The position numbers were made by a program, and so were the translations under genes. From the UHGV virus genome UHGV-0356621: 43,895 bases of DNA; one strand, written 5' to 3'. Positions 1-43,895 of this stretch are shown piece by piece. Source of the DNA: a virus. Below the pieces are notes generated by a model that was not told where the DNA came from, searched no databases, and saw only the letters and a list, made by a program, of their open reading frames with translations. Numbering within the stretch: the first letter of the stretch is position 1; the number at the start of each line of letters is the position of its first letter.

Positions 1-166
1 TTTATTAGAAATTTGCACTTAAATCAAAAAGTTACGGACAATCCAACCACCAATCAATAAATTAAAGGGCACATTAAAGTACACAATATTTGTGCCCTTC
101 TCTGTTTCTTTCCCGTTATCAGCTAGCTGGAAACTTTTTATACAGAGTTGAGAGCCCTACTCCATA
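1..166. repeat. Terminal direct repeat, copy 1; matches 43730..43895 with 2 mismatches (positions 16 and 87)
   Basis: Direct comparison of the two window ends; both copies are cut by the window edge so the true repeat may be longer. Contains the invertase 3' end and a downstream hairpin AAGGGCAC-N19-GTGCCCTT. Confidence 0.9.
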
Positions 167-667
167 CGTTTTTGATACGCTTTGTCGTGATTCACCGGTT
201 GCCATCCGCTCCCCCATTTCCCGCCATTGCTCATCCGTGAACTTAGGCCTGCGACCACCAACTCGCCATTTTGCCCTGGCTACGGCCAGCCCTGCTAAGG
301 TACGTTCGCTATTAAGATCAGATTCATATTGTGCTGCGGAAAGGATGTTACGAAAGTTATAGCGGCCGCTGGCTGTTTTGAGATCCACGCCATCGGTAAT
401 ACTGCGGAAGTTGATACCCTTTTCCTGTAGCTGCTGGAACATCAACAGCGCATGCAGAACGTTGCGGCCTATCCTGTCCAGCTTCCAGACCACCAGTTCA
501 TCCCCCGACTGCATAGTGGCGATCAGCCGTTTTAGAACCGGCCGATTCGATTTCCGCCCGCTGGCATGCTCTTCAAAAATTTTCTCACAACCCGCTGACT
601 TGAGCGCCGTTAGTTGCAATTCAGTGTCCTGGTGGTTTGTTGATACTCGGGCATAACCGTAAATCAT
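119..667 (-). CDS. Serine recombinase, Hin/Gin/Pin-type DNA invertase
   Basis: N-terminus MIYGYARVST with catalytic Ser, VVWKLDRIGR motif, C-terminal HTH GVGLSTLYKKF; close to Salmonella Hin over the whole length. ATG at 667 preceded by AGGAGA; the track ORF start at 766 is an upstream extension. Confidence 0.93.
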   Translation of the reverse strand: MIYGYARVSTNHQDTELQLTALKSAGCEKIFEEHASGRKSNRPVLKRLIATMQSGDELVVWKLDRIGRNVLHALLMFQQLQEKGINFRSITDGVDLKTASGRYNFRNILSAAQYESDLNSERTLAGLAVARAKWRVGGRRPKFTDEQWREMGERMATGESRQSVSKTYGVGLSTLYKKFPAS

Positions 668-671
668 GGGA

Positions 672-697
672 TTTCTCCTGTTATGAAAACAGGAGAA
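672..697. promoter_or_regulatory. Palindrome TTCTCCTGTT-N6-AACAGGAGAA overlapping the invertase ribosome-binding site
   Basis: Perfect 9-10 bp inverted repeat whose 3' arm on the minus strand is the AGGAGA Shine-Dalgarno of the invertase; could form an RBS-sequestering hairpin or be a protein-binding site. Confidence 0.3.
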
Positions 698-846
698 ACG
701 GCGAAGCATCACCAGATTTTTGATGGTTATAAAAAAGGTTCGTTTAGAACTGGAGGGATGGTGCATGACTATGAAAGACGATGCTATTTAGATAGATAAA
801 CGGCGGGTCTCACTGGTGTGCGGTGATACAGCAAAACCCGTATAGA

Positions 847-1287
847 CTACACCTCTGGAGGAACAGGCCAGTTAACATTCTCGGGGTCGATTGTTACATC
901 AGCCTCTTTAACCTCATTTTTATAGGCCAGCCACGCTGACAACTTCGCTCTGTTGGCGTCGCTGATTTCACCGAGCATCAACTCCGTTCTCCAGTCGAGC
1001 ATAGTGGCGTCAGCTTGATTCAGTAAATGTTGGCGATAGCGCTCTGCTGCGGCCAGTAACTCATCGTAGGTTGGTGTCGGGATATCAACCCATACTGGCT
1101 TCGAATTTTTCGCCCCCAATATTTTCCCAGCAGGAGGAGTTACGCGCCAATATTTCTCGGCATCTTCATTTGAGACCTCAGTTGCATCTTCTGGCCATGT
1201 ATTTTCTGAATATGTGCCATCAGATTTCCATGAAGCAGGAATGAATGAGAGTAATGAGGGAACAAAATATGCGACTGTTTTTGTCAT
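847..1287 (-). CDS. Tail fibre assembly protein (lambda Tfa / P2 gpG-like)
   Basis: C-terminus ...SAWLAYKNEV...VNWPVPPEV resembles the conserved Tfa C-terminus (lambda Tfa ends DIEWPAVPVME); ATG verified; lies directly after the tail fibre gene. Confidence 0.7.
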   Translation of the reverse strand: MTKTVAYFVPSLLSFIPASWKSDGTYSENTWPEDATEVSNEDAEKYWRVTPPAGKILGAKNSKPVWVDIPTPTYDELLAAAERYRQHLLNQADATMLDWRTELMLGEISDANRAKLSAWLAYKNEVKEADVTIDPENVNWPVPPEV

Positions 1288-1288
1288 A

Positions 1289-2449
1289 TCAGAATCCTAA
1301 TGCAAACCAGCGGAAACCGTCTGCTGGAGTTGCTGTTGATACCCATGAGAAGAAGAAATTGACATCAGAGTTAGAAATGGCACCAACCTGAGAAAAAACA
1401 TCAATACCGGCATTTCCTGACAAATTGGACGGGGTTGCCATTGCCATCAAGGAGAAATTCGGGAACGGTGTTGGGAAAATAACGTTTTGCACCCCTTCTG
1501 GTATAGACTTTAAAACAGCGCCCCATTGAATTATTAACCCACCAGAAACGTCTGGAATGCGGACAAAATCATTCGCTGCAAAATTTCTCTTTGGAAGAAA
1601 TGATTTCAGGCCGCTGGCATCTACCATTTTTTTAGCCGTACCCGACTGAATATCAGCGGCGGTAGCGATCGGCCCCAATCCCAAACCTGAAAGTACTCCC
1701 GCTGCATCACTCCTGCCGAGTATTGTTCTTGCGAATGCTGTCAGATCGGTTATTGCTACAGTATCTTCGCCAGTGAAGTAAGGTAATTTATTTGCTGAAC
1801 TTGCCAGGGCTGCAATGGCAGTTAAAGTTGCATCCAGTGGTTGTTTCCCATTCAGCAATTCAGTTATGCCAAGGTAGTTCACGATATCAGCAATTTTTTC
1901 TGCCGCCACGACTGTGCGCCCAACGGTTGTAATTCCAGAAAGTCTGGCTGTGTTGCTGTCGTCAAAAAAAGGAAAACTGTTCCCAATGCCATTCAGCGTT
2001 GCGAGCTGCTTTAAACCAAGGTATGTGAGAATGTCAGCAATAGTATTTTTCCCGATAATGTCACGGCCAACAGAAGTTAAATCAGTCTGCGCTGCTGTAT
2101 CATTTCCAGTGAAATATGGGAGTTTATTTGCACCTGTTGCGAGCCCAGCTAATGCCGTCAGCGTGGCGTCAAGCGCCTGGAAATCCTTACCGAACGCGGC
2201 GGACATTTTGGTGATAAACCCGTTCAGGTCACCATCATCAAGCACGTCCAGCCCGCTTTTGTTAGCGGTGTACTGCGCCAACGCTGCCGCTATAAAGCTG
2301 GCCTGTCGAATGGCTTTGTTTACCTGCGCACTGGATGCCTTTCCTGCCATGAATCCAGAGAGTAGAGCCGGAAGTGTTTCCCAGTCAGCCTGGGCTGTCA
2401 CGTTAGCGTTAGGATCAATCGCAAACGCTTTAAAGTTATTTGTTGCCAT
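1289..2449 (-). CDS. Tail fibre protein, distal part, with P2 gpH-like tandem repeat
   Basis: Two copies of LDATLTA(L/I)A.LA...NKLPYFTG.DT...TDLT..R.I.G...A..L.YLGL, matching the KDATLTALAGLATAADRFPYFTGND segment of P2 gpH as I recall it; ATG verified with AAGGAA RBS. Confidence 0.75.
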   Translation of the reverse strand: MATNNFKAFAIDPNANVTAQADWETLPALLSGFMAGKASSAQVNKAIRQASFIAAALAQYTANKSGLDVLDDGDLNGFITKMSAAFGKDFQALDATLTALAGLATGANKLPYFTGNDTAAQTDLTSVGRDIIGKNTIADILTYLGLKQLATLNGIGNSFPFFDDSNTARLSGITTVGRTVVAAEKIADIVNYLGITELLNGKQPLDATLTAIAALASSANKLPYFTGEDTVAITDLTAFARTILGRSDAAGVLSGLGLGPIATAADIQSGTAKKMVDASGLKSFLPKRNFAANDFVRIPDVSGGLIIQWGAVLKSIPEGVQNVIFPTPFPNFSLMAMATPSNLSGNAGIDVFSQVGAISNSDVNFFFSWVSTATPADGFRWFALGF

Positions 2450-2458
2450 TTTTATTCC

Positions 2459-2761
2459 TTAAGCCCAGACGCGAGCCAGTGTTTTCGGTGCAACCACAAA
2501 GTCGTTCAGCCCGGATAAATCGAGCGAGTCATTCATGACCCGCAAATTGGCGTGATAGCCGGGTTCGGTGGTGTACTTGATAACTTCGTTTTCCTCGCCG
2601 GAATTGATAACTTCAGCAGGAACAGTGATAACGCCGACGATATCCAGGCTGATATCAGGGTGATAAAAACCACCCTGTCCCTCATCATCCACAAACCCCG
2701 CCGCGATTAATTGCGTGCGCATTTGGTTGGCGTCATTAAAGCGCAGATATAAGTCTCTCAT
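2459..2761 (-). CDS. Hypothetical tail-fibre-associated protein
   Basis: 100-aa ORF between the two fibre genes; ATG overlaps the upstream stop (TAATG). No recognisable motif. Confidence 0.4.
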   Translation of the reverse strand: MRDLYLRFNDANQMRTQLIAAGFVDDEGQGGFYHPDISLDIVGVITVPAEVINSGEENEVIKYTTEPGYHANLRVMNDSLDLSGLNDFVVAPKTLARVWA

Positions 2762-4269
2762 TAGCGGAGTCCATTGATTTGGTTGGGAGTTAGCAGGCGG
2801 TGCCAGATACGGAAATTGCGAATGTGGTAAACAAACCTTACGGATGTAGTTTGGTTTATATTCCCTATATACGAAACGGATTGCGTGATGTCATTAGGAG
2901 TAACGCTATGAGAGTTTGAATTACCGTTGTAGTAGTTTGATATCCTGCCCCTTTCCGTTGTATGAACGAATACTCCGCTACTACCCTGGAGGCAAGGTAT
3001 ACTAATGTCCGTTGAACTTCGATACGATTTTACTGTGTTGTCGTTAACCCACCTGCAAACAATATCATTGCTTGGGCCTTGTACCTTAACAACTTCAATA
3101 TATCCATCGGAAGCCTGTAAATATTTAGGGAAAAATTCAAATGCCAAAGTTCTGTTGAATAGCGTTGCAAGAGTAGGGTATCCACAGTTTTCTTTCGGGA
3201 TTTGCCAGTAATCAGCAGCTCTTGTAACTGTAGTTGCGGCCGTCGGGATATAGGATGTTGGGAATGGGCTATCTTCTAATTGTGCGCCCCAGGCGTATAA
3301 ACCAGATACGCCATCTCCGGTATAGATTGTTGACACACCATTTGCTAATTGAATGCGAATAACTGTTCTCTGACTCGCTCCGGCTGTGAAAACCATCCAG
3401 ACACGGTATATGCCATTTCCGAAATCATCAAAACCACGATCAACAAATTGAGCACCATGGCCAGGCCCAACCCAGGCACCTGCAGCCGGGTCAAAGAAAA
3501 CGCCTGATGTACTACCAGAAGCAACACGCAGATATAAATTACGCGGGCTGGTGTGAGCTTTTACGAAAACCGAATAACAATAAGTTGTTCCTGCTGTTAA
3601 AATAATATTGCGGTCTTGTGCATAGTGTTCAATGGTAGGGGAGGTACTCTCAATTATAAGCGCCATCGTTTTATCGCCGCGAGGCGAGTCGCCGCTATTA
3701 TTCGTTGTGGTAACGTCTTTCCCTGCGTCCCACTGTTCTGAATATGTATACAGGTTCGTAATCTGATGCTCAATTAAAAGCCCCTCTTTCTCAAAGCGCG
3801 GCTCATTAATTGCCGCCGTCTTCAGCACACCAGATTTATCGATGTACGTCGCCGTCGTTGAGCGAGTGAACGTCATCGACTTAGTGGGCAGAGGGTAACT
3901 TGTGCCGGCCACTGTGATTGTGTCCGCCGGCGCGATCCCGGCCAGCAGGCGAAGGTCATCGGACAGCGGCGCCCAGACATCCGGGAACGGCGCATCAACG
4001 TAAACGGTGGCGGCAGCCGAGTTCGCAGCATCAGCTGCGCTCTGGGCTGCTGCAGCGGCTGAACTGGCTGCAGCCTGCGCCGACTGGCTCGCTGATTGCC
4101 CTATCGCAACTACGTCGGCTTGTAGTCCGGCAAGCGTTTTAGCTTTTTTGCCCGTTCTGGTCGTAACCTCCTTACTGCTGGAATTTACGACCTCATCCAG
4201 AGTCTGCTGGTTATCAGCAAAGTCACGCAAATCGCTGGATGGTACTGAGTTATTTGTATTGTAAGGCAT
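2761..4269 (-). CDS. Tail fibre / host-specificity protein, proximal part
   Basis: 502 aa with an Ala/Ser/Gln-rich N-terminal stretch typical of fibre shafts; sits between baseplate genes and the distal fibre gene; ATG verified with AGGAA RBS. Confidence 0.6.
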   Translation of the reverse strand: MPYNTNNSVPSSDLRDFADNQQTLDEVVNSSSKEVTTRTGKKAKTLAGLQADVVAIGQSASQSAQAAASSAAAAAQSAADAANSAAATVYVDAPFPDVWAPLSDDLRLLAGIAPADTITVAGTSYPLPTKSMTFTRSTTATYIDKSGVLKTAAINEPRFEKEGLLIEHQITNLYTYSEQWDAGKDVTTTNNSGDSPRGDKTMALIIESTSPTIEHYAQDRNIILTAGTTYCYSVFVKAHTSPRNLYLRVASGSTSGVFFDPAAGAWVGPGHGAQFVDRGFDDFGNGIYRVWMVFTAGASQRTVIRIQLANGVSTIYTGDGVSGLYAWGAQLEDSPFPTSYIPTAATTVTRAADYWQIPKENCGYPTLATLFNRTLAFEFFPKYLQASDGYIEVVKVQGPSNDIVCRWVNDNTVKSYRSSTDISIPCLQGSSGVFVHTTERGRISNYYNGNSNSHSVTPNDITQSVSYIGNINQTTSVRFVYHIRNFRIWHRLLTPNQINGLR

Positions 4270-4297
4270 GGATATTCCTTGAACGATTCACAGGAAA

Positions 4298-5071
4298 TTA
4301 AAACGGCGAATCCCATGCTCCCCGATCGAAACCGGAAACATATTCATCATCGAGGTCGAAACCGAAAAACTGATATCCAGCAGATGGCCTGATAATTTCA
4401 CGGATGCGAACGCCAGCGGGCTTAATAGTCAGATAGCCATTTTTTATTACCCACACCATTTCATTGCTCAGGTCATCAATCGGATTATTGAAATACTGAG
4501 AGGGTGTGTAATCCGCCGGGAGGTCGATAAACGGCCCGCCATTTATAGCCGAGTCTAAAATAAGCCTGTCTGTTGGATTGATAATCGCGTCAGGGTCAGC
4601 GAGAACCCAGACAGACTCTGTCATGTCCAGGTTATCAATTATCGCCATCCTGATGCCGGAGCCAGCCAGCGCCACATCCAGAATATCCGGTATGCTTTCG
4701 TTGCGGCCGTCCCACTGGTTCATTGCCGCCTTGGCATTAAGCACGACACGATAAGTATCGTCGCTTAGCTGCATCAGGCCTTCATCCGGGTCAAATGGCC
4801 CCTGCCAGTTACCGCGATCCCACCCAAGGCTGTCTGTGTCCCAGGAGAAGTAGACGCCGGTTATCGGCGTAGACACCTGCCTGCTGCGGCCGATCCACTC
4901 CCCCAGGATATCCAGTTGGACACCGATGGCTGTGTCCAGGTCAAAGCTGTCAATCAGCCCACCAGTTGCAATATAGGTATCAGTCAGCGGGCGGGTGATC
5001 AGGTCAATGTGCTGCGGGAAGAGTTGCCGGGTCGCGTGATAGTTTGTGATCAGCTCGGTATATTTGCTCAT
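4298..5071 (-). CDS. Baseplate/tail protein (Mu gp48 / P2 gpI position)
   Basis: 257 aa immediately downstream of and overlapping the baseplate J-like gene; assigned by gene order. Confidence 0.5.
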   Translation of the reverse strand: MSKYTELITNYHATRQLFPQHIDLITRPLTDTYIATGGLIDSFDLDTAIGVQLDILGEWIGRSRQVSTPITGVYFSWDTDSLGWDRGNWQGPFDPDEGLMQLSDDTYRVVLNAKAAMNQWDGRNESIPDILDVALAGSGIRMAIIDNLDMTESVWVLADPDAIINPTDRLILDSAINGGPFIDLPADYTPSQYFNNPIDDLSNEMVWVIKNGYLTIKPAGVRIREIIRPSAGYQFFGFDLDDEYVSGFDRGAWDSPF

Positions 5072-6264
5072 GAGGCGGTCACCTTGATGTTTGCCACATC
5101 GCAGTGCGCCGCCTCATCGAACAGAATGGTGATATTGGCTGCTGCGGTAGTGGAAGCGCTTTTCCCGACCTTCAGAGAGGTGATGTCGTAGAACTTGCTC
5201 TCCCCGCCGCTCATTACGCCCAGGTTAGCCGGAGAGTAAACCCGGCTCAGCAGCACGGGGTCGCCGATGCGCAGCGAGTTTATATATTTCGCCACCTCTG
5301 CCTTAATTCTGTCCGCCGTTGAGGTGGTGTAGCCAGGGTAAGTGGTTAACGTGATATCCACGAAAACCTCTACCACTTTCGGGCGCGAGAATCGTATTTT
5401 CTTGGATTCACCATATCGGCCCACCAGGTTTACGGTTGTCGTGCCGAATGGTGTTGTCCCAACATCCTTTTTACCGGCGATCACCGTGGCGATTTCAGTG
5501 GCATCGCCGCCGTCAACGATGCAGCACATAGAATGCGCTGGCAGACCGTTGGAATCGGTAGTTTCAGAGTCGTTCTCATAACTGCGCAGTCGGGTTACGC
5601 CAGTGACGTTAAGCAGCGCCCCGTCCACACCCTCCATGGTGGTTTGTAATGTCAAGGCAGTACTGCGGGCCTGCCGTTCGCGCAGCTGAGCGTCTGTTTC
5701 GCCACTTTCCCCCACGGTTGCTGCAGCCGGGTTATTCACTGTTCTCCACCCGCGCGTCGGCGAGGCTATACGATTTATGGTGTTAGCCAACGCCACCACC
5801 GGGCCAGAAATAGAGCAGGTGGCGGTAACTGTGATAGACTGGGTTTGCGGGATAATCACGCTGGCAGGCAGGTTCCAAACTGTGCCGTTCGCATCACGCA
5901 CACTGCCAGCGGTGATCTGCGTGCCGACGTCGCCTTCAATCACTACGTCTGCCGTGGAGTTGGTCGCCAGCTTCCTGGTAATGCCGTTGATTTTGACGTT
6001 ACTGGACAGCGCCCGCCCCATGCTCGTACTGGGTGAGAACGAGTTATAGGCAGCGATACTGGTGTTGTTCGCGTCATGGATTCCCAGCGCGTAAATCGCC
6101 AGCATTTGTCCGTCTTTGCTGTCTGGTTCGAGGTAGGCATCACTACCGTAAATCTGCCTGAAATAGCTGGTCAGTGTATCAAGGATTGTCTGGTAATCAG
6201 GCGCACTAATCCCCTGGGCGGTTACCGTTGCCGATAGCCCCAGCGTGTCGAGGTTCAAAGCCAT
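5068..6264 (-). CDS. Baseplate J-like protein (Mu gp47 / P2 gpJ family)
   Basis: 398 aa, position and size fit baseplate J; ATG verified. Confidence 0.65.
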   Translation of the reverse strand: MALNLDTLGLSATVTAQGISAPDYQTILDTLTSYFRQIYGSDAYLEPDSKDGQMLAIYALGIHDANNTSIAAYNSFSPSTSMGRALSSNVKINGITRKLATNSTADVVIEGDVGTQITAGSVRDANGTVWNLPASVIIPQTQSITVTATCSISGPVVALANTINRIASPTRGWRTVNNPAAATVGESGETDAQLRERQARSTALTLQTTMEGVDGALLNVTGVTRLRSYENDSETTDSNGLPAHSMCCIVDGGDATEIATVIAGKKDVGTTPFGTTTVNLVGRYGESKKIRFSRPKVVEVFVDITLTTYPGYTTSTADRIKAEVAKYINSLRIGDPVLLSRVYSPANLGVMSGGESKFYDITSLKVGKSASTTAAANITILFDEAAHCDVANIKVTAS

Positions 6265-6618
6265 TTATGCCTCGCTTGTTACAGTCGTCTGGCCGTAGAT
6301 TGTGTCAATGGAGGAAGTGAAGGTGACGCGACGGCTGGTGCCGTCATAATTGGTATCGAAGGAAAGAATCGACAGAACGCCCGGCGTATCCTGTATGCGT
6401 TCGCGTATAGCCAGGATGTAGACGTCAGATCGCTGTTTACCCAGCACTGATTGAACATATGGCGTGCCTTCCGTCAGATCGAGAAACCACTGACCGCGCC
6501 ACAGTTCGAAACGGGTTTTCACGGCCTGGGCGACACACTCCGGACTGTCGATAAGGAAAGTATCGTCACCCTGCCCGAAAGTGTAATCGCCGTCAGCATC
6601 TTCGCGACGGTATCGCAT
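6265..6618 (-). CDS. Baseplate wedge protein (Mu gp46 / gp25-W-like)
   Basis: 117 aa between the spike and J-like genes; GGAGG RBS and ATG verified. Confidence 0.55.
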   Translation of the reverse strand: MRYRREDADGDYTFGQGDDTFLIDSPECVAQAVKTRFELWRGQWFLDLTEGTPYVQSVLGKQRSDVYILAIRERIQDTPGVLSILSFDTNYDGTSRRVTFTSSIDTIYGQTTVTSEA

Positions 6619-6621
6619 AGA

Positions 6622-7260
6622 TTAACCTCCCAGCGGCTTAGTATTGCTTCCGCCGCTCTCAACGCCGCCATGGGTATGCTTATCCACGATAGAACCGTCC
6701 ACCAGCTGCAAGCGACCGTCAGACAGTATTTTGAGCCCGTTAAGGTTGAATCCGCCCGGCGCTGTGCCATTTATTTCCCCGCTGGATGGGTTAAGGCTTA
6801 ATTTTGTACCGCCGTCATCGCTGCGCAGCTCTACCGAACTGGTACTGATGCCGCTGATTTTCTGCGCTTGCGACTGCGGGCCAACGATGGCGAACGCATC
6901 AGATAAGTCATGCTGGCGCGGGTCGACGGTCTCCTGAACGCCGCCGCTCTGCCACCAGAAATCGATGCAACGGTCGGCAAAGATCAGCAGGCACTCGTCG
7001 CCTTCTTTAACCGGAAAGGTCAACGTGCAACCGCCGCCGCGCGGGAAGATGACCGGCACATCCACCAGCGGTTTTAATTCGGTGGAGCCATCGCCAACGA
7101 CACCGCGAAGCGCCACCTCTACCGTGCAGGTAACAGCGTCAGGATCGAACGACTGAATGATGCCGGGCATCGCTACGCGCATCTGGGTAGACACCGAATC
7201 GGCAATGGCCTGCGCGGTCTGCTGCTCGCCGCCGATCTGTGATTGAGTTGGAATTGGCAT
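6622..7260 (-). CDS. Baseplate spike / assembly protein V (Mu gp45-like)
   Basis: 212 aa with a Gly-rich C-terminus and DKHTH motif as in gpV-type spikes; ATG verified. Confidence 0.6.
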   Translation of the reverse strand: MPIPTQSQIGGEQQTAQAIADSVSTQMRVAMPGIIQSFDPDAVTCTVEVALRGVVGDGSTELKPLVDVPVIFPRGGGCTLTFPVKEGDECLLIFADRCIDFWWQSGGVQETVDPRQHDLSDAFAIVGPQSQAQKISGISTSSVELRSDDGGTKLSLNPSSGEINGTAPGGFNLNGLKILSDGRLQLVDGSIVDKHTHGGVESGGSNTKPLGG

Positions 7261-7269
7261 AAAAACCCC

Positions 7270-7294
7270 ATAAAAAAACCCGCTCGGTGGCGGG
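7270..7294 (-). terminator. Rho-independent terminator downstream of the lipoprotein gene
   Basis: Minus-strand hairpin ACCCGC-N6-GCGGGT followed by a T7 run (plus strand shows AAAAAAA ACCCGCTCGGTGGCGGGT). Confidence 0.6.
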
Positions 7295-7326
7295 TTATAA
7301 TTTTCTAAAAATATTAAAGAGCCATT

Positions 7327-8049
7327 TTAAAGTAATCCCATTTTTCTGGCAGCTTCAATATTGTAAACATCTCCACGACCACTACACGGGGCAGCTAATG
7401 TAACCATTTCCACATACCCTTTATTACCTTTCTGTTGGCATATGCTCGCATGCATTTTCGCAAGCCTTGCCGCATGCTCGAAATCTATATAACTATCAAA
7501 CGAAGCTTCACTTAATGCGGTATATTTTGTTTTATCAGGTATGCTATTTATTTTTAACATGCCAGAAAAGTCATTCAACGCTTTAGTTAAATTAGATATG
7601 CAAATATTTTTATAATTAGCATTATCATATGCTGAGGCTCTTTTGCATTCTTCAGCGTATCCAGTGATAGCGATTTGTACACGTCTCATTGTTAAATGAT
7701 AACCACCGACTTTCACATAAACGTTATCCATATTCTGTGAATTTGGATAACGAGTAACAAAGCCCAAATTGTTAAGCGCTCTACTTAGTTCGTTTCCACT
7801 TGAACTTGAAGAATCAACATCTAACTTTTCCACTTCTACTTCAGGGTGTGAAGCTTCGAAATTTTCAGCTTCTTCTTTTTGTTTTTTTAACCGATTTTTT
7901 TGATTTTCATCAACTTGCTTTTCATACTCAACTCTTTCTTTCTCTTTTTGTGCCAGCCATTCCCTTTGTGCATTAACACCATTAGGGTCCCAACTGCATG
8001 AAGTCAAAAACATTGAAAAGAAAATGGGAGTTATTGCAAGCATATTCAT
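7327..8049 (-). CDS. Predicted lipoprotein of unknown function, AT-rich inserted gene (moron)
   Basis: N-terminus MNMLAITPIFFSMFLTSC has a lipobox (LTSC); Lys/Glu-rich coiled-coil segment then a Cys-containing C-terminal domain. The DNA is visibly AT-rich against GC-rich baseplate neighbours. ATG at 8049 (track start 8052 is TTG). Confidence 0.6.
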   Translation of the reverse strand: MNMLAITPIFFSMFLTSCSWDPNGVNAQREWLAQKEKERVEYEKQVDENQKNRLKKQKEEAENFEASHPEVEVEKLDVDSSSSSGNELSRALNNLGFVTRYPNSQNMDNVYVKVGGYHLTMRRVQIAITGYAEECKRASAYDNANYKNICISNLTKALNDFSGMLKINSIPDKTKYTALSEASFDSYIDFEHAARLAKMHASICQQKGNKGYVEMVTLAAPCSGRGDVYNIEAARKMGLL

Positions 8050-8056
8050 CAAAAAT

Positions 8057-9121
8057 TCATCCTGCGGTTTTGTTTATGGACGCTCCTGATTGCAAATCTC
8101 GCGCCCCCCTCGCAAAGCACATCAAATCCATGTACCACGCCTGACCTCTTGTGTCGCCAGTATAGTCGATAGCTTTGACGATATAAACGCCATCTGTAGC
8201 AATGCTGGCAGCCTGTGACGTCGTACCTGTCAGTACGCGGTTGCCGTTCTCTTCCGTCTCGGTGATACGCCCGGGCGACTGCGCGATTTCGCTATTGCCG
8301 AGTGCGGCGCGGTACACTGAAGCCTGATCGAGCTGGATAAGGCCATTAATGCGGATGTTGGGGTTTATCAAACACCGCACGTTTACGCCGCCGCCCATCG
8401 TCTGTTGCGGCATACCGATCAGGCCAGTATCGGCATTCAGCACGATGGCTTCGTGAATATATTTATCCTCCGGCACCATCTGGACCTGACCATCCACCAG
8501 CTGCCATGTCGCTTTGCACTGCGCAGCAATATTATCCATCACGTTACGGGTGGATGAGTAAATCGCGCGGCCACGAGGAAACACGGTATCAGGAAAGTCA
8601 CCGGTTATGCCCTGCGTTACGCCGAACGCGTTGAAATCCTGCATCGTCGCCCGGTGCAGATCCGCAACGGTATAACCGGCTGCAAGCGTGGTGATGGTAG
8701 TCGCATAGAGGAACGCTTCGTGGTCACCAATCGCCTGAATCAACACCCAGGAGTCGGTAATGTTATCCTTCCCGGTGACGGTGAAGCGAATATCACCGTC
8801 AAATATCAGGCCGTAGTTCTGACCGTTCACCTGCCCTACCTGGTCTGGTGAAATCTTCCGGGCGACACCAACCTGGCTCGCATCAACATCCGGCGCAATA
8901 CCGTCATACCCGGCAATGATGCGAATTTTTGCAAACTCCTGCCCCAGTATCTTGTTCGTGGTATCGGTCGAAAGGTTGTAAATTTTCACGTTCGCCACTC
9001 GCGGCCAGCGTGTATCTGCCCACTCGATCTGGAACGTGACCTTAAAATCAGACAGGGAAACGCCCTGCCCGTTCTGGTCCAACAGTTGCAGCTCAAAATG
9101 GCGCATCCAGTTAAGAGACAT
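8057..9121 (-). CDS. Tail/baseplate hub protein (Mu gp44 / P2 gpD position)
   Basis: 354 aa between the tape-measure-proximal tail genes and the spike; assigned by gene order; ATG verified. Confidence 0.5.
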   Translation of the reverse strand: MSLNWMRHFELQLLDQNGQGVSLSDFKVTFQIEWADTRWPRVANVKIYNLSTDTTNKILGQEFAKIRIIAGYDGIAPDVDASQVGVARKISPDQVGQVNGQNYGLIFDGDIRFTVTGKDNITDSWVLIQAIGDHEAFLYATTITTLAAGYTVADLHRATMQDFNAFGVTQGITGDFPDTVFPRGRAIYSSTRNVMDNIAAQCKATWQLVDGQVQMVPEDKYIHEAIVLNADTGLIGMPQQTMGGGVNVRCLINPNIRINGLIQLDQASVYRAALGNSEIAQSPGRITETEENGNRVLTGTTSQAASIATDGVYIVKAIDYTGDTRGQAWYMDLMCFARGARDLQSGASINKTAG

Positions 9122-9123
9122 TT

Positions 9124-9429
9124 CTACTCCTGTACGAAAATGAGGTGGCTGTATGTGCCGAGGTTGGTTTTGGTGGGCTCGTCTGGTGCGCCCTTATCGG
9201 TCGCCACCACCAGCGCGCCATCAATGCCAAGCTGTGGATATTGTCGTAAAAGGTTTACGCCGGTCAGTAGAGGTACGCCAGAGAGAAGCGCGGCACCGCC
9301 GCTATCCATCACGTCCATAATCCAGCCAGCCGCATCACGCCAGATGATCCTGAGTGTATACGTGGTATTGCCCAGCAAAACTCGGAACCGCTGATTGTCA
9401 GGAGAAAGCGGTATTTCGTTAAACTGCAT
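9124..9429 (-). CDS. Hypothetical tail protein
   Basis: 101-aa ORF in the tail cluster; ATG verified. Confidence 0.4.
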   Translation of the reverse strand: MQFNEIPLSPDNQRFRVLLGNTTYTLRIIWRDAAGWIMDVMDSGGAALLSGVPLLTGVNLLRQYPQLGIDGALVVATDKGAPDEPTKTNLGTYSHLIFVQE

Positions 9430-9430
9430 A

Positions 9431-10033
9431 TCATCCCCCGAATGCTGATGTAACGCTTCCGCCCAGCTGGCTCAGCAAGGATTCGTTTGGCGGTGTAGTG
9501 GATTTCATCCCGGAATTCTGCACCGCCGATGTGCTGACGCCATCCTGCATATCTGATTTATCTGCAACGCTAACGCTCTGCGTCTGCGACATGATCACTT
9601 CACGCAGGGTAAGCGTGCAGTTCAGCACGTTCTCGCTGGTTTTATCCGTTGTCACCTCGATGGCTCGCACCAGCATATTGCTGTAAACCCGCTTTCCGGT
9701 CACTACATCGAACGGCACCCGAGAGGACTGGAGATCCAGTAGTTGCTGATAGGTCTCTTTGGGGCTAAGTCCGGCGCTGAGGCCGATTGAAGATGTATCA
9801 ATGAAGTCCAGCAACGAACCGCCACCAGCGAAGCCGCATTCCATTGTGACTTCGCTGGGACGCTTATACGCATGATCGGCAATGAAACCCGATGCGCTAT
9901 TCGTTGTCGGCTTCTCCACCGGGTGCTCAGTAATTTCAAGCGCATCAGAATGCTTTTCGGAAACGACTACACTGGGGATGAGTATGCCAATTCGCCGGGA
10001 TTGCTGGCGAAAAATCGCTGATAAAATATCCAT
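9431..10033 (-). CDS. Hypothetical tail protein (downstream of tape measure)
   Basis: 200 aa, start overlaps the tape-measure stop; position as in Mu gp43-like proteins. Confidence 0.4.
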   Translation of the reverse strand: MDILSAIFRQQSRRIGILIPSVVVSEKHSDALEITEHPVEKPTTNSASGFIADHAYKRPSEVTMECGFAGGGSLLDFIDTSSIGLSAGLSPKETYQQLLDLQSSRVPFDVVTGKRVYSNMLVRAIEVTTDKTSENVLNCTLTLREVIMSQTQSVSVADKSDMQDGVSTSAVQNSGMKSTTPPNESLLSQLGGSVTSAFGG

Positions 10034-12048
10034 TAGCTATTTCTCGTGATGAGTTGCTGAGTTAGAACAGAGTTGACACTCCCTTGGCGTTCAGCTGAGA
10101 GACGAGCCGCTTCACGTGGGTCGGAAACACCGTGGATGTTAATGTTCGTTTCCTGCTGAATCACCGGGGCGCTGGTGGGCATATTGCTCATCACTTTCGG
10201 AATGTAGTTGCGCGTTTCCTGCGGCATTAGCCCCATGCCATAGCGCTGAACGTTGCCGATCCCCCAGTTATATGATGCCAGTGCTTTGCTAAGGTCTCCG
10301 CCGTTCTGCCGCAACAGCTGGCTGAGGTACTTAGCTGCGGCCTGAGCTGACTTTTGCGGGTCGAATACATCGTTTCCGCGAAGGCCCATGTCTCGCGCCG
10401 TGCCATCCATGAACTGGAACAGACCTTTAGCGCCAGCGCCTGAAACGGCGAACTGATTACCGCCAGATTCCGTTATGGCCACACTGCGCAATAACCCCTC
10501 CGGAAGCCGGTAGAGCTGTTCCAGGTTGGTAAGCATCGGCTGCATCCATCCCAGCAGTTCAGAGCCTGCTTTGGTTGGCTGTGGCCGCTTAACTGACTGG
10601 CCGAGCTGTTCAGGCTCATCATCACCGAACCAGCCGCGCACCGTTCGGCCCACGCTGCGAGGATCGAATCCCCAGTGCTCTTTAATCCAGTCGGCTGTAC
10701 CGTTGGCGCTGTCTGTTACCATCGGCATCGCTGACGGATTTTCGCTGCCCTGATTTAGCAGCTGTTTGCCTATACTAGCGGCCTGCGCCCAGTTGCCATC
10801 TTTTATGGCATTCAGCAAATCAGCGATCATGTTCAGCATCTTGCCGAACTCACCCATTTGCGAAATGAAGTTGCTAAAATCCCACTTTAGGGACCATGAC
10901 TTGGGGTCAATACCGAGCAACTTAGCCAGCGCTTTTGTCAGGTCCGTAACAGTCTTTTTCAGGTCACCAATCATTTTGACGGCCTGATCAATTTCAGTCT
11001 TCCATTTCCCCCAGTCAATCAGGCTTTTGCCACCTTCTTTCCACGTCTGGTAATCATCCAAGAGCAGACCAAGTGCAATAATAAGCGTCGTTATCATGCC
11101 CAAGGGTGATGACATGAAAGCGGTATTTAGCAGCCGCCATGCAACCAACAGCCCACTGAACAATGCGATAAGCTGCTGCGTGGCTGGGTTCAGCTTTTTG
11201 AACCAGGCGATCACACCCTCAACAGCTTGCCCAGTTCGCCATAACACGCGGGTAATCGCGTCACCTGCCCAGAGAATTCCTTTGATGATCTTCGTGATGA
11301 CCGCTTCAATCTTCGGCCAGTTGTCGAGTATCTGCCTGCGGAAGTTATCAATACTGCCAGCAAGGCCACCAGCTAGGTTAGAGCCAATCTTGTCTTTCGC
11401 CTGTCCAAGCGTCATCGTCAGATTACGCATGGAGGTCATGAAAATATTGGACTGTTTAGCCGCTGACTCAGCATTAAAACCAATACGCTTTGCCGTCAAC
11501 GCGTACTCAGAACTGAGCTGCCCCATCCCTCTGCGCATCGCCATCAGCGTGTTTTCATCGATGCCAAGCATCTGCGCGTATTGCTTCGCGCGGTAATACG
11601 GCATGTTGTTGAGCTTTTGCCCAACGCCAGTAAAGATGGCCGCAGTATCACGCATCTTTCCGCTGGCATCTCGGGTCTGGACACCCAGACGGTTCAGGAA
11701 GCCTTCCGCCCCCGGATTGCTACGCATGAAACCGGCCAGCCCTTCGAGGGAGGACATGGCCGACTCGGCGCTGGCACCGGTTTGCGACGCGGCATAGCCC
11801 AGCGCTTTGATGCCCTGGACGCTGGCCCCCGTCCGTTGGGATGCCCAGTAAATTTTATCCAGACCATTCGCGATCTGGGTGGTAAATCCGACAATGCTCA
11901 GCGCTGCGCCTTCCACCACCGCGCCGACCTTCAGAACGTTTGCGGTAACGCCTTTCAGCACGGCTTCAAACTTATTAGCGCCAGCCTGATCGATATCGAA
12001 TCCCAGCGAAACAAGGAAGTCTTTAATCGTATCTGCGTTACCGCTCAT
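10033..12048 (-). CDS. Tail tape measure protein with C-terminal lytic transglycosylase (SLT) domain
   Basis: 671 aa; hydrophobic central segments; C-terminal ITESGGNQFAVSGAGAKGLFQFM...YNWG matches the SLT catalytic region; follows the chaperone/frameshift gene. Confidence 0.8.
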   Translation of the reverse strand: MSGNADTIKDFLVSLGFDIDQAGANKFEAVLKGVTANVLKVGAVVEGAALSIVGFTTQIANGLDKIYWASQRTGASVQGIKALGYAASQTGASAESAMSSLEGLAGFMRSNPGAEGFLNRLGVQTRDASGKMRDTAAIFTGVGQKLNNMPYYRAKQYAQMLGIDENTLMAMRRGMGQLSSEYALTAKRIGFNAESAAKQSNIFMTSMRNLTMTLGQAKDKIGSNLAGGLAGSIDNFRRQILDNWPKIEAVITKIIKGILWAGDAITRVLWRTGQAVEGVIAWFKKLNPATQQLIALFSGLLVAWRLLNTAFMSSPLGMITTLIIALGLLLDDYQTWKEGGKSLIDWGKWKTEIDQAVKMIGDLKKTVTDLTKALAKLLGIDPKSWSLKWDFSNFISQMGEFGKMLNMIADLLNAIKDGNWAQAASIGKQLLNQGSENPSAMPMVTDSANGTADWIKEHWGFDPRSVGRTVRGWFGDDEPEQLGQSVKRPQPTKAGSELLGWMQPMLTNLEQLYRLPEGLLRSVAITESGGNQFAVSGAGAKGLFQFMDGTARDMGLRGNDVFDPQKSAQAAAKYLSQLLRQNGGDLSKALASYNWGIGNVQRYGMGLMPQETRNYIPKVMSNMPTSAPVIQQETNINIHGVSDPREAARLSAERQGSVNSVLTQQLITRNS

Positions 12049-12285
12049 TGGCCGCTCTCCATTTATCTACCCGGGCGTCGTTATCCTCGCGCATGTCGAG
12101 GTAGTCATTGAGAAGCGCGATACGGCAGAGGTCTACCGCACCGCTGTTAAGGTCTTTCTGGTCAATATGGAAGGCAAGCGCCGGACGAAGAATAAAGTCT
12201 TCACCGCCCGGCAGGCTGTTGAAGGTTATTCCGCTGGCGGGGTGGGCGTCTCGCTGGTAGGGAGTCCTTGCAAAAAATTTCCCAG
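12035..12285 (-). other. Predicted -1 programmed frameshift extension of the tail assembly chaperone (GT-like product)
   Basis: Slippery heptamer T_TTT_TTG in frame (codons AAT TTT TTG) about 15 codons before the chaperone stop; the -1 frame stays open for about 70 codons and ends at TAA just past the tape-measure ATG. Confidence 0.5.
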
Positions 12286-12651
12286 CGAGTCGGCGACCAC
12301 CCGCGCCACCAGTTGCAGCATGGTAAGCAGGTCGATATCGTCAAACGCCATTTCGCCATGCTGGCAGACCGGCACCCAGCCTTTCATGTGCTCGCGTGAA
12401 ACAACGGAAAGGCAGGGGAACAGGATAGCGTCAACGTCGCCATCGCTCAGATCGGACACAGCATTGGCAATCTTTGGCAGGATGGTAGCCATCGCGCCTT
12501 CGGTGTCTTTGCTGCTGATCTTCTCCTGAACGCTCCGGAAGTCAGAAACCATCCCGGCCAGCACCGGCAACAGCTTTCGGGACACCTTCAGCTGTTCGAA
12601 AACGCTGAGCTTTGCGGTGCGATATTTCACGCCTTTAATTTCGAATTCCAT
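12226..12651 (-). CDS. Tail assembly chaperone (G-like)
   Basis: 141 aa between tail tube and tape measure; ATG verified; contains a slippery site near its 3' end (see next feature). Confidence 0.6.
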   Translation of the reverse strand: MEFEIKGVKYRTAKLSVFEQLKVSRKLLPVLAGMVSDFRSVQEKISSKDTEGAMATILPKIANAVSDLSDGDVDAILFPCLSVVSREHMKGWVPVCQHGEMAFDDIDLLTMLQLVARVVADSLGNFLQGLPTSETPTPPAE

Positions 12652-12654
12652 GCG

Positions 12655-13095
12655 TTAAAACTCCCCGAGCAGCTGGTCAATCTTGCCGCAGTCGAATACC
12701 CAGGCGACGGTTCCGCCCTCTTTAGCGTTATTGAAATCAGGCTGTTTCTGGAATGCACACGAACGCGCAGTAGAAATATCACCCGATGCCGTGTTGCGAA
12801 TAACGATCACGTTATTGCCCCAGGTTGCAGAGGACTGGCTCTGCGCGTTGTACGCCAGCGACAGCTTCTTGTTTACCGGTGATGTTTTCAGCAGGGTGAC
12901 CGTGATTGTTCCGCTTTTCCCGGCGTGCAGGCTATGCATCACCTCGCCGCCAGCTCCGATCGTCATGGTGTTTTTGTTCTCGGTCATGGTGACCGTGATG
13001 CCCTCTTCCGAGTTGGCAGAGCCGTAACCGAGATCGATAACCCCAGTTGGTCCGGTCATGGACGCGGTGACATCTATAAAGCTATAGGTTGACAT
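12655..13095 (-). CDS. Tail tube protein
   Basis: 146 aa directly downstream of the sheath gene; ATG verified. Confidence 0.6.
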   Translation of the reverse strand: MSTYSFIDVTASMTGPTGVIDLGYGSANSEEGITVTMTENKNTMTIGAGGEVMHSLHAGKSGTITVTLLKTSPVNKKLSLAYNAQSQSSATWGNNVIVIRNTASGDISTARSCAFQKQPDFNNAKEGGTVAWVFDCGKIDQLLGEF

Positions 13096-13105
13096 TCATT
13101 GCTCC

Positions 13106-14596
13106 TTAGCGAACCACATTGATGAGGACATCAGCGAAGTGAATGGCGCCCGCCAGTTTCGCCGCCACCTGAATCACCGGAGCTTTACGCGCTTCGCGAT
13201 CTGCCTGCGCCTGAGAGTTGAGGGGATTCGCGTAAACGTAATAACCCTTTGTCAGCGTGTCGCCCGGAGCTAACTGGCCGATACTTCCGCCGTTCCATAA
13301 CCCCGGAGCAACCAGCCCGTTATTCACTGACTGATCCATCGACTGCTCGATGTTCGTCACCAGGCGTGTCACACCGGCTTCGGTTTGTGGGATTTTGGTG
13401 GTGGAGGTGTAAAGCAGATTCCAGAGGTTGTTCTGGACATAGTTCTGTAGCCAGTCGAGACCGTGGCGCTCATCGAAGAAATCACCGTTGCACATCACGC
13501 CTTCCTGGATGATGGCGGTGTCGTTGGTGTAGCGTACGAACACGTTGCAGTTTTTGGCCTTCAGCGTGTCTGCCTGCTGCGCGGTGATCGTCTCTGCAGC
13601 GATGCCGGGCTCCTGCTTGAACTTCAGGGTAATGGTGGTGTTATTGCCCAGGAAGTTCACGGTAAATGCCCGGCCAAATGCTGACGCCGCGGCATAAGGC
13701 ACCTGGCTGTACTGACAGAAGGTGCGGCCGTAGCCCGCCGCTTTCAGCTTGTAGGCAATATCCGTGGTACTGGTTGCATCCAGAACCGCCGATGCGGAAG
13801 TGGTTACACCATACACGCGGGAGTCACTTGCAGAGCCAATCAGCGCGGAAACATCGATATGGTTCTGATCTGTCATCGCCGTGTCGGCAATTACCAGGCC
13901 ATACCAGTCGGCGGAGTAGTTCAGGGCGGTAGTGACCGACGGGAGAACTGAAGAGGACGCCGCCTGGCCGTTTACCACCGTGGGGTTGTGTGCTGAATCA
14001 ATGCCCAGTAGTGGAGCCAGGTCGGTGCCGGTTCCCGCAGCCGTCGGGATCCCGATAGCAGACGCCGCCCCGGTGGTGGTCGAGGTGATAACGAACTGGC
14101 TGGAGCCAGCCACCCAGGACACCGTAGCGCCGGTCATCTTCGCTGTAATCGCCGTCGCGACGCCAGCAAGGTCGGTAACCGCCGAGAGGTTAATCGCGGT
14201 GAGCGTTACAACTGTGCCGTTAATCGAAAGCTTCAGAGCGCCAGCTGTCACCGCTGTGAAGTTCGACAGCGCCTTTTCAGCCGTGGAGAGGACAGCGCCG
14301 GTCAACTTGCCTGATGAGGCAGAGACAGAGGTGCGGGCCAGTTTGCCGATGTACAGATCGCGAGGCTGCGGCGACTGCTGGAAGTAAAGATTAGCCGCTT
14401 TGTACTCTTCAGCACTGGTGCCAAAGTCCGTAGCGACGCTTTCAATGCTCTGATAGAGGCGCATCACCTCTGGTGCGGTGATCACGCTGGACGTGCCAAG
14501 CACCAGCAGCGCCCCAAAGTTGCGCCCGGCCGCCGCACGAACGGCGAGCGACACCTGCACGTTCACGACGCGCTGGACAGATAAGCCGTTAGGCAT
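13106..14596 (-). CDS. Tail sheath protein
   Basis: 496 aa, first gene of the tail block, followed by tube, chaperone and tape measure as in Mu/P2; ATG verified. Confidence 0.7.
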
Positions 14597-14599
14597 GGT

Positions 14600-15205
14600 T
14601 TATTCTCCAAAAAAGGTGACTGGCGCTTCCACCAGCGATTTAATGCCGTACTCGCGCACAACCTTCCGGCGCAGGCGCACCGTCATGTCGTAGCGGCGAA
14701 CCCATTGCTGGTTGATAAGTTCGGGGAAAGGGGTCAGACCGGTATAGTCGCCCAGGGACAAACCAAGCGCGTTCAGCTCAGCATTGTTTTGCGGGACAGA
14801 TATGCCATCACGAAAACGGGAAGCATAAGACATACCAGCCGGGCCATAGAACGACGCCATGCACTCGAACGTTTCATGCCGCCAGAGCTGAGCGCCCTCA
14901 TCGGTCTGCCTGGTGAATGCAGGACTGTTATCAATGGGCCACCCGGTAACGCCGAACGCACACCAGTTCGTTTCAACTGACGGTAGTGATGGCTGTTCTT
15001 TCTGCCAGCGCGGGCGAACCATCCCAGCCGGCAAGCCGGAAACGTTGCGCATCCACTGGCTTAACAGCCTGTCGAGCGCTTCGTCATAATCCGGATCGCC
15101 GCTGGTAGGTGTCAGCCAGCCGCGCTGTGTGCTGGTGTTATTGCTCAACGGGAGTACCCCCATCAAACGGCAACAGTTCGCAATGTGCCTGGACGAAGCC
15201 AGCAC
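14600..15205 (-). CDS. Hypothetical head-tail joining / tail completion protein
   Basis: ORF between neck genes and sheath; track start is GTG and an internal ATG lies at 15163; start uncertain. Confidence 0.35.
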   Translation of the reverse strand: MLASSRHIANCCRLMGVLPLSNNTSTQRGWLTPTSGDPDYDEALDRLLSQWMRNVSGLPAGMVRPRWQKEQPSLPSVETNWCAFGVTGWPIDNSPAFTRQTDEGAQLWRHETFECMASFYGPAGMSYASRFRDGISVPQNNAELNALGLSLGDYTGLTPFPELINQQWVRRYDMTVRLRRKVVREYGIKSLVEAPVTFFGE

Positions 15206-15527
15206 CGTAAGCGGTATACGGATCGACGAATGTCACACGATAATCACGGTTCTGATACGTCACGATATCGGCATCACGGCCAGTCTGCCCCTGCGTCAGT
15301 CGCTCAGTCGTCACGATGAGAATCGCGCCACTGATAACCTGTCCGGCCTGCATGCGGCGGTTTTCCAGAGAGCGGTCAACGGTAACAACTCCGGCAAACT
15401 GCGTTTTAACATCGCTGTCGCTGCCGATCCCGTCCTCGTCCACCGTTTGCGCGCGACGCGTTACCCACAGGTTGAAGTCGCAAAAATCGGGGTCAAAAAG
15501 CACGTCTGTTACATCAAGAGTCGGCAT
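15138..15527 (-). CDS. Hypothetical head-tail connector protein
   Basis: 129 aa; ATG verified; assigned by position. Confidence 0.4.
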   Translation of the reverse strand: MPTLDVTDVLFDPDFCDFNLWVTRRAQTVDEDGIGSDSDVKTQFAGVVTVDRSLENRRMQAGQVISGAILIVTTERLTQGQTGRDADIVTYQNRDYRVTFVDPYTAYGAGFVQAHCELLPFDGGTPVEQ

Positions 15528-16101
15528 CTTTATCCCTCACAACATGGGTAATGGCTCTGCGGTATTGTCCGGTATCAATCAACGGCCTTACATTCTCATT
15601 GCTTATCAATTGACCAGAATCTGGGTTGATAGCATTAAGCTTTCCGTCTGCCGATCTGCGTGCTAACTCCGCTTTCGCCCCTTTACGCCCGCGACGCGCG
15701 CGTGCTTCAACGGTGCTATCAGCAAGCGGCGTAAAACCGGTAATGGTCATGTAACGCCTGACACCGTTAGCAGCCAGCGTACCCGCCTGGTTGAGAGCTC
15801 TTTCAGCGCCATCCGCATTACCATCAAGCGCAGCCTGCGCCGCTGCTTTGAGCTGCGGCACTGTCTGTTCCTCTACTGATTTAACGCCGGGGACCAAGTG
15901 CGGGCGTGGGGGGATGTTTTGCGCCGGTGAGCCGTATTCGTTGACGTAACCGATCCCGGCATTGCCAAACGGAACATCTTCACGCTCGCTGTCTTCCGAA
16001 GGGATGCCGACCAGCACATCCTTTTTGGTTAGCGACCTGAGCGCATCCAGAATGGCCTGAGCGTTATCCACCCTCGTTGTTACACCGCTTTTGAAACTCA
16101 T
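15514..16101 (-). CDS. Hypothetical head-tail adaptor protein
   Basis: 195 aa; ATG verified; overlaps the upstream stop (ATGA). Confidence 0.4.
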
Positions 16102-16517
16102 AGCTGGCGACCGCCCGCACCGAACATCGTGATCAGCTGATAAAATTCAGCGCCATATCGGGTGTTATTCCAGAAGCCCGCGTCTGGATTGAGTGTCATG
16201 CTGGTGTCATAGCTGACGCTAACCTTGTCAACAGACTTGGAGGACTGCACGCCATTGGTTGAACCACCCGGGCCACCAACCAGCATCGCCCGGCTATCTG
16301 CCGCCCAGAGCGTCATGTAGTGCGCCACGAACAACTCGGCAAAGTACGGAAACAACTTTTTGCCGGTGACGTTTTCACTCAGCAGCTCATCGGCCAGATT
16401 CAGGCGAAATTCGATTTGGGGATCGGGATATTTTGCCGGGTCAGCAAACTGCGGGAAGTCGCGCCGAAAATCACTTACTGTTGGCAGGCTTTGATTCTTT
16501 GACATCTTTCGCCCCAT
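16098..16517 (-). CDS. Hypothetical head completion protein
   Basis: Track start 16541 is TTG; ATGs at 16517 and 16505; assigned by position. Confidence 0.4.
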
Positions 16518-16839
16518 TACCGCCAGTCTGGGCGGCAGCAATCTGCGCTTGCAGGCCGTCGTTCTGCTCCTGCAGCTTGAGCAGCGCTTCTTTCAGATCG
16601 GCAATCAGCTTATCTTTATCGGCAATCTGCGCTTGCAGGCCGTCGATAATGGGTTGCAGATCATCGGTGTTGCTAATCACGCTTTCGGAAAGCTCAGAGT
16701 GCGCCTGGGTGAACCAGTGCGCCGCGACCTCTTCCGACACATTATGCCGCCCCCGGCCAAACTCCTGTTTTGACTGATCGCCGAGCGTCAGCGTAAACGG
16801 GGTGTGAACATGGATGGTAACCAGCTTTTCTTTCGCCAT
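16471..16839 (-). CDS. Coiled-coil structural protein
   Basis: 122 aa with repeated DGLQAQIA; the DNA carries a 23-bp direct repeat CAATCTGCGCTTGCAGGCCGTCG at about 16538 and 16622; AGAAGGAAA RBS. Confidence 0.45.
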
Positions 16840-16880
16840 TTTCAGTTTCCTTCTGGCCCCTTTCGGGGCCGTTCTGGTTA

Positions 16881-17822
16881 TCAGATACCGTCCACGTAGG
16901 ACAGGGTTTCTTTGTACACTGGCTCAACCGCACCGAGCTTGCCGTAGTAGGTCGCAATCTGGTACAGACCGCGATACTGGATAGGAACGCTCTGCAACGG
17001 CACCAGCGGATAGCGCACGTATTTCTTGTCGTTGGTGTAGGCGACCATACGGTCTTTACCGCCAACCCCGCGCCCTTTCAGCCATTTAACCGCTTTGATT
17101 TCCAGCGGAACGCCGTTCTGGTGGAAAGCGATAGTGTTCACGGCCAGATAGGTCAGCAGCGACTGGTTACCCGCTTCGGAAACCTTACGGCTCGCCAGCA
17201 GTGAATACTGCTCTGGCGGAATGCGCAGATCAGAAGGCACGACGGAATAACCGGATGCTGCCCAGGCATTCGACAGAATGCTGTTCACGCTATCGAGAAT
17301 CTCGTCGTTGGTGGAGTTCGCCCAGGTCTTCGGCGCATTGTTCAGCGTCACACCGACAAGGTTTGCCAGCCCTTTCAGGCCGAGCGCATCATCGCCAATG
17401 TAAACCTGCTCGTCGTTGTCCATTTGCCATTTGAGCTGCATCCCGTCGTACTTCTGGGTATCAATCGGGCGACCTACCTGCTGAGCTGCTGCCAGCTCTA
17501 CAACGGTCCAGCCCAGTTCCATGCCCCAGAGGTTCAGCGGATTGCCGTCTTTGCCGATATCAACATTCACGCCAGCAATAGCAGTGGAGTCTTTGCCTAC
17601 CCAGTTTTTACCGTTCGGATTTGCGCCAGTACCAGCAGCGCCAAAACTGGTGTTAGTCCAGCTGGAAATGTCATCTGCGATAGAAACGTCTTCACGCAGC
17701 TGAATATCGCGGGTCCAGGTGTAACCCACCAGCGGCAGGTTCAGCGTCTGGTCGAGTCGCTCCAGCTCCCCGATGAGAAAGGCACCAGAGCTATCAACGG
17801 TTGCCTGATCAAAAGTAATCAT
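16881..17822 (-). CDS. Major capsid protein
   Basis: 313 aa, the largest head ORF, flanked by scaffold-like and decoration-like genes; ATG verified. Confidence 0.65.
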   Translation of the reverse strand: MITFDQATVDSSGAFLIGELERLDQTLNLPLVGYTWTRDIQLREDVSIADDISSWTNTSFGAAGTGANPNGKNWVGKDSTAIAGVNVDIGKDGNPLNLWGMELGWTVVELAAAQQVGRPIDTQKYDGMQLKWQMDNDEQVYIGDDALGLKGLANLVGVTLNNAPKTWANSTNDEILDSVNSILSNAWAASGYSVVPSDLRIPPEQYSLLASRKVSEAGNQSLLTYLAVNTIAFHQNGVPLEIKAVKWLKGRGVGGKDRMVAYTNDKKYVRYPLVPLQSVPIQYRGLYQIATYYGKLGAVEPVYKETLSYVDGI

Positions 17823-17833
17823 TCGTCTGTTCC

Positions 17834-18337
17834 TTAAATCTTCCAGGAGATTTCTGCATTGCCGTTAGCGTCACCGGCCCCTGTGAATTCGGCGTTGGTC
17901 AGCGCCACGTTTTTGCCACTGACGGACGTGGACATGAAGCCGCCCAGCGGCACTTTGATGGATACATCAGTGGAGACGACAACGTATACCGGGTCGCCTT
18001 TTTTGATGGTGCTGGCATCAAAATCAGAACCGAGATTAACGGTCATGTAGCCACGCTTCATGGCGTCACCCGGGAAGTTCTTATCCGTCCCCACCTGGCG
18101 AACCATGTCTGGCTGCGATGTGGTCGGATACGGACGAACGTAGATCCCCTTCACCTTGTCGGCGGTGTCACCGTCCGCCAGCGGCACGAAAAAGCCGTCA
18201 GCATCATATTTGCCAGCCAGACCATAGGCAGCGAAGGCGTTAGCGGATTTAAGGATCACCGGTTCGACGGTTAAGTCCTGCGGGCGAGAGATAGCCCCGG
18301 CAATGCCAACAGGCATCCGGTACAGATATGCAGTCAT
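17834..18337 (-). CDS. Putative head decoration / minor capsid protein
   Basis: 167 aa immediately upstream of the major capsid gene. Confidence 0.4.
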   Translation of the reverse strand: MTAYLYRMPVGIAGAISRPQDLTVEPVILKSANAFAAYGLAGKYDADGFFVPLADGDTADKVKGIYVRPYPTTSQPDMVRQVGTDKNFPGDAMKRGYMTVNLGSDFDASTIKKGDPVYVVVSTDVSIKVPLGGFMSTSVSGKNVALTNAEFTGAGDANGNAEISWKI

Positions 18338-18341
18338 TGGA

Positions 18342-19574
18342 TTATCCTTTGCGGTTAGACCAGAAGTCGGCGTTTTGTTTGTTCAGGGAAGCGATGCTGG
18401 TCATGCCCATATTTGGACGTTGTGCATCGCCCGTGGTGCTGCGGGTGTTTCGCCCTTTGGCAATCTCTGACACGGCGTTAAACGCCATATCTACCGATTG
18501 CTTGGGCAATTTGCGGATATCCGCATCACCGACAACCTGGCGAACCAGTGTTTTGTCAGCGGCGGACAGCACATCACGTTTGAACGCGGTCGGTTTCACC
18601 TTACGGCTCAGATCGATACCCGGAACGATAACTTCGGCACGATAAGCAGCGTCACCGGTAATCGTGGTTTCCTCTTCGTCGTCCTCACCGTCGCCGGTAG
18701 GGTCTTTGTTATCTTTGCCGTCAGGCTTATCGTCGTTATCGCCCGTTGCAGTACCTTCCAGCTTAGCCAGCAGGGCTTTGAGCAAGGTTTTGATATCGTC
18801 CTCGCCGTCGCCGGTTGGCTCTCCGCCCATTTCCGGCTTTTTGTCCGGCAATGGTTGCTGCGGTGAAAGGTTAATGTTGAGGTTAACGCCGCTCGGCAGA
18901 TCCACTTCGTCACCCGTTACCGCCGCTGGCGCAGAGTCCAGCAGTTCGTTCATGGTGTCAGCATCACCCGTTTTGATGGCCGTGCGCATGCGGGTCCACC
19001 AGCTTTTCTTTTGATTTGCCATTGTGTCTCTGTCTCCAATTGCACAACGATTTCCGGCTCTGCCTTTAGGGACAAGAGCCACATGGTTTCCGGTAATATC
19101 GACCTGCTCGGCTTTTCCGGGTTCGGTCTGCTTGTACTCAGCGTCATAGCCGCACGACACTTCGCGCAGACCATCTTCGATAAGCTGAATGGCGCTTTCG
19201 TCTTTGACGATAAGATCAGCCAGCATCAAATCAGACTGGTCACCAGTCCCGCGCCGCACGTTCTGAAGATGCCCGACAGCAAGCTCTTTCCAGTTCTCGG
19301 GATTTACCAGCCGCACATTCCCGTTTTCATCTTCAGGATGCAGGATCGTGATGCTCATCCCTTCGAATGAGGCGAGCGTGGCCGGATGGAATACCTGCTC
19401 AGGAGAGCGCGTTACGACTATCTCACCGAGCTTGTCGGGTTTGAGGTTTGGCAGATCGGCAGCGCCGTAGAGCTGTTTACCCGTTCGACCTATCGGCACG
19501 TCTTTGCACAGCAGCGAGCCGTCAGCCAGCTGATAACGGGTTTCCCCCAGCCGGGTATTGAAAAAATATTTCAT
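18342..19574 (-). CDS. Putative capsid scaffolding / prohead protease protein
   Basis: 410 aa with an acidic low-complexity central region (GDGEDD, DNDDKPDGKDNKD) typical of scaffolds; between the head morphogenesis and capsid genes. Confidence 0.45.
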   Translation of the reverse strand: MKYFFNTRLGETRYQLADGSLLCKDVPIGRTGKQLYGAADLPNLKPDKLGEIVVTRSPEQVFHPATLASFEGMSITILHPEDENGNVRLVNPENWKELAVGHLQNVRRGTGDQSDLMLADLIVKDESAIQLIEDGLREVSCGYDAEYKQTEPGKAEQVDITGNHVALVPKGRAGNRCAIGDRDTMANQKKSWWTRMRTAIKTGDADTMNELLDSAPAAVTGDEVDLPSGVNLNINLSPQQPLPDKKPEMGGEPTGDGEDDIKTLLKALLAKLEGTATGDNDDKPDGKDNKDPTGDGEDDEEETTITGDAAYRAEVIVPGIDLSRKVKPTAFKRDVLSAADKTLVRQVVGDADIRKLPKQSVDMAFNAVSEIAKGRNTRSTTGDAQRPNMGMTSIASLNKQNADFWSNRKG

Positions 19575-19588
19575 GGTTTACCTGCGAT

Positions 19589-20362
19589 TCAGGCGAGATA
19601 AGAATGAGGGTTGGGGAAGACGATTTCTTTGTAACAGCGGCAGTTCGGGAGCTCGCCAGCGTGACCGGTCATGCCGTCAAGCGTTGGAGGTCGGCCCCAT
19701 TCGACAAACTTCCCTTCCATCTCTCGATGAGAATGCCGGACGTCGCCATCTTCGACTGTACGCCAGATATAACCATTCGAGCCGATTGACAGCGCACGCG
19801 CCTGATCCAGCGCGCCGGTTGCGCGTCCAAGCTCGGTACGGGCAATAAGGTTCGCTCGTGAGCGTGACACGTCACCGGAAGCAGCTATCTCTTTCGCGAA
19901 TGGCTCAGCGCGGCCACCAGTTACTACAGCCTCGATGGCCTTGTTCTGAATGTCATACACCCGATCGGCGGCCTCAAGAGGCAGAGATTTGATGTACTTA
20001 ATTTGCTCGGCGACGATGGATTTCATCACCTGGCCTACCGGGGCGCGGTCGACCATGTTGCGTAGTTCTGCGCTGATGTTCCGACTGTGCTGACGCCACT
20101 GCTTTTCATTCTGGCGCGCAATGTCGGCGGTGAAGCTCTCAGCAACCTTAGTCGCCCAGGGGGTGATGATTTCGCTGTAGCGCTCCAGCGCATCCATTAT
20201 TTCGGTGACGCTATCGTTTGAACCATCGTAGCGCCCATTTACGATATCCCCGACCGCCCGCGCTATCTGCCGTAGGCTCGTTCGATATCGGATCTCCGCC
20301 TGTCGGCTCTGGCGGTTTGTCGCCAAGTTCGCCGATGCCTGGCGGCGCTTCGTCTTCGGCAT
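19589..20362 (-). CDS. Head morphogenesis protein (Mu F / SPP1 gp7-like minor head protein)
   Basis: 257 aa following the portal, as in Mu gpF; ATG at 20362 with GAGGA RBS; overlaps the portal ORF end by about 150 bp. Confidence 0.55.
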   Translation of the reverse strand: MPKTKRRQASANLATNRQSRQAEIRYRTSLRQIARAVGDIVNGRYDGSNDSVTEIMDALERYSEIITPWATKVAESFTADIARQNEKQWRQHSRNISAELRNMVDRAPVGQVMKSIVAEQIKYIKSLPLEAADRVYDIQNKAIEAVVTGGRAEPFAKEIAASGDVSRSRANLIARTELGRATGALDQARALSIGSNGYIWRTVEDGDVRHSHREMEGKFVEWGRPPTLDGMTGHAGELPNCRCYKEIVFPNPHSYLA

Positions 20363-21680
20363 TCTCGATATCCTCGTCGGTAATGGATGCCCCGATACCG
20401 GTGACGTCAGAGTTTTCGCGCAGGTCGGTCATCGCCGCCTTACGCGTCATCAATCCGTCGCCCAGCGCGGTGCTGATCGCGTTGGTGGTGTTTACGGCCA
20501 CCGTTGAGCGGTCAACGTCAGACATTTGCCATAGCGGGTTAAACTCAAACGTGAAATCGTCCGGCAGCGGCTTACCGAGTTCCGAGCGGTGCATAATGTC
20601 CAGTATCCGGCGCATCGGCAGCCGTAAGCGGCGCTCCTGCAATGAGCTCACCCGGTCGTAATAGTTGGCGAGGTCTGCGTCACCAGTAGAGAAGCCTTTC
20701 GGGGATTGACCGAACAGGCGCACCAGCGGGATACCAACGGCACCGCTGATCTGCTCAGCGAACTGCGAAAGAATGTCATCCAGACCGCTGAAGCTGTACT
20801 GGTGGGTTTCGAACTTATCCCGCGAGTCCATGAGCGTCATACCTTCATTGCTCTGGAACTGGCGGATCAGGTCGATGTTCTTCAGCAGCGCCTCGAACGC
20901 CGGGCCGCCAAGCGCGATAAGCTCGCGCAGCTTCTCCACGCTGTAGGTGCGCAGATGCGCTTTGTAGACCAGCTGCGCCGCGCCGACAGTGGCGCTGTCG
21001 AACGCAGTAAGCCGATCCCAGATACGCTCTACAACCGACATTCCCCATTCGTTTTCGGTCATCTTCTGCTGGAATGGCAGCGTCACCCCGTCGAAGCGAA
21101 TCAGGCGGCTGTGATGGATGCGCCAGGCCGGGATGCCCGTTGCAGTGGTCACCACGTCGTAAAACTCAGGTTTGCCGAGATCTGGCCCCATCTCTTTAAT
21201 GCGGCGGGTCAGGACCGGGTTAATCATCCAGCGGTCGAGCGGGAGAATGCCCTTAAACTTGCCTTCTCCAATGGTTTCGAGCCGCAACGGGGTCATTGGT
21301 GCCTGCCCCTCAATCATGATGAAGCCGACCGCGCCGCCGTAGAGACGCGACCATTTCAGCACGTCGTTCAGCGCATCCCAGATCTGCAACTCATCCAGCT
21401 GCGCTTCGAGGGTGCCACGGCCTTTCGCGTCAATCTCCGAAGTGATGCGAATGCCTTTCCGGGTCATATCGTCCGGGATGGCGTCGACCGCTTCGCCAAT
21501 AACCCACGATCCGCGATATGACCATTCCACCAGCATGCGGTTGCGGCTGGTGAAGTTCGCCCGGTAGGTTGATGCTGAATGCTGGTTAGGCGTCTGCATC
21601 CCCACGCGGGCGACAAAGTTCTCATAGCCATCAGCGGTGGCCTGCGCCGTTCGCTGAGAGGCTTGCTTGTTTCGTGCCAT
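20211..21680 (-). CDS. Portal protein
   Basis: About 490 aa immediately downstream of the large terminase with an ATGA overlap; GGGAGG RBS before the ATG at 21680 (track start 21707 is TTG). Confidence 0.75.
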   Translation of the reverse strand: MARNKQASQRTAQATADGYENFVARVGMQTPNQHSASTYRANFTSRNRMLVEWSYRGSWVIGEAVDAIPDDMTRKGIRITSEIDAKGRGTLEAQLDELQIWDALNDVLKWSRLYGGAVGFIMIEGQAPMTPLRLETIGEGKFKGILPLDRWMINPVLTRRIKEMGPDLGKPEFYDVVTTATGIPAWRIHHSRLIRFDGVTLPFQQKMTENEWGMSVVERIWDRLTAFDSATVGAAQLVYKAHLRTYSVEKLRELIALGGPAFEALLKNIDLIRQFQSNEGMTLMDSRDKFETHQYSFSGLDDILSQFAEQISGAVGIPLVRLFGQSPKGFSTGDADLANYYDRVSSLQERRLRLPMRRILDIMHRSELGKPLPDDFTFEFNPLWQMSDVDRSTVAVNTTNAISTALGDGLMTRKAAMTDLRENSDVTGIGASITDEDIENAEDEAPPGIGELGDKPPEPTGGDPISNEPTADSAGGRGYRKWALRWFKR

Positions 21681-23122
21681 CAGGCTTGCCTCCCGAGCAA
21701 TTCCCAAATATCCATTGTTGTATCGGTCGGCGCGAACGCCATTATGAAAGCGTCGGCAATGTTAGGTGAGGGGATATCGCGCTTAGCCAAATCTTTCTTG
21801 CTTTCAACCATAACCCTACCGTTACGATCAAAGTCTCGGTGCGGGGTCGTCAGCTCAAGCTTTAGTTTCTCCAGGTGCGGGCACGATGAATCGATACTTA
21901 TCAACTCATCAACAGGATATTCCTCTCCATTTTTCACCGCGTTGAACGTATTACGAAAGCGATCAGCTACCAGCCACCATGCCTGGGCTTTCAGATTGGC
22001 AAAGAAGTCTTTATTCGGAATGCCGTTATATTCAGAATCTGGCTCGTTCACACCAGCGCCAGCATTGAAGCGTTGATAATTAACTGGTCGTGAATAAGGA
22101 TTTTCACGTCGTCTGTCTTCGTTAATTTCCGAGAATTTAGCACCAGCAGAAGCGCCAACACCAATGGAGTCATAAACGATATCAGCACTTCTCTCTGTGG
22201 CTGCCTGATATGCCCGCTGGCAGCTTTTAAGAAGCTCGTCTTCTTTTGCCTTCCATTCATCAGCCCAATACACAACGGAGCCATGACGATAAACATTGGA
22301 GCACTTATCCGCACCGCTATCGGCAACGTCGAAGCCTATTCGCTTTCGTCCGTTTGGCTCAAAACCAAGCACCTTATGGGCATCTATTGCAGCCTCAATC
22401 CACGAAAGTTTAATAATTGCCGCGTCATCATCAGATTCGGGAACCCCCATATAAACGTGGTCAAACCCCTCCGGATCACGACGCTTTGCAGCCGAGATAA
22501 CCTTAAGCATGGTGTCTGAGAGGAATGGGTTTTCGTCGTAATTGATTTTTCTCACCAACGTATCTTCTGGTGGATCAACAACGAAATTACGCCATACAAA
22601 GTCAGTCACCAGACCAGGGTTAAAAATAAACCAGCATTCAGATCCGCTTTTACGAATGGTTGGTTCCAGTATCTTCCACTGGTATTCCGTTAGTGCATGG
22701 GCTTCTTCAAGCCACAAAACGCTGATACCTTCCAGGGATTTAATTTCTTCGATATTGCGCCATAAACCGTAAAACACGAATTCTGAGCCAGTGACCCGGT
22801 TGATAATTTTATTATTCAGAATTCGGAAGCGATGCCGCAGCCCAAACCGTTCAATCTGTATTTTGAGCAGGGTATAAACCGACTCTTCGATTTTGTTCTG
22901 AATTTGACGTGCGCAACAGAAACGCAGGTTGTATTTATTTGCCAGAAAGACAGCAAACCCAGCAGCATCCCATGACTTTGACGATGAGCGCCCACCAAAA
23001 AGTACTTTATTTCGAGCCTGTGTCGTCCAGAAGTTCCTTAGAGCCGGATTCAGGGTCGGTTTGGATGTCAGAGTAGAAGTCATTAAGGTCACGATCTCCA
23101 TTACCGTCATCAACGCCAGCAT
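21680..23122 (-). CDS. terL: Terminase large subunit
   Basis: Walker A GGRSSSKS near the N-terminus, nuclease-type acidic residues towards the C-terminus, about 480 aa; several candidate ATGs (23122, 23110, 23101, 23083). Confidence 0.85.
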   Translation of the reverse strand: MLALMTVMEIVTLMTSTLTSKPTLNPALRNFWTTQARNKVLFGGRSSSKSWDAAGFAVFLANKYNLRFCCARQIQNKIEESVYTLLKIQIERFGLRHRFRILNNKIINRVTGSEFVFYGLWRNIEEIKSLEGISVLWLEEAHALTEYQWKILEPTIRKSGSECWFIFNPGLVTDFVWRNFVVDPPEDTLVRKINYDENPFLSDTMLKVISAAKRRDPEGFDHVYMGVPESDDDAAIIKLSWIEAAIDAHKVLGFEPNGRKRIGFDVADSGADKCSNVYRHGSVVYWADEWKAKEDELLKSCQRAYQAATERSADIVYDSIGVGASAGAKFSEINEDRRRENPYSRPVNYQRFNAGAGVNEPDSEYNGIPNKDFFANLKAQAWWLVADRFRNTFNAVKNGEEYPVDELISIDSSCPHLEKLKLELTTPHRDFDRNGRVMVESKKDLAKRDIPSPNIADAFIMAFAPTDTTMDIWELLGRQA

Positions 23123-23762
23123 CACGACGAAGGCGATCCGCTTCCAGAGACACTTTGTCAGTGGAGGCGAGCCGATGCTCTATAGATGCCTTTGTGAATT
23201 CCAGCGACTCAATGCGGGCCGTGTTACGGTGCATGGCCTTTTCAGCAGAGGAAATCAGCGAGTGGAGTTCCTTCGCTTTGTCATCATCGGCCAGCTCCAG
23301 CTCAGCCTGCCAGCGCCCGATATTCTCCGCCGCCGTCAGATTCGCCGCGCGCAGCCAGAACAACTCATCGTCGAGCGTGAGCAGCTTCGCGTCTTCGGTG
23401 ATTGCGTCAGAGAGCAGCATCCTGCGACCGTAGCCGCCGTGCTTCAATGCGTTCTGATTTCCGGGTCTGGAATTATAATGAGCGCGTTTCGTTTCTGGTG
23501 AGTTTGATGGTTTTGCGACTTCGCAGTTATCCACTAAGCCCGCTGGTGGCTTACTCTTTGCCACTTTCTCCTTTTGCGAATTCGCAGTTTTATTCGCACT
23601 TTTCTTTTGCGAATTCGCACTACCATTCGCAATTTTGATATAGCGCTTTGCAGTCGAGTAATTCAGTCCCTGCGCTTCGCACCATTCTTTGGGGGAAATG
23701 CCGGTTTTGGCATGTTCGGACAGGAACCGTTGCTGAAGCTCGCCCCAGTCCGGCTTTGCCAT
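23007..23762 (-). CDS. terS: Terminase small subunit
   Basis: N-terminal HTH (KEWCEAQGLNYSTAKRYI), central NQNALKHGGYG motif seen in small terminase subunits, sits directly upstream of terL; AGAGGAAA RBS. Confidence 0.6.
   Translation of the reverse strand: MAKPDWGELQQRFLSEHAKTGISPKEWCEAQGLNYSTAKRYIKIANGSANSQKKSANKTANSQKEKVAKSKPPAGLVDNCEVAKPSNSPETKRAHYNSRPGNQNALKHGGYGRRMLLSDAITEDAKLLTLDDELFWLRAANLTAAENIGRWQAELELADDDKAKELHSLISSAEKAMHRNTARIESLEFTKASIEHRLASTDKVSLEADRLRRDAGVDDGNGDRDLNDFYSDIQTDPESGSKELLDDTGSK
23565..23640. repeat. Short direct repeats TTGCGAATTCGCA (x2) plus ATTCGCA (x2) inside the 5' part of terS
   Basis: Read directly from the sequence; encodes the repetitive ANSQKKSANKTANSQ segment. 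Confidence 0.7.
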
Positions 23763-23819
23763 GAATATTTCCTCTTAATGACATTATCGAAGCCCCTCAG
23801 TGAAGAGCTTCTGTAATGG

Positions 23820-24077
23820 CTACTTCGTTTTTGCTTCCGCTCTTTTACGGCGGCGCTCTTCTTTCTTCTCGGCGTTTGCCATGTCCATGAATGCCTGCAT
23901 GATCGAGTTCCTCATCATGTAACTGACAAAGTGATGATTGACGCAGCCGTTGAGACGGAGTTGCTCGCCAAACTGATCAACCGAGGCCAGCACTTCCATC
24001 ATGCCCTTCTCGCCTTTCATGAACTCTGAGAAGTCGCGCCCCGCTCTGGAGGCGCATTCAATGACACGATCACTCAT
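23820..24077 (-). CDS. Hypothetical protein
   Basis: 85-aa ORF upstream of terS; ATG verified; ATGA overlap with the KilA-N gene stop. Confidence 0.45.
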   Translation of the reverse strand: MSDRVIECASRAGRDFSEFMKGEKGMMEVLASVDQFGEQLRLNGCVNHHFVSYMMRNSIMQAFMDMANAEKKEERRRKRAEAKTK

Positions 24078-24571
24078 CCCGGAAGCCCGGGGATCGTAAT
24101 CTGCAGCTGGTTAGCCAGGGAGTTAATCTCAGCGACCAACACTGGCTTCGTATAGCGCCATGCCGCCAGCCCTTGTCCGCAGAAACTCGCCATGTCTTTC
24201 TTCTGGTCAAACTCATGACATTTCATGTTGAGCTGCGCACTTAAGCTGTTGCGATGCTGAAGTTCTCCGGTGAAGTAGTCATCGAGGACTTTATAGGCCG
24301 CGTACTTGAACCCGGGGTTTAACCAAGCCGCATAATCGTAAGCAACAAACTTCCCGCCATATGTTCCACCGTGTACACCGCGCTCAGTAAAAACCACAGA
24401 TTCGTGGTTTTTCTCCAGCTCGGCTAAGAACTCTTTGGTCTGCTTGTTTCGCAGGTAGTGGTAAGGCGATTCAGATTCACTTTTGCCACTGGCTTTCCAC
24501 ATATCGGTGAGGCAGATCATGCCGTCTTCCCCGACACGGATTGGTTGATTGAAGAGGGTTAATGATTTCAT
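24074..24571 (-). CDS. KilA-N domain protein
   Basis: N-terminus MKSLTLFNQPIRVGEDGMICLTDMWKASGK fits the KilA-N/APSES-type pattern; ATG at 24571. Confidence 0.5.
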   Translation of the reverse strand: MKSLTLFNQPIRVGEDGMICLTDMWKASGKSESESPYHYLRNKQTKEFLAELEKNHESVVFTERGVHGGTYGGKFVAYDYAAWLNPGFKYAAYKVLDDYFTGELQHRNSLSAQLNMKCHEFDQKKDMASFCGQGLAAWRYTKPVLVAEINSLANQLQITIPGLPG

Positions 24572-24718
24572 TTCGCTGATACCTTTTGGTGGTTGAGCCT
24601 GTTCTCGTAGATACGGGCAGCCCAAGAGCGGTCAGCGTTACCACTGCCCTATCTCAAGCTCTACCCCGAAAGGCTCTTGGTTGATATGCGCACGAGAATG
24701 CGCGTGTTTACTTCAGGC

Positions 24719-24747
24719 ATAAAAAAGCCCCGCTATTGCGAGGCTCT
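24719..24747 (-). terminator. Rho-independent terminator at the end of the lysis cassette
   Basis: Minus strand AGCCTCGC-AATA-GCGGGGCT followed by TTTTTT, overlapping the Rz1 stop. Confidence 0.55.
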
Positions 24748-24996
24748 TGATGATTCGATTTTCCTGATTGCTGCCTTATCCAGATTGCACTGCCCCAGCG
24801 CCGTATAGAGCTGAGTGTTTAACTCCAGACTTGCCTGCCACGTGAACGGAACCGCCATTCCGGGGATCGGCGTGTCAGCTGTCAGGTCAGCGCTTATCGG
24901 CACCACCGGGGCCGGAACGTAAACTGTCTGCGTATTCCCGCAGGCTGTCAGCAGCGGCAGAAGGAACAAGCTGGTTAGCGCACGGATCGCCTTCAA
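24733..24996 (-). CDS. Rz1: o-spanin (Rz1-like outer-membrane lipoprotein), overlapping Rz in another frame
   Basis: Lipoprotein signal ...KAIRALTSLFLLPLLTAC with lipobox; Pro-rich mature part; probable TTG start at 24996 (track start 25080 is GTG). Confidence 0.5.
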   Translation of the reverse strand: MKAIRALTSLFLLPLLTACGNTQTVYVPAPVVPISADLTADTPIPGMAVPFTWQASLELNTQLYTALGQCNLDKAAIRKIESSRASQ

Positions 24997-25273
24997 GCGC
25001 CTGCCTGATGTAGACAATGCGCGTCTCGCCTTTATGGGCCAGTTCGTTCTTTGCATTCTGGGTAGCCTGTGAGATGTCACGGATGAGGTTCATCGTGGTG
25101 ATCACGTTGTTGGTGATCGCCTCTGATTTGTCTGCCCTGACCGTTTCTTTATCGCGCTGGTCTTTGTAGGCGATGGCGTTGTTGCGGTAGTGGTTCACGA
25201 AGAACGCCAGCACGCCGATTAACGCCAGCACCAGCAACTGCATCCAGTAACGTTTAACCAGCGCGCCAATCAT
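24887..25273 (-). CDS. Rz: i-spanin (Rz-like)
   Basis: N-terminal transmembrane segment then VNHYRNNAIAYKDQRDK, matching lambda Rz (VNHYRDNAITYKAQRDK); ATGA overlap with the endolysin stop. Confidence 0.75.
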   Translation of the reverse strand: MIGALVKRYWMQLLVLALIGVLAFFVNHYRNNAIAYKDQRDKETVRADKSEAITNNVITTMNLIRDISQATQNAKNELAHKGETRIVYIRQALEGDPCANQLVPSAAADSLREYADSLRSGPGGADKR

Positions 25274-25710
25274 GACAGGAACAGAGCGCGCTCCGCCTCC
25301 CGGCGACGTGTCAGCCCATTCAGCACCTTCCCACCAGCTTTATTCCAGCGCAGGAACTCATCGGCTGCACCAGCGTAATCACCAGCGTTGAGTTTTCGCA
25401 ATAGCGTAGATGTCGACAATGACCTAGCACCGAGGTTGTACGTGAACGACACCAGAGCATCGAATTGCCCCTGAGTCAGACCGACTTTAACCAGGCGGGA
25501 CACGTCACTTTCGTAGCTGACCAGTCCGGTTTTCAGCAGGCGATCCGCAGTTTCCTGCTTAATCGTCATCCCGGCGCGGATCGGTTTACCGTCGACAGGC
25601 TGAGTCCAGCCATAGCCGATCGTCCACACTCCGACGCTGTCCTGGTAGGCAGTGAGCTTGCAACCTTCGAACTGCTTGATCAGGGCAATGCCTTTATCAC
25701 TGGTTTGCAT
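25270..25710 (-). CDS. R: Endolysin, T4-lysozyme-like (glycoside hydrolase family 24)
   Basis: [28 protein letters not shown] matches the lysozyme catalytic motif; ATG at 25710 with GGGAG RBS (track start 25737 is TTG). Confidence 0.85.
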
Positions 25711-26017
25711 CGTCAACTCCCGCCTTTTTTGCTGCAAGTTTTTTAATCAGATTGCCGATCGAATCGGTGCCGATGTATCCAATAAAGACGCTGGCTATGT
25801 AGGCGAGGTTGCTGCTCAGGCCGATAAAGTCCAGAAAGTCACGAACGAACCAGGCAATCATCGCGCACATCAGCGCATCAATTAGCGTTTTTGTTACCGC
25901 GCCGCCGTTATAGCGACCACGCAGATACGCCATGATAAAAGCCAGCATTGCACCAATACCCTGCTCCTTGGCGGCAAGTAGCGCAGCGATGAAATCTTGT
26001 TTGTATGGCATTTTCAT
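25697..26017 (-). CDS. S: Holin, lambda S family, with dual-start MKM motif
   Basis: [40 protein letters not shown]... is close to lambda S over about 105 aa; strong GGAGGTGAGG RBS; Met1/Met3 dual start as in lambda holin/antiholin. Confidence 0.9.
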
Positions 26018-26199
26018 AGGCCTCACCTCCGATTTTCCGGATGGTGCTGTGTGTGTTTGTAGGGGAAAGGCCGTCAGACTCTGATTGCTACATGGCATCT
26101 GAAAATGATATCTGCGGCCTGCAATAAAAAAGCCCACGGCGCGGTGGGCAATAGAGGGTAGTGCGTTGAGCTTTTGCTCTTATGGTCCTGGTAGGTATT

Positions 26200-26274
26200 T
26201 GGCGGGACAGGAAGGATTCGAACCTTCGACCATTCGGTTAACAGCCGAACGCACAACCGCTGTGCTTCTGACCC
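26200..26274 (-). tRNA. tRNA-like gene, putative tRNA-Asn (anticodon GUU), 75 nt with encoded CCA
   Basis: Minus-strand cloverleaf by eye: acceptor GGGTCAG/CTGTCCC (one T:T mismatch), D stem GCAC/GTGC, anticodon stem TTCGG/CCGAA with loop CTGTTAA, T arm GAAGG-TTCGAAT-CCTTC, discriminator G, CCA. Position 8 is A rather than the usual U. Confidence 0.55.
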
Positions 26275-26277
26275 TGA

Positions 26278-26308
26278 AACGAAAAAGCCCCGCACGATGG
26301 CGGGGCTT
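26278..26308 (-). terminator. Rho-independent terminator between Q and the tRNA (candidate tR')
   Basis: Minus strand GCCCCGC-CATCGT-GCGGGGC followed by TTTTTCG. Confidence 0.65.
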
Positions 26309-26371
26309 GGAATTTATTCATGTTACACACAACAATGGCAACATATACGAATTAGTTTGCTCATTTGTTCA

Positions 26372-26869
26372 TTAAATTGCAAGCACGTTGTGTGATTTAT
26401 TTGCAATTTTCCTCACATTTTCGCGATCGTTAAACGCATTTTGAAGCGGTTGGTATAAACAGAACAATGAAGCATTGATTATTTGCTTCACCTCTCTACG
26501 GATTGTCGAGATGCTTGGGTGTTTGTACTGATTGCCGCCACGCGTCTTCATAAGGCGAGGCTTACTTACTGCATGCTGCCATGATGCAATTCGGATCTCG
26601 CTGGAGTTGCAGACGTAGTAGGCGAAGATAACCCGCCAGGCATTTTCATCCACATTCTTCAGATAGTGACGAATGACAGCATCAATGAGCATCCCGTCAT
26701 CATCACTACATACCGGTCGTGATGCTTGCTGGGGCTCGACGGTAGCCATGAATCTGGCAATCATGTTGATCATCGCTTTATCAATCTTGCCGGTCTGGCA
26801 CCATGCGCCCCACAACTGGAGCCACTGGTCTACCCATTGATGCTGGTCGTTGGTTAATTCCAGTTTCAT
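26372..26869 (-). CDS. Q: Late-gene antitermination protein Q (Phage_antitermQ-type)
   Basis: Motifs LWGAWCQTG, VCSDDDGMLID and FAYYVCN resemble the WGAW / CCDDDAM / YY signature of this Q family; located just before terminator, tRNA and lysis genes. Confidence 0.7.
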   Translation of the reverse strand: MKLELTNDQHQWVDQWLQLWGAWCQTGKIDKAMINMIARFMATVEPQQASRPVCSDDDGMLIDAVIRHYLKNVDENAWRVIFAYYVCNSSEIRIASWQHAVSKPRLMKTRGGNQYKHPSISTIRREVKQIINASLFCLYQPLQNAFNDRENVRKIANKSHNVLAI

Positions 26870-26981
26870 TATGCGGCTTCCTTCTGTGGCTGGTTGGTTT
26901 TGGTCTGGCTGTGCTTTGCTACTGGCGGCATGCTGGCGCGCTTAACGCTTTCTGCCTGGTACTGGAGGAGGTCGGCGTGGT

Positions 26982-27623
26982 TCATGCGGACTCCTTCTGC
27001 TTTGGTCCGCGATATTCACCATACAGAGGTGCTCTTCCTCTTGGCCTGGTATGCCTGTGGGTTACTTTGGGAGAAAAAAGCGCATCCTCTACATTCATTC
27101 CATTTTTTAGTCGACGCTTGATGGATGTTTCTGATACTGAAACGCGAGGATCCCTTGACCATTCTGTGGCGGTTTTCGTTTCGCCATTAAAAGTTATGGC
27201 TGTGCGTCCTTTTTTTGTGTGCTCAGGGATATGCACTCGAGATCGCATGACATTACACGCCCTGCACAGCACCCTAAGATTTGAGTCCGCATTGTTATCA
27301 ACAACCTCATCAATGTGATCAATATGCGCGGTTTTCCATGTGACCTCCTTGCCGCATTTTTCGCATGGTGGAAGTGTTTCTCCATAACGGTCGTAAACAA
27401 CTTTTCGGTGCTCATATACGCAACCATTCGCCATTGATAGTGGGTGATCAGGAATTTTGAGCATTTGATATCCTTTCGCATTTTTATGCCTGAATTTCCC
27501 TTTACCGTTTTTTGTGAGTTCGTAGGTCCCGTAGCGCATCATTCGGAAGTAGTGCATTTGACAGATACCCTTCCCTGGGTAGTGTTTGCATTCACGATCA
27601 CAACCTTCAACTTTGCATTTCAT
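26982..27623 (-). CDS. HNH homing endonuclease
   Basis: Cys-rich N-terminus and HNH motif HIDHIDEVVDNNADSNLRVLCRACN; C-terminal DNA-binding-like segment; ATGA overlap with NinG. Confidence 0.75.
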   Translation of the reverse strand: MKCKVEGCDRECKHYPGKGICQMHYFRMMRYGTYELTKNGKGKFRHKNAKGYQMLKIPDHPLSMANGCVYEHRKVVYDRYGETLPPCEKCGKEVTWKTAHIDHIDEVVDNNADSNLRVLCRACNVMRSRVHIPEHTKKGRTAITFNGETKTATEWSRDPRVSVSETSIKRRLKNGMNVEDALFSPKVTHRHTRPRGRAPLYGEYRGPKQKESA

Positions 27624-28267
27624 GCTGCACTCTCCTGTAATTTTTGACGGCGCTTCATCAGTGCACTGGCCCTGCGGGAAAAAATTGCTTTCACCCGCTT
27701 CAGGTAGGTAACGTCAAACCGGCGTGGGGCATTGTCAGCTTCGAGCCGCTCTACGCGCTCAAGGCCAATGCGATTAACCAGGCGGATCCGGTACTCGACA
27801 GCATTACCGCTCAACTGTCGGTTACAGCGGGTGCAAGCGGAGTGGACGTTAAACACGTTGAATTTGAGGTGTGAGGCAGCGCCGCGTGAACGGTAATGGC
27901 TGGCGTCAATGGCGCTGCCAGTCAGGTAATTGCTTTTTCCCATAAGTGGATTGCCGCAACTGACACATGGCTTACCTTCATCGCGGATCCGGATGTAGCG
28001 ATTGAAAGCTGATTGAGCCTCTTTATCCCACTGAGATTTAGACTTGAGTGACTCACGCTTGGCCTTACGGCGTTTGCGCCCGGCCTTCTCTGCCTCCTTC
28101 TGCTCTTTGATGCGCTTCGCCGCGGCCTTAACCTTCTCCTTTTCGCGCTCTTCCATCGCGAGGATTGCGCCGTGCTCCGGGCTGCACCAGCGGATCCGGA
28201 TATCGTGGAATTTCGGCACGAAGTATTCCCCGCATACTTTGCACTTACGGCGGGATGGTTTACGCAT
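27620..28267 (-). CDS. ninG: NinG (Rap) recombination protein
   Basis: [11 protein letters not shown]...WCSPEHG N-terminus, central basic K/E/R stretch, and ...SGN.V.YR..L..RIG..V matching lambda NinG; ATG at 28267. Confidence 0.8.
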
Positions 28268-28928
28268 GTTCACCGCCTTGCACCTTTACCAGCGTGAGGT
28301 TTCCGCAGAACACGGCGCCGGTGTCGATGTACATCTGGTTGGCATACTTCAGGGGCTGGCGCGCTGGGGTGTGGCCGAAGATAAACAGATCAGCACCGGC
28401 TATCGTCGATACAATGCCGTCCTGTGCGTCGCTAACCCTCTCACGATTCCAGATGACCATATCTTTCGGGATGGGCTTATCGAACGCATATTCGTTATGC
28501 GGGTAGTCAGCGTGGCAGATAACGATTTTACGCTCAGCGGTAACCAGCTCGATGACGAGTGGCAGCTCAGCTGCTTTGTGAACCAGAGCCTTAGCCAGCA
28601 CTTCTTTGTCATAGTCGAGATTGAAGAACCAGCCGCCACCATTTGCCAACCAGTGATTGACGTTTCCATACTCCGATAGCCCATCAATCATCATCTGCTC
28701 ATGGTTGCCACGAACAGCACGGAACCACGGCATAGTAATCAGATCCAGGCATTCGACGTTTTCCGCGCCGCGGTCAACAAGGTCTCCAACCGAAATCAGC
28801 AAATCGCACGCAGGGTCGAACGAAACTTTTTCGAGCTCATTCATCAGCAGGGTGTAGCACCCATGCAGATCGCCGACAACGAAGATATTGCGCCAGTCAG
28901 CGCCATTAATGCGTTGATACATGCTCAT
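28260..28928 (-). CDS. Ser/Thr protein phosphatase (lambda NinI-like)
   Basis: GDLHG, GDLVDRG and GNHE metallophosphatase motifs; ATG at 28928 after GAGGAGAAAA. Confidence 0.85.
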
Positions 28929-29095
28929 GCGGATTTTCTCCTCGCCGCGAGACGCAGCCATTTCTGATCCACCAGGCGGGCGGTGTAGCCCTTCAGTGTC
29001 GGGATGTCGGACGGCTTAACCGCGGGCTTGCGCTGGCGGCGCGCCGGAACGCGGAAGATTTCGTTTGTGATGACGCGTGCGAGAGGGTTATTCAT
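28925..29095 (-). CDS. Small hypothetical nin-region protein (56 aa), translationally coupled on both sides
   Basis: [27 protein letters not shown]...; its ATG overlaps the NinB stop and its TGA overlaps the phosphatase ATG (ATGA overlaps). Below the 60-aa track cutoff. Confidence 0.45.
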
Positions 29096-29529
29096 GCAAG
29101 CCTCCCAAAGTAATCGCCACGATAACGGACATCGCGAAGTTGGATGTTCTGGCTGACGGCGAAAGCCTGGGTGTACTCAATCAGGCTGTTCATCCTTTTG
29201 ATCCCCATCGATGAGGTGCTTTCGCGAATTGCCACCAATTCTCCCTCAAGTCCGGCAATAACCTTCCCCCGCCCGCCAGTGGCAATGGAGTGACCGGAAA
29301 CCAAAATTGATTTCCACGACGGAAGCGACCACGCAGAGCCAGCCCACTGAATGCGATGCTTTGCCAGATCGCCGCAAAGCGCGTGGAACAGTGAATTCTG
29401 AGGAAGAGTGCGCTTAGGGTCGGCAAAACTCACCACGAGCGGGAAATCTGCGTTTACAGGCTGCTTGTTGATGTAGTCGATGAGGTTGCGGCGAACCTGC
29501 TCATCACGTAGGTAGAATTTGATACTCAT
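29092..29529 (-). CDS. ninB: NinB (Orf) recombination protein
   Basis: PKRTLPQNSLFHALCGDLAKH...W.G..W.L.SWK resembles the lambda NinB RSLDQN...LGDV core; ATG at 29529 with GGAGGTG RBS. Confidence 0.7.
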   Translation of the reverse strand: MSIKFYLRDEQVRRNLIDYINKQPVNADFPLVVSFADPKRTLPQNSLFHALCGDLAKHRIQWAGSAWSLPSWKSILVSGHSIATGGRGKVIAGLEGELVAIRESTSSMGIKRMNSLIEYTQAFAVSQNIQLRDVRYRGDYFGRLA

Positions 29530-29740
29530 ACGCCACCTCCGAGAGGTAACGCAGAATGCAGAAAATCGCAGGTGCATTTCTGCATCTGTGACAAGGTGAG
29601 GATTTCAGATTGTGGTCGCATTTAAGTCCCCTTAAATGCGAAGAAGTCACCGGAGTTGTTCAGGCTCCGATGACTTAATTATGGATGGATGATTATTGGA
29701 AATCAAACGTTGCTTGACGTTTAGTTATGCGTCGAATGGG

Positions 29741-29995
29741 TTAGGTATTATGTGATACCACTGTTGGCGAACTGAGTGGGTAGGCGACGCCGATAGGGTG
29801 CTTGCCATTGCAGATAAAACACCGCATCTCGCTAAGCACCTGAGGAGAGGTAGTGATCGTCTTCGGATGATCGTCCTCGCTCAATGCATCACGGAACGCT
29901 ACCGCAACAACCTTCCCGCCGAAAGCCTCCATGTGGGCATGCACTGGCGGCTCCTTGCCGTCTTCAAACTCAATGACGAAAGTTAACTTACCCAT
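29741..29995 (-). CDS. Hypothetical protein
   Basis: 84 aa; ATG verified; TAATG overlap with the upstream gene. Confidence 0.4.
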   Translation of the reverse strand: MGKLTFVIEFEDGKEPPVHAHMEAFGGKVVAVAFRDALSEDDHPKTITTSPQVLSEMRCFICNGKHPIGVAYPLSSPTVVSHNT

Positions 29996-30576
29996 TACGC
30001 CTCCTGCTGCGGTGCTGCTGGCAGCGATTTAATCCAAGCGGCTGCCAGAAGACGACTCCACGCATCCTTAGAATCCTCAGCGCCGTAATCAATAATCGAG
30101 TCGAATTCGTCTAGAATGGCTATCGTAGGTTCAACCGGCACCGCAACCCAACCATCCGGAATCACCGGAGAGTTGAGTTGTTCGGAATTACCGAACGACT
30201 GAAGCATGGCGGCGCGGCAGGCGTTCCAGCCGACAGCTTTTCCGTGTTCAAACGCGCTGTCAAAGTCATCATCAATTTCCATCGCAGCGGGCACAGATAC
30301 CGGCGCTGGCGGGGCGGTGTAGAGAGTACGAGTGTCCTCACCGTCGCTGCTAAGGCGAATCATTTCATCCTCGTCTACGTCAGACCAGGTATCATCGCTG
30401 TTGCCGTAGACTTGATGCACAGCCTCCGCTTCGAGCGATGCCAGCGCGATACGCGCATTATTAATCAGGAGGCTATCAGCAGGAGATAAAACAACATGAG
30501 CGTTACCATCCGCATCAATTTCAGAATTCGTAATTTTTCTGAACAGCTTTGCCAGTTCTTTGGTAATATTGCTCAT
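29995..30576 (-). CDS. Hypothetical acidic protein
   Basis: 193 aa; ATG with GGTGAGGA RBS. Confidence 0.45.
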   Translation of the reverse strand: MSNITKELAKLFRKITNSEIDADGNAHVVLSPADSLLINNARIALASLEAEAVHQVYGNSDDTWSDVDEDEMIRLSSDGEDTRTLYTAPPAPVSVPAAMEIDDDFDSAFEHGKAVGWNACRAAMLQSFGNSEQLNSPVIPDGWVAVPVEPTIAILDEFDSIIDYGAEDSKDAWSRLLAAAWIKSLPAAPQQEA

Positions 30577-30579
30577 GGG

Positions 30580-31011
30580 TTAGTCCTCACCTTTCTGTTG
30601 CACTACCGGAACCGATAAATCGACGCACCAGGAGATAACGCCGAATTGATCATCGTTCTGCGCTTCACCCCAAACGTAATATTTTGATCCTGGCCGACCC
30701 ATTGCCGGGTCAAATACTTCTATGCCGCGTTCTGCCGTTAACGACATCAGAATCTGATGCAGGCCGCCTTTGATGTTCAGTGACGGAACGGTCAGGAAGT
30801 AAATAAACCCGTAAAGCAATTCGGCCTTGCGCTGGCTTCCGTAAAAATACGGGATTTTGTAATAATCCAGCGCGTCGTCGAGCCAGTCTGTTTTGTCGTG
30901 GAATTTCTGATGCCAGCGTTCCACTACCTCATCGACAGGTTGACCGGCAACCATTGCAACGCAGGTAGCCATGCAGGTGTTAAATGTTGGCTGCATTTGA
31001 TGTTGAAGCAT
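30580..31011 (-). CDS. Hypothetical protein with conserved Cys/His (possible thiol hydrolase fold, speculative)
   Basis: 143 aa; N-terminal FNTCMATCVAMV and later GGLHQ; ATG at 31011. Confidence 0.4.
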   Translation of the reverse strand: MLQHQMQPTFNTCMATCVAMVAGQPVDEVVERWHQKFHDKTDWLDDALDYYKIPYFYGSQRKAELLYGFIYFLTVPSLNIKGGLHQILMSLTAERGIEVFDPAMGRPGSKYYVWGEAQNDDQFGVISWCVDLSVPVVQQKGED

Positions 31012-31724
31012 CACTCCCCCTTACCGATGCCAGCGGCGCGGTCTATGCGTTCGATTTCAGCCAGAATTAAAGCCCCTGCTTTTACCAGGTTGCGACGGCG
31101 GGCATTTGGCTTCCACCATGAAGCATCCCAAGGCCACCCCCACGGCTTGCCACCATTGCGGTTAACAGTTCCTGTTTCGTTTATGTAACAAACCGCCGCC
31201 ATTGCCAGTTCCCCGTTGCAGTGTTCGTCATCATGCTCAGGCGTCCATCCCTCAACTGATTGATGGCGTTGACGCTCTGCAATTACTGACTGAACGGCAT
31301 TGGATAGCGATTTCACACCCTGCGCACGCACTTCAGCCAGGAAAGCGTCGGTGGCTGGGGTTTTGGCATTCTCCAATAATGCTATTGAATCCTGAGCGTC
31401 ACAAAGACGTAATAGTGCGTCCATTTGCTCGCCATCAGCGTCATAGCTGAATAGACCATGATCATCATGATGTGCTTCCATATTTTCTGAGGCCTGCAGT
31501 ATTCCAGACTTCAGCCCAGCATTCTCCACAGCCAGCGCCGCGCACTTGGCCTCAAGGTTATCAATCGTGATTCCAGCAGAACGACACTCCCGCAACGCCG
31601 TTTCTAGTTTTGATTCAAGTTCACCGAACTTACGGACAAGATATTCAGCGTTTGTTTCGTTAACCTTTAAATCTCGTGGAATGCACTTGCCACGCAGAAA
31701 ACCTTCCATCTCAAATAATTTCAT
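31011..31724 (-). CDS. Hypothetical phage protein with Trp-rich C-terminal domain
   Basis: 237 aa from the ATG at 31724 (strong GGAGGG RBS); C-terminus KPWGWPWDASWWKP...RNLVKAGALILAEIERIDR looks like a conserved phage domain I cannot name with confidence. Confidence 0.45.
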   Translation of the reverse strand: MKLFEMEGFLRGKCIPRDLKVNETNAEYLVRKFGELESKLETALRECRSAGITIDNLEAKCAALAVENAGLKSGILQASENMEAHHDDHGLFSYDADGEQMDALLRLCDAQDSIALLENAKTPATDAFLAEVRAQGVKSLSNAVQSVIAERQRHQSVEGWTPEHDDEHCNGELAMAAVCYINETGTVNRNGGKPWGWPWDASWWKPNARRRNLVKAGALILAEIERIDRAAGIGKGE

Positions 31725-32065
31725 ACCCCTGCCCTCCCCCAAACCATCAATACTCGCTTCATCGCCGCGCTGTTGCGGCACTCCTGGCAGATCACGTTTG
31801 CCTCTGTACGCTGCACCAGCTTCGAATTTCCCTTCGGCATAGCCGGGATTGTTTCTGGTGCGTATTTCATGCCGTAATCGGTCAGCCGATAAAGCCGCTG
31901 TCCGTGCTTGCCTTCGAACTCGATCAAGCCGTCTGCCAGCAGCGTGCTCACCGTTCCGGATATCTTTTTGGTGGTCATGCCGATCATGCTGGCAATACGA
32001 GCACTGTTCAGGCACGGGTTGTTACGCAGGGCTGCCAGCACCTGCTCACGGATTGTTATGTTCAT
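31721..32065 (-). CDS. Hypothetical DNA-binding (winged-helix-like) protein
   Basis: 114 aa from the ATG at 32065; LAALRNNPCLNSARIASMIGMTTKKISGTVSTLLADGLIE resembles a winged helix; coupled to P upstream and to the next gene downstream. Confidence 0.4.
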   Translation of the reverse strand: MNITIREQVLAALRNNPCLNSARIASMIGMTTKKISGTVSTLLADGLIEFEGKHGQRLYRLTDYGMKYAPETIPAMPKGNSKLVQRTEANVICQECRNSAAMKRVLMVWGRAGV

Positions 32066-32066
32066 G

Positions 32067-32756
32067 TCACACCATCCCGTTCGACTTGTTGCGGTTGTAC
32101 TTGGCCAGCAGCAGCTGGATCGGCGTCGGCCCTTGCTCGGCAGCTGGTGCGGCAATAGCCCGGCGTACCGGCGGCACTGGCTTACCCTCGGTGACGCGCC
32201 TTTCCCACATGTCCAGCAGATCGCCTGCCTCGCGTGCCAGTTCACCATGCGTTAACTGGCGCTCGGTGCTGCGGTGGCGCAATTCTACGCAAATGTGGTA
32301 CATGACCGGCTGCGACCATGGAAATTGCTCGCTGGAGATGAATTCGAACGAGCGGTTACGCCAGTCCCAGTATTCGGCGATCACCTGGTCAACGTTGACG
32401 CCCAGCGCGCCGCCGCTCTGCTTGCACCAGGCGACGAACTGGCCCGGCGACGGCAGGAATGGGCGCTCCTGGCGGCGGGCAATGCGCATGCCGGCATCGA
32501 CCTGAGCCATGGTGTGGATCCCGTTCTCCTGAAACGCCAGCAGCCACTGACGGCGGAATTCGTTCAGGTCTTCCTGGGTGCGGAAGTTCGCCATGCTGGC
32601 CGGGAACGCGGCGCGCAGCTCGTTGAACAGCTTGTTGAATACCTGCGCTACCTGCTCGACCGGTGCACGTTCCTGGTACTGCTCTGGCAGGTTATGGGCC
32701 ATGCGGCTCATCTGCTCGCGGTCGTGGTTACGCATCTGCTCTGCAAGAGATTTCAT
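32067..32756 (-). CDS. P: Replication protein P (helicase loader)
   Basis: Closely matches lambda P: MKSLAEQMRNHDREQMSRMAHNLPEQY... and RPFLPSPGQFVAWC identical to the lambda motif. Confidence 0.9.
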   Translation of the reverse strand: MKSLAEQMRNHDREQMSRMAHNLPEQYQERAPVEQVAQVFNKLFNELRAAFPASMANFRTQEDLNEFRRQWLLAFQENGIHTMAQVDAGMRIARRQERPFLPSPGQFVAWCKQSGGALGVNVDQVIAEYWDWRNRSFEFISSEQFPWSQPVMYHICVELRHRSTERQLTHGELAREAGDLLDMWERRVTEGKPVPPVRRAIAAPAAEQGPTPIQLLLAKYNRNKSNGMV

Positions 32757-33685
32757 CGCATCACCTCATAGGCCCAGTCAGTGTTGTTGAAGTCCAGATC
32801 CGGCTTGCCAGATTCTTCGCCTGTCTGCTGCTTGTTGCGTTTGATATCGAGCTGAGTCCACTTGTCGCGCAGCGTTGCCGGACATAGAACATTTCCCTTC
32901 CAGAACTTGTCGTTACAGGCCCATTTGAACAGGGCAGCAATTTCGTAGTGGGTGCGATCGTCACGCTCGCGCATCAGGCGGATGTCGTTAGCCCACGCTG
33001 CATAGTTTGGTTTTTTGGCAGATGGTGAAATGCTTTGCACCATGGTGAACAGCCATTCCGCGCAGCGAAGGTCTTCAGAGTTACCCCACTTTGTGCCGCT
33101 CTGAATTGCCGCTTCAGGTTTCATGACAGGCGGTTTCTTTCCGGGCTTGTCAGAGGATTCGTCAGAATTCTCGGACGTAGAGTTATTTATATTCTTGTTA
33201 TTACCTTCTTGTTCATGATGTGCGGGGAATTGTGCGGCCTTATGTGCGGCATACCCATCTGAACCCGCGCCGTTACTGACTTCATCATGTGCGCCTGTAT
33301 GTGCGGCTTTATGTGCGGGTAAATCGTCCATTTTTTGAGCATATTCGACGTAATTTGTGATGGTGATCACCCTGCCTTTTCGTTTCTCTCCCTCGATGGA
33401 AATCATCCCTTCGCGGACGAAAACTGACAGCATTCTCTCCACAGCGTCGCGGCTTGTCGGGTTGCCCTGACGGTCACACAACTGAAGGCCAAGATCTGCA
33501 GCAGTGACGACCAGTTGACCGGGTTGCAGAGGCCATTGCTTGCCCTTGAAGAATGCCGTGTATGGCTGTCTGGCTGCGTCAATGAGCAGGTTCTCCCACA
33601 GCGCGCGCAGGAACACATCCTTAGCCCAGGACTTCTTCTTGATGCTCCGGTACAACGGGACGTAACCAGACTTCTGGTTCTCCAT
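32753..33685 (-). CDS. O: Replication initiator O-like protein containing the iteron origin
   Basis: Directly upstream of P, with iteron repeats inside the coding sequence as in lambda O; ATG at 33685 with AAGGAG RBS (track start 33742 is GTG). Confidence 0.65.
   Translation of the reverse strand: MENQKSGYVPLYRSIKKKSWAKDVFLRALWENLLIDAARQPYTAFFKGKQWPLQPGQLVVTAADLGLQLCDRQGNPTSRDAVERMLSVFVREGMISIEGEKRKGRVITITNYVEYAQKMDDLPAHKAAHTGAHDEVSNGAGSDGYAAHKAAQFPAHHEQEGNNKNINNSTSENSDESSDKPGKKPPVMKPEAAIQSGTKWGNSEDLRCAEWLFTMVQSISPSAKKPNYAAWANDIRLMRERDDRTHYEIAALFKWACNDKFWKGNVLCPATLRDKWTQLDIKRNKQQTGEESGKPDLDFNNTDWAYEVMR
33181..33320. repeat. Candidate origin of replication: about six TGTGCGG iterons plus adjacent AT-rich stretch inside the O-like gene
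   Basis: ATGTGCGG-like motif recurs at roughly 10-20 bp spacing between 33214 and 33320; AT-rich GAGTTATTTATATTCTTGTTATTACC at 33180-33206. Confidence 0.65.
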
Positions 33686-33867
33686 CCTGTTGCTCCTTGC
33701 GGCTGAGTGCGCCGCGAAATTTGCGTAAGCGACGTTCGACACAGTTAAACCTCCTGCGCCTGGCGTTTTGGATTAGCGTTTGTCATAATGACCTCGCAAT
33801 TGACTGACGTTTGTTGCACCAGAAAGCCGGTTCTGTTCGCGCAGACCGGCTTTTCCCCTTTCTACGT

Positions 33868-34089
33868 TCATGCTTCAAAATCTCCCTTCTCTCCATCCCT
33901 GTTCGAAATCAGGATGGCAAGCAGCAGCGACATGTTCGGTACCAGGTTTTCCCGCCACCGGCTGACTGTGGATTTGTTGATGCCAGCTACTTCGGCTATC
34001 CGGGCGGTACCCAGATCAGCGATTTGCCGCTGCACCCAGCTCTCAATTCGTCGTGCCTCCGCTTTGTTGCGTGTCGTTAAGGTCTCCAT
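33868..34089 (-). CDS. cII: CII-like transcriptional activator
   Basis: NKAEARRIESWVQRQIADLGTARIAEVAGINKSTVSRWRENLVPNMSLLLAIL aligns with lambda CII (NEALRIESALLNKIAMLGTEKTAEAVGVDKSQISRWKRDWIPKFSMLLAVL). Confidence 0.8.
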   Translation of the reverse strand: METLTTRNKAEARRIESWVQRQIADLGTARIAEVAGINKSTVSRWRENLVPNMSLLLAILISNRDGEKGDFEA

Positions 34090-34116
34090 TTGCGATACTT
34101 CCTCTGAATTAATTGG

Positions 34117-34350
34117 TTATGCCGCGGTATTTCGCGGCGAGGCAAAAACCAGGCTCTCTTTGAGCACCGGATCCTGGCGGTGAAATTTTTTTGTGGCATC
34201 TTCGATAGCCGATGCCATTTCTGGTGATGCGCGACGATTTCCGTAAGCGATCTGGTCCAGATAACCTGGCGTTGTGTTTGCCAGTTTTGCGAGCTGCGCC
34301 CATTCGTCTGTAGTGGCGCCCTTACGCCAGCGATGCAGTTCAGTACTCAT
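34117..34350 (-). CDS. cro: Cro-like repressor (YdaS/Cro-type HTH)
   Basis: 77-aa HTH protein divergent from cI across an operator region and followed by cII. Confidence 0.6.
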   Translation of the reverse strand: MSTELHRWRKGATTDEWAQLAKLANTTPGYLDQIAYGNRRASPEMASAIEDATKKFHRQDPVLKESLVFASPRNTAA

Positions 34351-34382
34351 TGGTGTCTCCGGTTGAGTCGTTTGATTTGGAG

Positions 34383-34448
34383 TTTAGCGTTATGCTAAAT
34401 ACTACGCAAGCAACATTTAGCAATTTGCACATTTATCATTTTGCTAAA
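34383..34448. promoter_or_regulatory. OR-like operator cluster with divergent promoters, 17-bp sites TTTAGC-N5-GCTAAA
   Basis: Perfect site 34383-34399 TTTAGCGTTATGCTAAA; second site 34432-34448 TTTATCATTTTGCTAAA; weaker half-site at 34416-34432. Confidence 0.6.
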
Positions 34449-34466
34449 AGCAGTAACAATGCAGGG

Positions 34467-35144
34467 ATGGAAAATAAAGAAATCAGAAAAGCCAACCTGG
34501 AAGCGCTGTATGAGAAGCGCCAGCACGAGTCTGGAATGACAAAGGCGCAGTTCGCCGAGCTCATCGAGACAAGTCCGGCTGCGCTTAGCCAGCTGCTGGG
34601 ACCAAACCCTCATCGCAATATCGGCGATAAGATGGCTCGCAAAATTGAAAGTGCGCTTGATCTGCCTTTTGGTTGGATGGATGTTTTACACACCAGTGAA
34701 GAACCTTCGAACGTTGCATTTCGAGGACTGAACGAGACAAAAGGAAGTTATCCTGTAATCAGCTGGGTAAGCGCGGGGCAATGGATGGAAGCTGTAGAAC
34801 CTTATCACCGAAGAGCGATAGATCGCTGGTATGACACGACTGTTGACTGCTCAGAAGATTCATTCTGGCTGGACGTTAAAGGGGATTCTATGACCTCCCC
34901 GGCTGGACTGAGCATACCCGAGGGAGCAGCGATACTTGTTGATCCTGAAGTCGAGCCGCGCAACGGAAAGCTGGTTGTCGCGAAGCTAGAAGGCGATAAC
35001 GAAGCGACCTTTAAGAAGCTTGTAATCGATGCCGGCAGACGCTTCCTAAAGCCCCTTAACCCCGCATATCCAATGCTAGAAATTAATGGAAACTGCAAAA
35101 TCATCGGCGTTGTGGTTGATGCCAAAATACTAAACATCCCATAA
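34467..35144 (+). CDS. cI: CI repressor (N-terminal HTH, C-terminal S24 LexA-like autopeptidase domain)
   Basis: HTH segment MTKAQFAELIETSPAALSQL; C-terminal GDSMTSP (Ser nucleophile) and later Lys; ATG at 34467. Confidence 0.85.
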   Translation: MENKEIRKANLEALYEKRQHESGMTKAQFAELIETSPAALSQLLGPNPHRNIGDKMARKIESALDLPFGWMDVLHTSEEPSNVAFRGLNETKGSYPVISWVSAGQWMEAVEPYHRRAIDRWYDTTVDCSEDSFWLDVKGDSMTSPAGLSIPEGAAILVDPEVEPRNGKLVVAKLEGDNEATFKKLVIDAGRRFLKPLNPAYPMLEINGNCKIIGVVVDAKILNIP

Positions 35145-35163
35145 CCTCACGCAAAACCCCTCA

Positions 35164-35189
35164 AGCCCGCCATCGCGCGGGCTTTTTTA
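35164..35189 (+). terminator. Rho-independent terminator after cI
   Basis: GCCCGC-CATCGC-GCGGGC followed by TTTTTT. Confidence 0.7.
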
Positions 35190-35227
35190 CGTCCCGAATT
35201 CCTTCGCTGTAAATTTTTAATCGCTTA

Positions 35228-35302
35228 TTAATCAATACGCTAAATAAAACCATTCAACAATTTAGCATTTTGCTATTGCGCATAATTTAGCATCACGCTA
35301 AA
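35228..35302. promoter_or_regulatory. OL-like operator cluster / candidate leftward early promoter
   Basis: Sites 35261-35277 TTTAGCATTTTGCTATT and 35286-35302 TTTAGCATCACGCTAAA (perfect), plus a weaker site ending GCTAAA at 35244; same consensus as the OR sites. Confidence 0.55.
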
Positions 35303-35862
35303 TTTACCCCATCGAAACGAAACATCGACAGCTGAGCGAAGTTAGCCAGCGGCGGACAGCAAGTCGCCTGCTTTTTTAACAAATCAGACTGAGTGACAGG
35401 CAAGCCGTAGCTCTCCTGGCAAAAAGAAATGGCACCCGATGGGATCGAGGTAAGCACTGAGTCCGTATGCGTACGGTAGGTGTAGAGGACCACGCTGCGA
35501 TGAGCTGATAAGTCACTCAATTTGAAGCGCTCCGATGATGGGGCGCTGATTCAACTTAGAGGAGTGATTCCAATGAAGAACTAAAGCGGACAGACCGCAG
35601 CCTAAAGGCAATGCAGCAGTAATGATGCCGCCCTGAGTCGCCGAATGGCGAGCCTGTGTAGTGATGGGTCAAGGTTCTTATATCAAAACAAGCTCCGGTA
35701 AAGCAGCGCGAACGCCAGACGCGCACCGGTTATGAGCGGCGATGAGCGACAAGGTCTCAAGGGCATGTGCGCGGCCACTGCGAGAGTGTGGCGAAGTTTA
35801 CCAGCAGCTCTTTGCGAGGGGCTGACGGCAAATCTACTCCACTTATTTAAAAGAGACGGTAT

Positions 35863-36036
35863 ATGGATAATCAGGATAATGAGTTAAGAAAGGTTGTTCA
35901 GGAACTTGCTGATGAAGAAGGCATCAGCTTTTCCGATGCCCTAGATGTTTCGATTAAAGCGCTGCGTTATGAGGTAGAGCGCAGAAAATCGTTTAACGGT
36001 GAAGCTGCTTGTGATGGCTCTGCAATTACTTCTTAG
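35863..36036 (+). CDS. Small acidic hypothetical protein (57 aa)
   Basis: ORF MDNQDNELRKVVQELADEEGISFSDALDVSIKALRYEVERRKSF...; first ORF downstream of the OL-like operators; 3' end overlaps the convergent gene by 11 bp. Below the track cutoff. Confidence 0.35.
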   Translation: MDNQDNELRKVVQELADEEGISFSDALDVSIKALRYEVERRKSFNGEAACDGSAITS

Positions 36037-36304
36037 CCAAGTACCAAGAGGTGTCTGCGGCTTCGGAAACCAGTACGTAATAGCTTTGCTTTACACTACT
36101 AGCTATACCTCTGACTTCCTCTCTAACGTTATATGCAGTTGATGTTTTTACGGTTGTATATTCAGCTGTTGGGAGGTTAAACCAAGTGCCATTACCATCC
36201 TGTATCTCACGCGAATAACCCTTTGCTTTCATCTTTTCATGAAGATTTTCATAGTCTTCAGAATCAGCGCCGCGCAACTCAACTCGAACAATATATCTTG
36301 CCAT
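36026..36304 (-). CDS. Hypothetical protein (92 aa), AT-rich gene antisense to the early-left operon
   Basis: ORF MARYIVRVELRGADSEDYENLHEKMKAKGY... with AGGAAT RBS; DNA is visibly AT-rich; the longer track ORF (to 36595) is an upstream extension. Confidence 0.5.
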   Translation of the reverse strand: MARYIVRVELRGADSEDYENLHEKMKAKGYSREIQDGNGTWFNLPTAEYTTVKTSTAYNVREEVRGIASSVKQSYYVLVSEAADTSWYLAKK

Positions 36305-36530
36305 AAGAAGATTCCTATATTGACTGTGGAATGAGCAACATATCAGTTTCCTTTGACTGTGGAAAGCAAAGGGACACGGGCCGGGCGTGGATAAAAATCC
36401 CGGCAATAACTGGAATGTTTTGTAGTGCAGTGAATTGCAGCTGCATCGACGGCAACCGGAAGATAAGCACCCGGCGCTGCACCACAAAGCATTTCTCCCG
36501 CATCCGCGGGTAACGACAGAGGGTAAAAGG

Positions 36531-36827
36531 ATGATCGACGACATCAAGCGCATCGACTCAATGATAAATGTGCTTCGAAATATGAAACAGGACATTAAGC
36601 GCCAGCAGAAACTAAGTGAAATAAACAGCTTAGACCTTACGCCAAAGCAAGCTCAAAAGCGCAATGCCGATGCTGGCTGGATTGCGATGGAACAGATTAA
36701 GCGCCGGCATGAGCTGCACGCTCTGTCAGTTGAGCTTGGGTTCGCTGAACGCCGGGAAAGTTATGCTCCATTTGAATTAACTGACGGGTGGCACCGATTC
36801 AACCACAAGCCGCGCGAACCTCAATAG
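36531..36827 (+). CDS. Hypothetical early protein
   Basis: 98 aa from the ATG at 36531 after an AAAAGG RBS. Confidence 0.4.
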   Translation: MIDDIKRIDSMINVLRNMKQDIKRQQKLSEINSLDLTPKQAQKRNADAGWIAMEQIKRRHELHALSVELGFAERRESYAPFELTDGWHRFNHKPREPQ

Positions 36828-36980
36828 CCGCCTAGCCAGCGGCTTTTTCATACCTGGAGTCATTTACGAGTGGCTTAGTTATGACAACCGGCGGCCATCC
36901 ATCGCCCATTGAAACACATAAAAGTGCGTTGAAGTCTTGTATTAACCGTTCCGTTCGCCGCGATAAGGCTAAGAGGATTT

Positions 36981-37241
36981 ATGAGCACTGTAAAGATGAT
37001 TGGCGCCAGTCCACTAACTGGAACAATTTTCGAAGGACGACTTAACCCAGTCAAAAGCTGCTGGGTTGGAAAGAAAACAGATGTTACCGATATGGTTCTG
37101 AGAGCTACCGCTGACCACCTCTACGTTGTGAAAAAGGAATATGCGTTCCCGTTACGAGACGGAAAGGTGGCTGTGTTGAGCATGCATATTTTCGATGAAT
37201 TGCCAGAGCGCTTCATTGGTGGCACGGAGCATGGCGAATGA
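36981..37241 (+). CDS. Hypothetical early protein
   Basis: 86 aa; stop overlaps the next ATG (ATGA). Confidence 0.4.
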   Translation: MSTVKMIGASPLTGTIFEGRLNPVKSCWVGKKTDVTDMVLRATADHLYVVKKEYAFPLRDGKVAVLSMHIFDELPERFIGGTEHGE

Positions 37242-37399
37242 TGACAGTCACCCACAACGGCAAGCAGTACACCGCCAAAAAGCTCAACGATAACGAGTGG
37301 CAGCTGACGTCCGTATCGGCACCGCGTGAAAAGCTGACGCTTAACCGCTGGCAGATGCATATGGCTGGCCTCCTGGTACAGGTAGAGGTGAAGGTATGA
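37238..37399 (+). CDS. Small hypothetical protein (53 aa)
   Basis: ATGA overlaps at both ends link it to the neighbouring ORFs; below the track cutoff. Confidence 0.35.
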   Translation: MMTVTHNGKQYTAKKLNDNEWQLTSVSAPREKLTLNRWQMHMAGLLVQVEVKV

Positions 37400-37602
37400 T
37401 TGGAATGCACTACGGCACCGCATCAGTGCCACGTAGCGAGGTTTTACCTGGCACAATGCTGCAACACCACGGCAAAACTTATCGCGCCTCTGCGAACGTT
37501 GAGAAAGGCCTGTACGCCTTCAACATCTTCGAAAAAACCATCATCAAAAGTGATTCCGTCGTTGTGCTGCTGAATGAGCGCGGCGAGCCGATGGTTCACT
37601 GA
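37396..37602 (+). CDS. Hypothetical early protein
   Basis: 68 aa, translationally coupled to the preceding small ORF. Confidence 0.35.
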   Translation: MIGMHYGTASVPRSEVLPGTMLQHHGKTYRASANVEKGLYAFNIFEKTIIKSDSVVVLLNERGEPMVH

Positions 37603-37678
37603 TACCAACCAACCTATTCAACCGATCGGCCTGGCTAAAAGCGGGCGGGATCTGCACATCCAAATTTCAGGAGAAACC

Positions 37679-38650
37679 ATGAGCGAAGTAACGGACTTAA
37701 CTGTCATCGAAATCAAGCCGGAACAGGCCCCAGTGCTTTACGTAGCGGGCGGCCTTGACGCGTACCTTGAGCAAATCCGCCAGGCTGTAAACGAAGTGCC
37801 GGACCTGTCCACGAAGAAAGGCCGTGACCGTGTTGCCTCTCTGGCAGCGCAGGTGTCCCGCAGCAAGACGGCAATCGAAAAGCCGGGCCGTGAGTACCTG
37901 AAGCGCCTGAAAGAGGCTGTACGCCCTGCCGAGGCCGAAATTAAGCGATTCGTTGATGCCTGCGACGAGCTGCGCGATGCGACCCGCCGCCCACTCACCG
38001 AATGGGAAGCCGAGCAGGAACGCATTAAGGCTGAAGAAGCCATGAACGCGATGCACGCCGAAGCGCTGGAGATGAACATCAGGTTCGATCAGGAGCTGGC
38101 TGCCAAGTTCGAAGCGGACCACGAAATGGCTCTACTGATGAACAAGGATTTTGACCGTGACCGCGAAGAGCAGCGCCGTCTGGCGGAACAGGCTCAGCGT
38201 GAACGTGATGAGCGGCTGAAACAGGAAGCGGCAGAACAAGCCCGCCGCGATGCCGAAGCGAAGCACAAAGCGGAGATTGAAGCCGCAGCGCGCCGTGAAG
38301 CTGAAGAGAAAGCACGTGCAGAGCTGGCTGAACGCCAGCGCGTCGAAGCGGAACAGCGTGCAGCTCGCGAGAAGCAGGAAGCAGAAGCCCGGGCAGAACG
38401 CGAAAAAGCCGCGGCGGTTGAAGCCGAGCGCCTGAAGGCCAAACAGGCCGAAGATGCCCGCCTGGCCGAAGAGAAGCGCCTCGCCGATGAGCAGGCAAAG
38501 CGTGAAGCTGACGTTAAGCACCGCAAGACGGTCGGCACCAACATCGTTAACGCGCTCACCAGCAACACCAGCTTAACCCGCGAACAGGCTATCGAAGTGC
38601 TTACCGCTCTGAAAGATGACCTCATCCCCTGCGCGAAAATTCATTACTGA
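37679..38650 (+). CDS. Hypothetical protein with long Glu/Ala/Arg-rich coiled coil
   Basis: 323 aa from the ATG at 37679 (GGAGAAACC RBS); conserved N-terminal domain then about 150 aa of EAEAKHKAEIEAAARREAEEKARAE-type repeats. Confidence 0.5.
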   Translation: MSEVTDLTVIEIKPEQAPVLYVAGGLDAYLEQIRQAVNEVPDLSTKKGRDRVASLAAQVSRSKTAIEKPGREYLKRLKEAVRPAEAEIKRFVDACDELRDATRRPLTEWEAEQERIKAEEAMNAMHAEALEMNIRFDQELAAKFEADHEMALLMNKDFDRDREEQRRLAEQAQRERDERLKQEAAEQARRDAEAKHKAEIEAAARREAEEKARAELAERQRVEAEQRAAREKQEAEARAEREKAAAVEAERLKAKQAEDARLAEEKRLADEQAKREADVKHRKTVGTNIVNALTSNTSLTREQAIEVLTALKDDLIPCAKIHY

Positions 38651-38657
38651 GGCAACC

Positions 38658-38942
38658 ATGAACGCATACCTCACTTACGACCGAATCGAAGATCGGCGCT
38701 GGGTTGAGCAGCAGCTCACCGACGAGAAAGAGAAGTGGATTGACGACCGGGCGCAGGAAATCATCGACATGATGCCGAAAGACCCGACCGGCATCTTTCA
38801 CTTCTCAGTACCAATCGATTCCAGCCCGTACGAAGGACTTCGCAGCGATAAAGCTTGCGAGGCCTATAACGACTTTGTTTCGGCAGTGGCCTATGCCCAG
38901 GCAGAACACGACTGGGAACACCGCACCGGCTGCCCGTTTTAA
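38658..38942 (+). CDS. Hypothetical protein
   Basis: 94 aa from the ATG at 38658; upstream of recT. Confidence 0.4.
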   Translation: MNAYLTYDRIEDRRWVEQQLTDEKEKWIDDRAQEIIDMMPKDPTGIFHFSVPIDSSPYEGLRSDKACEAYNDFVSAVAYAQAEHDWEHRTGCPF

Positions 38943-38960
38943 TTTTTGAGGGGATTAACG

Positions 38961-39806
38961 ATGACAAACGAATTAACAATCACCGCGACTTCGCTTCAGG
39001 AAAAAGGTATCGATGTCGCTACCTGGAGCGCGCTGAAGAACAGTATCTACCCTGGTGCCAAAGACGAATCGGTAATGATGGCGCTCGATTACTGCCGTGC
39101 CCGCCAGTTGGATCCACTGCTGAAGCCCGTTCACCTCGTGCCGATGAGCGTCAAAGACTCAAGAACGGGTAAAAGCGAATGGCGCGACGTGGTCATGCCG
39201 GGCATCGGGCTTTACCGCATTCAGGCGGACCGCTCCGGCGATTATGCCGGGGCCCGCGAACCAGAGTTCGGTCCAGACGTAACTCAGACGCTTACTGGTG
39301 TAGAGGTGACTTTCCCTCAGTGGTGCAAATACACCGTCTACAAGCGCATGCCCAGCGGGGAGATCGTCGAGTTCAGCGCCAAAGAATATTGGATTGAAAA
39401 CTACGCCACCGGCGGCCGCGACACCACGGCGCCGAACGCGATGTGGAAAAAGCGCCCATACGGACAGCTGGCGAAATGCGCAGAAGCCCAGGCGTTGCGT
39501 AAGGCATGGCCTGAGATTGGACAGCAGCCTACCGCCGAAGAAATGGAAGGCAAATCACTGGACGTTGATATCCGTGACGTCACGCCGCGCAGCACCACAG
39601 AAGCGCTTCCACCAGCAGCAAGCGAAGAAACGCTTCAGGCCATCACCGATCTCTTAACATCGCTGAATAAAGACTGGGAGCAAGACTTCCTCCCAGTGTG
39701 CAGCGACATCTTCAAACGACCAATTCTTGAGGCGTCAGACCTCACTGAAGAAGAGGCACAGAAAGGGTTCAACTTCCTTCAGAAAAAAGCTAAGGCGGCA
39801 GCATGA
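38961..39806 (+). CDS. recT: RecT-family single-strand annealing recombinase
   Basis: ALDYCRARQLDPLLKPVHLVP...KDSRTG...IGLYRIQADRSGDYAG resembles Rac RecT; ATG at 38961 with GAGGGGA RBS. Confidence 0.8.
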   Translation: MTNELTITATSLQEKGIDVATWSALKNSIYPGAKDESVMMALDYCRARQLDPLLKPVHLVPMSVKDSRTGKSEWRDVVMPGIGLYRIQADRSGDYAGAREPEFGPDVTQTLTGVEVTFPQWCKYTVYKRMPSGEIVEFSAKEYWIENYATGGRDTTAPNAMWKKRPYGQLAKCAEAQALRKAWPEIGQQPTAEEMEGKSLDVDIRDVTPRSTTEALPPAASEETLQAITDLLTSLNKDWEQDFLPVCSDIFKRPILEASDLTEEEAQKGFNFLQKKAKAAA

Positions 39807-40423
39807 ACGCCAATCCACTTATGCCCGGTGAAAAATACGGGCACTTAACCGTCAAAGAACACTCGCACATGCTGAGAGGTAGAAGGATGTATCTCTGCCT
39901 TTGTGTGTGCGGTAATTCCTGCTATAGGGCCGCAAATCAGCTCAAAAACAACTCAATAAGCAGCTGCGGATGCATGATAGGAAAAAACTCCACTCATGGC
40001 CAGCGCAATACCCGCGTTTACAGGATTTGGAGCGGGATGAAAAATCGCTGCACAAACCCAAAAAACAAAGACTTCGAAAAATACAGTCAGCGCGGTATCT
40101 GCGAAAGATGGCTGACGTTCGAGCTATTTCTTGAAGATATGGGGCCACCTCCTACGCCTAAGCATCAGCTAGATCGGAAGAACAATGAAGGCCCGTATTC
40201 AAAAGAAAATTGCAGATGGGCAACGGTTACCAAGCAGGCGGAAAACAGAAGCACATCGTTTTACTGGTTTGTTGATGGGTTGCGTTTTGAAAGCGCCGGA
40301 GCCGCCGCGAATCATTTTGGCGTGAAATCAGCAACCATCCACAAATGGTGTCACGGCTACAACAATAGAGGCATTAACATCCCGCCAAGAGCCAACTGCC
40401 GTAAGGAGAGGAAATATGGATAA
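39803..40423 (+). CDS. HNH-like homing endonuclease family protein
   Basis: Cys cluster, then [13 protein letters not shown]....F.KYSQRGI.ICERW..FE.F..DMG and [21 protein letters not shown], a pattern I associate with free-standing phage HNH-type endonucleases; inserted between recT and exo with ATGA coupling. Confidence 0.5.
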
Positions 40424-41102
40424 CACGTGGCTCATTAAATTTGAGCAAATATTTGGGCCAATTGCACAAATTGAGCAAGGCAGCGAGACATGGGCAAGGG
40501 CGAGACTCGGAGTTATTACTGCCTCTGACGCTCACAACGTCATTTCCAAGCCTCGATCTGGCACCAAATGGACAGACATGAAAATGTCCTATTTCCACAC
40601 GCTGCTCGCCGAGGTATGCACCGGTGTAGCGCCAGAGGTTAACGCCAAGGCGCTGGCCTGGGGCAAGCAGTACGAAGAAGACGCCCGCACCCTCTTCGAG
40701 TTCACCACTGACGTGAAAGTCACGGAGTCTCCGATCTTGTTCCGTGACGAGAGCATGCGCACCGCCTGCTCCCCTGACGGCCTGTGCAGTAACGGGTTCG
40801 GCCTTGAGCTTAAATGCCCGTTCACCTCCCGCGACTTCATGAAATTCCGCCTTGGCGGTTTCGAAGCCATCAAGTCTGCGTACATGGCCCAGGTGCAGTA
40901 CAGCATGTGGGTGACCGGGAAAGATGCCTGGTTTTTTGCCAACTACGACCCTCGCATGAAACGCGAAGGCATTCACCATGTCGTCGTTGAGCGGGATCCG
41001 CAGTACATGACCGATTTCAACGAAATGGTGCCGGAGTTCATTGAGAAGATGGACGAGGCGCTGGCGGAAATCGGCTTCACGTTCGGGGAGCAGTGGAAAT
41101 GA
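40416..41102 (+). CDS. exo: Lambda-type exonuclease (Red-alpha)
   Basis: Very close to lambda Exo across the protein ([57 protein letters not shown]..., C-terminus [19 protein letters not shown]); AAGGAGAGG RBS. Confidence 0.92.
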
Positions 41103-41527
41103 AACGCACACCCTTCTATCGCCGGCCAGGGCGAGCCGGGCAATTCTCGGGCCTCCGCGAGCGCGTTATCTGGATGATTCAGACGCGCGGTCGCCAGGTA
41201 ACCGGCAGCGAAATCGCTGAGAAGTTTGGCGTAACGCTGATTGAGTTTAACCGGGTAGCCAACGGCATCACCCGCGGTACCGGACAGATAGCCCAGGTAG
41301 TTGAGTCGGAAAAGTGGATCAACGAGGACGGCATCTGCGACCGGACTTTCGACCTGGTCACGAAGCCGAAGGTTGTGACGCCGCAGGGCAAATCGCGCCT
41401 GTTCACCCGGCGCGCCATTGAGCAATCGCAGGAAGGTAGACGGCAGGAGTGCATAGCCCGTGCCGCCCGCCGTAGCCGCCTGATTGCTCAGGGCCTCTAC
41501 ATCGACGAAATGGAGTCCATCCTATGA
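41099..41527 (+). CDS. Hypothetical protein
   Basis: 142 aa from the ATG at 41099 (track start is GTG), coupled to the exo stop. Confidence 0.4.
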
Positions 41528-41853
41528 CTCACGCTCACGACGACATCAGGGTTGGCGCGGTGCGCCTTCCCTGGCTCAAAGAGAAAAACGGATGGTTGCT
41601 GCCGTGGGGTGAAGTCGTTACCAACCCACTGAAGGCGCAACGACTGGCTGAAGAACTTAACGAAAAGCAGGTGGCAGCCCACCAGCGTGGGGCAAAAGTG
41701 GTGATCAGCAATTCTACCGCTCCGCGCGTAATTGAACTTTACGAACAGCACGGCTTCACGCTGCACCGCGTCAGTGCTCGCCGGGCTATATCCAGCAAAG
41801 GCAGTACCCGCGAAACAGCGAGTGATGTCGTAGCCACTTTGGGAGTGCAGTGA
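41524..41853 (+). CDS. Hypothetical protein
   Basis: 109 aa; ATGA overlap with the upstream gene. Confidence 0.4.
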   Translation: MTHAHDDIRVGAVRLPWLKEKNGWLLPWGEVVTNPLKAQRLAEELNEKQVAAHQRGAKVVISNSTAPRVIELYEQHGFTLHRVSARRAISSKGSTRETASDVVATLGVQ

Positions 41854-42095
41854 TGATGAAGCTGATTAATCGCAGTAAGCAATCACCTATTGGTCGCCGC
41901 GCTTGCGATGTTGCGCTGGCAGCTCACTTGCAAACATATGGCGACTATGGGCGAAGCAAGATGAAAGAGACTTATACGGTGAAGGTTGAAGGCGTGAAAG
42001 TCTGGGTGGAGGTGGTGAACCGAAAGGCGAGCTACGTGGCCACAGCGATGACCGGCATGCGCCGTCTCCGCTCCCTGCCCGGGCAGGTTGGTTGA
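41853..42095 (+). CDS. Hypothetical protein
   Basis: 80 aa from the ATG at 41853 with GGGAGTG RBS. Confidence 0.4.
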   Translation: MMKLINRSKQSPIGRRACDVALAAHLQTYGDYGRSKMKETYTVKVEGVKVWVEVVNRKASYVATAMTGMRRLRSLPGQVG

Positions 42096-42136
42096 AAAAG
42101 ATTTTGAATGGCCCGAACGGGCAACTGGAGAGAGCT

Positions 42137-42334
42137 ATGGATGATATTTTGGTAACGTCAGACCTGACCAGTCGCTACAAAATTTCACGCAAAACCCTTT
42201 GGTCATGGCAAAGTGCAGACACAATGCCTCGGGGCTTCGTATGCCCGTTCCCACCCCCTGACTGGCCCGGCAACCCTAACCGCTGGCGCTCTGAGTCAAT
42301 CAAAGAGTGGGAGGATAAAAAGAAGATAAATTAA
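42137..42334 (+). CDS. xis: AlpA-family excisionase / transcriptional regulator
   Basis: [24 protein letters not shown]...[10 protein letters not shown] fits the AlpA/Xis winged-helix pattern; ATG at 42137 after GGAGAGAG; convergent with int. Confidence 0.6.
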
Positions 42335-43524
42335 CTGAAGGGCTCTCCGATGATCTCTTCAAGATGGCTCTGCCAAACGCGGAGCCAGTGTTTCTGATCA
42401 TCGATATAGTCATGAAGGTTGTAATGCGCCATAACCCCCACCATCTGATGCCCGAGCAGCTTTTCAATTACGTGCGGCGGGCAACCTAACTCAGAGAGAT
42501 TTGTGGCTATCGTCCGCCTCATATCATGAAGCGACCACTCTGCCATACCTGTTCCATTCCAAATAGAACGGGCGTAATTGGATGCCACAGGTGAATGAAC
42601 GGGCGAATCTTTGATCCCGCCATCAATTTTACGTTGTGAAGTCACCAGGTGATTGGTGTTTATTTTCTTGAGGTGATTTCTGACCAGGTTAACGGCGGCG
42701 TCTGAGAGTCCCCTTCTAATATGTACCCGAGTTTTATAACTGCCCGCAGGCACGACCCACTCATTATCATCCAATCGAAACCATGATCTCTCACTAAGTC
42801 GAATCTCAGCCGTACGGCATCCGGTAAGCATAATAAATTTCACCAGGAAAACGGACTCTATCGACATATGGCTTTTCAACCACTGATAGATTTTGCGCAG
42901 ATCGTCATCGTCCATCCTGCGAGTTCTCTTTTTAGGCTTTTGCCCGACATCAGATGGCAGTAATCCCTCGAGTGGGTTTGAGGCGATCACACTTCTGTTA
43001 ACGCAGAACCTAAACGCCCGTTTGCACAGCGAAAGCATGTAATGAGCCATCACCCTGCTTTCTATAGAATCGAAGACGTTGATCCAGTGCATTTTCGCTG
43101 TGTTATCGACTTTGACATTCTTCATCGGTTCGGCGATATGTTTCTCAAACACCTGGCGATAGTAATCGACTTTAACTAGCCCGTTAGCGATACAGTGCCT
43201 TTCAATCCAGTAATTGAACGCTTCGGCAACGGACATCGCTTCCTGTCGGGTCTGCTTATCCAGCTTCACCTGCTCTCGCGGATCCAGTCCCTCAGTTAAC
43301 CAGTTTCTGAATTGTTGGCGACGCTCTCTTGCCTGGGTGATACTCATTGCAGGATAATCACCAACATTGAGTTTTACCGCTTTACCGGCCCAGCGATACC
43401 GATAGAAAAATGATATTTTTCCGGCCTGGCTGATTCTGGCGTTGAGCCCGTGCGAATCAGAAATAATCTCGATATCATCTCTTTTCTTGCCGAGCGCCTT
43501 CCTGAGCTTTGTGTCGGTGATCAT
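42331..43524 (-). CDS. int: Tyrosine integrase, P4-like family
   Basis: N-terminus [10 protein letters not shown]...[29 protein letters not shown] as in P4-type integrases; C-terminal catalytic region ...HDMRRT...LLGH...Y; start at 43524 is one of several possible. Confidence 0.85.
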
Positions 43525-43729
43525 TGAATGGGTACACATTTTTGTTTTTGGGTACACAAAAGTGTACACAAAGTTGCCCACTCAAAGCTACACGCAATGT
43601 AACACTAGTTCGCAGAGTGTTATGGTTTACATCCTTGAAAGCCTGCTGGATAAGGGTTTAGCGTAACAGAACGTTTTTACGCGGAATTGTTCGTAATATG
43701 CCAAATGACAATTTAAGAAAGTGTTCTAA

Positions 43730-43895
43730 TTTATTAGAAATTTGAACTTAAATCAAAAAGTTACGGACAATCCAACCACCAATCAATAAATTAAAGGGCA
43801 CATTAAAGTACACAAGATTTGTGCCCTTCTCTGTTTCTTTCCCGTTATCAGCTAGCTGGAAACTTTTTATACAGAGTTGAGAGCCCTACTCCATA
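43730..43895. repeat. Terminal direct repeat, copy 2; matches 1..166
   Basis: 164/166 identical to the window start; includes a truncated copy of the invertase 3' end running off the window edge. Confidence 0.9.

Follow-up and report, generated by a model that had tools for sequence, protein, structure and literature searches.

A phage-lineage tRNA-Asn(GUU) gene, very probably functional, between the late terminator and the holin gene of a mosaic lambdoid phage

The window, by which we mean the whole 43,895-bp (43.9-kb) stretch of DNA that was analyzed, represents a mosaic lambdoid phage or prophage, whose structural module resembles those of Omnitron and SEN34 and whose early region resembles those of phi80, HK225 and HK639. 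The minus strand is the late strand and encodes every structural and lysis ORF. On this strand, a gene for a late-gene antiterminator Q of 165 aa (26372..26869; PF06530 Phage_antitermQ, 77.1 bits, E=1.4e-21) is located directly upstream of a tRNA cassette, and its DNA is 99.3% identical to the 3' part of the gene annotated as "Q antitermination protein" in HK639. Among the protein-coding genes of the late operon, the first encodes a holin (25697..26017, minus strand; PF05106 Phage_holin_3_1, E=2e-29) with a lambda-style Met-Lys-Met dual start (MKMPYKQDF...), and a lysozyme gene (PF00959) comes next. Across the whole window, ARAGORN called a single tRNA, a tRNA-Asn(GUU) at 26200-26274 on the minus strand. 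The initial annotation had marked the span 26200-26308, which comprises this tRNA and the terminator upstream of it, and had placed the gene on the late strand (minus in window coordinates), after a terminator and between Q and the holin. This placement is borne out by the PF06530 and PF05106 neighbors and by the hairpin and UUUUU tract upstream of the gene.

We further analyzed the region between Q and the holin. A strict sigma-70 consensus scan for the late promoter P_R' found no promoter, and a relaxed scan returned only one candidate (26354..26382, minus strand), which consists of a -35 element TTGCAA (26382->26377), a 17-nt spacer and a -10 element CAAACT (26359->26354). It overlaps the last codons and the stop codon of Q, and its predicted start lies near 26347. 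In relatives with the same leader, TTGCAA is invariant and A2 and T6 of the -10 element are kept, with the variants CAAAAT and CATTAT lying nearer to the consensus; the position also agrees with that of the curated P_R' of Sf6. From this pattern we infer that the element is P_R'.

The late-leader RNA region of about 70 nt (26284..26356, minus strand), which ends in the terminator t_R', is IsrJ-like: the Rfam family isrJ (RF01393) matched it over its full length, most strongly over the terminator hairpin, with a sub-threshold score of 34.6 bits against a gathering score of 37 (E=1e-4). In the Gifsy-1 prophage, a Q-like antiterminator lies upstream of IsrJ itself. Beyond the tRNA and this sub-threshold match in the leader, a search of the Q-to-holin gap for Rfam families at E<=1 returned only matches to leader peptides and sRNAs at E>0.09, which were rejected as terminator-driven noise. 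The terminator scan identified two intrinsic terminators in the gap. The first, t_R' (26280..26308, minus strand), is formed by the hairpin AAGCCCCGC-CAUCGU-GCGGGGCUU (26308->26285; 9 bp, 7 of them G-C) followed by UUUUU, and about 5-7 nt separate its T-run from the first base of the tRNA (CGUUUCA between). The second (26126..26149, minus strand), located in the gap between the tRNA and the holin, consists of GCCCACCGCGCCGUGGGC and UUUUUU and was called at 26149->26132; it is common to Citrobacter phage Omnitron and a prophage of E. coli ET791.

The tRNA-Asn(GUU) gene (26200..26274, minus strand) is identified by ARAGORN, Rfam, its minimum-free-energy fold and covariation. Its RNA reads, 5' to 3', GGGUCAG-AA-GCAC-AGCGGUU-GUGC-G-UUCGG-CUGUUAA-CCGAA-UGGUC-GAAGG-UUCGAAU-CCUUC-CUGUCCC-G-CCA, and the cloverleaf is both the minimum-free-energy and the centroid structure when these 75 nt are folded alone. 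The Rfam tRNA model RF00005 matched the gene end to end (26274->26203) with 63.9 bits (E=1e-11 for the whole window; gathering score 29), and 4:69 is the only non-canonical pair marked in this alignment. With the same model, the four E. coli K-12 asn tRNAs each scored 72.6 bits, the Sf6 tRNA-Asn 55.3 bits, and two Aeromonas-phage tRNA-Asn 52.7 and 50.5 bits; the window's tRNA therefore falls inside the range of accepted tRNA genes. E. coli AsnRS recognizes the anticodon G34-U35-U36 together with the discriminator G73. Read from the sequence, this identity set is complete in the window's tRNA, with the anticodon in a CUGUUAA loop, and an encoded CCA is present. Within the core, A14, GG and the T-loop UUCGAAU are present, and A8 and U21 take the place of the usual U8 and A21. 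The initial annotation had proposed a putative tRNA-Asn(GUU) of 75 nt with A at position 8, one acceptor-stem mismatch and an encoded CCA, and each of these features is found in the sequence, the mismatch being U4.U69; ARAGORN, one of the predictors named there, called tRNA-Asn(gtt) with the expected fold, and the Rfam score comes with the expected cloverleaf.

In the initial annotation, the unusual positions of this tRNA had left two readings, a functional tRNA that has diverged and a pseudo-tRNA. We compared 13 tRNA-Asn sequences (the window, Omnitron, two from AhSzq-1, six from other phages, Sf6, T5 and E. coli). In this alignment, 93.7% of the cloverleaf cells are paired, and both partners vary in 18 of 22 pairs; no value as high arose in 500 shuffles, and slid controls were 40 to 49% paired. 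Positions 8 and 21 co-vary perfectly, with A8/U21 in eight sequences and U8/A21 in five, and A14 is constant in all 13. The swap suggests an alternative 8-14-21 arrangement, and because the co-variation with U21 is perfect, A8 would be part of this conserved alternative and no lesion. U4 is invariant in all 13 sequences, where its partner is U, G or A. Among the matches listed from a wider set of related loci, U69 is kept in about 120 of 129, the 3' acceptor strand having been free in the search pattern, and U4.U69 also occurs in the tRNA-Asn of Sf6, which is otherwise divergent. As far as these alignments go, the weak 4:69 position is conserved rather than random, and A8 and U4.U69 are features of a lineage and not of decay. 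With A8 in place of the near-universal U8, the function of the tRNA may be reduced or altered.

To describe the distribution of this element, we searched phage records, complete E. coli genomes and IMG/VR. In HK639, the tRNA and the terminator are 100% identical to those of the window; the record annotates the terminator and leaves the tRNA unannotated, and a search of the available papers turned up no discussion of a late-region tRNA in HK639. The same phage carries a broken tRNA-Gly beside its tRNA-Asn. Lambdoid phages of Klebsiella, Enterobacter and Citrobacter have copies of tRNA plus terminator that are 92.7 to 98.9% identical. The Klebsiella records label these copies tRNA-Asn, among them that of phage Chronis, whose tRNA is identical to the window's. 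Using blastn with the tRNA plus terminator, we found copies in 79 of 5,426 complete E. coli genomes, all of them prophage copies flanked by a Q-type antiterminator and a holin, each annotated as tRNA-Asn by PGAP. The copy in E. coli 730V1 is damaged: its 3' acceptor strand is mismatched, and it has A73.

A pattern scan of IMG/VR added at least 120 further loci, giving a total of 129 compared. The tRNA is identical to the window's in 104 of these 129, among the matches listed, under an IMG/VR pattern that fixed 55 of 59 core positions, so that conservation is partly forced and free variation was confined to the acceptor ends and the flanks. Also among the matches listed, a GC-rich hairpin and T-tract precede the tRNA by about 7 nt in all 125 loci with sufficient upstream sequence, and the region upstream of the tRNA comprises 66 distinct 45-mers with many differing terminator stems. 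The Q and holin families likewise vary between loci. The combination of an invariant terminator-plus-tRNA arrangement with variable flanks therefore points to a conserved unit that moves through variable late-control regions. Further tRNAs (Thr-UGU, Arg-UCU, Gly-UCC) follow in about two-thirds of the loci, and tRNA-Asn is always the first gene of such multi-tRNA arrays, both among the matches listed. In the window, a mosaic junction falls inside the tRNA itself: the sequence is of HK639 type up to about position 43 and of Omnitron type straight after the CCA, and the 33-nt 3' third of the tRNA, which is common to both types, bridges the junction.

These data bear directly on the pseudo-tRNA reading, in which linkage to the late terminator and use as a homology patch in module exchange would be the only reasons for the retention of the element. 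The atypical A8 and the U.U mismatch would be in keeping with it, as would the mosaic junction inside the gene and the damaged relatives, namely the tRNA copy of E. coli 730V1 and the tRNA-Gly of HK639. However, a pseudogene should have collected random changes, and the tRNA is instead identical in most of the listed loci amid variable flanks and terminator stems. Stem changes are compensatory, including a replacement of U27-A43 by A27-U43 in nine family members among the matches listed; A8 always occurs with U21; and the Rfam score resembles that of genuine tRNAs. We consider the pseudo-tRNA reading improbable. Of the two options in the initial annotation, the divergent functional tRNA is thus favored, on its conservation within variable flanks, the covariation, the constant association of A8 with U21 and a U4.U69 pair shared with tRNAs of the Sf6/phage 21 type. 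Since A8/U21 co-variation and the conserved U4.U69 mark a stable lineage, these odd features are no ground for dismissing such genes as pseudo-tRNAs. Judged from sequence, the gene very probably encodes a functional, late-expressed tRNA.

A related question is whether the fold serves mainly as an entry site for RNase P, which would strip the leader and terminator or set the 5' end and half-life of the late mRNA, with decoding as a secondary role. The constant first place of the tRNA after t_R' and its fixed spacing of about 7 nt, among the matches listed, would suit such a processing signal. Yet a signal of this kind has no need for a GUU anticodon, G73, CCA or a full T-loop, all of which are kept across lineages 13 to 37% apart; and because the second terminator and about 110 nt precede the holin, the 5' end of the mRNA would not be set beside the coding region. 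This explanation is very improbable.

The initial annotation had raised the possibility of a host tRNA fragment, and we also considered that of a copied host tRNA gene or a remnant of an attachment site. Many prophages do use tRNA genes as integration sites and retain pieces of them; such a remnant usually matches the 3' portion of the host gene closely and adjoins the integrase. The window's tRNA, however, has its full length and all four arms, and its place is in the late operon, with about 17 kb between it and the integrase end of the window. Host asn genes were never matched in the blastn search of the 5,426 E. coli genomes with tRNA plus terminator, which returned only prophage copies. 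Because blastn did not detect the asn genes and the identity to asnT is only 64%, we rejected this reading, the least probable of all. Integration of satellites or other elements into late-region tRNAs of prophages was likewise set aside: the paper on helper-embedded PICIs concerns protein-coding late genes and chromosomal tRNAs.

The arrangement at this locus has close precedents in other lambdoid phages. Phage L carries tRNA-Asn(GUU) and a tRNA-Leu at the 5' end of its late operon, and Sf6 has Asn and Thr tRNAs there (PMC8022706); phage 21 has two tRNA genes (PMC9119081). In the Sf6 record, P_R', qut, t_R', tRNA-Asn and tRNA-Thr follow one another, all with a remark on their similarity to phage 21, and the holin comes next. 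The window shares with phages 21, Sf6 and L the succession of Q, P_R'/qut (a candidate promoter in the window), t_R', a tRNA-Asn(GUU) within a few nt, optional further tRNAs and the holin. The tRNA-Asn of Sf6 has the same GUU anticodon, G73 and acceptor stem (GGGUCAG/CUGUCCC, including U4.U69), but it is 69% identical to the window's overall, has a U8/A14/A21 core, and differs in the D, anticodon and T stems. The Sf6 terminator ends 1 nt before the tRNA, compared with about 5-7 nt in the window, and the 165-aa Q of the window is of the HK639 type, unlike those of phages 21, Sf6 and L. By these comparisons, the window's tRNA-Asn is a second lineage in the slot known from phage 21 and Sf6.

Within this second lineage, HK639, Klebsiella lambdoid phages (among them vB_Kpn_Chronis, GZ7 and ST11-VIM1phi8.1), Omnitron, Enterobacter phages and E. 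coli prophages have a tRNA plus terminator tail 92.7 to 100% identical to that of the window, at the same Q-to-holin site, although these relatives differ from it in having other Q and holin families and added tRNAs. The closest relatives outside the lambdoid phages are the tRNA-Asn of T5-like (Demerecviridae) phages of Aeromonas and Vibrio, of which the two AhSzq-1 copies are 83 to 87% identical to the window's. They share A8-A9, the GCAC/GUGC D stem, U21, the T arm and the GGGU...CCCG acceptor end; in contrast, they stand in large arrays of virulent phages with no Q-controlled terminator, and their pair 4:69 is U-G or U-A. The tRNA-Asn of T5 itself is 63% identical, and the T5 set includes a tRNA-Lys, which the window lacks. 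Stx phage 933W, the subject of Plunkett et al. in 1999, reportedly carries ileZ-argN-argO downstream of Q, classically seen as a supply for rare codons. Its tRNAs, like the window's, lie in a Q-dependent late transcript, but their isoacceptors differ and they concern rare codons rather than the common Asn codons.

Since the layout of Sf6, L and phage 21 is published and copies from Klebsiella and E. coli are annotated, the kind of feature, its place and its exact sequence are already known from phage and prophage records. On its own, the identification of the tRNA is of small consequence, its type and location being known from phages 21, Sf6 and L; it exposes an annotation gap in the HK639 record, where a tRNA identical to the window's is missing. 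What may be new is the conserved A8/U21 core with U4.U69 and, as a possibility, the use of such a tRNA against defenses that cleave tRNAs.

Our preferred explanation, to which we give a rough probability of 0.6, is that the gene is a functional tRNA-Asn(GUU) of a phage lineage, placed first in the Q-dependent late operon and serving mainly to supply Asn-tRNA according to demand. Following the lambdoid pathway, RNA polymerase would start at the constitutive P_R' and stop at t_R', so that a lysogen would make only the leader of about 70 nt and the tRNA should be largely silent there. Once modified by Q, the polymerase would pass t_R' and the second terminator, and the tRNA, at the head of a very abundant late transcript, would be its first product. 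RNase P cleavage at G1 would also strip off the leader and the terminator hairpin, and endonucleolytic cleavage followed by exonuclease trimming would expose the encoded CCA. The host AsnRS should charge the tRNA because both the GUU anticodon and G73 are present, and the charged tRNA would then join the pool decoding AAC and AAU while Asn-rich structural proteins are being formed. Insensitivity to tRNA-cleaving defenses of the host is a possible additional benefit, and the near-identical tRNA may double as a homology patch for recombination between lambdoid modules. Lysogeny dependent on the tRNA was discarded, given the location of the gene behind the late terminator and the four asn genes of the host.

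Codon usage is consistent with supply on demand. The phage-versus-host comparison of AAC and AAU, which the initial annotation had pointed to, gave 51.6 Asn per 1000 in the late ORFs against 38.0 in 69 K-12 CDS (1.36x), where the K-12 sample is a proxy that may not represent the window's host and the ORFs were called mechanically. This enrichment ties with that of Asp as the highest of all amino acids, and AAC shows the second-largest absolute excess of any codon (+9.9 per 1000, late ORFs against the K-12 sample). Large and presumably abundant late proteins favor AAC over AAU (23:6, 15:5, 16:6 and 15:2). The partner tRNAs of the relatives (Arg-UCU, Thr-UGU and Gly-UCC) read AGA, ACA and GGA, codons for which the phage shows an enrichment of 1.8 to 2.4x. 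A similar preference is found in the capsid gene of phage L, where 24 of 25 Asn codons are AAC, and supplementation of the tRNA pool has been proposed for the phage L tRNAs on this basis (PMC8022706). Because the asn tRNA gene is present in four identical copies in E. coli and Asn codons are not rare, the 1.36x excess is a modest argument for selection.

Another possibility is defense evasion. Here the phage gene would provide a reserve tRNA, insensitive to cleavage, with which Asn decoding could continue while an abortive-infection nuclease of the host, such as AriB of PARIS, destroys the host tRNA-Asn. The Lys, Thr and Asn tRNAs of T5 together neutralize PARIS; E. coli tRNA-Asn(GUU) is a secondary target of AriB, and tRNA-Lys(UUU) is the primary one and is required for T5 escape (PMC12409363). 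In tRNA-Lys, U39A abolishes cleavage by AriB, and A41C and U16C reduce it (PMC12409363). The window's tRNA has C16, C39 and G41 (U36-A-A-C39-C40-G41) where the host tRNA-Asn has U16, U39 and C41 (UAAUCC), the determinants having been tested in tRNA-Lys, and U39 is absent from all 12 aligned phage tRNA-Asn. The likeness to the Lys, Thr and Asn tRNAs of T5 lies in this point, that a phage isoacceptor of an AriB-cleaved tRNA bears non-host bases at 16, 39 and 41. A tRNA-Thr(UGU) is added in 47 of the 129 arrays, among the matches listed, and always has G39 where the host has U39. The window's tRNA is 64% identical to the host tRNA-Asn and 87% identical to that of a T5-like Aeromonas phage, and thus belongs to a phage lineage rather than to a recent capture from the host.

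Several observations weigh against this reading. The primary target has no counterpart: tRNA-Lys(UUU) occurs in none of the 129 arrays, among the matches listed, and the window carries tRNA-Asn alone. With 36% divergence from asnT, differences at the three chosen positions would arise by chance with a probability of about 5 to 15%, and the phage sequences are related to one another; because such global divergence makes these differences likely, the case from positions 16, 39 and 41 is weak. The partner tRNAs fit the supply of rare codons equally well. The anticodon loop is identical to that of the host, so the tRNA would offer no escape from nucleases that cut in the loop, for example colicin E5. 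The enteric anticodon nuclease HepS was ruled out as the selective agent, since the targets reported for it so far, Thr, Ile and Ser tRNAs, do not include Asn. Evasion as the main role is accordingly a tentative proposal that we hold to be possible but doubtful. Of the two roles, which are compatible, we rate supply as somewhat more likely.

A more far-reaching form of the evasion reading, which we regard as speculative and a shade less probable again, is that the lineage with A8/U21 and U4.U69 represents a dedicated counter-defense tRNA, unseen by AriB-like nucleases or by unidentified nucleases of ANN-codon tRNAs. The altered core, the acceptor mismatch and C16/C39/G41 could hide the tRNA from such nucleases, and its place behind t_R' could supply it exactly when late-stage sensors fire. 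If this were true, tRNA-based immune evasion would no longer be confined to large virulent phages but would include ordinary temperate lambdoid ones. The lineage offers a cheap test case, in a tractable temperate phage, for codon supply against escape from tRNA-cleaving defenses. Among the matches listed, tRNAs for ANN codons (Asn, Thr-UGU, Arg-UCU, Ser-GCU and CAU) make up 91% of the tRNAs in the arrays, a bias for which the counter-defense reading, if true, would account.

To compare the structural features of the tRNA-Asn in the window (26200-26274, minus strand), we aligned it with 12 others, from Omnitron, Aeromonas phage AhSzq-1 (two copies), six other phages, Sf6, T5 and E. coli. Positions 8 and 21 co-varied perfectly, with A8/U21 in eight phage tRNAs and U8/A21 in five, including those of E. 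coli, T5 and Sf6, and A14 was invariant across the alignment. This co-variation suggests that the 8-14-21 base triple is swapped; a limited literature search found no discussion of it.

The acceptor stem has a conserved weak spot. U4 was unchanged in 13 of the 13 tRNA-Asn compared, and a U.G or U.U pair lies within 4:69 to 6:67 in several relatives. The Sf6/phage 21-type tRNA-Asn (Sf6 locus 1566-1640) was identical to that of the window (26200-26212 and 26268-26274) in its stem GGGUCAG/CUGUCCC, the U4.U69 mismatch and G73, whereas the other 57 nt were only about 60% identical. Variants also occur in relatives. In the copy of E. coli O19:H7 730V1 (locus L007, 1517-1591), the 3' acceptor strand has been replaced and now reads ACGGCCC-A-CCA, which creates two mismatches and places A73 where G73 stood; only 67 nt are annotated as tRNA-Asn by PGAP, and this copy is probably recombinant or damaged. 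The related tRNA of Salmonella phage Arash (locus L135, 101-176) carries two U.U mismatches in its acceptor stem and is called as a tRNA-Asn whose anticodon, AUU, is unusual.

The 3' third of the gene (26200-26232) is also a mosaic junction. From Q to approximately tRNA position 43 the window is of the HK639 type; it is Omnitron-type starting at the first base past the CCA and stays so through the holin gene. The conserved tRNA-Asn seems to serve as a homology patch at which lambdoid phages exchange modules.

Among the matches listed, which comprise 129 related loci, tRNA-Asn was first in every array. It stood alone in 41 loci, and was followed by tRNA-Arg(UCU) in 33 and by tRNA-Thr(UGU) in 29; an Asn-Gly(UCC)-Thr array was found in 10, and other compositions were rarer. 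Approximately 91% of all tRNAs in these listed arrays read ANN codons, and none was a tRNA-Lys.

The tRNA-Asn of HK639 (locus L001, 1727-1801; 44363-44437 of HM208537) is 100% identical to that of the window. Both the GenBank and RefSeq records of this reference phage annotate the terminator but have a gap where the tRNA should be annotated. Directly after it lies a tRNA-Gly-like sequence (L001, ~1807-1881). Enterobacter phage BHUENT6 has a nearly identical tRNA-Gly(UCC), in which the 3' anticodon-stem strand is CCAGA; in HK639 this strand has changed to GCUGA. Because neither ARAGORN nor Rfam called the HK639 sequence, it probably represents a tRNA that has decayed. An STnc100 sRNA-family match (L001, 2144-2349), located farther downstream in the interval from Q to the lysis genes, scored above threshold (52.6 bits against 47).

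The late leader of the window, of about 70 nt and ending in the intrinsic terminator t_R' (26284-26356, minus strand; L001 1645-1717 in HK639), matched the Salmonella sRNA IsrJ (RF01393) over its full length at a sub-threshold score (34.6 bits against a gathering threshold of 37, E = 1e-4), with the match peaking over the terminator hairpin. IsrJ is found in the Gifsy-1 prophage, where a Q-like antiterminator lies upstream of it. Given this match and position, IsrJ-type sRNAs may represent late-leader transcripts that ended at the terminator, and lysogens of the window phage may produce a similar short leader RNA.

Among the neighboring genes, the holin gene (25697-26017, minus strand) begins with the dual-start motif Met-Lys-Met, as in the lambda S107/S105 type, which implies a putative holin/antiholin pair. 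A 213-aa HNH-endonuclease ORF (26982-27623, minus strand; PF01844) lies between ninG and Q, and Klebsiella phage ST11-VIM1phi8.1 likewise has an annotated HNH endonuclease just upstream of Q.

Follow-up and report, generated by a model that had tools for sequence, protein, structure and literature searches.

Our comparative analysis shows that the window, the whole 43,895 nt stretch of UHGV virus genome UHGV-0356621, is a lambdoid prophage (mosaic with phi80, HK639 and Klebsiella/Enterobacter prophages), and suggests, with a probability that we put at about 60 %, that ORF-A (26982..27623, minus strand; 213 aa) and ORF-B (39803..40423, plus strand; 206 aa) are free-standing homing-endonuclease-type genes within its translationally coupled early operons. 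Both genes exist where an initial annotation had placed them, ORF-A as a free-standing HNH endonuclease gene and ORF-B as an atypical, homing-endonuclease-like gene of the HNH superfamily. They fit homing genes because they are nuclease-type with modular DNA binding, sporadic and incongruent with their flanks, and because each has exact boundaries, a foreign composition and a divergent stretch of a neighbouring gene that travels with it. Both would be elements of a well-known kind, with insertion boundaries that are unusually clear here; what we infer for them is cleavage, the position of the target and drive.

The nin operon (minus strand) runs NinB, protein phosphatase, NinG, ORF-A, a 38-aa ORF and Q, after which come a tRNA-Asn and the lysis genes; the tRNA-Asn (GTT; 26200..26274, minus strand) is situated in the late-operon leader, after Q and before the holin/lysis genes. 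Upstream of ORF-A, ninG/rap (27620..28273, minus strand) encodes a structure-specific endonuclease (Pfam NinG, E=2e-52) and, going by its relatives, is likely to start at the ATG at 28267 (215 aa). Since the 38-aa ORF (26869..26985, minus strand), overlooked in the initial annotation, intervenes, Q does not follow ORF-A immediately. This Q (26372..26869, minus strand; Pfam Phage_antitermQ, E=1e-21), the downstream anchor of the nin slot, is 100 % identical in amino acid sequence to the Q of Enterobacter locus L029, itself HNH-less. The recombination operon (plus strand) comprises a gamL-like gene, recT, ORF-B, exo, a gene for a 144-aa HTH protein and DUF1317. Here recT (38946..39806; Pfam RecT, E=5e-27) specifies a recT/bet-type annealing protein, its start likely being the ATG at 38961 (846 nt, as in the annotated relatives), and exo (40416..41102; Pfam YqaJ, E=2e-31) a lambda-type exonuclease; the naming of NinG, recT and exo as the neighbours is therefore borne out by Pfam. 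Upstream of the gamL-like gene, where phi80 has ‘agt’ (Mog, modifier of Gam), 37574..38650 (plus strand) encodes a protein of 358 aa that includes a long and highly charged helical stretch rich in Glu, Ala, Arg and Lys; a Pfam search with this protein gave no significant match. The integrase gene (42331..43581, minus strand) is on the opposite strand and convergent with the recombination operon, as in phi80.

ORF-A was initially annotated as HNH, and its match to Pfam HNH (PF01844; 31.1 bits against a gathering score of 21.4) and its resemblance to I-HmuI, the best fold match, agree with this. The HNH motif (residues 87–127; nt 27243..27365, minus strand) is intact (CxxC..DH..N..CxxCN) and is framed by a CxxC...CxxC zinc site (C87, C90, C120 and C123). 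An N-terminal Cys/His cluster (C3, C8, C21 and H24) and an EHR hairpin (residues 71–73) precede it, and an HTH-like module (residues 143–183) follows it. Across 27 homologues (46–85 % identity) E71-H72-R73, C87, C90, D102-H103, N111, N115, C120, C123 and N124 are invariant. By these features ORF-A is a canonical I-HmuI-like HNH enzyme and a predicted nuclease, a routine HNH gene of an ordinary kind. An NCBIfam search with the ORF-A and ORF-B proteins returned nothing meaningful.

The presence of ORF-A was scored in the 80 closest NinG loci in IMG/VR; a scan of species-representative genomes with NinG had given distant alleles only (≤71 % identity), the IMG/VR scan close HNH-less ones. ORF-A is present in 13 of the 80, namely in all nine loci with NinG identity of ≥95 % and in none of the 19 at 89–92 %, and the 13 carriers have a 98.6–100 % identical HNH gene beside ninG alleles of 87–99.5 % identity. 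At megablast sensitivity, none of 5426 complete E. coli genomes has it. In Klebsiella, an 83 %-identical HNH gene follows a 47 %-identical NinG and precedes a different small ORF, YlcG. More distant homologues occur after RusA in Salmonella and after NinG in Proteus, so the ORF-A family appears to be a long-term resident of the nin slot.

In the HNH-less alleles the 38-aa ORF comes directly after NinG, joined to it by the linker GGAGGCCGCATGA, and these empty sites give exact insertion boundaries for ORF-A. The right junction of the window carries a copy of that linker (GGAGTCCGCATGA; 26982..26994, minus strand), and the left junction linker (GGAGAGTGCAGCATGA; 27620..27635, minus strand) combines a Shine–Dalgarno sequence, the ninG stop and the ORF-A start. 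Moreover, the last ~150 nt of ninG (27620..27773, minus strand) are co-inherited with ORF-A and may be a co-conversion tract or an altered target: they match the window at 64–74 % identity in HNH-less alleles and at 96–100 % in HNH-bearing ones. Locus L083 illustrates this, as its 98.6 %-identical HNH gene stands beside a NinG of just 87 % and its ninG 3′ tract is still 96–100 % identical though the ninG 5′ part is only 58–68 % identical. NinG, HNH gene and 38-aa ORF form one block that moves between different Q and lysis modules.

Several further observations concern this slot. In many relatives (e.g. loci L064-L069, L032 and L026) the place of ORF-A is filled by a gene of ~73 aa (a 221-nt insert; the product starts MSKIQYPMTT...), and gap lengths of 176, 187, 203, 380 and 407 nt point to several further alternative cassettes. 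The 38-aa ORF (MNHADLLQYQAESVKRASMPPVAKHSQTKTNQPQKEAA) and its DNA are 84–100 % conserved before Q antiterminators from at least three unrelated families, and the genes preceding it vary (NinG, Rus, Lar, HNH). It sits in a pre-Q segment of ~113 nt common to the window, phi80 (L006) and HK639 (L005), in both of which phages it is without annotation; it could be a linker or recombination joint, a small protein or a regulatory segment for Q expression.

ORF-B is less easily classified. The initial annotation called it HNH-like, which holds as far as superfamily membership and homology to gp59 of phage ICP1 are concerned; the catalytic histidine, on the other hand, is replaced by arginine. Searches against Pfam (including PF01844 and HNH_3, PF13392) gave no nuclease match, only a weak one to HTH_28 (E=0.002), no Pfam model covers the core of the family, and sequence and profile searches against PDB sequences found no match. 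NCBI records name it ‘HTH domain-containing’ or ‘hypothetical’, and PHROGs assigns ORF-B to phrog_374, ‘HNH endonuclease’ (E=7e-50). The protein consists of a CapR-like zinc DNA-binding module (residues ~10–57; nt 39830..39973, plus strand), an atypical His-Me-finger core (residues 65–148; nt 39995..40246, plus strand; conserved D124, R125, Y132, N136, R138 and N148) and a C-terminal HTH (residues 153–203; nt 40259..40411, plus strand). In 40 diverse homologues H65, W76, R82, C83, G98, W103, F109, R125, Y132, N136, W139 and N148 are invariant, with D or E at position 124; the N-terminal CxC...CGC module is nearly invariant and has up to three repeats in some. Single members of the family carry CapR, AP2, NUMOD1 or I-TevI DNA-binding domains; AP2 is found in two of the 40 relatives and in a Staphylococcus intron homologue, ORF-B itself having the HTH instead.

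Profile–profile comparison of ORF-B with the ORF-A family (93 % probability, E=3e-7) places IDR(125)ID...NCRWAT of ORF-B on HIDH(103)ID...NLRPLC of ORF-A. R125 is thus aligned on H103, so that the histidine expected at the end of beta-1 in a canonical HNH enzyme is missing from ORF-B and arginine takes its place. The core also aligns with ICP1 gp59 (hhalign, 94.6 % probability, E=7e-8, 114 columns) and, in its first half, with the ICP1 gp59/gp209 group (BLASTP, E=6e-6); gp59 is a founder of the ‘IPA-HNH’ homing endonuclease family (PMC10055350). Staphylococcus phage Lacachita has a 33 %-identical homologue that shares the core motif of ORF-B, ends in an AP2 tail and is encoded within a group I intron, confirmed by Rfam, which interrupts the endolysin gene. 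Judged by these profile comparisons the ORF-B core is of the HNH superfamily, and the gene falls into a known, poorly characterized atypical HNH group (IPA-HNH/HNH-AP2-like); both genes are accordingly assigned nuclease-type folds and not another function, as the initial annotation had expected. F-CphI was considered as a further relative and rejected, since it uses an Endo VII motif (PMC6083498).

The spacing of D124 R125 x6 Y132 x3 N136 x R138 in ORF-B equals that of D92 R93 x6 Y100 x3 N104 x R106 in PacI, an enzyme without the histidine, whose role is taken over by a loop tyrosine (PMC5714182, PMC4081073). In ORF-B arginine would replace the general-base histidine and a loop tyrosine would be placed as in PacI; this exact motif match may be a new, if modest, point. 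Foldseek retrieved only the HTH (I-TevI DNA-binding-like) and Tudor-like parts of ORF-B and not PacI, so a link to PacI at the level of the fold is only moderately supported. A far-reaching proposal, which we advance tentatively and consider doubtful as a whole, is that ORF-B represents a very large phage family (897 records, no Pfam model) of PacI-type homing endonucleases with an active-site loop tyrosine, that the placement of ORF-B between recT and exo creates a self-contained ‘cut-and-repair’ unit and that the rewritten exo 5′ end confers immunity. If so, the attack would be activated or performed by the loop tyrosine and not by a histidine, and the break-maker would be co-expressed with the Red-like enzymes that copy ORF-B into the broken rival genome.

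The distribution of ORF-B is broad and at the same time patchy. Relatives were found by tblastn in 897 phage records, often several in one genome, and ORF-B also occurs in a large Klebsiella cluster; a near-identical copy is present in 11 of 5426 complete E. coli genomes, every time between recT and a 687-nt exo. Not one of the 80 IMG/VR loci whose recT comes closest (94–98 % aa identity) has it, so that, with ORF-A in 13 of 80 NinG loci, neither gene is universal among relatives, and comparison with insert-less relatives, which the initial annotation had proposed, yields exact insertion boundaries for both. In E. coli EF7-18-51 a candidate decayed ORF-B (annotated as 387 nt) was dismissed, the gene being intact and the short annotation a matter of start-codon choice.

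In those 80 recT loci the recT–exo junction is empty in 49 (recT-ATGA-exo directly), holds a 203-nt insert with a gene for a 68-aa winged-HTH protein in 17 and a 289-nt insert with a Cys-rich ORF of ~94 aa in 14; examples of inserts lie at 2358..2564 in locus L008, 2361..2647 in L009 and 3790..4076 in L002. The Cys-rich ORF is unannotated in GenBank/RefSeq records. Together with ORF-B the junction therefore has at least four states. What had been flagged as an unusual place for an endonuclease gene turns out to be a polymorphic slot, and this four-state hot spot in lambdoid prophages may likewise be a new but modest point.

Only ORF-B brings a rewritten exo 5′ end; the two small inserts leave a normal one. 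According to the alignments with empty-site alleles, the ORF-B cassette extends from directly after the recT stop to 40505 and replaces the first 30 codons of exo (40416..40505, plus strand), of which the first 66 nt are without similarity to empty alleles; similarity to these begins at 40506. The exo gene is 687 nt long in the window and 681 nt in alleles without ORF-B, and its rewritten start has its own AAGGAG Shine–Dalgarno sequence inside the 3′ end of ORF-B. The cassette (95–96 % identity) occurs behind two different recT types, and the end of similarity on its right-hand side varies.

The overlaps at the junctions need to be read with some care. The ATG of ORF-A overlaps the NinG stop as ATGA (27620–27623), the ORF-A stop overlaps the start of the 38-aa ORF in the same way (26982–26985), and so does the ATG of ORF-B with the recT stop (39803–39806). 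Hence the ATGA overlaps noted in the initial annotation are real for NinG/ORF-A and recT/ORF-B, but not for ORF-B/exo, where the overlap is 8 nt (ATGGATAA; 40416–40423). Further four-base start/stop overlaps occur along the recombination operon (41524, 41850 and 42092), and the empty-site junctions have the same ATGA form as the cassette junctions. Since the overlaps recur along the operon and are the same in empty sites, they reflect operon grammar; the ATGA overlap, which had been taken as a mark of selfish insertion, is the normal junction of every cassette, empty sites included.

Base composition sets both genes apart from their surroundings, GC3 being 0.42 in ORF-A and 0.54 in ORF-B against 0.60–0.74 in the flanking genes, and within exo 0.47 in the rewritten 5′ end against 0.74 in the remainder. 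Both genes are under purifying selection (dN/dS about 0.1–0.2): pairwise values are mostly 0.08–0.28 for ORF-B and 0.05–0.14, where measurable, for ORF-A, for which only two pairs were usable because dS is saturated between distant copies. Every copy of either gene that we checked is intact.

How these genes might spread can be outlined as follows. A carrier phage would meet a related phage or prophage without the gene, and the enzyme would nick or cut the HEG-less allele, near the ninG 3′ end in the case of ORF-A and near the exo 5′ end in that of ORF-B. Recombinational repair would then copy the gene, with the adjacent donor stretch of ninG or exo, into the recipient, and the divergence of this stretch would also shield the carrier from self-cleavage; a divergent co-travelling neighbour stretch is indeed a prediction of co-conversion combined with target-site immunity. 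The main rival, rather unlikely in our estimation and not exclusive of homing, regards ORF-A and ORF-B as ordinary moron-like mosaic cassettes that homologous or short-linker recombination moves about at conserved junctions. The nuclease would then not drive the spread and might work for the phage, for instance against the DNA of relatives that compete or superinfect, or in another kind of DNA transaction. Such shuffling would account for the same Shine–Dalgarno-plus-ATGA linker bounding each nin-slot and recT–exo cassette (and the empty sites), for the use of the same slots by unrelated small genes (68-aa winged-HTH, ~94-aa Cys-rich, 73-aa ORF, Lar, YlcG and NinH) and for the mobility of the ninG–HNH–38-aa ORF block among Q/lysis modules; purifying selection and the lack of decayed copies fit a useful gene, and shuffling is also favoured by the long history of the ORF-A family in the nin slot. 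However, the divergent flank tracts specifically adjoin the nuclease genes, and the cassettes are highly conserved while their flanks have diverged; both ORF-A and ORF-B are more conserved than, and incongruent with, their flanks. Kinship with intron-encoded and ICP1 HEGs is what homing predicts, and the rewriting of the exo 5′ end with ORF-B only, not with the two other inserts, is left unexplained by cassette shuffling.

Two more alternatives each concern one of the genes. It is improbable, in our opinion, that ORF-B derives from a HEG, is catalytically dead and acts as a regulator by binding DNA, even though the arginine at the catalytic histidine position, the weak HTH_28 hit in place of any Pfam nuclease match, the NCBI name ‘helix-turn-helix domain-containing protein’ and the restriction of the Foldseek matches to the HTH and Tudor-like parts would all suit such a protein, and there is precedent for His-Me fingers that have lost catalysis and kept DNA binding (SMAD MH1; PMC5714182). 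Against this, D/E124, R125, Y132, N136 and N148 are invariant in the 40 homologues with the spacing of the active PacI site, homologues occupy the position of a group I intron ORF, and the exo 5′ rewrite fits a need for target immunity. For ORF-A, a role as the terminase's HNH partner in cos cleavage and packaging might be considered, given that HNH proteins of the HK97 gp74 kind are common beside terminases (PMC3592412) and that 37–46 % homologues of ORF-A lie near the genome ends of Vibrio phage 1.029.O, Thalassomonas BA3 and Escherichia phage Fraca. We rejected this role as highly improbable: ORF-A belongs to the early nin operon and precedes Q, the terminase of the window is a Terminase_3 with a Mu-F-like head protein (headful type), and the terminases of carriers vary, the identical protein occurring in prophages with Terminase_2 and other packaging, Q and lysis modules, and Terminase_6N and Terminase_2 prophages carrying a homologue of 83 % identity. 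The architecture of ORF-A, I-HmuI-like with a DNA-binding tail, also argues against it.

Considering the homing reading in relation to known systems, I-HmuI and I-HmuII (Bacillus phages SPO1/SP82; PDB 1u3e) are intron-encoded whereas ORF-A is a free-standing gene of a lambdoid nin operon; ORF-A shares only 20 % identity with I-HmuI and has, in addition, the N-terminal Cys/His cluster and the CxxC..CxxC zinc site. The ICP1 IPA-HNH genes (gp59, gp115/116 and gp209; Barth, Dunham & Seed 2023, PMC10055350) and ORF-B are alike in being too divergent for Pfam HNH models and in adjoining essential or conserved genes, and a likeness to the HNH-AP2 family lies in the AP2 tail of some ORF-B family members, such as the Staphylococcus intron homologue. 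Unlike those proteins, ORF-B has an HTH tail, no AP2 and an N-terminal CapR-like zinc module, it has D-R where gp59 has D-K, and it sits between the recT and exo genes of a lambdoid phage that is temperate. PacI (PDB 3ldy/3m7k; His-Me finger group 20) is a 142-aa homodimeric restriction enzyme with an 8-bp site that, in contrast to ORF-B, lacks extra DNA-binding modules; its zinc ligands are arranged differently, and similarity over the whole domain is weak and was not picked up by Foldseek. The free-standing seg/mob HEGs of T-even phages resemble ORF-A and ORF-B in lying between conserved genes and in being sporadic among relatives, and T-even intronless homing in the co-conversion of flanking markers and the divergence of the neighbouring gene at the presumed target. 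T-even HEGs, however, are mostly GIY-YIG or HNH_3 enzymes with their own promoters in lytic phages, whereas ORF-A and ORF-B are translationally coupled into the early operons of a temperate lambdoid phage. In the D3-like Pseudomonas phages 5399, phita81A and 5371 (PQ758389, PQ738200 and PQ758388), homologues of ORF-A (44 % identity) and ORF-B (38 % identity) are ~2–2.5 kb apart, so the two nuclease families are found together in early regions of temperate phages that are unrelated.

Finally, apart from the possible ORF-B variant and the possible lambdoid examples of homing, what we describe is an ordinary, well-understood kind of element. The conserved residues of ORF-B point to a possible catalytic variant, with arginine at the histidine position and a conserved tyrosine, in a widespread family for which Pfam has no model. 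What is known of phage HEGs is mostly drawn from lytic T4-like and ICP1 phages; if homing holds, ORF-A and ORF-B would be two clean examples, provided by nature, of homing without introns in lambdoid phages that are temperate, and since donor, empty and alternative alleles have already been identified, their target sites would be directly mappable. HEGs at lambdoid module junctions would, moreover, bear on the old question of what sets the mosaic boundaries in lambdoid phages.

Follow-up and report, generated by a model that had tools for sequence, protein, structure and literature searches.

The ren-ninB slot of a lambdoid prophage holds a mosaic accessory cassette with a gene for a predicted stand-alone C39-like cysteine peptidase

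The window analyzed here is a 43,895-nt stretch of lambdoid prophage DNA (UHGV-0356621) of the phi80/HK225 type. Pfam and PHROGs searches gave the gene order cI, cro, cII, O, P, ren, A, B, C, D, NinB, phosphatase, NinG, HNH, and Q. Positions 29741–31724 contain four minus-strand ORFs in the pR early operon, referred to here as genes A to D. Gene A (31011–31724) encodes 237 aa, gene B (30580–31011) is a free-standing ORF of 143 aa, gene C (29995–30576) encodes 193 aa, and gene D (29741–29995) encodes 84 aa. The initial annotation described these as four tightly coupled ORFs, and its coordinates and lengths were exact. The ren stop overlaps the A start (ATGA), the A stop and B start are joined as TGATG, 3 nt lie between the B stop and the C start, and the C stop overlaps the D start (TAATG). 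A purine-rich Shine-Dalgarno-like run precedes each of the four starts. Genes A to D are translationally coupled to one another and to ren, and in a sequence scan promoter- and terminator-like sites were not enriched inside the block. Given this coupling with ren and the absence of a standout internal promoter or terminator, the four genes would be expected, on sequence grounds, to be co-transcribed with O, P, and ren and expressed alongside them early in infection or after induction.

The left boundary of the cassette is a ren-like winged-helix gene of 113 aa (31721–32062, minus strand). The four ORFs had been placed where lambda has ren, but this gene lies directly upstream of them. It matches PHROG 142, "Ren-like exclusion protein" (E 5.8e-29), has weak wHTH matches in Pfam, and is 100% identical to HK225 DNA annotated as a Ren-like protein. 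Both its homology to the Ren family and its position after P (Pfam Phage_lambda_P) identify it as Ren-like. The cassette occupies the interval between ren and ninB rather than taking the place of ren. The right flank is ninB (29092–29529, minus strand; Pfam NinB, E 4e-35). The right boundary of the variable slot is a conserved minus-strand hairpin followed by a U-rich tract (29645–29675), a possible tR2-like terminator with an RNA fold of -20.3 kcal/mol (z = -3.1). The hairpin was absent from the output of a consensus terminator scan; its loop is 9 nt, versus the 3–8 nt allowed. It sits in a junction sequence of about 150 bp upstream of ninB that is common to the prophages of Escherichia coli KCJ3K291 and ABWA45 and to phage HK639.

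Homologous proteins were found for all four ORFs, with PHROG E-values of 1e-13 to 1e-57; A to D are therefore genes and not chance ORFs. Searches of Pfam, NCBIfam, and PADLOC and single-sequence searches of the PDB gave nothing significant for any of them, and the initial statement that the ORFs could not be assigned was fair from sequence alone. It no longer holds for B, which active-site conservation and fold mark as a predicted C39-like cysteine peptidase, or for A and C, which resemble Ea22/EaA-type mosaic proteins. It is extremely unlikely that A to D are decaying or spurious, functionless frames of a defective prophage. That reading draws on related prophages, in which neighboring genes sometimes carry pseudogene annotations; in KCJ3K291 these are fragments of HNH and DUF551 genes. 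Against it, the four frames are intact and coupled, each behind a ribosome-binding site, and full-length homologs of each gene occur in other genomes. B itself is 99.5–100% identical in eight E. coli genomes, and its family is conserved across distant phages.

The position had been described as a variable region for accessory genes, and genome comparison bears this out. The gene sets between ren and ninB/ybcN are quite different in HK639 and in E. coli prophages, and slot content differed in every genome examined. Genes seen there elsewhere include eae-like, DNA polymerase III theta, HNH, ead/Ea22-like, and DUF551 genes. The initial annotation held that its view would fail if the block were universal across relatives or had housekeeping homology. 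A search of phage records and of 5,426 complete E. coli genomes yielded no copy at ≥80% coverage of the block, and homology to housekeeping phage functions appeared for none of the four ORFs. The closest contig found (L012) is 98.4% identical across ren-A-B and then diverges in C-D. Mosaicism also extends into the genes themselves. Residues 1–137 of A recur with many different C-termini, and its C-terminal domain recurs behind N-termini annotated as Ead_Ea22, Lar, DUF551, DUF3850, and HNH. In other E. coli prophages, the N-terminal module of C is joined to DUF551. B lies beside the Trp-rich domain only within an Escherichia/Enterobacter clade and has different neighbors in other clades. Each of the four genes thus moves independently, as one of the modules that are usual in the exo-xis or "ea" region of lambda- and P22-like phages.

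We consider it likely that positions 29741–31724 form a mosaic accessory cassette, not essential to the phage, that occupies the ren-ninB slot in the pR delayed-early operon of a lambdoid prophage, together with the module readings and the mechanism for B that follow. Its non-essential status is inferred from arrangement and variability. As a swappable accessory region the cassette is ordinary in kind; it adds one more case to the well-known mosaic lambdoid accessory slots and changes nothing conceptually.

Gene A has two separable parts, each with independent recombination partners. Residues 1–137 (31314–31724, minus strand) form an N-terminal module matched by phrog_614, phrog_583, phrog_492, and phrog_368. 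Weak bZIP and ZapB coiled-coil matches over residues 33–83 are the evidence for a probable central coiled coil. Residues 138–237 and the stop codon (31011–31313, minus strand) encode a portable C-terminal domain. In Ea22 proteins of lambda and Stx phages, the N-terminus varies, a coiled coil follows, and the C-terminal domains are portable and mutually unrelated (PMC10834534). A is probably built likewise: its N-terminal module would lead through a coiled-coil stalk to the portable Trp-rich domain. A did not match Pfam Ead_Ea22 (PF13935) at E ≤ 1, and BLAST detected no sequence similarity to lambda Ea22. Its relatives P0147 (58% identity) and P0117 (59%) pass Ead_Ea22, as does lambda Ea22.

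The C-terminal domain of A is Trp-rich, as was noted initially. It holds 6 Trp, and W197, W199, and W203 are nearly invariant in the motif ER.RQ..EGW..hDD..GEL..AA.CY...WPW..WWKP..RR.LvKAgALiLAEIERIDR. The domain was found in 1,877 protein clusters and in 171 phage records, the latter from phages of Pseudomonas, Rhodobacter, Xanthomonas, Burkholderia, and Microbacterium. It is at or near the C-terminus in most of the 84 host proteins examined (82–647 aa). Its fusion partners are mostly unannotated and so give no functional clue, and profile searches of Pfam and the PDB returned no match. A MazG/DUF550-type NTP pyrophosphohydrolase was considered for this domain and rejected; Pfam and PDB profile searches gave no match, and hhalign against a PF04447 protein gave a probability of 0.2%. 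Conserved acidic residues suggest that the domain could be an enzyme rather than a binding module. This module of Ea22-type proteins is widespread and portable and has no annotated structure or function, which makes it a sensible candidate for structural work.

The Ea22 likeness raises the reading that A, and possibly also C, adjust the choice between lysis and lysogeny, or prophage induction, via host partners, with B and D as passengers. We regard this lysis-lysogeny role as unlikely. It is encouraged by the three-part build that A shares with Ea22 (the coiled coil being probable), by the close relatives that pass Ead_Ea22, and by the many Ea22-family proteins that carry exactly the Trp-rich domain of A (P0222 is on 101 contigs). 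A pro-lysogenic role has been published for Ea22 of lambda and Stx phages (PMC7093339, PMC10834534). However, A lies in the pR operon and not in the pL exo-xis region, and has no detectable similarity to lambda Ea22. The lambda Ea22 C-terminal domain alone fails to reproduce the phenotype, and the C-terminal domains of variants are unrelated (PMC10834534); Ea22 function therefore need not transfer to A.

Gene C encodes an acidic (pI 4.1) EaA-like mosaic protein, as judged by its sequence matches, whose C-terminal half is an alternative module. With tblastn, it is 51% identical over its full length to HK639 gp59, which also lies at the ren-ninB site, and residues 1–134 are 51% identical to the "EaA protein" of mEp043; SPN3UB "Eaa" and Sf6 gp21 were also matched. 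DNA encoding the N-terminal module (approximately residues 1–126) matches E. coli genes annotated as DUF551, and Pfam did not detect the DUF551 domain itself in C. PHROG matches were phrog_60, phrog_12449, and phrog_660. A and C most likely would act as oligomeric scaffolds that offer interchangeable C-terminal domains to host partners, by analogy with the proposal for lambda and Stx-phage Ea22.

Gene D encodes a predicted small CxxC/His protein that travels with EaA-type genes. It has a CxxC..H motif (RCFICNGKHP) and a conserved N-terminal 41 aa, the only part covered by phrog_3876 and phrog_6925. A copy 88% identical occupies the same place in E. coli KCJ3K291. Another, 65% identical, follows EaA in Salmonella phage 66FD with the same overlapping junction.

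Gene B carries the conserved Cys/His pair noted initially: Cys13 and His85 are invariant across 94 relatives of 24–59% identity. The sole invariant columns in that alignment are Q7, C13, H85, D101, and P102. The predicted active-site codons, all on the minus strand, are Gln7 (30991–30993), Cys13 (30973–30975), His85 (30757–30759), and Asp101 (30709–30711). Pfam Peptidase_C39 (PF03412) is matched by 23 of the 94 relatives at E ≤ 0.1 (best E 2.4e-6), and the copy in the window did not match it even at E ≤ 1. This makes B a divergent relative of that family rather than one of its curated members. A B profile aligned to LahT150 (6mpz) paired the Q/C, H, and D residues with the same 6- and 16-residue spacings, in a weak match (E 1.2). 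In that alignment, Q7, C13, H85, and D101 correspond to LahT150 Q21, C27, H101, and D117 (numbering counted from the alignment).

A first structural model of B, built from 19 close homologs, had a pLDDT of 56 and was discarded. The 94-sequence alignment was used instead and gave a model with a pLDDT of 95.6 and a pTM of 0.89, in which Cys13 lies at a helix start. Foldseek matches for the model had E-values of only about 3e-3 and TM-scores of about 0.5, and sequence identity to solved C39 domains is 14–18%. Structural neighbors include Gly-Gly-directed enzymes (C39 peptidases, Josephins, UfSP, and PLpro). The hallmarks of clan CA papain-like peptidases are present: an alpha+beta fold, a Cys at a helix N-terminus in the model, and the order Q-C-H-D. 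From sequence and model, B is predicted to be a cysteine peptidase of C39-like papain fold that stands alone in the cytoplasm and keeps an intact putative Gln-Cys-His-Asp active site, an assignment made by fold and active-site pattern and not by sequence membership. B could instead be a catalytically inert C39-like domain that binds and does not cut, like the C39-like domain of HlyB-type transporters. This is very unlikely, since the active-site residues are columns that never vary in the 94 relatives, which is enzyme-like and not what a degenerate binding domain would show, and since inactive C39-like domains score below active peptidase domains in the structural comparison.

The B family, phrog_4049, numbers at least 712 representatives (50% identity) from phages that infect Enterobacterales, Pseudomonas, Erwinia, and Bacillus. 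The BFVD holds phage homologs, one of which is named "Peptidase C39 domain-containing protein." B was found in 9 of the 5,426 complete E. coli genomes. Members of this family, until now "hypothetical proteins," can be annotated as putative C39-like cysteine peptidases that stand alone and have a defined active site. The peptidase is the sole lead in the cassette worth testing, and C13A and H85A substitutions provide a simple mutational handle on the role of an early phage protease in the host cytoplasm.

In the proposed mechanism, Cys13 would be activated by His85 and Asp101, and Gln7 would form the oxyanion hole. B would most likely cut a host or phage protein or peptide at a specific site; this site would probably follow a Gly-Gly-like motif of small residues, as it does for the closest structural relatives of B. 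This cleavage specificity is extrapolated, since no substrate, transporter, or double-glycine-leader gene was found near B; no transporter was found in the neighborhoods of B homologs either. Candidate partners of B were also considered. A functional pair of A and B was rejected; it does not fit phage Dewey, in which the gene after the Trp-rich-domain gene is no B homolog, or Serratia, in which the gene upstream of B lacks the Trp-rich domain, and HMM scans confined the adjacency to one closely related enterobacterial lineage. A conserved neighbor as the substrate of B was set aside, with flanking genes mutually unrelated in four contexts. D looks a poor candidate for a double-glycine substrate; on visual inspection, the residues ahead of its Gly26-Gly27 do not match the double-glycine leader pattern.

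An anti-defense or host-takeover island, in which at least one of the four proteins neutralizes host immunity, is a possibility that we consider fairly unlikely. B might, for example, cleave a defense protein or strip off a Gly-terminal conjugate, and restriction alleviation might be the role of the Trp-rich domain. The genes are variable and rare (as the E. coli count for B illustrates) and presumably expressed early, and the Gly-Gly-directed enzymes among the structural neighbors of B fit this reading. Circumstantial hints are the Lar-type restriction-alleviation N-termini fused to the Trp-rich domain in some phages, and one B homolog situated in a series of small accessory genes, one of them Tad2-like. 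The neighborhood hints are single cases, however, and the neighbors of B are not conserved. In the searches made, no match of A to D to a characterized anti-defense protein came up, and PADLOC, which models defense systems and not anti-defense proteins, was negative for all four at E ≤ 1. No paper on such a protein was found, literature searches on phage C39 proteases and phage deubiquitinases returned nothing relevant, and none of the papers retrieved for C39 and prophages mentions C39. A bolder version, which we consider quite unlikely, is that the large B family acts in the host cytoplasm on Gly-Gly-type linkages, for instance to remove the ubiquitin-like or cGAS-type C-terminal conjugates that the immune systems Bil and type II CBASS make, or cuts a host defense or regulatory protein and, separately, that the Trp-rich domain of A, with its invariant Glu, Asp, and Arg, is a new enzyme fold across phages of many bacterial phyla. 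If true, B would represent a new class of enzymatic counter-defense.

The preferred reading, a mosaic accessory cassette with a predicted peptidase, can be set beside four known systems. Unlike the double-glycine leader peptidase (C39) domains of PCAT/AMS ABC transporters (ComA PEP, PCAT1, and LahT150), B is a free-standing, presumably cytoplasmic phage protein and not the N-terminal domain of an ABC exporter, and it has no gene for a bacteriocin- or pheromone-type double-glycine precursor or for a transporter nearby. A resembles Ead/Ea22 proteins (PF13935) in its variable N-terminus, probable coiled coil, and interchangeable C-terminal domain, and many PF13935 proteins carry its Trp-rich domain. 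It differs in lacking a PF13935 match and BLAST similarity to lambda Ea22, in having a C-terminal domain with no sequence match in the PDB, although the structure of the lambda Ea22 C-terminal domain is solved, and in lying between ren and ninB in the pR operon and not in the pL exo-xis region. Among EaA/Eaa proteins of P22-like phages and DUF551-type prophage proteins, C shares its N-terminal 126–134 residues with the "EaA protein" of mEp043 and with E. coli genes annotated as DUF551; it differs in lacking the DUF551 domain and in the acidic sequence of its C-terminal half. Short internal motifs of C recur in EaA of Salmonella phages, and similarity to P22-type EaA is patchy. The slot in E. 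coli prophages differs in holding HNH, Ead/Ea22, B, and DUF551 genes, and that of HK639 in holding an eae-like gene, two hypothetical genes (one of them the C homolog), DNA polymerase III theta, and a small hypothetical gene. The HK639/phi80 slot is nevertheless alike in its flanks, with P and ren on one side and ninB/ybcN on the other, in the conserved junction upstream of ninB, and, in HK639, in carrying a full-length homolog of gene C at the ren-ninB site.

The four ORFs examined here, A to D, lie within a canonical lambdoid early-right operon, identified by Pfam and PHROG scans. Genes in this part of the window are on the minus strand, with the cI-like gene on the plus. The minus-strand genes include a cro-like gene (34117-34350), cII (33868-34089), O (32753-33742), P (32067-32756), NinB (29092-29529), a calcineurin-like phosphatase (28260-28961), NinG (27620-28273), and a Q-type antiterminator (26372-26869) with a tRNA-Asn (GTT) directly downstream (26200-26274, minus strand). 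A 213-aa HNH endonuclease gene between ninG and Q (26982-27623, minus strand) is likely another mobile insertion in the nin region. The plus-strand cI-like repressor (34350-35144) is listed as a 264-aa ORF with a TTG start. Its real start is probably further downstream, since its HTH_3 domain starts as late as residue 53, with Peptidase_S24 starting at residue 135. The closest phages at the DNA level are phi80, HK225, and HK639.

The four ORFs are encoded in the order A (237 aa, 31011-31724), B (143 aa, 30580-31011), C (193 aa, 29995-30576), and D (84 aa, 29741-29995), all on the minus strand. Coordinates and lengths agree exactly with the initial annotation, and homologues exist for all four, so the ORFs are not a chance pattern. 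They are tightly coupled: the junctions are ATGA (ren/A), TGATG (A/B), a 3-nt spacer (B/C), and TAATG (C/D), and a purine-rich ribosome-binding site precedes every start. A consensus scan did not find promoter- or terminator-like sites to be enriched inside the block. The block had been placed where lambda has ren, which does not hold. The ORF directly upstream of A, a 113-aa winged-helix gene (31721-32062, minus strand), matches PHROG 142 "Ren-like exclusion protein" (E 6e-29), and the Ren-like stretch is 100% identical to HK225 DNA annotated as Ren-like protein. The cassette therefore fills the ren-ninB interval. It would be transcribed from pR with O, P, and ren, early after infection or induction, and would be dispensable.

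The cassette is mosaic. A 2.6-kb query spanning the block reached at least 80% coverage in no phage record and in 0 of 5,426 complete E. coli genomes, where the top match, KCJ3K291, was covered to 71%. Gene sets between ren and ninB/ybcN differ among KCJ3K291, ABWA45, and phage HK639, and include ead/Ea22-like, HNH, DUF551, eae-like, DNA polymerase III theta, and small hypothetical genes. The proposal of a variable accessory region is thus borne out. The closest IMG/VR contig found (IMGVR_UViG_3300045988_027743, 2288-5664) has 98.4% identity over ren-A-B, diverges across C and D, and is similar again, at 75%, in ninB. This alignment places a recombination breakpoint near the B/C boundary. As a mosaic accessory slot in a lambdoid prophage, the region is of an ordinary kind; what is new is the combination of genes it holds, which come from known but functionally unstudied families.

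A conserved junction of ~150 bp upstream of ninB (29560-29700, minus strand) is common to the KCJ3K291 and ABWA45 prophages and phage HK639, and may be the right-hand recombination boundary of the slot. It contains a hairpin (29645-29675, minus strand; -20.3 kcal/mol, z = -3.1) with an 11-bp stem followed by UUCUUCGCAUUU, a U-rich tract, which may be a tR2-like terminator. Just upstream, both E. coli prophages also have a classical GGCCTC-TTCG-GAGGCC terminator followed by a T-run, which is missing at this site.

C is very acidic (pI 4.1). Its first 126-134 residues are 51% identical to the mEp043 "EaA protein" and also match the N-termini of E. coli DUF551-annotated genes; C lacks the DUF551 domain and has a different C-terminal half. 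A homologue of C over its full length (51%) occupies the ren-ninB slot of HK639 as well. The N-terminal 41 residues of D are a shared PHROG module. D and its full-length relatives (including L095 2501-2755) retain RCFICNG(K/R)HPIGVA (CxxC..H) and PPVHA.MEA, a pattern that suggests D as a candidate small metal-binding protein. A 65% identical copy of D directly follows the EaA gene in Salmonella phage 66FD, with the same overlapping stop/start, and a relative with 88% identity lies immediately upstream of ninB in KCJ3K291. C and D therefore behave as an EaA-type pair.

B belongs to phrog_4049, a "hypothetical protein" family. A word-indexed search retrieved only 27 close relatives, all unnamed and from Enterobacterales. 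Searching 1.84 billion representatives with a profile retrieved 712 proteins at E <= 0.001, ~130-160 aa long in most of the 150 matches listed. Among 94 of these (24-59% identity to B), only Gln7, Cys13, His85, Asp101, and Pro102 are invariant; the Cys/His pair noted initially is Cys13 and His85. Pfam Peptidase_C39 was matched by 23 of the 94 (best E 2.4e-6). Against PDB sequences, the profile weakly matched the double-glycine protease LahT150 (6mpz, E 1.2), with Gln, Cys, His, and Asp paired at equal spacings (Q-C 6 and H-D 16 residues). Further structural neighbours are staphopains, Josephins, UfSP, and coronavirus PLpro, and the top Foldseek families for the B model agree with the other structural comparison. 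The closest BFVD entries are uncharacterised Pseudomonas and Erwinia phage proteins, together with one from a Bacillus phage named "Peptidase C39 domain-containing protein". The model supports a papain-type fold and active site, and B is in all probability an active peptidase of this fold and a relative of family C39. Invariance confined to the active site makes a role as an inert binding protein unlikely. The nucleophile of this predicted peptidase is residue 13, too close to the N-terminus for a signal peptide to fit; with no transporter partner either, B should act in the cytoplasm. Through Cys13, it would cut a cytoplasmic protein or peptide at a specific site, probably after a small, Gly-Gly-like motif by analogy with its nearest structural relatives.

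B is rare, being found in 9 of 5,426 complete E. coli genomes, and its neighbourhoods vary by clade. The homologue adjoins a methylase-like gene in one Serratia prophage and lies next to the integrase in the early-left region of another. On a 140-kb contig (ENA ERZ27259644 k141_23837, 726-8216), it sits in a long run of tiny unannotated genes with Tad2-like (anti-Thoeris family), YunG-like, and HAD_PNKP genes, apparently an accessory or counter-defence-type stretch in a large phage. Across these settings, the genes that flank B are mutually unrelated. An anti-defence role of the cassette is possible, though the hints are circumstantial.

A has >7,600 related clusters, and pairwise mapping splits it in two: residues 1-137 occur with many C-termini, and residues 138-237 behind many N-termini. 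Relatives of 58-59% identity pass the Pfam Ead_Ea22 model, whose span on lambda Ea22 is the N-terminal region plus the coiled coil. A falls short of this model and has no BLAST similarity to lambda Ea22. The Trp-rich C-terminal domain recognized initially corresponds to residues 138-237. Its motif is ER.RQ..EGW..hDD..GEL..AA.CY...WPW..WWKP..RR.LvKAgALiLAEIERIDR, in which conservation of the LAEIERID stretch is inflated by a collection scan partly seeded with that peptide. This domain is found across 1,877 protein clusters, and 171 phage records contain it, chiefly from phages of Pseudomonas, Rhodobacter, Xanthomonas, Burkholderia, and Microbacterium. It is at or near the C-terminus in most of 84 examined host proteins (82-647 aa). 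Searches of Pfam and PDB, including a profile search, found no relatives. Few of its fusion partners can be recognised; they are Ead_Ea22, Lar, DUF551, DUF3850, and an HNH-annotated N-terminus. Phage Dewey has the domain at the end of a gene annotated as HNH endonuclease. In KCJ3K291, a frame of 355 codons from stop to stop (4219-5283), located upstream of the B homologue, has it at residues 256-350, and an annotated HNH pseudogene fragment (4468-4929) lies inside this interval; the domain may thus be an HNH fusion there, as in Dewey.

These results re-annotate phrog_4049-type proteins as stand-alone C39-like peptidases and delineate a widespread orphan Trp-rich domain. Ea22 is pro-lysogenic and is described as a variable N-terminus, an oligomerising coiled coil, and unrelated "portable" C-terminal domains (PMC10834534). 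By analogy, A could influence the choice between lysis and lysogeny. A and C would be oligomeric scaffolds that show swappable C-terminal domains to host partners, and the build of A suits the published three-part picture of Ea22. B is a divergent stand-alone C39 relative and not a curated member: unlike those of family C39, it lacks a transporter partner, and the window copy has no match to Pfam Peptidase_C39.

What the first reader, a model, noticed from the sequence alone, without database searches (positions are those of the whole stretch)
33181..33320. Iteron-type origin embedded in the O-like gene
Six or so TGTGCGG repeats next to an AT-rich tract lie inside the replication initiator gene, the same arrangement as ori-lambda. 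In the protein they produce a repetitive AHKAA/AHTGAH segment.
Basis: partly seen in the sequence, partly recalled or inferred. Interest (0 to 1): 0.4.

Follow-up and report, generated by a model that had tools for sequence, protein, structure and literature searches.

The report
Replication origin inside phage initiator gene
The short repeats are almost certainly the binding sites of a lambda-like prophage's replication origin, written into the gene of the protein that binds them: an expected feature, although a conserved element at its centre has no known role.

Summary
On the coding (minus) strand, six (C/G)CGCACA cores form two triplets at exact 12-bp spacing (33287-33319 and 33218-33250). 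The triplets are 45 bp apart, and a 37-bp AT-rich tract (33178-33214) follows them. All of this lies in the linker-coding part of a Phage_rep_O gene, which is followed by a lambda-P gene.

Comparison with more than 200 related loci shows that selection acts on the DNA, not the peptide. The cores stay identical where synonymous sites are near saturation. The encoded amino acids vary. The spacing 12,12,45,12,12 holds in nine classes whose core sequence changes along with the predicted recognition helix: SRD goes with CGCACA and SRH with CGCGCA, with almost no exceptions.

The units are short direct repeats, unlike lambda's four 18-bp sites, in which no internal dyad was found here. The layout matches the region annotated as a putative origin in phage Sf6. 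I class it as a new member of a known kind.

One part is unexplained. A 15-bp element (consensus CCAGTAATGGCGCGG; window 33265-33279) sits between the triplets and is orientation-independent. The same element centres repeat arrays beside two other initiator families.

The parts
32753..33685 (-). O-like replication initiator gene (310 aa; ATG at 33685 preceded by AAGGAG)
   Evidence: ORF listing. Pfam Phage_rep_O on aa 1-112, E 1.4e-11. The C-terminal 139 aa are 65% identical to the lambda O C-terminal domain. The start is conserved in homologues.
33320..33685 (-). Coding region of the N-terminal winged-helix domain (aa 1-122); the predicted recognition helix is aa 79-91 (RDAVERMLSVFVR) and the wing is aa 95-109
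   Evidence: AlphaFold2 model, pLDDT 85. Foldseek gives only weak winged-helix matches, best E 0.0097. Weak profile matches to the Fur and AdcR recognition helices.
33287..33319 (-). Iteron triplet 1: CCCGCACAT AAAG CCGCACAT ACAG GCGCACAT, 12-bp register
   Evidence: The positions are conserved in all related loci.
33265..33279 (-). Central conserved element TCAGTAACGGCGCGG (family consensus CCAGTAATGGCGCGG), in the slot +14 to +28 after the start of the third core
   Evidence: Inverted in the same slot in L237/L238. Present in the annotated Sf6 rep_origin. Also found in arrays beside other initiator families.
33218..33250 (-). Iteron triplet 2: GCCGCACAT AAGG CCGCACAA TTCC CCGCACAT; its first core starts 45 bp after the start of the last core of triplet 1
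33178..33214 (-). AT-rich tract GAACAAGAAGGTAATAACAAGAATATAAATAACTCTA, the presumed DNA-unwinding element
   Evidence: GC 25%; the least stable stretch in 32-34 kb and in the top 0.13% of the window. A low-GC tract follows the last repeat in every class.
33149..33177 (-). Stretch homologous to lambda DNA just right of its AT-rich tract (CGTCCGAGAATTCTGACGAATCCTCTGAC); DNA homology to lambda O begins here, and this is the junction to the C-terminal module
   Evidence: Alignment with lambda. Coordinates. C-terminal modules swap just after the AT tract in homologues.
32067..32756 (-). lambda-P family gene (presumed DnaB helicase loader), overlapping the stop codon of O
   Evidence: Pfam Phage_lambda_P, E 1.9e-49.

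Best explanation
This is the replication origin of a lambdoid prophage, probably from Enterobacter, embedded in its own initiator gene.

Shown here:
- Six 12-bp units with the core (C/G)CGCACA(T/A) lie in two triplets 45 bp apart. A conserved 15-bp element sits between them and an AT-rich tract follows.
- The array is under DNA-level purifying selection.
- The core sequence co-varies with the predicted recognition helix of the protein encoded by the same gene.

Inferred:
- Monomers, or head-to-tail oligomers, of the N-terminal winged-helix domain of the O-like protein bind the six direct repeats, with helix residues R79/D80 reading the core.
- The resulting nucleoprotein complex destabilises the adjacent AT-rich tract.
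- The lambda-like C-terminal domain recruits the complex of P protein and host DnaB helicase, and DnaB is loaded as in lambda.
- The repeats and the AT tract also encode the flexible linker between the two protein domains.

The role of the central element is not known.
For: Family and context:
- Phage_rep_O N-terminal domain followed by a lambda-P gene, with cII, cro and cI upstream.
- The position and order of parts match ori-lambda, and DNA homology to lambda starts exactly at the right edge of the AT tract.

DNA-level selection:
- In 84 units from 13 non-redundant loci, the Ala codon in the core is GCA 83 times. Elsewhere in the same genes GCA accounts for 60 of 280 Ala codons.
- The codon before it is NCC or NGC, encoding P, A, T, S, G and others, and 40 different tetrapeptides are encoded.
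- Four-fold synonymous sites in the N-terminal domain are only 39-50% identical to the window in the six most distant of eight loci compared. The 36 core positions are 36/36 identical in seven of the eight.

Geometry:
- The spacing 12,12,(12),45,12,12,(12) holds in 63 distinct IMG/VR origin regions and in genomes of Enterobacter, Klebsiella, Escherichia, Yersinia, Xenorhabdus, Proteus, Brenneria and others.
- Nine specificity classes share 12,12,45,12,12. Sf6 has 11,11,44,11,11, which is out of codon phase.

Covariation:
- Helix 'SRD': 709 CGCACA against 4 CGCGCA (119 loci, 49 distinct N-terminal domains).
- Helix 'SRH': 0 against 251 (58 loci, 34 distinct domains).
- Other helix variants carry CGATRA, GTCGAA/GACGAG, CCGGAG, GGTAACA or TGTCCA cores.
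- The model places these residues at the N-terminus of helix 3 of a winged helix.

Other support:
- The C-terminal module is swapped just after the AT tract; for example, L004 and CUS-3 have a different C-terminal domain followed by a DnaB-type helicase gene.
- The same layout is annotated as a putative rep_origin in the Sf6 record. Short repeats in gene 18 of phages P22 and L are read as origins in PMC8022706.
Against: - There is no experimental evidence for binding or origin activity for this class. All support is comparative.
- The SRD/SRH covariation may reflect a single evolutionary event, because the two groups may each be one clade.
- The units are short direct repeats at 12 bp, unlike lambda's 18-bp iterons, and no internal dyad was found in them. 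The binding mode therefore cannot be carried over from lambda.
- No solved structure is close; the best Foldseek E-value is 0.0097.
- The AT tract and the stretch after it may also be conserved as a recombination joint between protein modules.
Confidence: 0.85

Rival explanations
1. The repeats bind the O-like protein, but their main job is regulation (autoregulation of O/P expression, a roadblock to transcription, or copy-number control by pairing of arrays), and the true origin lies elsewhere.
For: The covariation shows only that the protein and the repeats are matched, not what binding achieves. Iterons in plasmids also serve copy control (established knowledge; reviews listed).
Against: There is no second array of phased repeats anywhere in the window. 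The AT-rich tract directly adjoins the array in every class. The position and the flanking homology match ori-lambda. No promoter-like site is found in or near the array.
Confidence: 0.07
2. The repeats exist for the protein: a His/Ala-rich repetitive linker (flexible, or metal-binding), and the DNA repeat is only its shadow.
For: The segment does encode a repetitive low-complexity peptide, PAH/AAH..., between two folded domains.
Against: The amino acids vary (40 tetrapeptides; P, A, T, S or G before Ala; H or Q after) while the nucleotides are fixed, including third codon positions (GCA 83 of 84). The cores are identical where synonymous sites are near saturation. Other classes encode unrelated peptides such as SPDEPCDKPSD, GVEGSDEPPVE, EVTKQVTN and SVQGSVQPFVQ with the same 12,12,45,12,12 geometry. 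The Sf6 units have an 11-bp period, which is out of codon phase.
Confidence: 0.03
3. The conserved DNA is a recombination joint or hotspot that lets N- and C-terminal modules of initiator genes be exchanged, and it has no role in initiation.
For: C-terminal modules do swap immediately after the AT tract. Conserved 'boundary sequences' are annotated in lambdoid genomes, for example bsq5 in Sf6.
Against: This would not explain six phased copies of a class-specific core, their covariation with the recognition helix, or the fixed 45-bp gap. It could contribute to conservation of the AT tract and the stretch after it.
Confidence: 0.03

Closest known systems
ori-lambda (four iterons, AT-rich region and right arm inside gene O of phage lambda)
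   Same: - It lies inside the initiator gene at the junction between the N-terminal DNA-binding domain and the C-terminal P-binding domain.
- The order along the gene is the same: repeats, AT-rich tract, then the stretch around lambda's EcoRI site.
- The initiator belongs to the same Pfam family and is followed by a P-family gene.
- The C-terminal domain is 65% identical to lambda's, and the DNA just right of the AT tract is homologous.
   Different: - Lambda has four adjacent 18-bp iterons (annotated at 39034-39118). From established knowledge, each has internal dyad symmetry and is bound by an O dimer.
- Here there are six 12-bp direct-repeat units, in which no dyad was found, arranged in two triplets 45 bp apart around a conserved central element.
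- Lambda O has no match to that element (best 5 mismatches).
- The N-terminal domains cannot be aligned by BLASTP.
Putative origin annotated in Shigella phage Sf6 gene 43 (AF547987 rep_origin 28385..28480; 'similar to phage HK620')
   Same: - Two triplets of short direct repeats.
- The same central CCAGTAATGGCGCGG, matching 15 of 15.
- An AT-rich tract directly after the second triplet.
- All of it lies inside an O-type initiator gene.
   Different: - The core is TTGTCCAACG rather than CCGCACA.
- The period is 11 bp and the gap 44 bp, rather than 12 and 45.
- The N-terminal domain is only about 23% identical.
- The Sf6 origin is itself only a prediction.
Phage L gene 18 repeats (six imprecise 11-bp TGTCCAACGGA) and P22 gene 18 repeats (four of about 20 bp), read as origins in PMC8022706
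   Same: Class-specific repeats inside the initiator gene of lambdoid or P22-like phages are interpreted as the origin, with specificity differing between phages.
   Different: The core sequences differ. I could not retrieve phage L itself with the searches run, so the link to L rests on the paper's description.
TubR-tubC plasmid partition complex (winged-helix protein coating 12-bp direct repeats arranged in two blocks); recalled from memory, so a lead only
   Same: A winged-helix protein paired with arrays of 12-bp direct repeats in two clusters. TubR appears among the weak fold matches (3m9a and 3m8e, E about 0.04).
   Different: TubR-tubC is a partition system, not an origin. The fold match is weak and generic, and there is no sequence relationship. 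It is offered only as an analogy for how such arrays might be coated.

Membership tests
Lambdoid-phage origin embedded in the initiator gene (ori-lambda kind) | The initiator belongs to the lambda O family and is followed by a helicase loader (P) or a helicase gene | tested here: met
   Phage_rep_O, 45.2 bits against a cut-off of 28.7. Phage_lambda_P, E 1.9e-49.
Lambdoid-phage origin embedded in the initiator gene (ori-lambda kind) | The repeat array lies within the initiator's coding sequence, between the N- and C-terminal domains | tested here: met
   Gene nt 367-468, after the folded domain (aa 1-121) and before the lambda-like C-terminal domain (aa 170 onward).
Lambdoid-phage origin embedded in the initiator gene (ori-lambda kind) | An AT-rich, easily melted tract lies directly downstream of the repeats | tested here: met
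   33178-33214, 25% GC, top 0.13% least stable in the window. Present in all classes.
Lambdoid-phage origin embedded in the initiator gene (ori-lambda kind) | The repeats are the binding sites of the initiator's N-terminal domain | not testable with these tools
   Support is indirect only: the core covaries with the predicted recognition helix (RD: 709 CGCACA against 4 CGCGCA; RH: 0 against 251; other classes).
Lambdoid-phage origin embedded in the initiator gene (ori-lambda kind) | Lambda-type iteron anatomy: about 18-19-bp units with internal dyad symmetry, four adjacent copies | tested here: not met
   The units are 12-bp direct repeats in two triplets, all in one orientation, and no dyad was found.
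Lambdoid-phage origin embedded in the initiator gene (ori-lambda kind) | The fragment supports initiator-dependent replication | not testable with these tools
   This needs a plasmid replication assay or marker-frequency analysis.
Sf6/HK620-type putative origin (two triplets of short direct repeats around a central element) | Two triplets of 11-12-bp direct repeats separated by a fixed gap of 44-45 bp | tested here: met
   Window 12,12,45,12,12; Sf6 11,11,44,11,11.
Sf6/HK620-type putative origin (two triplets of short direct repeats around a central element) | Central CCAGTAATGGCGCGG-like element between the triplets | tested here: met
   The window has TCAGTAACGGCGCGG, 2 mismatches. Shuffled regions give 4-7 mismatches. 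Sf6 matches 15 of 15.
Plasmid-type iteron origin (RepA/pi kind: 17-22-bp iterons, DnaA box and AT-rich region) | A DnaA box adjoins the iterons | tested here: not met
   No TTATCCACA match with up to 1 mismatch between 31531 and 35861.

The most novel reading that the evidence does not exclude
The 15-bp element at the centre of the array (consensus CCAGTAATGGCGCGG, extended about 8 bp to ...S-TT-Y-N-AG) may be an origin 'core' that does not depend on which initiator is used. It could be the site of a host factor, or a priming or helicase-loading signal, shared by enterobacterial phage and satellite origins.

- It keeps the same slot in O-type origins whose initiators are only 23-47% identical.
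- In two classes it occurs inverted relative to the gene; in L237/L238 it is in the same slot (L248 slot not measured).
- It also centres unrelated repeat arrays next to D5-type SF3 helicase genes and AAA_25 helicase genes.

I found no description of it in the literature I could search.
Probability: 0.35. Interest if true: 0.65.

Novelty: new member of a known kind. Interest (0 to 1): 0.4.

Why it matters
In itself this is an expected feature. It marks the replication origin of a widespread group of enterobacterial prophages, which includes phage CUS-3, a set of Stx2a-converting phages, and Klebsiella and Yersinia phages. None of the database records I inspected for this class annotates an origin.

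The comparative picture is more useful than the single locus:
- The family gives a natural series of matched pairs of recognition helix and repeat core on one fixed scaffold. The cleanest pair is Asp/His at residue 80 against A/G at the fourth base of the CGCACA core. This could be used to study how initiator specificity evolves, or to design origins that do not cross-react.
- The central element is shared across initiator families. If it is a binding or loading site, it points to an undescribed common step in initiation.

Tried and rejected
- DnaA boxes: none at the array.
- Sigma-70 promoter-like sites: none between 32000 and 34400. The one terminator-like hit inside the array is simply two adjacent repeat units pairing, and hits were fewer than in shuffles.
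- Lambda 'ice' site: the sequence is unrelated to the central element.
- Lambda O: no copy of the central element.
- By eye only, with no tool: the central element does not fit the IHF, Fis, sigma-54, Tus/Ter or dif consensus sequences as I remember them.
- Solved structures: the profile search gave only weak winged-helix-type matches (best E 0.0044; Fur 0.17, AdcR 0.89). Foldseek gave no match with E of 0.001 or better. The recognition-helix assignment therefore rests on the model and on generic winged-helix topology.
- Literature: text searches for CCGCACA with 'iteron', for CUS-3 with 'iterons', and for pieces of the central element found nothing relevant.
- Phage L: I tried to tie the TGTCCA class (L237) to phage L by DNA and protein search. 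Phage L was not retrieved, but Sf6 was.
- The search for homologous proteins returned mostly short or partial proteins. I used them only as an alignment for the structure model.

Full report
WHAT IS THERE. The finding lies in a lambdoid immunity and replication region. A cI-like repressor gene sits at 34350-35144 (+). On the minus strand come cro-like (34117-34350), cII (33868-34089), an O-like gene (32753-33685) and a lambda-P family gene (32067-32756). The O-like gene starts at the ATG at 33685, which follows an AAGGAG Shine-Dalgarno sequence, and homologues share this start.

Read on the coding strand, the region is: CC-CGCACA-TAAAGC-CGCACA-TACAGG-CGCACA-TGATGAAG-TCAGTAACGGCGCGG-GTTCAGATGGGTATGC-CGCACA-TAAGGC-CGCACA-ATTCCC-CGCACA-TCAT-GAACAAGAAGGTAATAACAAGAATATAAATAACTCTA. 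So six cores form two triplets at exact 12-bp spacing. The two triplets are 45 bp apart from core start to core start. A 37-bp tract with 25% GC follows.

IS IT MORE THAN CHANCE? Yes. The heptamer TGTGCGG occurs 8 times in the window on both strands, which equals the shuffle expectation of 7.9, but five copies lie within 100 bp. All four 12-bp-phased pairs in the window are here. The AT tract is the least stable stretch between 32 and 34 kb and is in the top 0.13% of the whole window.

THE PROTEIN. Residues 1-112 match Pfam Phage_rep_O, at 45 bits against a cut-off of 28.7. An AlphaFold2 model of residues 1-122 (pLDDT 85) shows a winged-helix layout. Helix 3 spans residues 79-91 and a beta-hairpin wing spans 95-109. 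Structure searches return only weak, generic winged-helix matches such as MarR, ArsR/HlyU, CodY, RosR and TubR, with a best E-value of 0.0097. A profile search of PDB sequences gives weak matches over the Fur and AdcR recognition helices. The C-terminal 139 residues are 65% identical to the C-terminal domain of lambda O. The repeats and the AT tract encode the low-complexity linker between the two domains.

COMPARISON WITH LAMBDA. When the two genes are aligned, DNA homology begins exactly at the right edge of the AT tract, at CGTCnGAGAATTCTGnCGAATCCTCTGAC, the stretch around lambda's EcoRI site. It then runs to the end of the gene. The N-terminal domain and the repeats do not align. Lambda's annotated iterons lie at gene nt 349-433 and the window's cores at 369-467. 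Position and order of parts are therefore the same as in lambda. The specificity module, meaning the N-terminal domain plus its repeats, is different.

SELECTION ACTS ON THE DNA. I collected loci from phage records, E. coli genomes, one genome per species, and IMG/VR.
- In 84 units from 13 non-redundant loci, the Ala codon inside the core is GCA 83 times. GCA accounts for 60 of 280 Ala codons elsewhere in the same genes.
- The preceding codon is NCC or NGC and so encodes Pro, Ala, Thr, Ser, Gly and others. The following codon is CAT or CAA, encoding His or Gln. Forty different tetrapeptides are encoded.
- Four-fold synonymous sites of the N-terminal domain are only 39-50% identical to the window in the six most distant of eight loci compared. 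The 36 core positions are identical in seven of the eight.
- The unit positions were fixed by geometry, because every locus has them at the same gene coordinates. The count is therefore not circular.

THE GEOMETRY IS INVARIANT. Core starts at gene nt 369, 381, 393, (405), then +45, then +12, +12, (+12) recur in Enterobacter, Klebsiella, Escherichia, Yersinia, Xenorhabdus, Proteus, Brenneria, Trabulsiella and Superficieibacter loci. They also recur in 63 distinct IMG/VR origin regions. Copy number varies (3+3, 4+4, 4+5), which is typical of iterons. In one locus (L189) the block of one triplet plus spacer (69 bp in the window) appears three times.

THE CORE COVARIES WITH THE RECOGNITION HELIX.
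- Loci whose helix 3 begins S-R-D carry 709 CGCACA and 4 CGCGCA (119 loci, 49 distinct N-terminal domains).
- Loci with S-R-H carry 0 CGCACA and 251 CGCGCA (58 loci, 34 distinct domains).
- More distant relatives, 45-65% identical, keep the scaffold but carry other cores: S-P-Q or S-S-Q with (C/G)CGATRA; S-A-K with GTCGAA/GACGAG; S-V-Q-Q with CCGGAG/CCGAAG; S/T-x-K-Q with GGTAACA; and L-P-V-K with TGTCCA.
- All nine classes give 12,12,45,12,12, followed by a low-GC tract.
- Every unit in an array changed together with the protein. That is what is expected if the units are its binding sites.
- The caveat is that the SRD and SRH groups may each be a single clade, so the number of independent switches is unknown.

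MODULARITY. The C-terminal half is exchanged just after the AT tract. Some relatives carry the lambda-type domain followed by P. Others, such as CUS-3, the Stx2a phages and E. coli locus L004, carry an unrelated domain followed by a DnaB-type helicase gene.

WHAT IS ALREADY KNOWN.
- The Sf6 GenBank record annotates a putative rep_origin inside gene 43, described as a 'repeat region reminiscent of the phage lambda origin; similar to phage HK620'. Its sequence has the same design: three TTGTCCAACG units, then CCAGTAATGGCGCGG, then three more units, then an AT-rich tract. The period is 11 bp and the gap 44 bp.
- PMC8022706 reads four repeats of about 20 bp in P22 gene 18, and six 11-bp repeats in phage L gene 18, as the origins, each with its own specificity.
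- The kind is therefore known, but it is still only predicted. The CGCACA class seems not to be described. The CUS-3, Yersinia-phage and Klebsiella-phage records I inspected carry no origin annotation, and text searches found nothing.

MOST LIKELY MECHANISM. Shown here: the anatomy, the DNA-level constraint, the covariation, and the family membership of O and P. Inferred: the winged-helix domain binds the six direct repeats, probably head to tail, with the N-terminus of helix 3 (R79/D80) reading the core. The resulting complex strains and opens the adjacent AT tract. The lambda-like C-terminal domain then brings in the P-DnaB complex. The binding mode cannot be copied from lambda, whose iterons are 18-bp sites that, from established knowledge, have dyad symmetry and are bound by O dimers. 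From memory, TubR on tubC is a winged-helix protein that coats 12-bp direct repeats in two blocks. That is an analogy only.

AN UNEXPLAINED PART. The 15 bp between the triplets (window 33265-33279, TCAGTAACGGCGCGG) match the consensus CCAGTAATGGCGCGG.
- The consensus is kept with 0-3 mismatches in most O-type classes, while shuffled regions give 4-7.
- It is kept even in Sf6, whose N-terminal domain is about 23% identical.
- In the TGTCCA class (L237/L238) it occupies the same slot, +14 to +28 after the third core, but is inverted and encodes different residues. It is therefore a DNA element that works in either orientation.
- In 146 distinct slots from loci found by protein similarity, the best-kept positions are CCAG....GGCG.GG..TT, and these include third codon positions.
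- An exact-match scan of IMG/VR was capped at 120 stretches. It gave 91 distinct contexts, 48 of them flanked on both sides by repeated 7-mers. The reversed 15-mer, used as a control, gave 78 stretches and 64 contexts, none flanked by repeats.
- Some of the repeat-flanked contexts are not O genes. TGTCTACC repeats lie downstream of a D5_N/DUF5906/Pox_D5 helicase gene (L249, L252). GTGACA or CGCGCACTTT repeats lie downstream of AAA_25 helicase genes (L272, L265). Palindromic GTACCGAATCGGTAC repeats lie inside an O gene closer to lambda's (L248), where the element is inverted relative to the gene.
- Sequence outside about 24 bp is unrelated between contexts.
- I could not identify a binder. Text searches for the sequence returned only chance primer matches.

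VERDICT. The feature is a new specificity member of a known, though so far only predicted, kind of phage origin. The central element is the one part that may be new.

Noticed in passing
window 33265-33279, and loci L237, L241 (Sf6), L248, L249, L252, L265, L272, L273: A 15-bp element (consensus CCAGTAATGGCGCGG) sits at the centre of repeat arrays served by at least three initiator families: O-type winged helix, D5-type SF3 helicase and AAA_25 helicase. It works in either orientation. No binder is known and I found no mention of it in the literature.
   Followed up: partly
whole window (for example 2685, 6680, 16064, 23527, 36386): 9-mers within one mismatch of the DnaA box TTATCCACA occur 21 times, against 7.05 +/- 2.8 in shuffles (0 of 100 shuffles reach 21). 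None is at the origin. This may be oligonucleotide bias or something real.
   Followed up: no
L189 (IMG/VR 2872672955_000002), origin region: The block of one triplet plus spacer (69 bp in the window) appears three times instead of twice, and the ORF is shortened to 241 aa. This suggests arrays grow by duplicating the whole half-origin.
   Followed up: no
L241 (Sf6) 1035-1130, compared with all other classes: Sf6-type units have an 11-bp period and a 44-bp gap, not 12 and 45. The repeat is therefore out of codon phase, yet the central element and the AT tract are kept.
   Followed up: partly
Proteins P0005-P0056: Many database entries for this initiator are 'replication protein, partial' of 90-210 aa. 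The length is what a contig break in or near the repeat array would give, but I did not check where they end. This could hinder annotation of these origins.
   Followed up: no
L247, L250, L263 (IMG/VR): The exact 15-mer also lies between CCCCCTCCCCGG and GACCGCCCCCTGGGGG motifs, just upstream of a small-terminase-like gene (Terminase_4). There is no obvious iteron array, and the meaning is unknown.
   Followed up: no
L011 (Xenorhabdus ehlersii), gene nt about 430-470: The O-like gene is cut to 157 aa. It keeps the first triplet and part of the spacer but loses the second triplet and the AT tract. It is probably a decayed prophage origin.
   Followed up: no

Follow-up and report, generated by a model that had tools for sequence, protein, structure and literature searches.

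The virus genome UHGV-0356621, analyzed here over its whole stretch of 43,895 nt (the window), carries a cI repressor gene with the same palindrome on either side, which raises the question of whether these repeats are the operators of a lambda-type CI/Cro switch, how they are laid out, and what they say about the immunity of related prophages. Based on motif statistics, gene content, and comparison with related loci, we consider it highly likely that this set of sites represents the operators and promoters of such a switch, within the H-19B repressor family.

Genes and repeated sites around cI

The cI gene (34467-35144, plus strand) encodes a 225-aa repressor with an N-terminal helix-turn-helix (HTH; Pfam HTH_3) and a C-terminal S24 self-cleaving domain (Peptidase_S24), with homology extending over the whole of lambda CI (3bdn, E 5e-32); lambda A111-G112, S149, and K192 align with A103-G104, S141, and K183 here. 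The cI start at 34467 is supported by divergent relatives, in which in-frame stops precede it, and corrects the publicly annotated one: the start codon in public records falls within the site designated OR1 below, and CI as translated from 34467 was absent, by exact look-up, from the protein collection searched because public gene calls start at an upstream ATG. An intrinsic terminator kept in relatives follows cI (35163-35190, plus strand; 8-bp stem with 6 G-C pairs, then TTTTTT). Divergent from cI are a cro-like gene (34117-34350, minus strand; 77 aa, HTH, weak Pfam HTH_3 and phrog_35 matches) and, downstream of it in the PR operon, a cII-like activator gene (33868-34089, minus strand; 73 aa, Pfam Phage_CII E 1.2e-12), after which come the replication genes O and P. 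The genes downstream of PL, all on the plus strand, are kil, gam, and recombination genes.

Across the full window, TTTAGC-N5-GCTAAA had two exact matches in 43.9 kb, at 34383-34399 (TTTAGCGTTATGCTAAA) and 35286-35302 (TTTAGCATCACGCTAAA), and none in 100 dinucleotide-preserving shuffles. This bears out both positions in the initial annotation, which had described perfect palindromes and weaker copies nearby, flanking cI in the positions of lambda OR and OL. The gene order cII-cro / cI agrees with that placement, and four weaker copies could be located, two on each side, giving six 17-bp sites with three on each side of cI. Within the window, no site with ≤2 mismatches falls outside the two intergenic regions beside cI, where weaker copies lie at 34432-34448 (1 mismatch), 35228-35244 (2), and 35261-35277 (2). 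The remaining copy, at 34416-34432, has 3 mismatches and taken alone scores at background level (25 such sites vs. 17.5 expected), yet it is kept in relatives. Independently of the motif scan, a repeat finder grouped five of the six sites into one family (D1). The perfect sites also belong to a 27-nt inverted repeat (I1; 34383-34409 / 35276-35302, 85% complementarity) that holds TTGCG-N17-TAAA(C/T)T, pointing to cro and to the kil-gam operon, so that they sit within near-identical, outward-facing promoter-operator cassettes. Rfam searches, whether at the gathering threshold or relaxed to E ≤10, gave no relevant match, a weak AgvB match over the operators (E 1.7) being taken as noise.

Layout and conservation of the proposed operator sites

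The two perfect palindromes are the O1-type sites, lying over PR and PL. On the cro side, OR1 (34383-34399) covers the spacer and 4 nt of the -10 of the predicted PR (34381-34409, minus strand; -35 TTGCGT at 34409-34404, 17-nt spacer, -10 TAAACT at 34386-34381). Across 39 distinct relatives it hardly varies, even at its centre, and its start consistently lies 84 nt before the cI ATG (83 in two loci); the TTG of the PR -35 and TAAANT are likewise kept in the 39 distinct OR regions. OR2 (34416-34432, TTTAGCAATTTGCACAT) joins a good left half to a weak right half, and its centre falls at -43 relative to the predicted start of PRM, which by analogy would be the position of lambda OR2. OR3 (34432-34448, TTTATCATTTTGCTAAA) has one base in common with OR2 and covers the -35 and spacer of the predicted PRM (34432-34460, plus strand; -35 TTTATC at 34432-34437, 17-nt spacer, -10 AACAAT at 34455-34460). 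The half-sites of OR3 are kept in relatives while its centre is variable, and in the PRM -10 the A at position 2 and the T at position 6 are kept in all relatives. The predicted PRM start is the A of the cI ATG, which would make the cI mRNA leaderless, and no conserved Shine-Dalgarno was found before this ATG among the aligned relatives.

On the kil-gam side, OL1 (35286-35302) covers the spacer and 4 nt of the -10 of the predicted PL (35276-35304, plus strand; -35 TTGCGC at 35276-35281, 17-nt spacer, -10 TAAATT at 35299-35304), the mirror image of PR in the inverted repeat, with conserved TTG and TAAATT. OL2 (35261-35277, TTTAGCATTTTGCTATT), a site almost invariant in relatives, ends in the two T with which the PL -35 begins, and OL3 (35228-35244, TTAATCAATACGCTAAA), 33 bp upstream of OL2, is kept in 62 distinct relatives. 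All three promoters were read from the sequence: a sigma-70 consensus scan of 33700-36200 returned no promoter above threshold, and PR and PL, each matching only 7/12 consensus positions, were thus placed by symmetry and conservation. As for CII, no lambda-type site for PRE was found on the plus strand near cII, and a TTGC-N6-TTGC match to such a site at 34410-34423 (minus strand) was not conserved in relatives and was discarded as a chance occurrence.

Phylogenetic footprinting over about 90 related loci, yielding 39 distinct OR and 62 distinct OL regions, shows at the level of sequence that the sites and their spacing are under selection. At OR, half-sites were 98.4% conserved vs. 68% for the cro leader, with 30/35 invariant columns vs. 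2/35; at OL, half-sites were 99.3% conserved vs. 71.6% between sites. For related prophages overall, conservation of the DNA between sites was 68-85%. Spacing was fixed at 33 + 16 bp in OR and 33 + 25 bp in OL, even when 0.8-2.3 kb of other genes lie between cI and OL. Matches with ≤1 mismatch in 487 kb of related loci were found 169 times in OR, 85 times at OL1, and once elsewhere.

Genuine operators could still follow a layout other than the three-plus-three of lambda, with OR2 non-functional, OR2 and OR3 serving as alternative positions of one dimer, or a fourth site present; we regard this as unlikely, if well worth considering. The right half of OR2 has 3/6 matches to the motif, but it fits GNNNAT in all 39 distinct relatives, next to an invariant left half. 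The overlap between OR2 and OR3 (1 bp, in a 16-bp register) and the unequal OR1-OR2 and OL1-OL2 distances (33 vs. 25 bp) would also fit another layout, although OR2 and lambda OR2 are placed alike with respect to PRM. Finally, four operator sites are attributed to H-19B OR in a review (PMC8065619), whereas here the DNA between OR1 and cro contains no fourth motif copy and is less conserved than the rest of the region. Within the three-plus-three layout that we favor, the base pair shared by OR2 and OR3 makes simultaneous occupancy as in lambda doubtful, and PRM activation and autorepression could, unlike in lambda, be mutually exclusive states of one DNA stretch.

Concerted operator change and the proposed switch

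The prophages of Pantoea latae and P. alvi, whose CI is 37% identical to that of the window, have the same geometry at OR and OL, but in each of the ten half-sites with G5/C13 here, T5/A13 takes its place (TTTATC / GATAAA). Sequence comparison thus shows operators co-varying with the repressor family through a concerted G5/C13 to T5/A13 change, with H-19B as an intermediate. Conversely, some Pantoea and Biostraticola repressors only 53-58% identical to CI, with different recognition-helix residues, retain the same operators. The idea that CI residue 39 (Ala vs. Gln) sets G vs. T at operator position 5 was rejected because the repressors of three other Pantoea loci (L091/92/94) have Gln there but keep TTTAGC.

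These patterns bear on which protein reads the sites. The Cro recognition helix, GYLDQIAYG with I or L at the sixth position, is invariant across the operator variants, and Cro very probably shares the CI sites. A stronger version, in which Cro or some other protein of phage or host is the main reader of the sites and CI acts elsewhere, draws on the match between GYLDQ(I/L)AYG, present in every family member, and the invariant outer bases TTTA..../....TAAA, and on the variation of CI recognition helices among phages with identical operators. We find this improbable: the position-5/13 switch follows the CI family while Cro is unchanged, the repeat finder detected no other repeated motif around cI, and, to our knowledge, every lambdoid phage studied has CI and Cro acting at common operators. 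Least credible is that the repeats owe their conservation purely to promoter function (-10, -35, A/T-rich UP-like DNA), around an incidental dyad with no repressor reader. The promoter-proximal halves of OR1 and OL1 do hold the predicted -10 (TAAA), from which part of their conservation could stem; the predicted PRM -35 coincides with the left half of OR3, and the PL -35 starts in the last bases of OL2. But the promoter-distal half-sites in the spacers are conserved equally, as is OL3, which lies 55 bp upstream of PL, the joint G to T / C to A switch in P. latae/alvi includes positions without a promoter role, and a perfect 6-N5-6 dyad is not expected twice by chance.

Returning to a CI/Cro switch, the locus combines the hallmarks of lambdoid systems, i.e., a self-cleaving HTH repressor, a divergent cro followed by cII and replication genes, both operator clusters, and operator co-variation. 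For such a switch, we infer CI binding, promoter positions, single-site roles, cooperativity, and looping. CI dimers would recognize the 17-bp dyad via the N-terminal helix-turn-helix, and in a lysogen, CI would silence both early operons by occupying OR1 (PR spacer and -10) together with OL1/OL2 (PL spacer, -10, and -35). From OR2, centred at -43 of PRM, CI would stimulate the weak leaderless cI promoter, while at high CI levels, occupancy of OR3 would cover the PRM -35 and turn cI off. With OL3 present and 0.9 kb between OL and OR, lambda-like looping may be possible. Upon DNA damage, RecA-stimulated self-cleavage at Ala103-Gly104 would release PR and PL, after which Cro would occupy the same sites and hold PRM off.

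The closest characterized system, judging from sequence, is the immunity region of the Stx1 phage H-19B, whose cI, cro, OR, and OL are said to have been treated by Neely & Friedman in 1998 and Shi & Friedman in 2001. A review (PMC8065619) cites experimental work on the operators and promoters of H-19B (Shi & Friedman 2001). The CI N-terminal domains are 51% identical over 75 aa, both proteins beginning MENK(E/D)IRK, and the Cro proteins are 61% identical over 77 aa. OR geometry is identical, with O1, a 16-bp gap, O2 overlapping O3 by 1 bp, and the same distance to the cI ATG, and the OL2-25 bp-OL1 cassette of H-19B has the same embedded -35 TTGC and -10 TAAA.T. The operators themselves (TTTACCATTTTGATAAA, TTTATCATATTGCGTAT, TTTATCCATTTGCTAAA, and TTTATCATTCCGATAAA in H-19B) differ, with half-sites TTTAGC/GCTAAA here vs. 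TTTA(T/C)C/G(A/C)TAAA, so that the two phages are probably heteroimmune; the CI recognition helices also differ (SPAALSQL here vs. SPSQLTQV). Overall, CI is 34% identical to that of H-19B, the C-terminal domain aligning poorly with several indels: it is lambda/P22-like here vs. 933W-type in H-19B, a type reported to be non-cooperative (PMC3202840). In H-19B, moreover, additional genes amounting to about 1.9 kb lie between cI and OL, and PL is followed by an N gene accompanied by a P22-like boxB.

Features shared with lambda are three 17-bp dyad operators in OR and three in OL, divergent PR/PRM, an OR2 centre about -42/-43 from a leaderless PRM start, O1 over the early promoters, and whole-length CI homology that includes the cleavage site and catalytic dyad. 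Lambda operators have an unrelated sequence (TATCACCGCCAGTGGTA), and the spacing differs (33/16 and 33/25 bp vs. 24/23 bp in lambda); unlike lambda, there is no rexAB, OL is only 0.9 kb from OR, and the early promoters are poor consensus matches. The C-terminal-domain DNA (window 34734-35127) is 77% identical to that of P22 C2, whereas the N-terminal DNA-binding domain and operators of P22 are unrelated, which makes the repressor a mosaic. P22 operators are 18 bp long and of different sequence.

Candidate immunity group and the PL leader

The motif search in related genomes proposed in the initial annotation marks out a candidate homoimmunity group. The same immunity type is present in 27 of 5426 complete E. 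coli genomes, in the Klebsiella phages KO-TP1 and Chronis, and in Enterobacter, Citrobacter, Atlantibacter, and Phytobacter prophages. KO-TP1 (PQ571297) and vB_Kpn_Chronis (MN013086) have the same module, with CI N-terminal domains 93% and 73% identical, respectively, and operators and geometry identical or near-identical to those here. Both phages are known from sequence and annotation; their operators are undescribed, and their annotated cI has an N-terminal extension through the operators. The expectation that operators would predict homoimmunity thus held insofar as a candidate group could be delimited, but not in full: the same operators being kept by CI proteins 53-58% identical, operator sequence alone may over- or under-predict homoimmunity.

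This hitherto undescribed immunity type occurs commonly among prophages of Enterobacteriaceae; in Pantoea and Biostraticola, the repressors are divergent. With its operator code, site layout, and likely promoters defined, superinfection-immunity groups become predictable from sequence, and TTTAGC, TTTAYC, and TTTATC/GATAAA form a natural series for studying specificity drift within the H-19B repressor family. The known workings of such switches are unchanged by these results.

Downstream of PL, we found no N-like ORF between 35303 and 37600 and recognized no lambda-type nutL, only a boxA-like TGCTTTTTTAACAA at 35369-35382; a gapless search for rrn boxA gave background matches only. N is not universal among lambdoid phages, HK022 being without it. 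A leader hairpin with a T-run (35351-35368) was considered as a terminator or boxB and rejected, its fold being no better than shuffles (z = -0.38); many relatives recombine inside this hairpin. As a speculation we hold to be rather doubtful, the PL operon may dispense with N, and a structured RNA at 35554-35797 could be a new cis-acting RNA conditioning long phage transcripts (e.g., processivity, Rho evasion, stability).

This 244-nt RNA lies in the PL operon, is supported by covariation, belongs to no Rfam family, and is unannotated. BLAST and a covariance model revealed no second copy in the window, and the RNA had no similarity to HK022 24000-32000, chosen as the likely immunity and put region; neither it nor the operator sequences had a match in the literature searched. 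The RNA is headed by a Shine-Dalgarno and a 3-codon mini-ORF, and in other phages it occurs in the leader of N-like genes or, where the late operon begins, directly after the Q gene and its terminator-like hairpin.

Operator-like sites around cI

Across the window's 43,895 bases, an exact pattern search found the dyad TTTAGC-N5-GCTAAA exactly twice, at 34383-34399 (TTTAGCGTTATGCTAAA; predicted operator OR1) and 35286-35302 (TTTAGCATCACGCTAAA; OL1), and in none of 100 dinucleotide-preserving shuffles: the perfect palindromes reported in the initial annotation are thus correct in both position and description. A mismatch search of the whole window confined all sites with ≤2 mismatches to the two intergenic regions flanking cI, and confirmed the weaker copies proposed nearby, i.e., 34432-34448 (OR3, one mismatch), 35228-35244 (OL3, two mismatches), and 35261-35277 (OL2, two mismatches). 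The copy at 34416-34432 (OR2) has three mismatches and is not significant alone, since 25 such matches were seen for 17.5 expected. Independently, a repeat finder placed five of the sites in one group, and detected 34383-34409 and 35276-35302 as a 27-nt inverted repeat with 85% complementarity.

The gene enclosed by these sites, cI (34467-35144, + strand), has a 225-aa product that matches Pfam HTH_3 and Peptidase_S24 and is homologous to the full-length lambda repressor (PDB 3bdn, E = 5e-32). Ala103-Gly104, Ser141, and Lys183 align with lambda Ala111-Gly112, Ser149, and Lys192, and on this alignment CI should be cleavable in the SOS response. The DNA of the C-terminal domain is 77% identical to P22 c2 while the N-terminal domain is of other origin, making the repressor a mosaic. 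Divergent from cI lies a cro-like HTH gene (34117-34350, − strand; 77 aa), beyond which come a Phage_CII gene (33868-34089, − strand) and, further along, replication genes of the O and P types. A strong intrinsic terminator (35163-35190) follows cI, and kil, a gam-like gene, and recombination genes lie to its right on the + strand. In public records, homologous cI genes (related loci L001, L002, and L003) begin at an ATG inside OR1, equivalent to 34392 here, giving proteins of 250-265 aa with at least 25 added residues that would have operator DNA as their coding sequence. Because this upstream frame contains stop codons in H-19B and in relatives from Pantoea and Biostraticola, and MENK(E/D)IRK is conserved, the start at 34467 (MENK) is supported.

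Conservation and co-variation with the repressor

The search of related genomes that the initial annotation had proposed recovered the module in 27 of 5426 complete E. coli genomes, in 80 IMG/VR contigs, in Klebsiella phages KO-TP1 (89% nucleotide identity; CI N-terminal domain 93% identical) and vB_Kpn_Chronis (CI N-terminal domain 73% identical), in Enterobacter, Citrobacter, Atlantibacter, and Phytobacter prophages, and, more distantly, in Pantoea and Biostraticola prophages. E. coli NCTC9040 (NZ_LR134247.1) matched the query of OR plus cI N-terminal domain at two places, and may harbour a pair of prophages that share this immunity.

Conservation of the majority base was evaluated over 39 distinct OR regions with TTTAGC sites: half-site columns were 98.4% conserved (30 of 35 invariant), the OR1-OR2 gap 85%, and the cro leader 68% (2 of 35 invariant). 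For OL (62 distinct regions), the corresponding values were 99.3% for half-sites, 90.9% for site centres, and 71.6% for the DNA between sites. The layout is equally constrained: OR1 starts 84 nt before the cI ATG in every locus except two (83 nt), OR3 always starts 35 nt before it, and the OL3-33-OL2-25-OL1 arrangement occurs in 88 of 91 loci, even with 0.8-2.3 kb of other genes between cI and OL. In related loci L004, L036, L063, and L091-L093, these extra genes (morons) sit between the cI terminator and OL, and the cassette is intact. Matches with ≤1 mismatch in 487 kb of related loci fell in OR (169) and OL1 (85), with a single one elsewhere. Departures from the dyad are themselves conserved, as the left half of OR3 is always TTTATC, the −35 of the predicted promoter PRM, and OL2 always ends in GCTATT, which starts the −35 of the predicted promoter PL.

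In prophages of Pantoea latae and P. alvi, CI is 37% identical, with recognition helix NPAQLSQV, and OR and OL geometry is the same. There, each of the 10 half-sites that has G5 or C13 in the window carries T5 or A13 instead (TTTATC / GATAAA), and half-sites already carrying T here are unchanged. If the site-reading protein had changed its specificity, one position would be expected to change together in all sites, left and right of cI; an explanation of the sites as promoter elements only does not predict this. Together with the half-site conservation and fixed layout, this concerted change argues, from sequence comparison, for the initial reading of the sites as operators. A simple residue-to-base code is limited by two observations: Pantoea and Biostraticola repressors that are 53-58% identical and have other helix residues, including Gln39, keep TTTAGC...GCTAAA, and Cro has an invariant recognition helix, GYLDQ(I/L)AYG, in every group (the window cro and related loci L003, L004, L076, L088, L091, L093, L095, and L096), spanning phages with different operator position 5/13 and different CI helices. 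Cro probably reads the outer operator bases common to all groups, and its invariant helix points to possible cross-reaction between the Cro proteins of different immunity types in the family.

Among characterised systems, the H-19B immunity region comes closest; its operators were reportedly described by Neely & Friedman (1998) and Shi & Friedman (2001). Site geometry is the same, and the H-19B CI N-terminal domain and Cro are 51% and 61% identical to the window proteins; however, its half-sites read TTTA(T/C)C / G(A/C)TAAA, its CI helix is SPSQLTQV, and its CI C-terminal domain is of the 933W type rather than lambda/P22-like. A review counts four operator sites in the OR of H-19B (PMC8065619), and the 933W-type CI C-terminal domain was reported to be non-cooperative (PMC3202840). 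Given the differences in half-site, recognition helix, and CI C-terminal domain, the window region falls outside the strict homoimmune H-19B group. Neither operator sequence was found in the searchable literature, and we therefore filed it as an undescribed specificity in the H-19B-like repressor family. Overall, the region would represent an immunity specificity within this family, with predicted operators and working like lambda, i.e., a standard kind of system with a previously undescribed specificity.

Predicted promoters and operator logic

Three promoters were predicted by sequence reading and checked in relatives: PR, toward cro (− strand; −35 TTGCGT 34409-34404, −10 TAAACT 34386-34381), PL, rightward (+ strand; −35 TTGCGC 35276-35281, −10 TAAATT 35299-35304), and PRM, toward cI (−35 TTTATC 34432-34437, −10 AACAAT 34455-34460), each with a 17-nt spacer. 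A consensus promoter scan reported none, and all three match the consensus poorly; they were placed by their symmetry and conservation. The PR spacer and four −10 bases lie under OR1, and OL1 is placed identically on PL. The last bases of OL2 form the TT of the PL −35, and OL3 is located 33 bp upstream of OL2. A search for a lambda-type CII site for PRE found none.

The cI transcript from PRM is predicted to be leaderless, starting at the A of the cI ATG; the lambda PRM transcript is also leaderless. The PRM −35 and spacer lie under OR3, and OR2 is centred at −43 of the predicted start, as is the site at which lambda CI, bound to OR2, activates PRM. Glu31, which is acidic, aligns with Asp38 of the lambda activation patch and may be its counterpart. 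CI binding, promoter positions, the order of site filling, and cooperativity are all predicted, and we infer OL-OR looping across 0.9 kb. The right half of OR2 is weak, and one base pair belongs to both OR2 and OR3; there may be no room for two dimers at once, so that the OR2/OR3 logic may differ from that of lambda. Spacing is 33 bp for OR1-OR2 vs 25 bp for OL1-OL2.

The PL leader and a structured RNA

Within the PL leader, a hairpin (35351-35368) is followed by TGCTTTTTTAACAA (notable stretch 35351-35382), which resembles the rrn boxA, TGCTCTTTAACAA; relatives carry GCTCTTTAAC/A at the equivalent place. The leader folds no better than shuffles, and in many relatives a recombination junction falls inside the hairpin. 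Downstream of PL (35303-37600, + strand), no gene was recognised as an N-like antiterminator. On the other side of cI, a perfect 6-bp G+C hairpin (GCCGCGAAATACCGCGGC, − strand) lies at 34121-34138, inside the last cro codons and 27 nt before cII, a position that corresponds to nutR/tR1 in lambda; there is no boxA nearby.

The PL operon also includes a 244-nt structured RNA (35554-35797, + strand), which starts with GGAG (Shine-Dalgarno) and a mini-ORF, ATG AAG AAC TAA, at 35573-35584. Its consensus fold, from 15 copies, comprises 38 pairs, 12 of them with compensatory changes: 96% of cells pair vs 22-44% with partners slid, and the covariation was reached by none of 500 shuffles. A G-U pair kept in 14 of 15 copies assigns the RNA to the + strand. 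The element matched no Rfam 15 family and is unannotated, and its sequence had no match in the searchable literature. A model search recovered it in 10 of 100 fetched loci, and it recurs in 18 E. coli genomes and in phages mEp213, vB_EcoS-733R5, and Providencia phage PSTCR7lys; there was no second copy in the window and no match in the part of HK022 compared (24000-32000). In an Stx2c phage and Hafnia phage yong1, the RNA sits between PL/boxA and an N-like gene; in mEp237 and the Klebsiella phage RothC, it immediately follows Q and a terminator-like hairpin. Such placement, where long operons under antitermination begin, points to an element that acts in cis on transcription or RNA fate. E. 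coli ABWA45 (NZ_CP022154.1) carries the element at two places.

Opposite the PL operon, an ORF at 36026-36310 (− strand, 94 aa) matches Pfam GhoS (E = 9e-5), the endoribonuclease antitoxin of GhoT/GhoS, as well as phrog_8894. Finally, a tRNA gene (26203-26274, − strand; 63.9 bits) lies among the late prophage genes.

What the first reader, a model, noticed from the sequence alone, without database searches (positions are those of the whole stretch)
35300..36304. Largely ORF-free 560 bp after the OL-like operators, then an AT-rich gene antisense to the early-left operon
Downstream of the leftward promoter region there is no credible ORF until a 57-aa acidic ORF (35863-36036). That ORF converges on, and overlaps by 11 bp, an AT-rich 92-aa gene on the opposite strand (36026-36304). 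In lambda this position holds nutL and N, and immunity-adjacent loci also hold exclusion genes such as rexAB and sieB. I see no arginine-rich N-like protein, so antitermination may differ here; the untranslated stretch could encode a structured RNA (there are hairpins at about 35350-35390 and 35525-35545). The antisense gene is a candidate lysogen-expressed exclusion or toxin-like factor.
Basis: inference. Interest (0 to 1): 0.55.

Follow-up and report, generated by a model that had tools for sequence, protein, structure and literature searches.

The report
New structured leader RNA in prophages
The "empty" stretch after the early-left promoter of this lambda-like prophage holds an unannotated folded RNA of about 220 bases, fronted by a tiny start-stop reading frame and shared by hundreds of enterobacterial phages; an imported two-gene cassette follows it, and the RNA's function is not yet known.

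Summary
35311-35862 is the non-coding leader of the + strand pL operon. The 57-aa ORF and the antisense 92-aa gene lie where stated, overlap by 11 bp and are AT-rich.

The main content was missed. Window 35573-35793 is one copy of a conserved structured RNA, "element A", about 220 nt with ten helices. It has no Rfam match and is never annotated. I found it in more than 180 viral contigs, in phages of Escherichia, Klebsiella, Enterobacter, Hafnia and Providencia, and in 128 of 5426 complete E. coli genomes.

Covariation is strong: 97.5% of cells pair, against 31-39% in slid controls, and 26 of 39 pairs show compensatory changes. A Shine-Dalgarno site, a start codon, 0-3 codons and a stop sit at its 5' edge.

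It always lies in the sense strand, near the start of early-left or late operons. In an otherwise HK639-like leader, the block that contains it replaces the HK639 put core. It is not a put homologue, and it co-occurs with N/nut and with Q.

Its function is unknown. I favour a cis-acting leader role (about 0.4) over a trans-acting stable RNA.

The 92-aa protein has a GhoS/Cas2-like fold and forms a mobile cassette with the conserved 57-aa gene. A phi80-type N gene lies at 36531-36827, so "no N" is wrong.

The parts
35163..35184 (+). Intrinsic terminator ending the cI transcript
   Evidence: Hairpin of 8 pairs followed by UUUUUA. The weak Rfam Trp_leader hit here matches only its terminator part.
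35276..35304 (+). pL promoter (TTGCGC, 17 nt, TAAATT) inside the OL operator region; start near 35311
   Evidence: Read by eye. It has the same layout as the annotated phi80 pL (-10 TTTAAT then TACTCCATCG) and the annotated HK639 pL. The simple consensus scan did not call it.
35304..35354 (+). Initial transcribed leader shared by phages with different immunity regions (phi80, HK639, HK225, KO-TP1, CobraSix)
   Evidence: 92-97% identity.
35351..35380 (+). Hairpin GGCGGAC-AGCAA-GUCGCC followed by UGCUUUUUUAACAA; terminator-like and boxA-like
   Evidence: Terminator scan. The phi80 record annotates the same sequence as nutL boxA. The copy in phage 606R2 reads GCUCUUUAACAA.
35375..35547 (+). Segment B: conserved non-coding leader that begins at boxA and ends in the hairpin 35526-35547
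   Evidence: 85.5% identical to the leader that follows the repressor gene of vB_EcoM-606R2 and its relatives. Substitutions are not 3-periodic. The fold z-score is -1.4, so no structure is claimed.
35559..35584 (+). Shine-Dalgarno GAGGAG (35559-64) plus mini-ORF AUG AAG AAC UAA (35573-84); the ribosome-site adaptor of element A
   Evidence: The architecture is conserved but the peptide is not. It was detected automatically in 101 of 144 unique contexts, and most of the rest show it on inspection.
35585..35793 (+). Element A: structured RNA with helices P1-P10. P1 35586-89/95-98; P2 35600-02/07-09; P3 35613-17/27-31; junction helix 35632-34/35672-74; P4 35638-41/48-51; variable P5 domain; P6 35695-98/35726-29; P7 35706-10/20-24; P8 35739-40/46-47; P9 35756-59/66-69; P10 35774-78/88-92.
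   Evidence: Covariance model R1 hits 35568-35795 at 255.5 bits. It is the only copy in the window. There is no Rfam match.
35797..35835 (+). Hairpin UUUACC-AG-CAGCUCUUUGCGAGGGGCUG-A-CGGCAAA, shared with the 3' end of the feature annotated 'putL-like antiterminator RNA' in HK639
   Evidence: 97% identity over 36 nt to HK639. Fold.
35863..36036 (+). 57-aa acidic protein gene, in sense with the pL operon; first half of the moron cassette
   Evidence: 39 homologue clusters of 57-60 aa (one cluster each of 65 and 81 aa) at 65-98% identity. They sit next to homologues of the 92-aa gene, for example adjacent locus tags in Mixta calida. It is annotated in E. coli LR-28.
36026..36304 (-). 92-aa protein gene with a GhoS/Cas2-like ferredoxin fold (YmfI-related), antisense to the operon
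   Evidence: Pfam GhoS 22.7 bits against a cutoff of 21; phrog_8894 E 1e-32. NCBIfam YmfI_phage 59.6 bits, below its cutoff of 140. AlphaFold2 pLDDT 94.7. The best PDB match is GhoS 2LLZ (E 1.1e-4, TM 0.69), then Cas2.
36320..36364 (.). Two exact copies of TTGACTGTGGAA (36320-31 and 36353-64) upstream of the 92-aa gene
   Evidence: Read. Not analysed further.
36380..36530 (+). Conserved junction block in front of the first pL gene, shared with HK639, phi80, mEp213, HK140 and CUS-3 (annotated there as 'bsq5 boundary sequence')
36531..36827 (+). phi80-type N gene (98 aa)
   Evidence: 94/98 identical to phi80 N. The phi80 records call it N and carry a mapped nutL signal and tL1. No Pfam or NCBIfam hit; phrog_25091, function unknown.
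36826..36844 (+). tL1A-like intrinsic terminator
   Evidence: same position as tL1A in phi80.

Best explanation
SHOWN.
- The region is the leader and first accessory slot of the early-left (pL) operon of a phi80/HK639-like lambdoid prophage.
- In order it holds: a shared pL leader with a boxA-like site; a conserved non-coding segment B; element A; a hairpin shared with HK639; a portable convergent two-gene cassette (57-aa gene in sense, 92-aa GhoS-fold gene in antisense); a conserved junction block; a phi80-type N gene; and a terminator.
- Element A is a Shine-Dalgarno site, a start codon and an almost immediate stop codon, placed directly in front of a ten-helix RNA of about 210 nt.
- Element A belongs to a widespread RNA family that neither Rfam nor the genome records I examined annotate.

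INFERRED (probability about 0.4).
- Element A acts in cis, as RNA, on the transcript or elongation complex that carries it. Its role would be to secure expression of the long operon downstream, through processivity, anti-Rho protection or protection from decay.
- It would fold as it emerges from the polymerase.
- When it is embedded in a longer transcript, a ribosome that initiates and terminates at its 5' edge would insulate it from upstream RNA and from 5'-to-3' processes such as Rho translocation or RNase E scanning.
- When it lies at the very 5' end of the transcript, this adaptor (SD, mini-ORF, P1, P2) is absent.
For: The family is real.
- More than 120 viral contigs carry its 20-mer, giving 93 distinct versions. 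Sixty more carry a divergent anchor. All 71 matches to model R1 score 67-255 bits. The best score in 753 kb of unrelated control DNA is 19.8 bits.
- On an alignment made without the structure, 95.3% of cells pair against 23-39% in slid controls, and 15 pairs are compensatory against 7.0 +/- 1.6 in shuffles (0/500).
- On the model-guided alignment, 97.5% pair against 31-39%, and 26 of 39 pairs are compensatory. In P3 and P7 every position shows 4-6 standard pair types.
- An extra junction helix covaries C-G to U-A (66 and 23 sequences).

Evidence for a cis leader role.
- I never found it antisense to the operon, and never more than one copy per record or locus.
- Among 158 unique upstream contexts, at least 37 follow a CI-type repressor, that is a pL leader. 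At least 20 follow a Q antiterminator. Thirteen follow a methylase just before the lysis genes. About 20 follow the lysis cassette and precede the structural genes.
- Four loci carry it at +1 of lambda-like pL promoters.
- In 27 of 106 unique contexts an intrinsic terminator abuts the SD. The terminator stems vary while the U-tract/SD sequence is kept.
- Between identical flanks, HK639 has its 92-nt put core where this lineage has 442 nt containing element A.

Evidence for the ribosome adaptor.
- The start codon lies a fixed 12-13 nt before P1. The codons are not conserved. Where an upstream gene abuts, its own stop codon takes the place of the mini-ORF stop. The adaptor is missing in the promoter-proximal subtype.
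Against: - No experiment exists. I have no transcript ends and no read-through data.
- The element co-occurs with systems that already give processive antitermination. These are lambda-type nutL plus N directly downstream, N-like genes 100 nt downstream, Q upstream, and phi80-type N in this window. A put-like role would therefore often be redundant.
- The HK639 swap could equally be explained by the boxA/segment B region plus the N gene replacing put, with element A as a passenger.
- About 13% of copies, mostly those with the UCCGGGAA P10 loop, are followed within 60 nt by a terminator. One truncated copy (L263) may have its own promoter and terminator. Both fit a discrete stable RNA.
- Its slots are also classic moron slots.
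- Model R1 does not recognise HK022 or HK639 put.
- The window copy has two non-standard pairs: A.C in P3 and U.U in P9.
Confidence: 0.4

Rival explanations
1. Element A is an accessory, trans-acting stable non-coding RNA. It would be cut out of the early-left or late operon transcripts during lytic growth. A ribosome bound at its 5' edge, and in some copies a 3' terminator hairpin, would stabilise it. It would then bind a host or defence component.
For: - It behaves as a self-contained module with sharp boundaries inside mosaic leaders.
- It occupies the classic accessory-gene slots: the pL leader, the Q-to-lysis gap (next to tRNA genes in RothC), and after the lysis genes.
- It is patchy, present in 128 of 5426 E. 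coli genomes.
- It coexists with every type of antitermination system.
- Terminators flank some copies on both sides.
- L263 looks like a stand-alone gene.
- Ten helices with highly conserved loops suggest a binding scaffold.
Against: - Most copies have no promoter of their own. In the late-leader type a terminator abuts the SD, leaving no room for one.
- Copies lie at operon starts rather than spread through the other accessory slots.
- I found no target.
Confidence: 0.3
2. Element A is specifically a put-like processive antiterminator. It would bind RNA polymerase and carry it through downstream terminators. This is the narrow version of the best explanation.
For: - The block that contains it sits exactly where the HK639 put core sits, between shared flanks.
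- Four loci carry it at +1 of pL, as with HK022 putL (PMC9378689 for the put positions).
- Terminators follow it in some phages, including phiKO2 and, after the N gene, this window.
Against: - It has no sequence or structure similarity to put.
- It coexists with N/nut and with Q.
- It is about three times larger than put.
- There is a single copy per genome.
Confidence: 0.15
3. The leader, including element A, is the nut site or regulatory leader for the phi80-type N gene, or for other N-like genes.
For: - The phi80 record maps the nutL signal to a 278-nt stretch after pL. This window keeps only its boxA end and replaces the rest.
- In mEp213-type phages P10 sits where lambda boxB would be, directly before the N-leader stem of an N-like gene with a different arginine-rich motif.
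Against: - The element is just as common after Q genes and after lysis genes, where there is no N.
- It lies upstream of a complete lambda-type nutL in four loci.
- The N protein here is 96% identical to phi80 N, yet I found no convincing copy of the phi80 nutL core hairpin in the pL leader or elsewhere. The 20-mer had no match and the 12-mer matched only at chance level.
Confidence: 0.07
4. It is a ligand- or signal-sensing riboswitch or attenuator that controls the operon.
For: It has aptamer-like complexity and conserved unpaired nucleotides, lies in a 5' leader, and is followed by hairpins or terminators in some copies.
Against: - I found no conserved alternative pairing between the element and downstream hairpins. 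A P3-strand repeat occurs in 7 of 56 sequences, against 2.8 +/- 1.6 and 4.1 +/- 1.8 in the two controls.
- Downstream sequences and distances vary widely.
- Only 13% of copies have a nearby terminator.
Confidence: 0.05
5. It is not an RNA feature. The conservation would reflect a small protein or a DNA-level site.
For: Some records annotate minus-strand hypothetical ORFs across it, for example RothC.
Against: - Those ORFs are not conserved; they are split in this window.
- The changes are compensatory in stems.
- Insertions and deletions fall in loops.
- Orientation relative to transcription is always the same.
Confidence: 0.03

Closest known systems
put antiterminator RNAs of HK022 and HK639 (King et al. 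1996, 2011; Hwang et al. 2022, PMC9378689)
   Same: Both are cis-encoded structured RNAs in the sense strand just after early promoters of lambdoid phages. In this lineage the block containing element A occupies the slot of the HK639 put core between shared flanks. A subtype starts at +1 of pL, as putL does.
   Different: Put is about 70 nt with two stems. Element A is about 210 nt with ten helices plus a ribosome site. They share no sequence or model similarity. Element A coexists with N and Q, and it also occurs in late operons. Its function is untested.
Lambda pL leader with nutL and the N protein, and the phi80 nutL/N region (GenBank M11919, NC_021190)
   Same: The genomic position is the same. 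The window has a boxA-like sequence, a phi80-type N gene and a tL1-like terminator.
   Different: The phi80 nutL core hairpin is absent. Element A is not a boxA/boxB site, and in four loci it lies upstream of a complete lambda-type nutL.
Processed leader RNAs of temperate phages: P1/P7 C4, P4 CI, N15 CA (from my own knowledge)
   Same: These are structured RNAs encoded in the untranslated leader of an early operon. They are released from the operon transcript and control it.
   Different: They are about 70-90 nt and act by pairing to repeated target sites in the same transcript. I saw no such targets, and there was no Rfam C4 hit.
Lambda bar minigenes and bacterial start-stop mini-ORFs (from my own knowledge)
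   Same: Both have an SD, a start codon and one to three codons, are expressed from phage operon transcripts, and have an irrelevant peptide sequence.
   Different: Here the mini-ORF is physically fused, at a fixed 12-13 nt, to a conserved structured RNA. It is dispensable when the RNA is at the 5' end of the transcript.
GhoS (YjdK), antitoxin RNase of the type V GhoST system; Cas2
   Same: The 92-aa protein has the same ferredoxin-like fold (Foldseek E 1.1e-4, TM 0.69) and passes the Pfam GhoS threshold. NCBI's annotation pipeline (PGAP) names close homologues ghoS.
   Different: There is no co-directional GhoT-like membrane toxin. The partner is an acidic soluble 57-aa protein encoded convergently with an 11-bp overlap. 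Identity to GhoS is 14%.
YmfI of the e14 prophage (NCBIfam NF051477)
   Same: It is the best named sequence family for the 92-aa protein (E 3e-16, full length), and it is a prophage early-region protein of unknown function.
   Different: The score of 59.6 is far below the equivalog cutoff of 140.

Membership tests
HK022-type put RNA | Sequence and two-stem structure homologous to putL/putR | tested here: not met
   The HK639 core is visibly homologous to HK022 putL. The window shares only the extra 3' hairpin and the 5' leader. Model R1 gives no hit on either put.
HK022-type put RNA | Located in the sense strand shortly after an early promoter and upstream of terminators | tested here: met
   The element starts about 260 nt after pL (this window) or at +1. 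A tL1-like terminator lies downstream.
HK022-type put RNA | Cis-acting suppression of terminators that depends on the beta' zinc-binding domain | not testable with these tools
   Needs reporter or in vitro transcription assays.
Lambda-type N/nut antitermination | N protein with an arginine-rich motif encoded first in the pL operon | tested here: inconclusive
   A protein 96% identical to phi80 N is present. It has no obvious arginine-rich N-terminus and no Pfam hit.
Lambda-type N/nut antitermination | nutL with boxA and a boxB hairpin between pL and N | tested here: inconclusive
   A boxA-like UGCUUUUUUAACAA is present at 35369-35382. The phi80 core hairpin was not convincingly found: the 20-mer had no match and the 12-mer matched only at chance level.
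Any Rfam 15 family | Covariance-model match at or near the gathering score | tested here: not met
   The whole window gave only a tRNA. A permissive scan of 35100-36600 gave four chance-level hits, none inside the element's folded part.
Type V GhoS/GhoT toxin-antitoxin | GhoS fold and family match | tested here: met
   Pfam PF11080 22.7 bits against a cutoff of 21. Best PDB match is 2LLZ.
Type V GhoS/GhoT toxin-antitoxin | Adjacent co-transcribed small hydrophobic GhoT toxin | tested here: not met
   No hydrophobic small ORF lies downstream on the minus strand. The conserved partner is acidic, convergent and overlapping.
Type V GhoS/GhoT toxin-antitoxin | Sequence-specific cleavage of the toxin mRNA | not testable with these tools
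   Biochemical assay needed.
YmfI phage protein (NCBIfam equivalog) | Score at or above the curated cutoff | tested here: not met
   59.6 bits against 140.
Known anti-phage defence proteins (PADLOC) | Match to a defence-system model | tested here: not met
   No hit for the 92-aa, 57-aa or 98-aa proteins.

The most novel reading that the evidence does not exclude
Element A would be a third kind of phage operon-leader signal, besides nut and put. In this reading it is a large folded RNA that needs a ribosome terminating at its 5' edge in order to fold or act. It would then directly reprogram the polymerase, or the fate of the whole downstream transcript. Alternatively it would be a catalytic or ribosome-binding RNA. 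Either way it would be a new functional RNA class in close relatives of the best-studied phages.
Probability: 0.2. Interest if true: 0.9.

Novelty: new variant of a known kind. Interest (0 to 1): 0.78.

Why it matters
- Lambdoid early-left and late leaders are textbook regulatory regions. An unannotated, strongly covarying 220-nt RNA there is unexpected. It occurs in hundreds of phages and in about 2% of complete E. coli genomes.
- The fixed fusion of a start-stop ribosome site to a folded RNA is an unusual design that can be tested directly. The site disappears when the RNA is at the 5' end of the transcript.
- The element is easy to test in cultured phages (mEp213, mEp237, phiKO2, Hafnia yong1, Klebsiella RothC) and in lysogens.
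- If it controls elongation or transcript fate, it adds a mechanism to the N / Q / put repertoire. If it acts in trans, it is a new phage-encoded RNA effector.
- Practically, the covariance model fills an annotation gap. It also removes spurious "hypothetical protein" calls made across the element, as in RothC.

Tried and rejected
- **Rfam.** Gathering thresholds on the whole window and a permissive scan of 35100-36600 found nothing relevant.
- **Homology to put.** Only the flanks match HK639, and model R1 does not hit HK022 or HK639 put.
- **Thermodynamic signal.** The element's fold z-score is +0.94, segment B's is -1.4 and the 3' hairpin's is -0.7. Single-sequence folding is uninformative.
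- **RNAalifold on plain MAFFT alignments.** It recovered only fragments because two length variants are misaligned. I replaced it with a hand-derived structure and a covariance model.
- **Riboswitch-type alternative pairing.** Pairing between P3 and downstream hairpins is not enriched. Complementarity between the P10 loop and terminators is not supported across loop subtypes.
- **Coding potential of the leader.** Stops occur in all frames and substitutions are not periodic.
- **GhoT-like partner for the 92-aa gene.** None found.
- **Defence-system models.** No hits.
- **phi80 nutL core hairpin and consensus boxA elsewhere in the window.** Only chance-level matches. No evident nutR between the cro-like and cII-like genes.
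- **A wasted scan.** The genome-contig scan with a 16-mer returned chance matches across unrelated phyla. I reused these loci as a negative control, so I have no species-level distribution.
- **Literature.** Searches found no description of the element. King 2011 (J Bacteriol 193:5784) is not in the library, so I could not check whether it mentions the element.
Full report
**1. Layout and check of the observation**

The S24/HTH repressor gene cI is 34467-35144 on the + strand. The cro-like gene (34117-34350), a cII-like gene and O/P-like genes lie on the - strand. The early-left operon therefore runs on the + strand.

By comparison with the annotated phi80 and HK639 promoters, pL is TTGCGC (35276-81), 17 nt, TAAATT (35299-35304), with a start near 35311. 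This is my own reading. The simple promoter scan found nothing.

From there to 35862 there is no credible ORF.
- All six frames of 35300-35572 carry stops.
- Beyond that, only short ORFs were listed: at most 75 aa on the minus strand and one 51-aa ORF on the plus strand.

The 57-aa ORF (35863-36036, +) and the 92-aa gene (36026-36304, -) overlap by 11 bp. Both are AT-rich, with GC 0.425 and 0.416 against 0.525 for the window.

**2. The leader is a mosaic**

BLAST against phage records found no phage that covers the whole stretch. Separate pieces match different phages.

- 35304-35388 is 95-97% identical to the phi80 pL leader, including what the phi80 record calls nutL boxA.
- 35303-35354 and 35797-35832 match HK639. 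The second piece lies inside the HK639 feature "putL-like antiterminator RNA".
- 35375-35547 ("segment B") matches the leader after the repressor gene of vB_EcoM-606R2-type phages. There it begins with a perfect boxA, GCUCUUUAACAA.
- 35572-35795 ("element A") matches unannotated DNA in mEp213, Hafnia phage yong1, Stx2c phages, vB_EcoS-733R5, Klebsiella RothC/RothD and Providencia PSTCR7lys.

**3. Element A is a conserved structured RNA**

Collection of copies.
These give 93 distinct 250-nt versions.
- The alignment shows two length variants and obvious compensatory changes.

Structure. I derived ten helices by hand and tested them in two ways.
- On the MAFFT alignment, which was made without any structure, 95.3% of cells are standard pairs against 23-39% when partners are slid. 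Fifteen pairs carry double changes, against 7.0 +/- 1.6 in shuffles (0/500).
- I built a covariance model, R1, from 32 diverse sequences (229 positions, 39 pairs).

What R1 found.
- Exactly one copy in the window, 35568-35795, at 255.5 bits.
- Full-length divergent copies in mEp237 and phiKO2, which BLAST had seen only as 36-39-nt fragments.
- A second pattern scan for the divergent type gave 60 more contigs. In the R1 search of these loci together with 12 earlier sources, all 71 matches scored 67-255 bits.

Covariation on the model-guided alignment (57 distinct sequences).
- 97.5% of cells pair, against 31-39% in slid controls.
- 26 of 39 pairs show double changes.
- P3 and P7 have 4-6 standard pair types at every position. 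P7 pairs in 100% of cells and P3 in 97.2%.
- This alignment is fitted to the structure, so it leans towards it. The structure-free test points the same way.

An unbiased scan for further stacks found a junction helix. CCY (35632-34) pairs with RGG (35672-74) and switches C-G to U-A (66 and 23 sequences). It closes a three-way junction with P4 and P5.

Specificity. In 753 kb of unrelated genomes that happen to contain a 16-mer of the element, the best R1 score is 19.8 bits.

Annotation status.
- Rfam 15 has no match.
- The element occurs in 128 of 5426 complete E. coli genomes. Nearly every listed copy has no annotated feature, and a few lie under a "hypothetical protein".

Single-sequence folding gives no signal (z = +0.94). 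The window copy has two non-standard pairs: A.C in P3 and U.U in P9.

**4. A ribosome site is part of the module**

A Shine-Dalgarno sequence lies directly 5' of P1. A start codon follows 6-9 nt later, fixed at 12-13 nt before P1. It is followed by 0-3 sense codons and a stop. In the window these are GAGGAG at 35559-64 and AUG AAG AAC UAA at 35573-84.

The peptide is not conserved. Versions include MKH, MKQ, MHQ, MV, VH and bare AUG-stop. A script found this arrangement in 101 of 144 unique contexts. Most of the remaining 43 show it on inspection, with a TTG start or a weaker SD.

Two variations are informative.
- Where an upstream gene abuts, as with Rz-type genes, that gene's own stop codon occupies the position (listing).
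- Four loci (L272, L279, L291, L307) carry a subtype that begins at +1 of a lambda-like pL. It lacks the SD, the mini-ORF, P1 and P2, and uses the lambda leader hairpin UCACC-AGGAC-GGUGA as P3. In L279 and L307 a second copy of that hairpin follows directly after P10. All four then continue with a lambda- or phage-21-type nutL and an N gene with an arginine-rich motif.

The ribosome site therefore goes with having RNA upstream.

**5. Genomic contexts**

I never found the element antisense to the surrounding operon. Every phage record and fetched locus had a single copy. Three of the 128 E. coli genomes have two, which may belong to separate prophages.

Among 158 unique upstream contexts:
- at least 37 follow a CI-type repressor, that is a pL leader;
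- at least 20 follow a Q antiterminator;
- 13 follow a DNA methylase and precede lysis genes;
- about 20 follow the lysis cassette and precede structural genes.

In 27 of 106 unique contexts an intrinsic terminator abuts the SD. Its stems differ between phages while UUUUGYCGUUUCUGGAGG is kept. This is the late-leader arrangement after Q in RothC and mEp237.

In 16 of 125 unique contexts a terminator follows within 60 nt of P10. These are mainly copies with the UCCGGGAA P10 loop.

**6. Relation to put and to N**

HK022 putL and the HK639 core are clearly homologous to each other. Element A is not homologous to them.

HK639 and this lineage share the leader (35303-35354) and the 3' hairpin. In two close relatives of the window, L135 and L078, they also share the next 440 nt at 98%. 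Between these flanks HK639 has its 92-nt put core. The window has 442 nt: the boxA hairpin, segment B, the mini-ORF and element A.

This is a module swap at one slot, which in lambdoid phages often marks analogous functions. The swap also brings in boxA and segment B, and this lineage has a phi80-type N gene that HK639 lacks. The antitermination function may therefore reside there.

The window's 98-aa protein (36531-36827) is 94/98 identical to phi80 N. The old phi80 record maps a 278-nt nutL signal and tL1 around that gene. The window keeps only the boxA end of the nutL region and lacks the annotated core hairpin.

**7. What element A most likely does**

None of this is shown; all of it is inference.

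For a cis-acting leader function:
- the position at operon starts;
- the strict sense orientation;
- the promoter-proximal subtype;
- the upstream terminators;
- the HK639 swap.

Against a put-like role specifically:
- it coexists with N/nut and with Q.

For a processed trans-acting RNA:
- it behaves as a module, sits in moron-type slots and has a patchy distribution;
- some copies are bracketed by terminators;
- one truncated copy may have its own promoter and terminator (L263).

I found no evidence for riboswitch-type alternative pairing.

My estimates are:
- cis-acting transcript or elongation-complex element, 0.4 (of which the strictly put-like version is 0.15);
- trans-acting stable RNA, 0.3;
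- nut-type site, 0.07;
- riboswitch, 0.05;
- not an RNA feature, 0.03.

These do not sum to 1; the remaining 0.15 is left for explanations I have not thought of.

The most economical reading of the ribosome site is an insulator or barrier against upstream RNA, Rho or 5'-end-dependent decay. It is needed only when the element is internal to the transcript.

**8. The two-gene cassette**

The 92-aa protein.
- It passes the Pfam GhoS threshold (22.7 bits against 21) and matches phrog_8894.
- It matches NCBIfam YmfI_phage below the cutoff.
- It has no PADLOC hit.
- Its AlphaFold2 model (pLDDT 94.7) is closest to GhoS 2LLZ (E 1.1e-4, TM 0.69), then to Cas2.
- It has 26 homologue clusters in Enterobacterales and Halomonas, nearly all 91-94 aa. 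PGAP names some of them ghoS.

The 57-aa ORF.
- It has 39 homologue clusters, nearly all 57-60 aa.
- They are encoded next to the 92-aa homologues, for example on adjacent locus tags in Mixta calida and on the same contigs.

Evidence that the pair moves as a unit.
- In E. coli LR-28 the pair sits after cI without element A and without the N-like gene.
- In a Serratia prophage a convergent, overlapping pair of the same layout sits between Q and holin. The partner there is a 67-aa gene whose homology to the 57-aa protein I did not test. The small gene is again in sense with the operon and the 92-aa gene antisense.

It is therefore a portable accessory module. It is not a GhoST system, because there is no GhoT-like membrane toxin. 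Its function, and whether it is expressed in lysogens, remain untested.

**9. Verdict**

The finding is real and more interesting than proposed. The ORF-free stretch contains a new, widespread, well-supported structured RNA family with a distinctive ribosome-site adaptor.

The exclusion or toxin idea for the antisense gene remains open.

Noticed in passing
window 26203-26274 (-): A tRNA gene (Rfam 63.9 bits) elsewhere in the prophage. In Klebsiella phage RothC, tRNA genes lie directly after element A.
   Followed up: no
window 36320-36331 and 36353-36364: Two exact copies of TTGACTGTGGAA, 33 bp apart, in the gap upstream of the antisense 92-aa gene. They could be operator or promoter elements for that gene.
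   Followed up: no
window 36380-36530; L001:2930-3094; L002:2830-2917; L003 about 2240-2329: A conserved block (CCCGGCAATAACTGGAATGTTTTGTAG ... CAAAGCATTTCTCCCGCATC.GCGGGTAACGACAGAGGG) precedes the first pL gene whatever that gene is: phi80-type N here, a membrane protein in HK639. CUS-3 annotates the matching DNA as 'bsq5 boundary sequence'.
   Followed up: partly
window 35304-35354: The first 45-50 transcribed bases after pL are nearly identical in phages with unrelated operators and repressors (phi80, HK639, HK225, KO-TP1, CobraSix). This suggests a function for the initial transcribed region.
   Followed up: partly
L307 (element 1945-2190, -) and L279 (275-540, +): Compared with the lambda pL leader (recalled from memory; the lambda sequence was not fetched), element A looks inserted between the leader hairpin and boxA, with the 15-nt hairpin UCACCAGGACGGUGA duplicated at both ends. 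It resembles a recombination scar or a target duplication.
   Followed up: partly
L263 (element 3814-4036, -): A copy truncated at its 5' end starts at the 3' strand of P4. It is preceded by a possible promoter (TTGGGT, 18 nt, TATAAG), and P10 is followed by a U7 tract. It may be a stand-alone small-RNA gene made of the 3' two-thirds of the element.
   Followed up: no
L003 (mEp213) 845-1177 and 2330-2602: mEp213 has two N-like genes in its pL operon. Element A lies between them, and its P10 sits where lambda boxB would be, in front of the second gene's leader stem. The second N-like family has a phage-21-like C-terminus and a different arginine-rich motif (NARNRRRARRQAQRE).
   Followed up: partly
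L316 (Serratia liquefaciens prophage) 4001-4473 and 5439-5717: The convergent cassette (92-aa gene plus small gene) lies between Q and holin. A second 92-aa gene lies just upstream of Q.
   Followed up: no
L006 (RothC) 1910-2246, minus strand: Two 'hypothetical protein' genes are annotated across element A on the antisense strand. They are most likely miscalls, because the ORF is not conserved in other copies.
   Followed up: partly
window 35244-35288: A weak Rfam AgvB hit (18 bits against a gathering score of 56, E 1.9) falls in the AT-rich OL operator region. I judged it to be chance.
   Followed up: no
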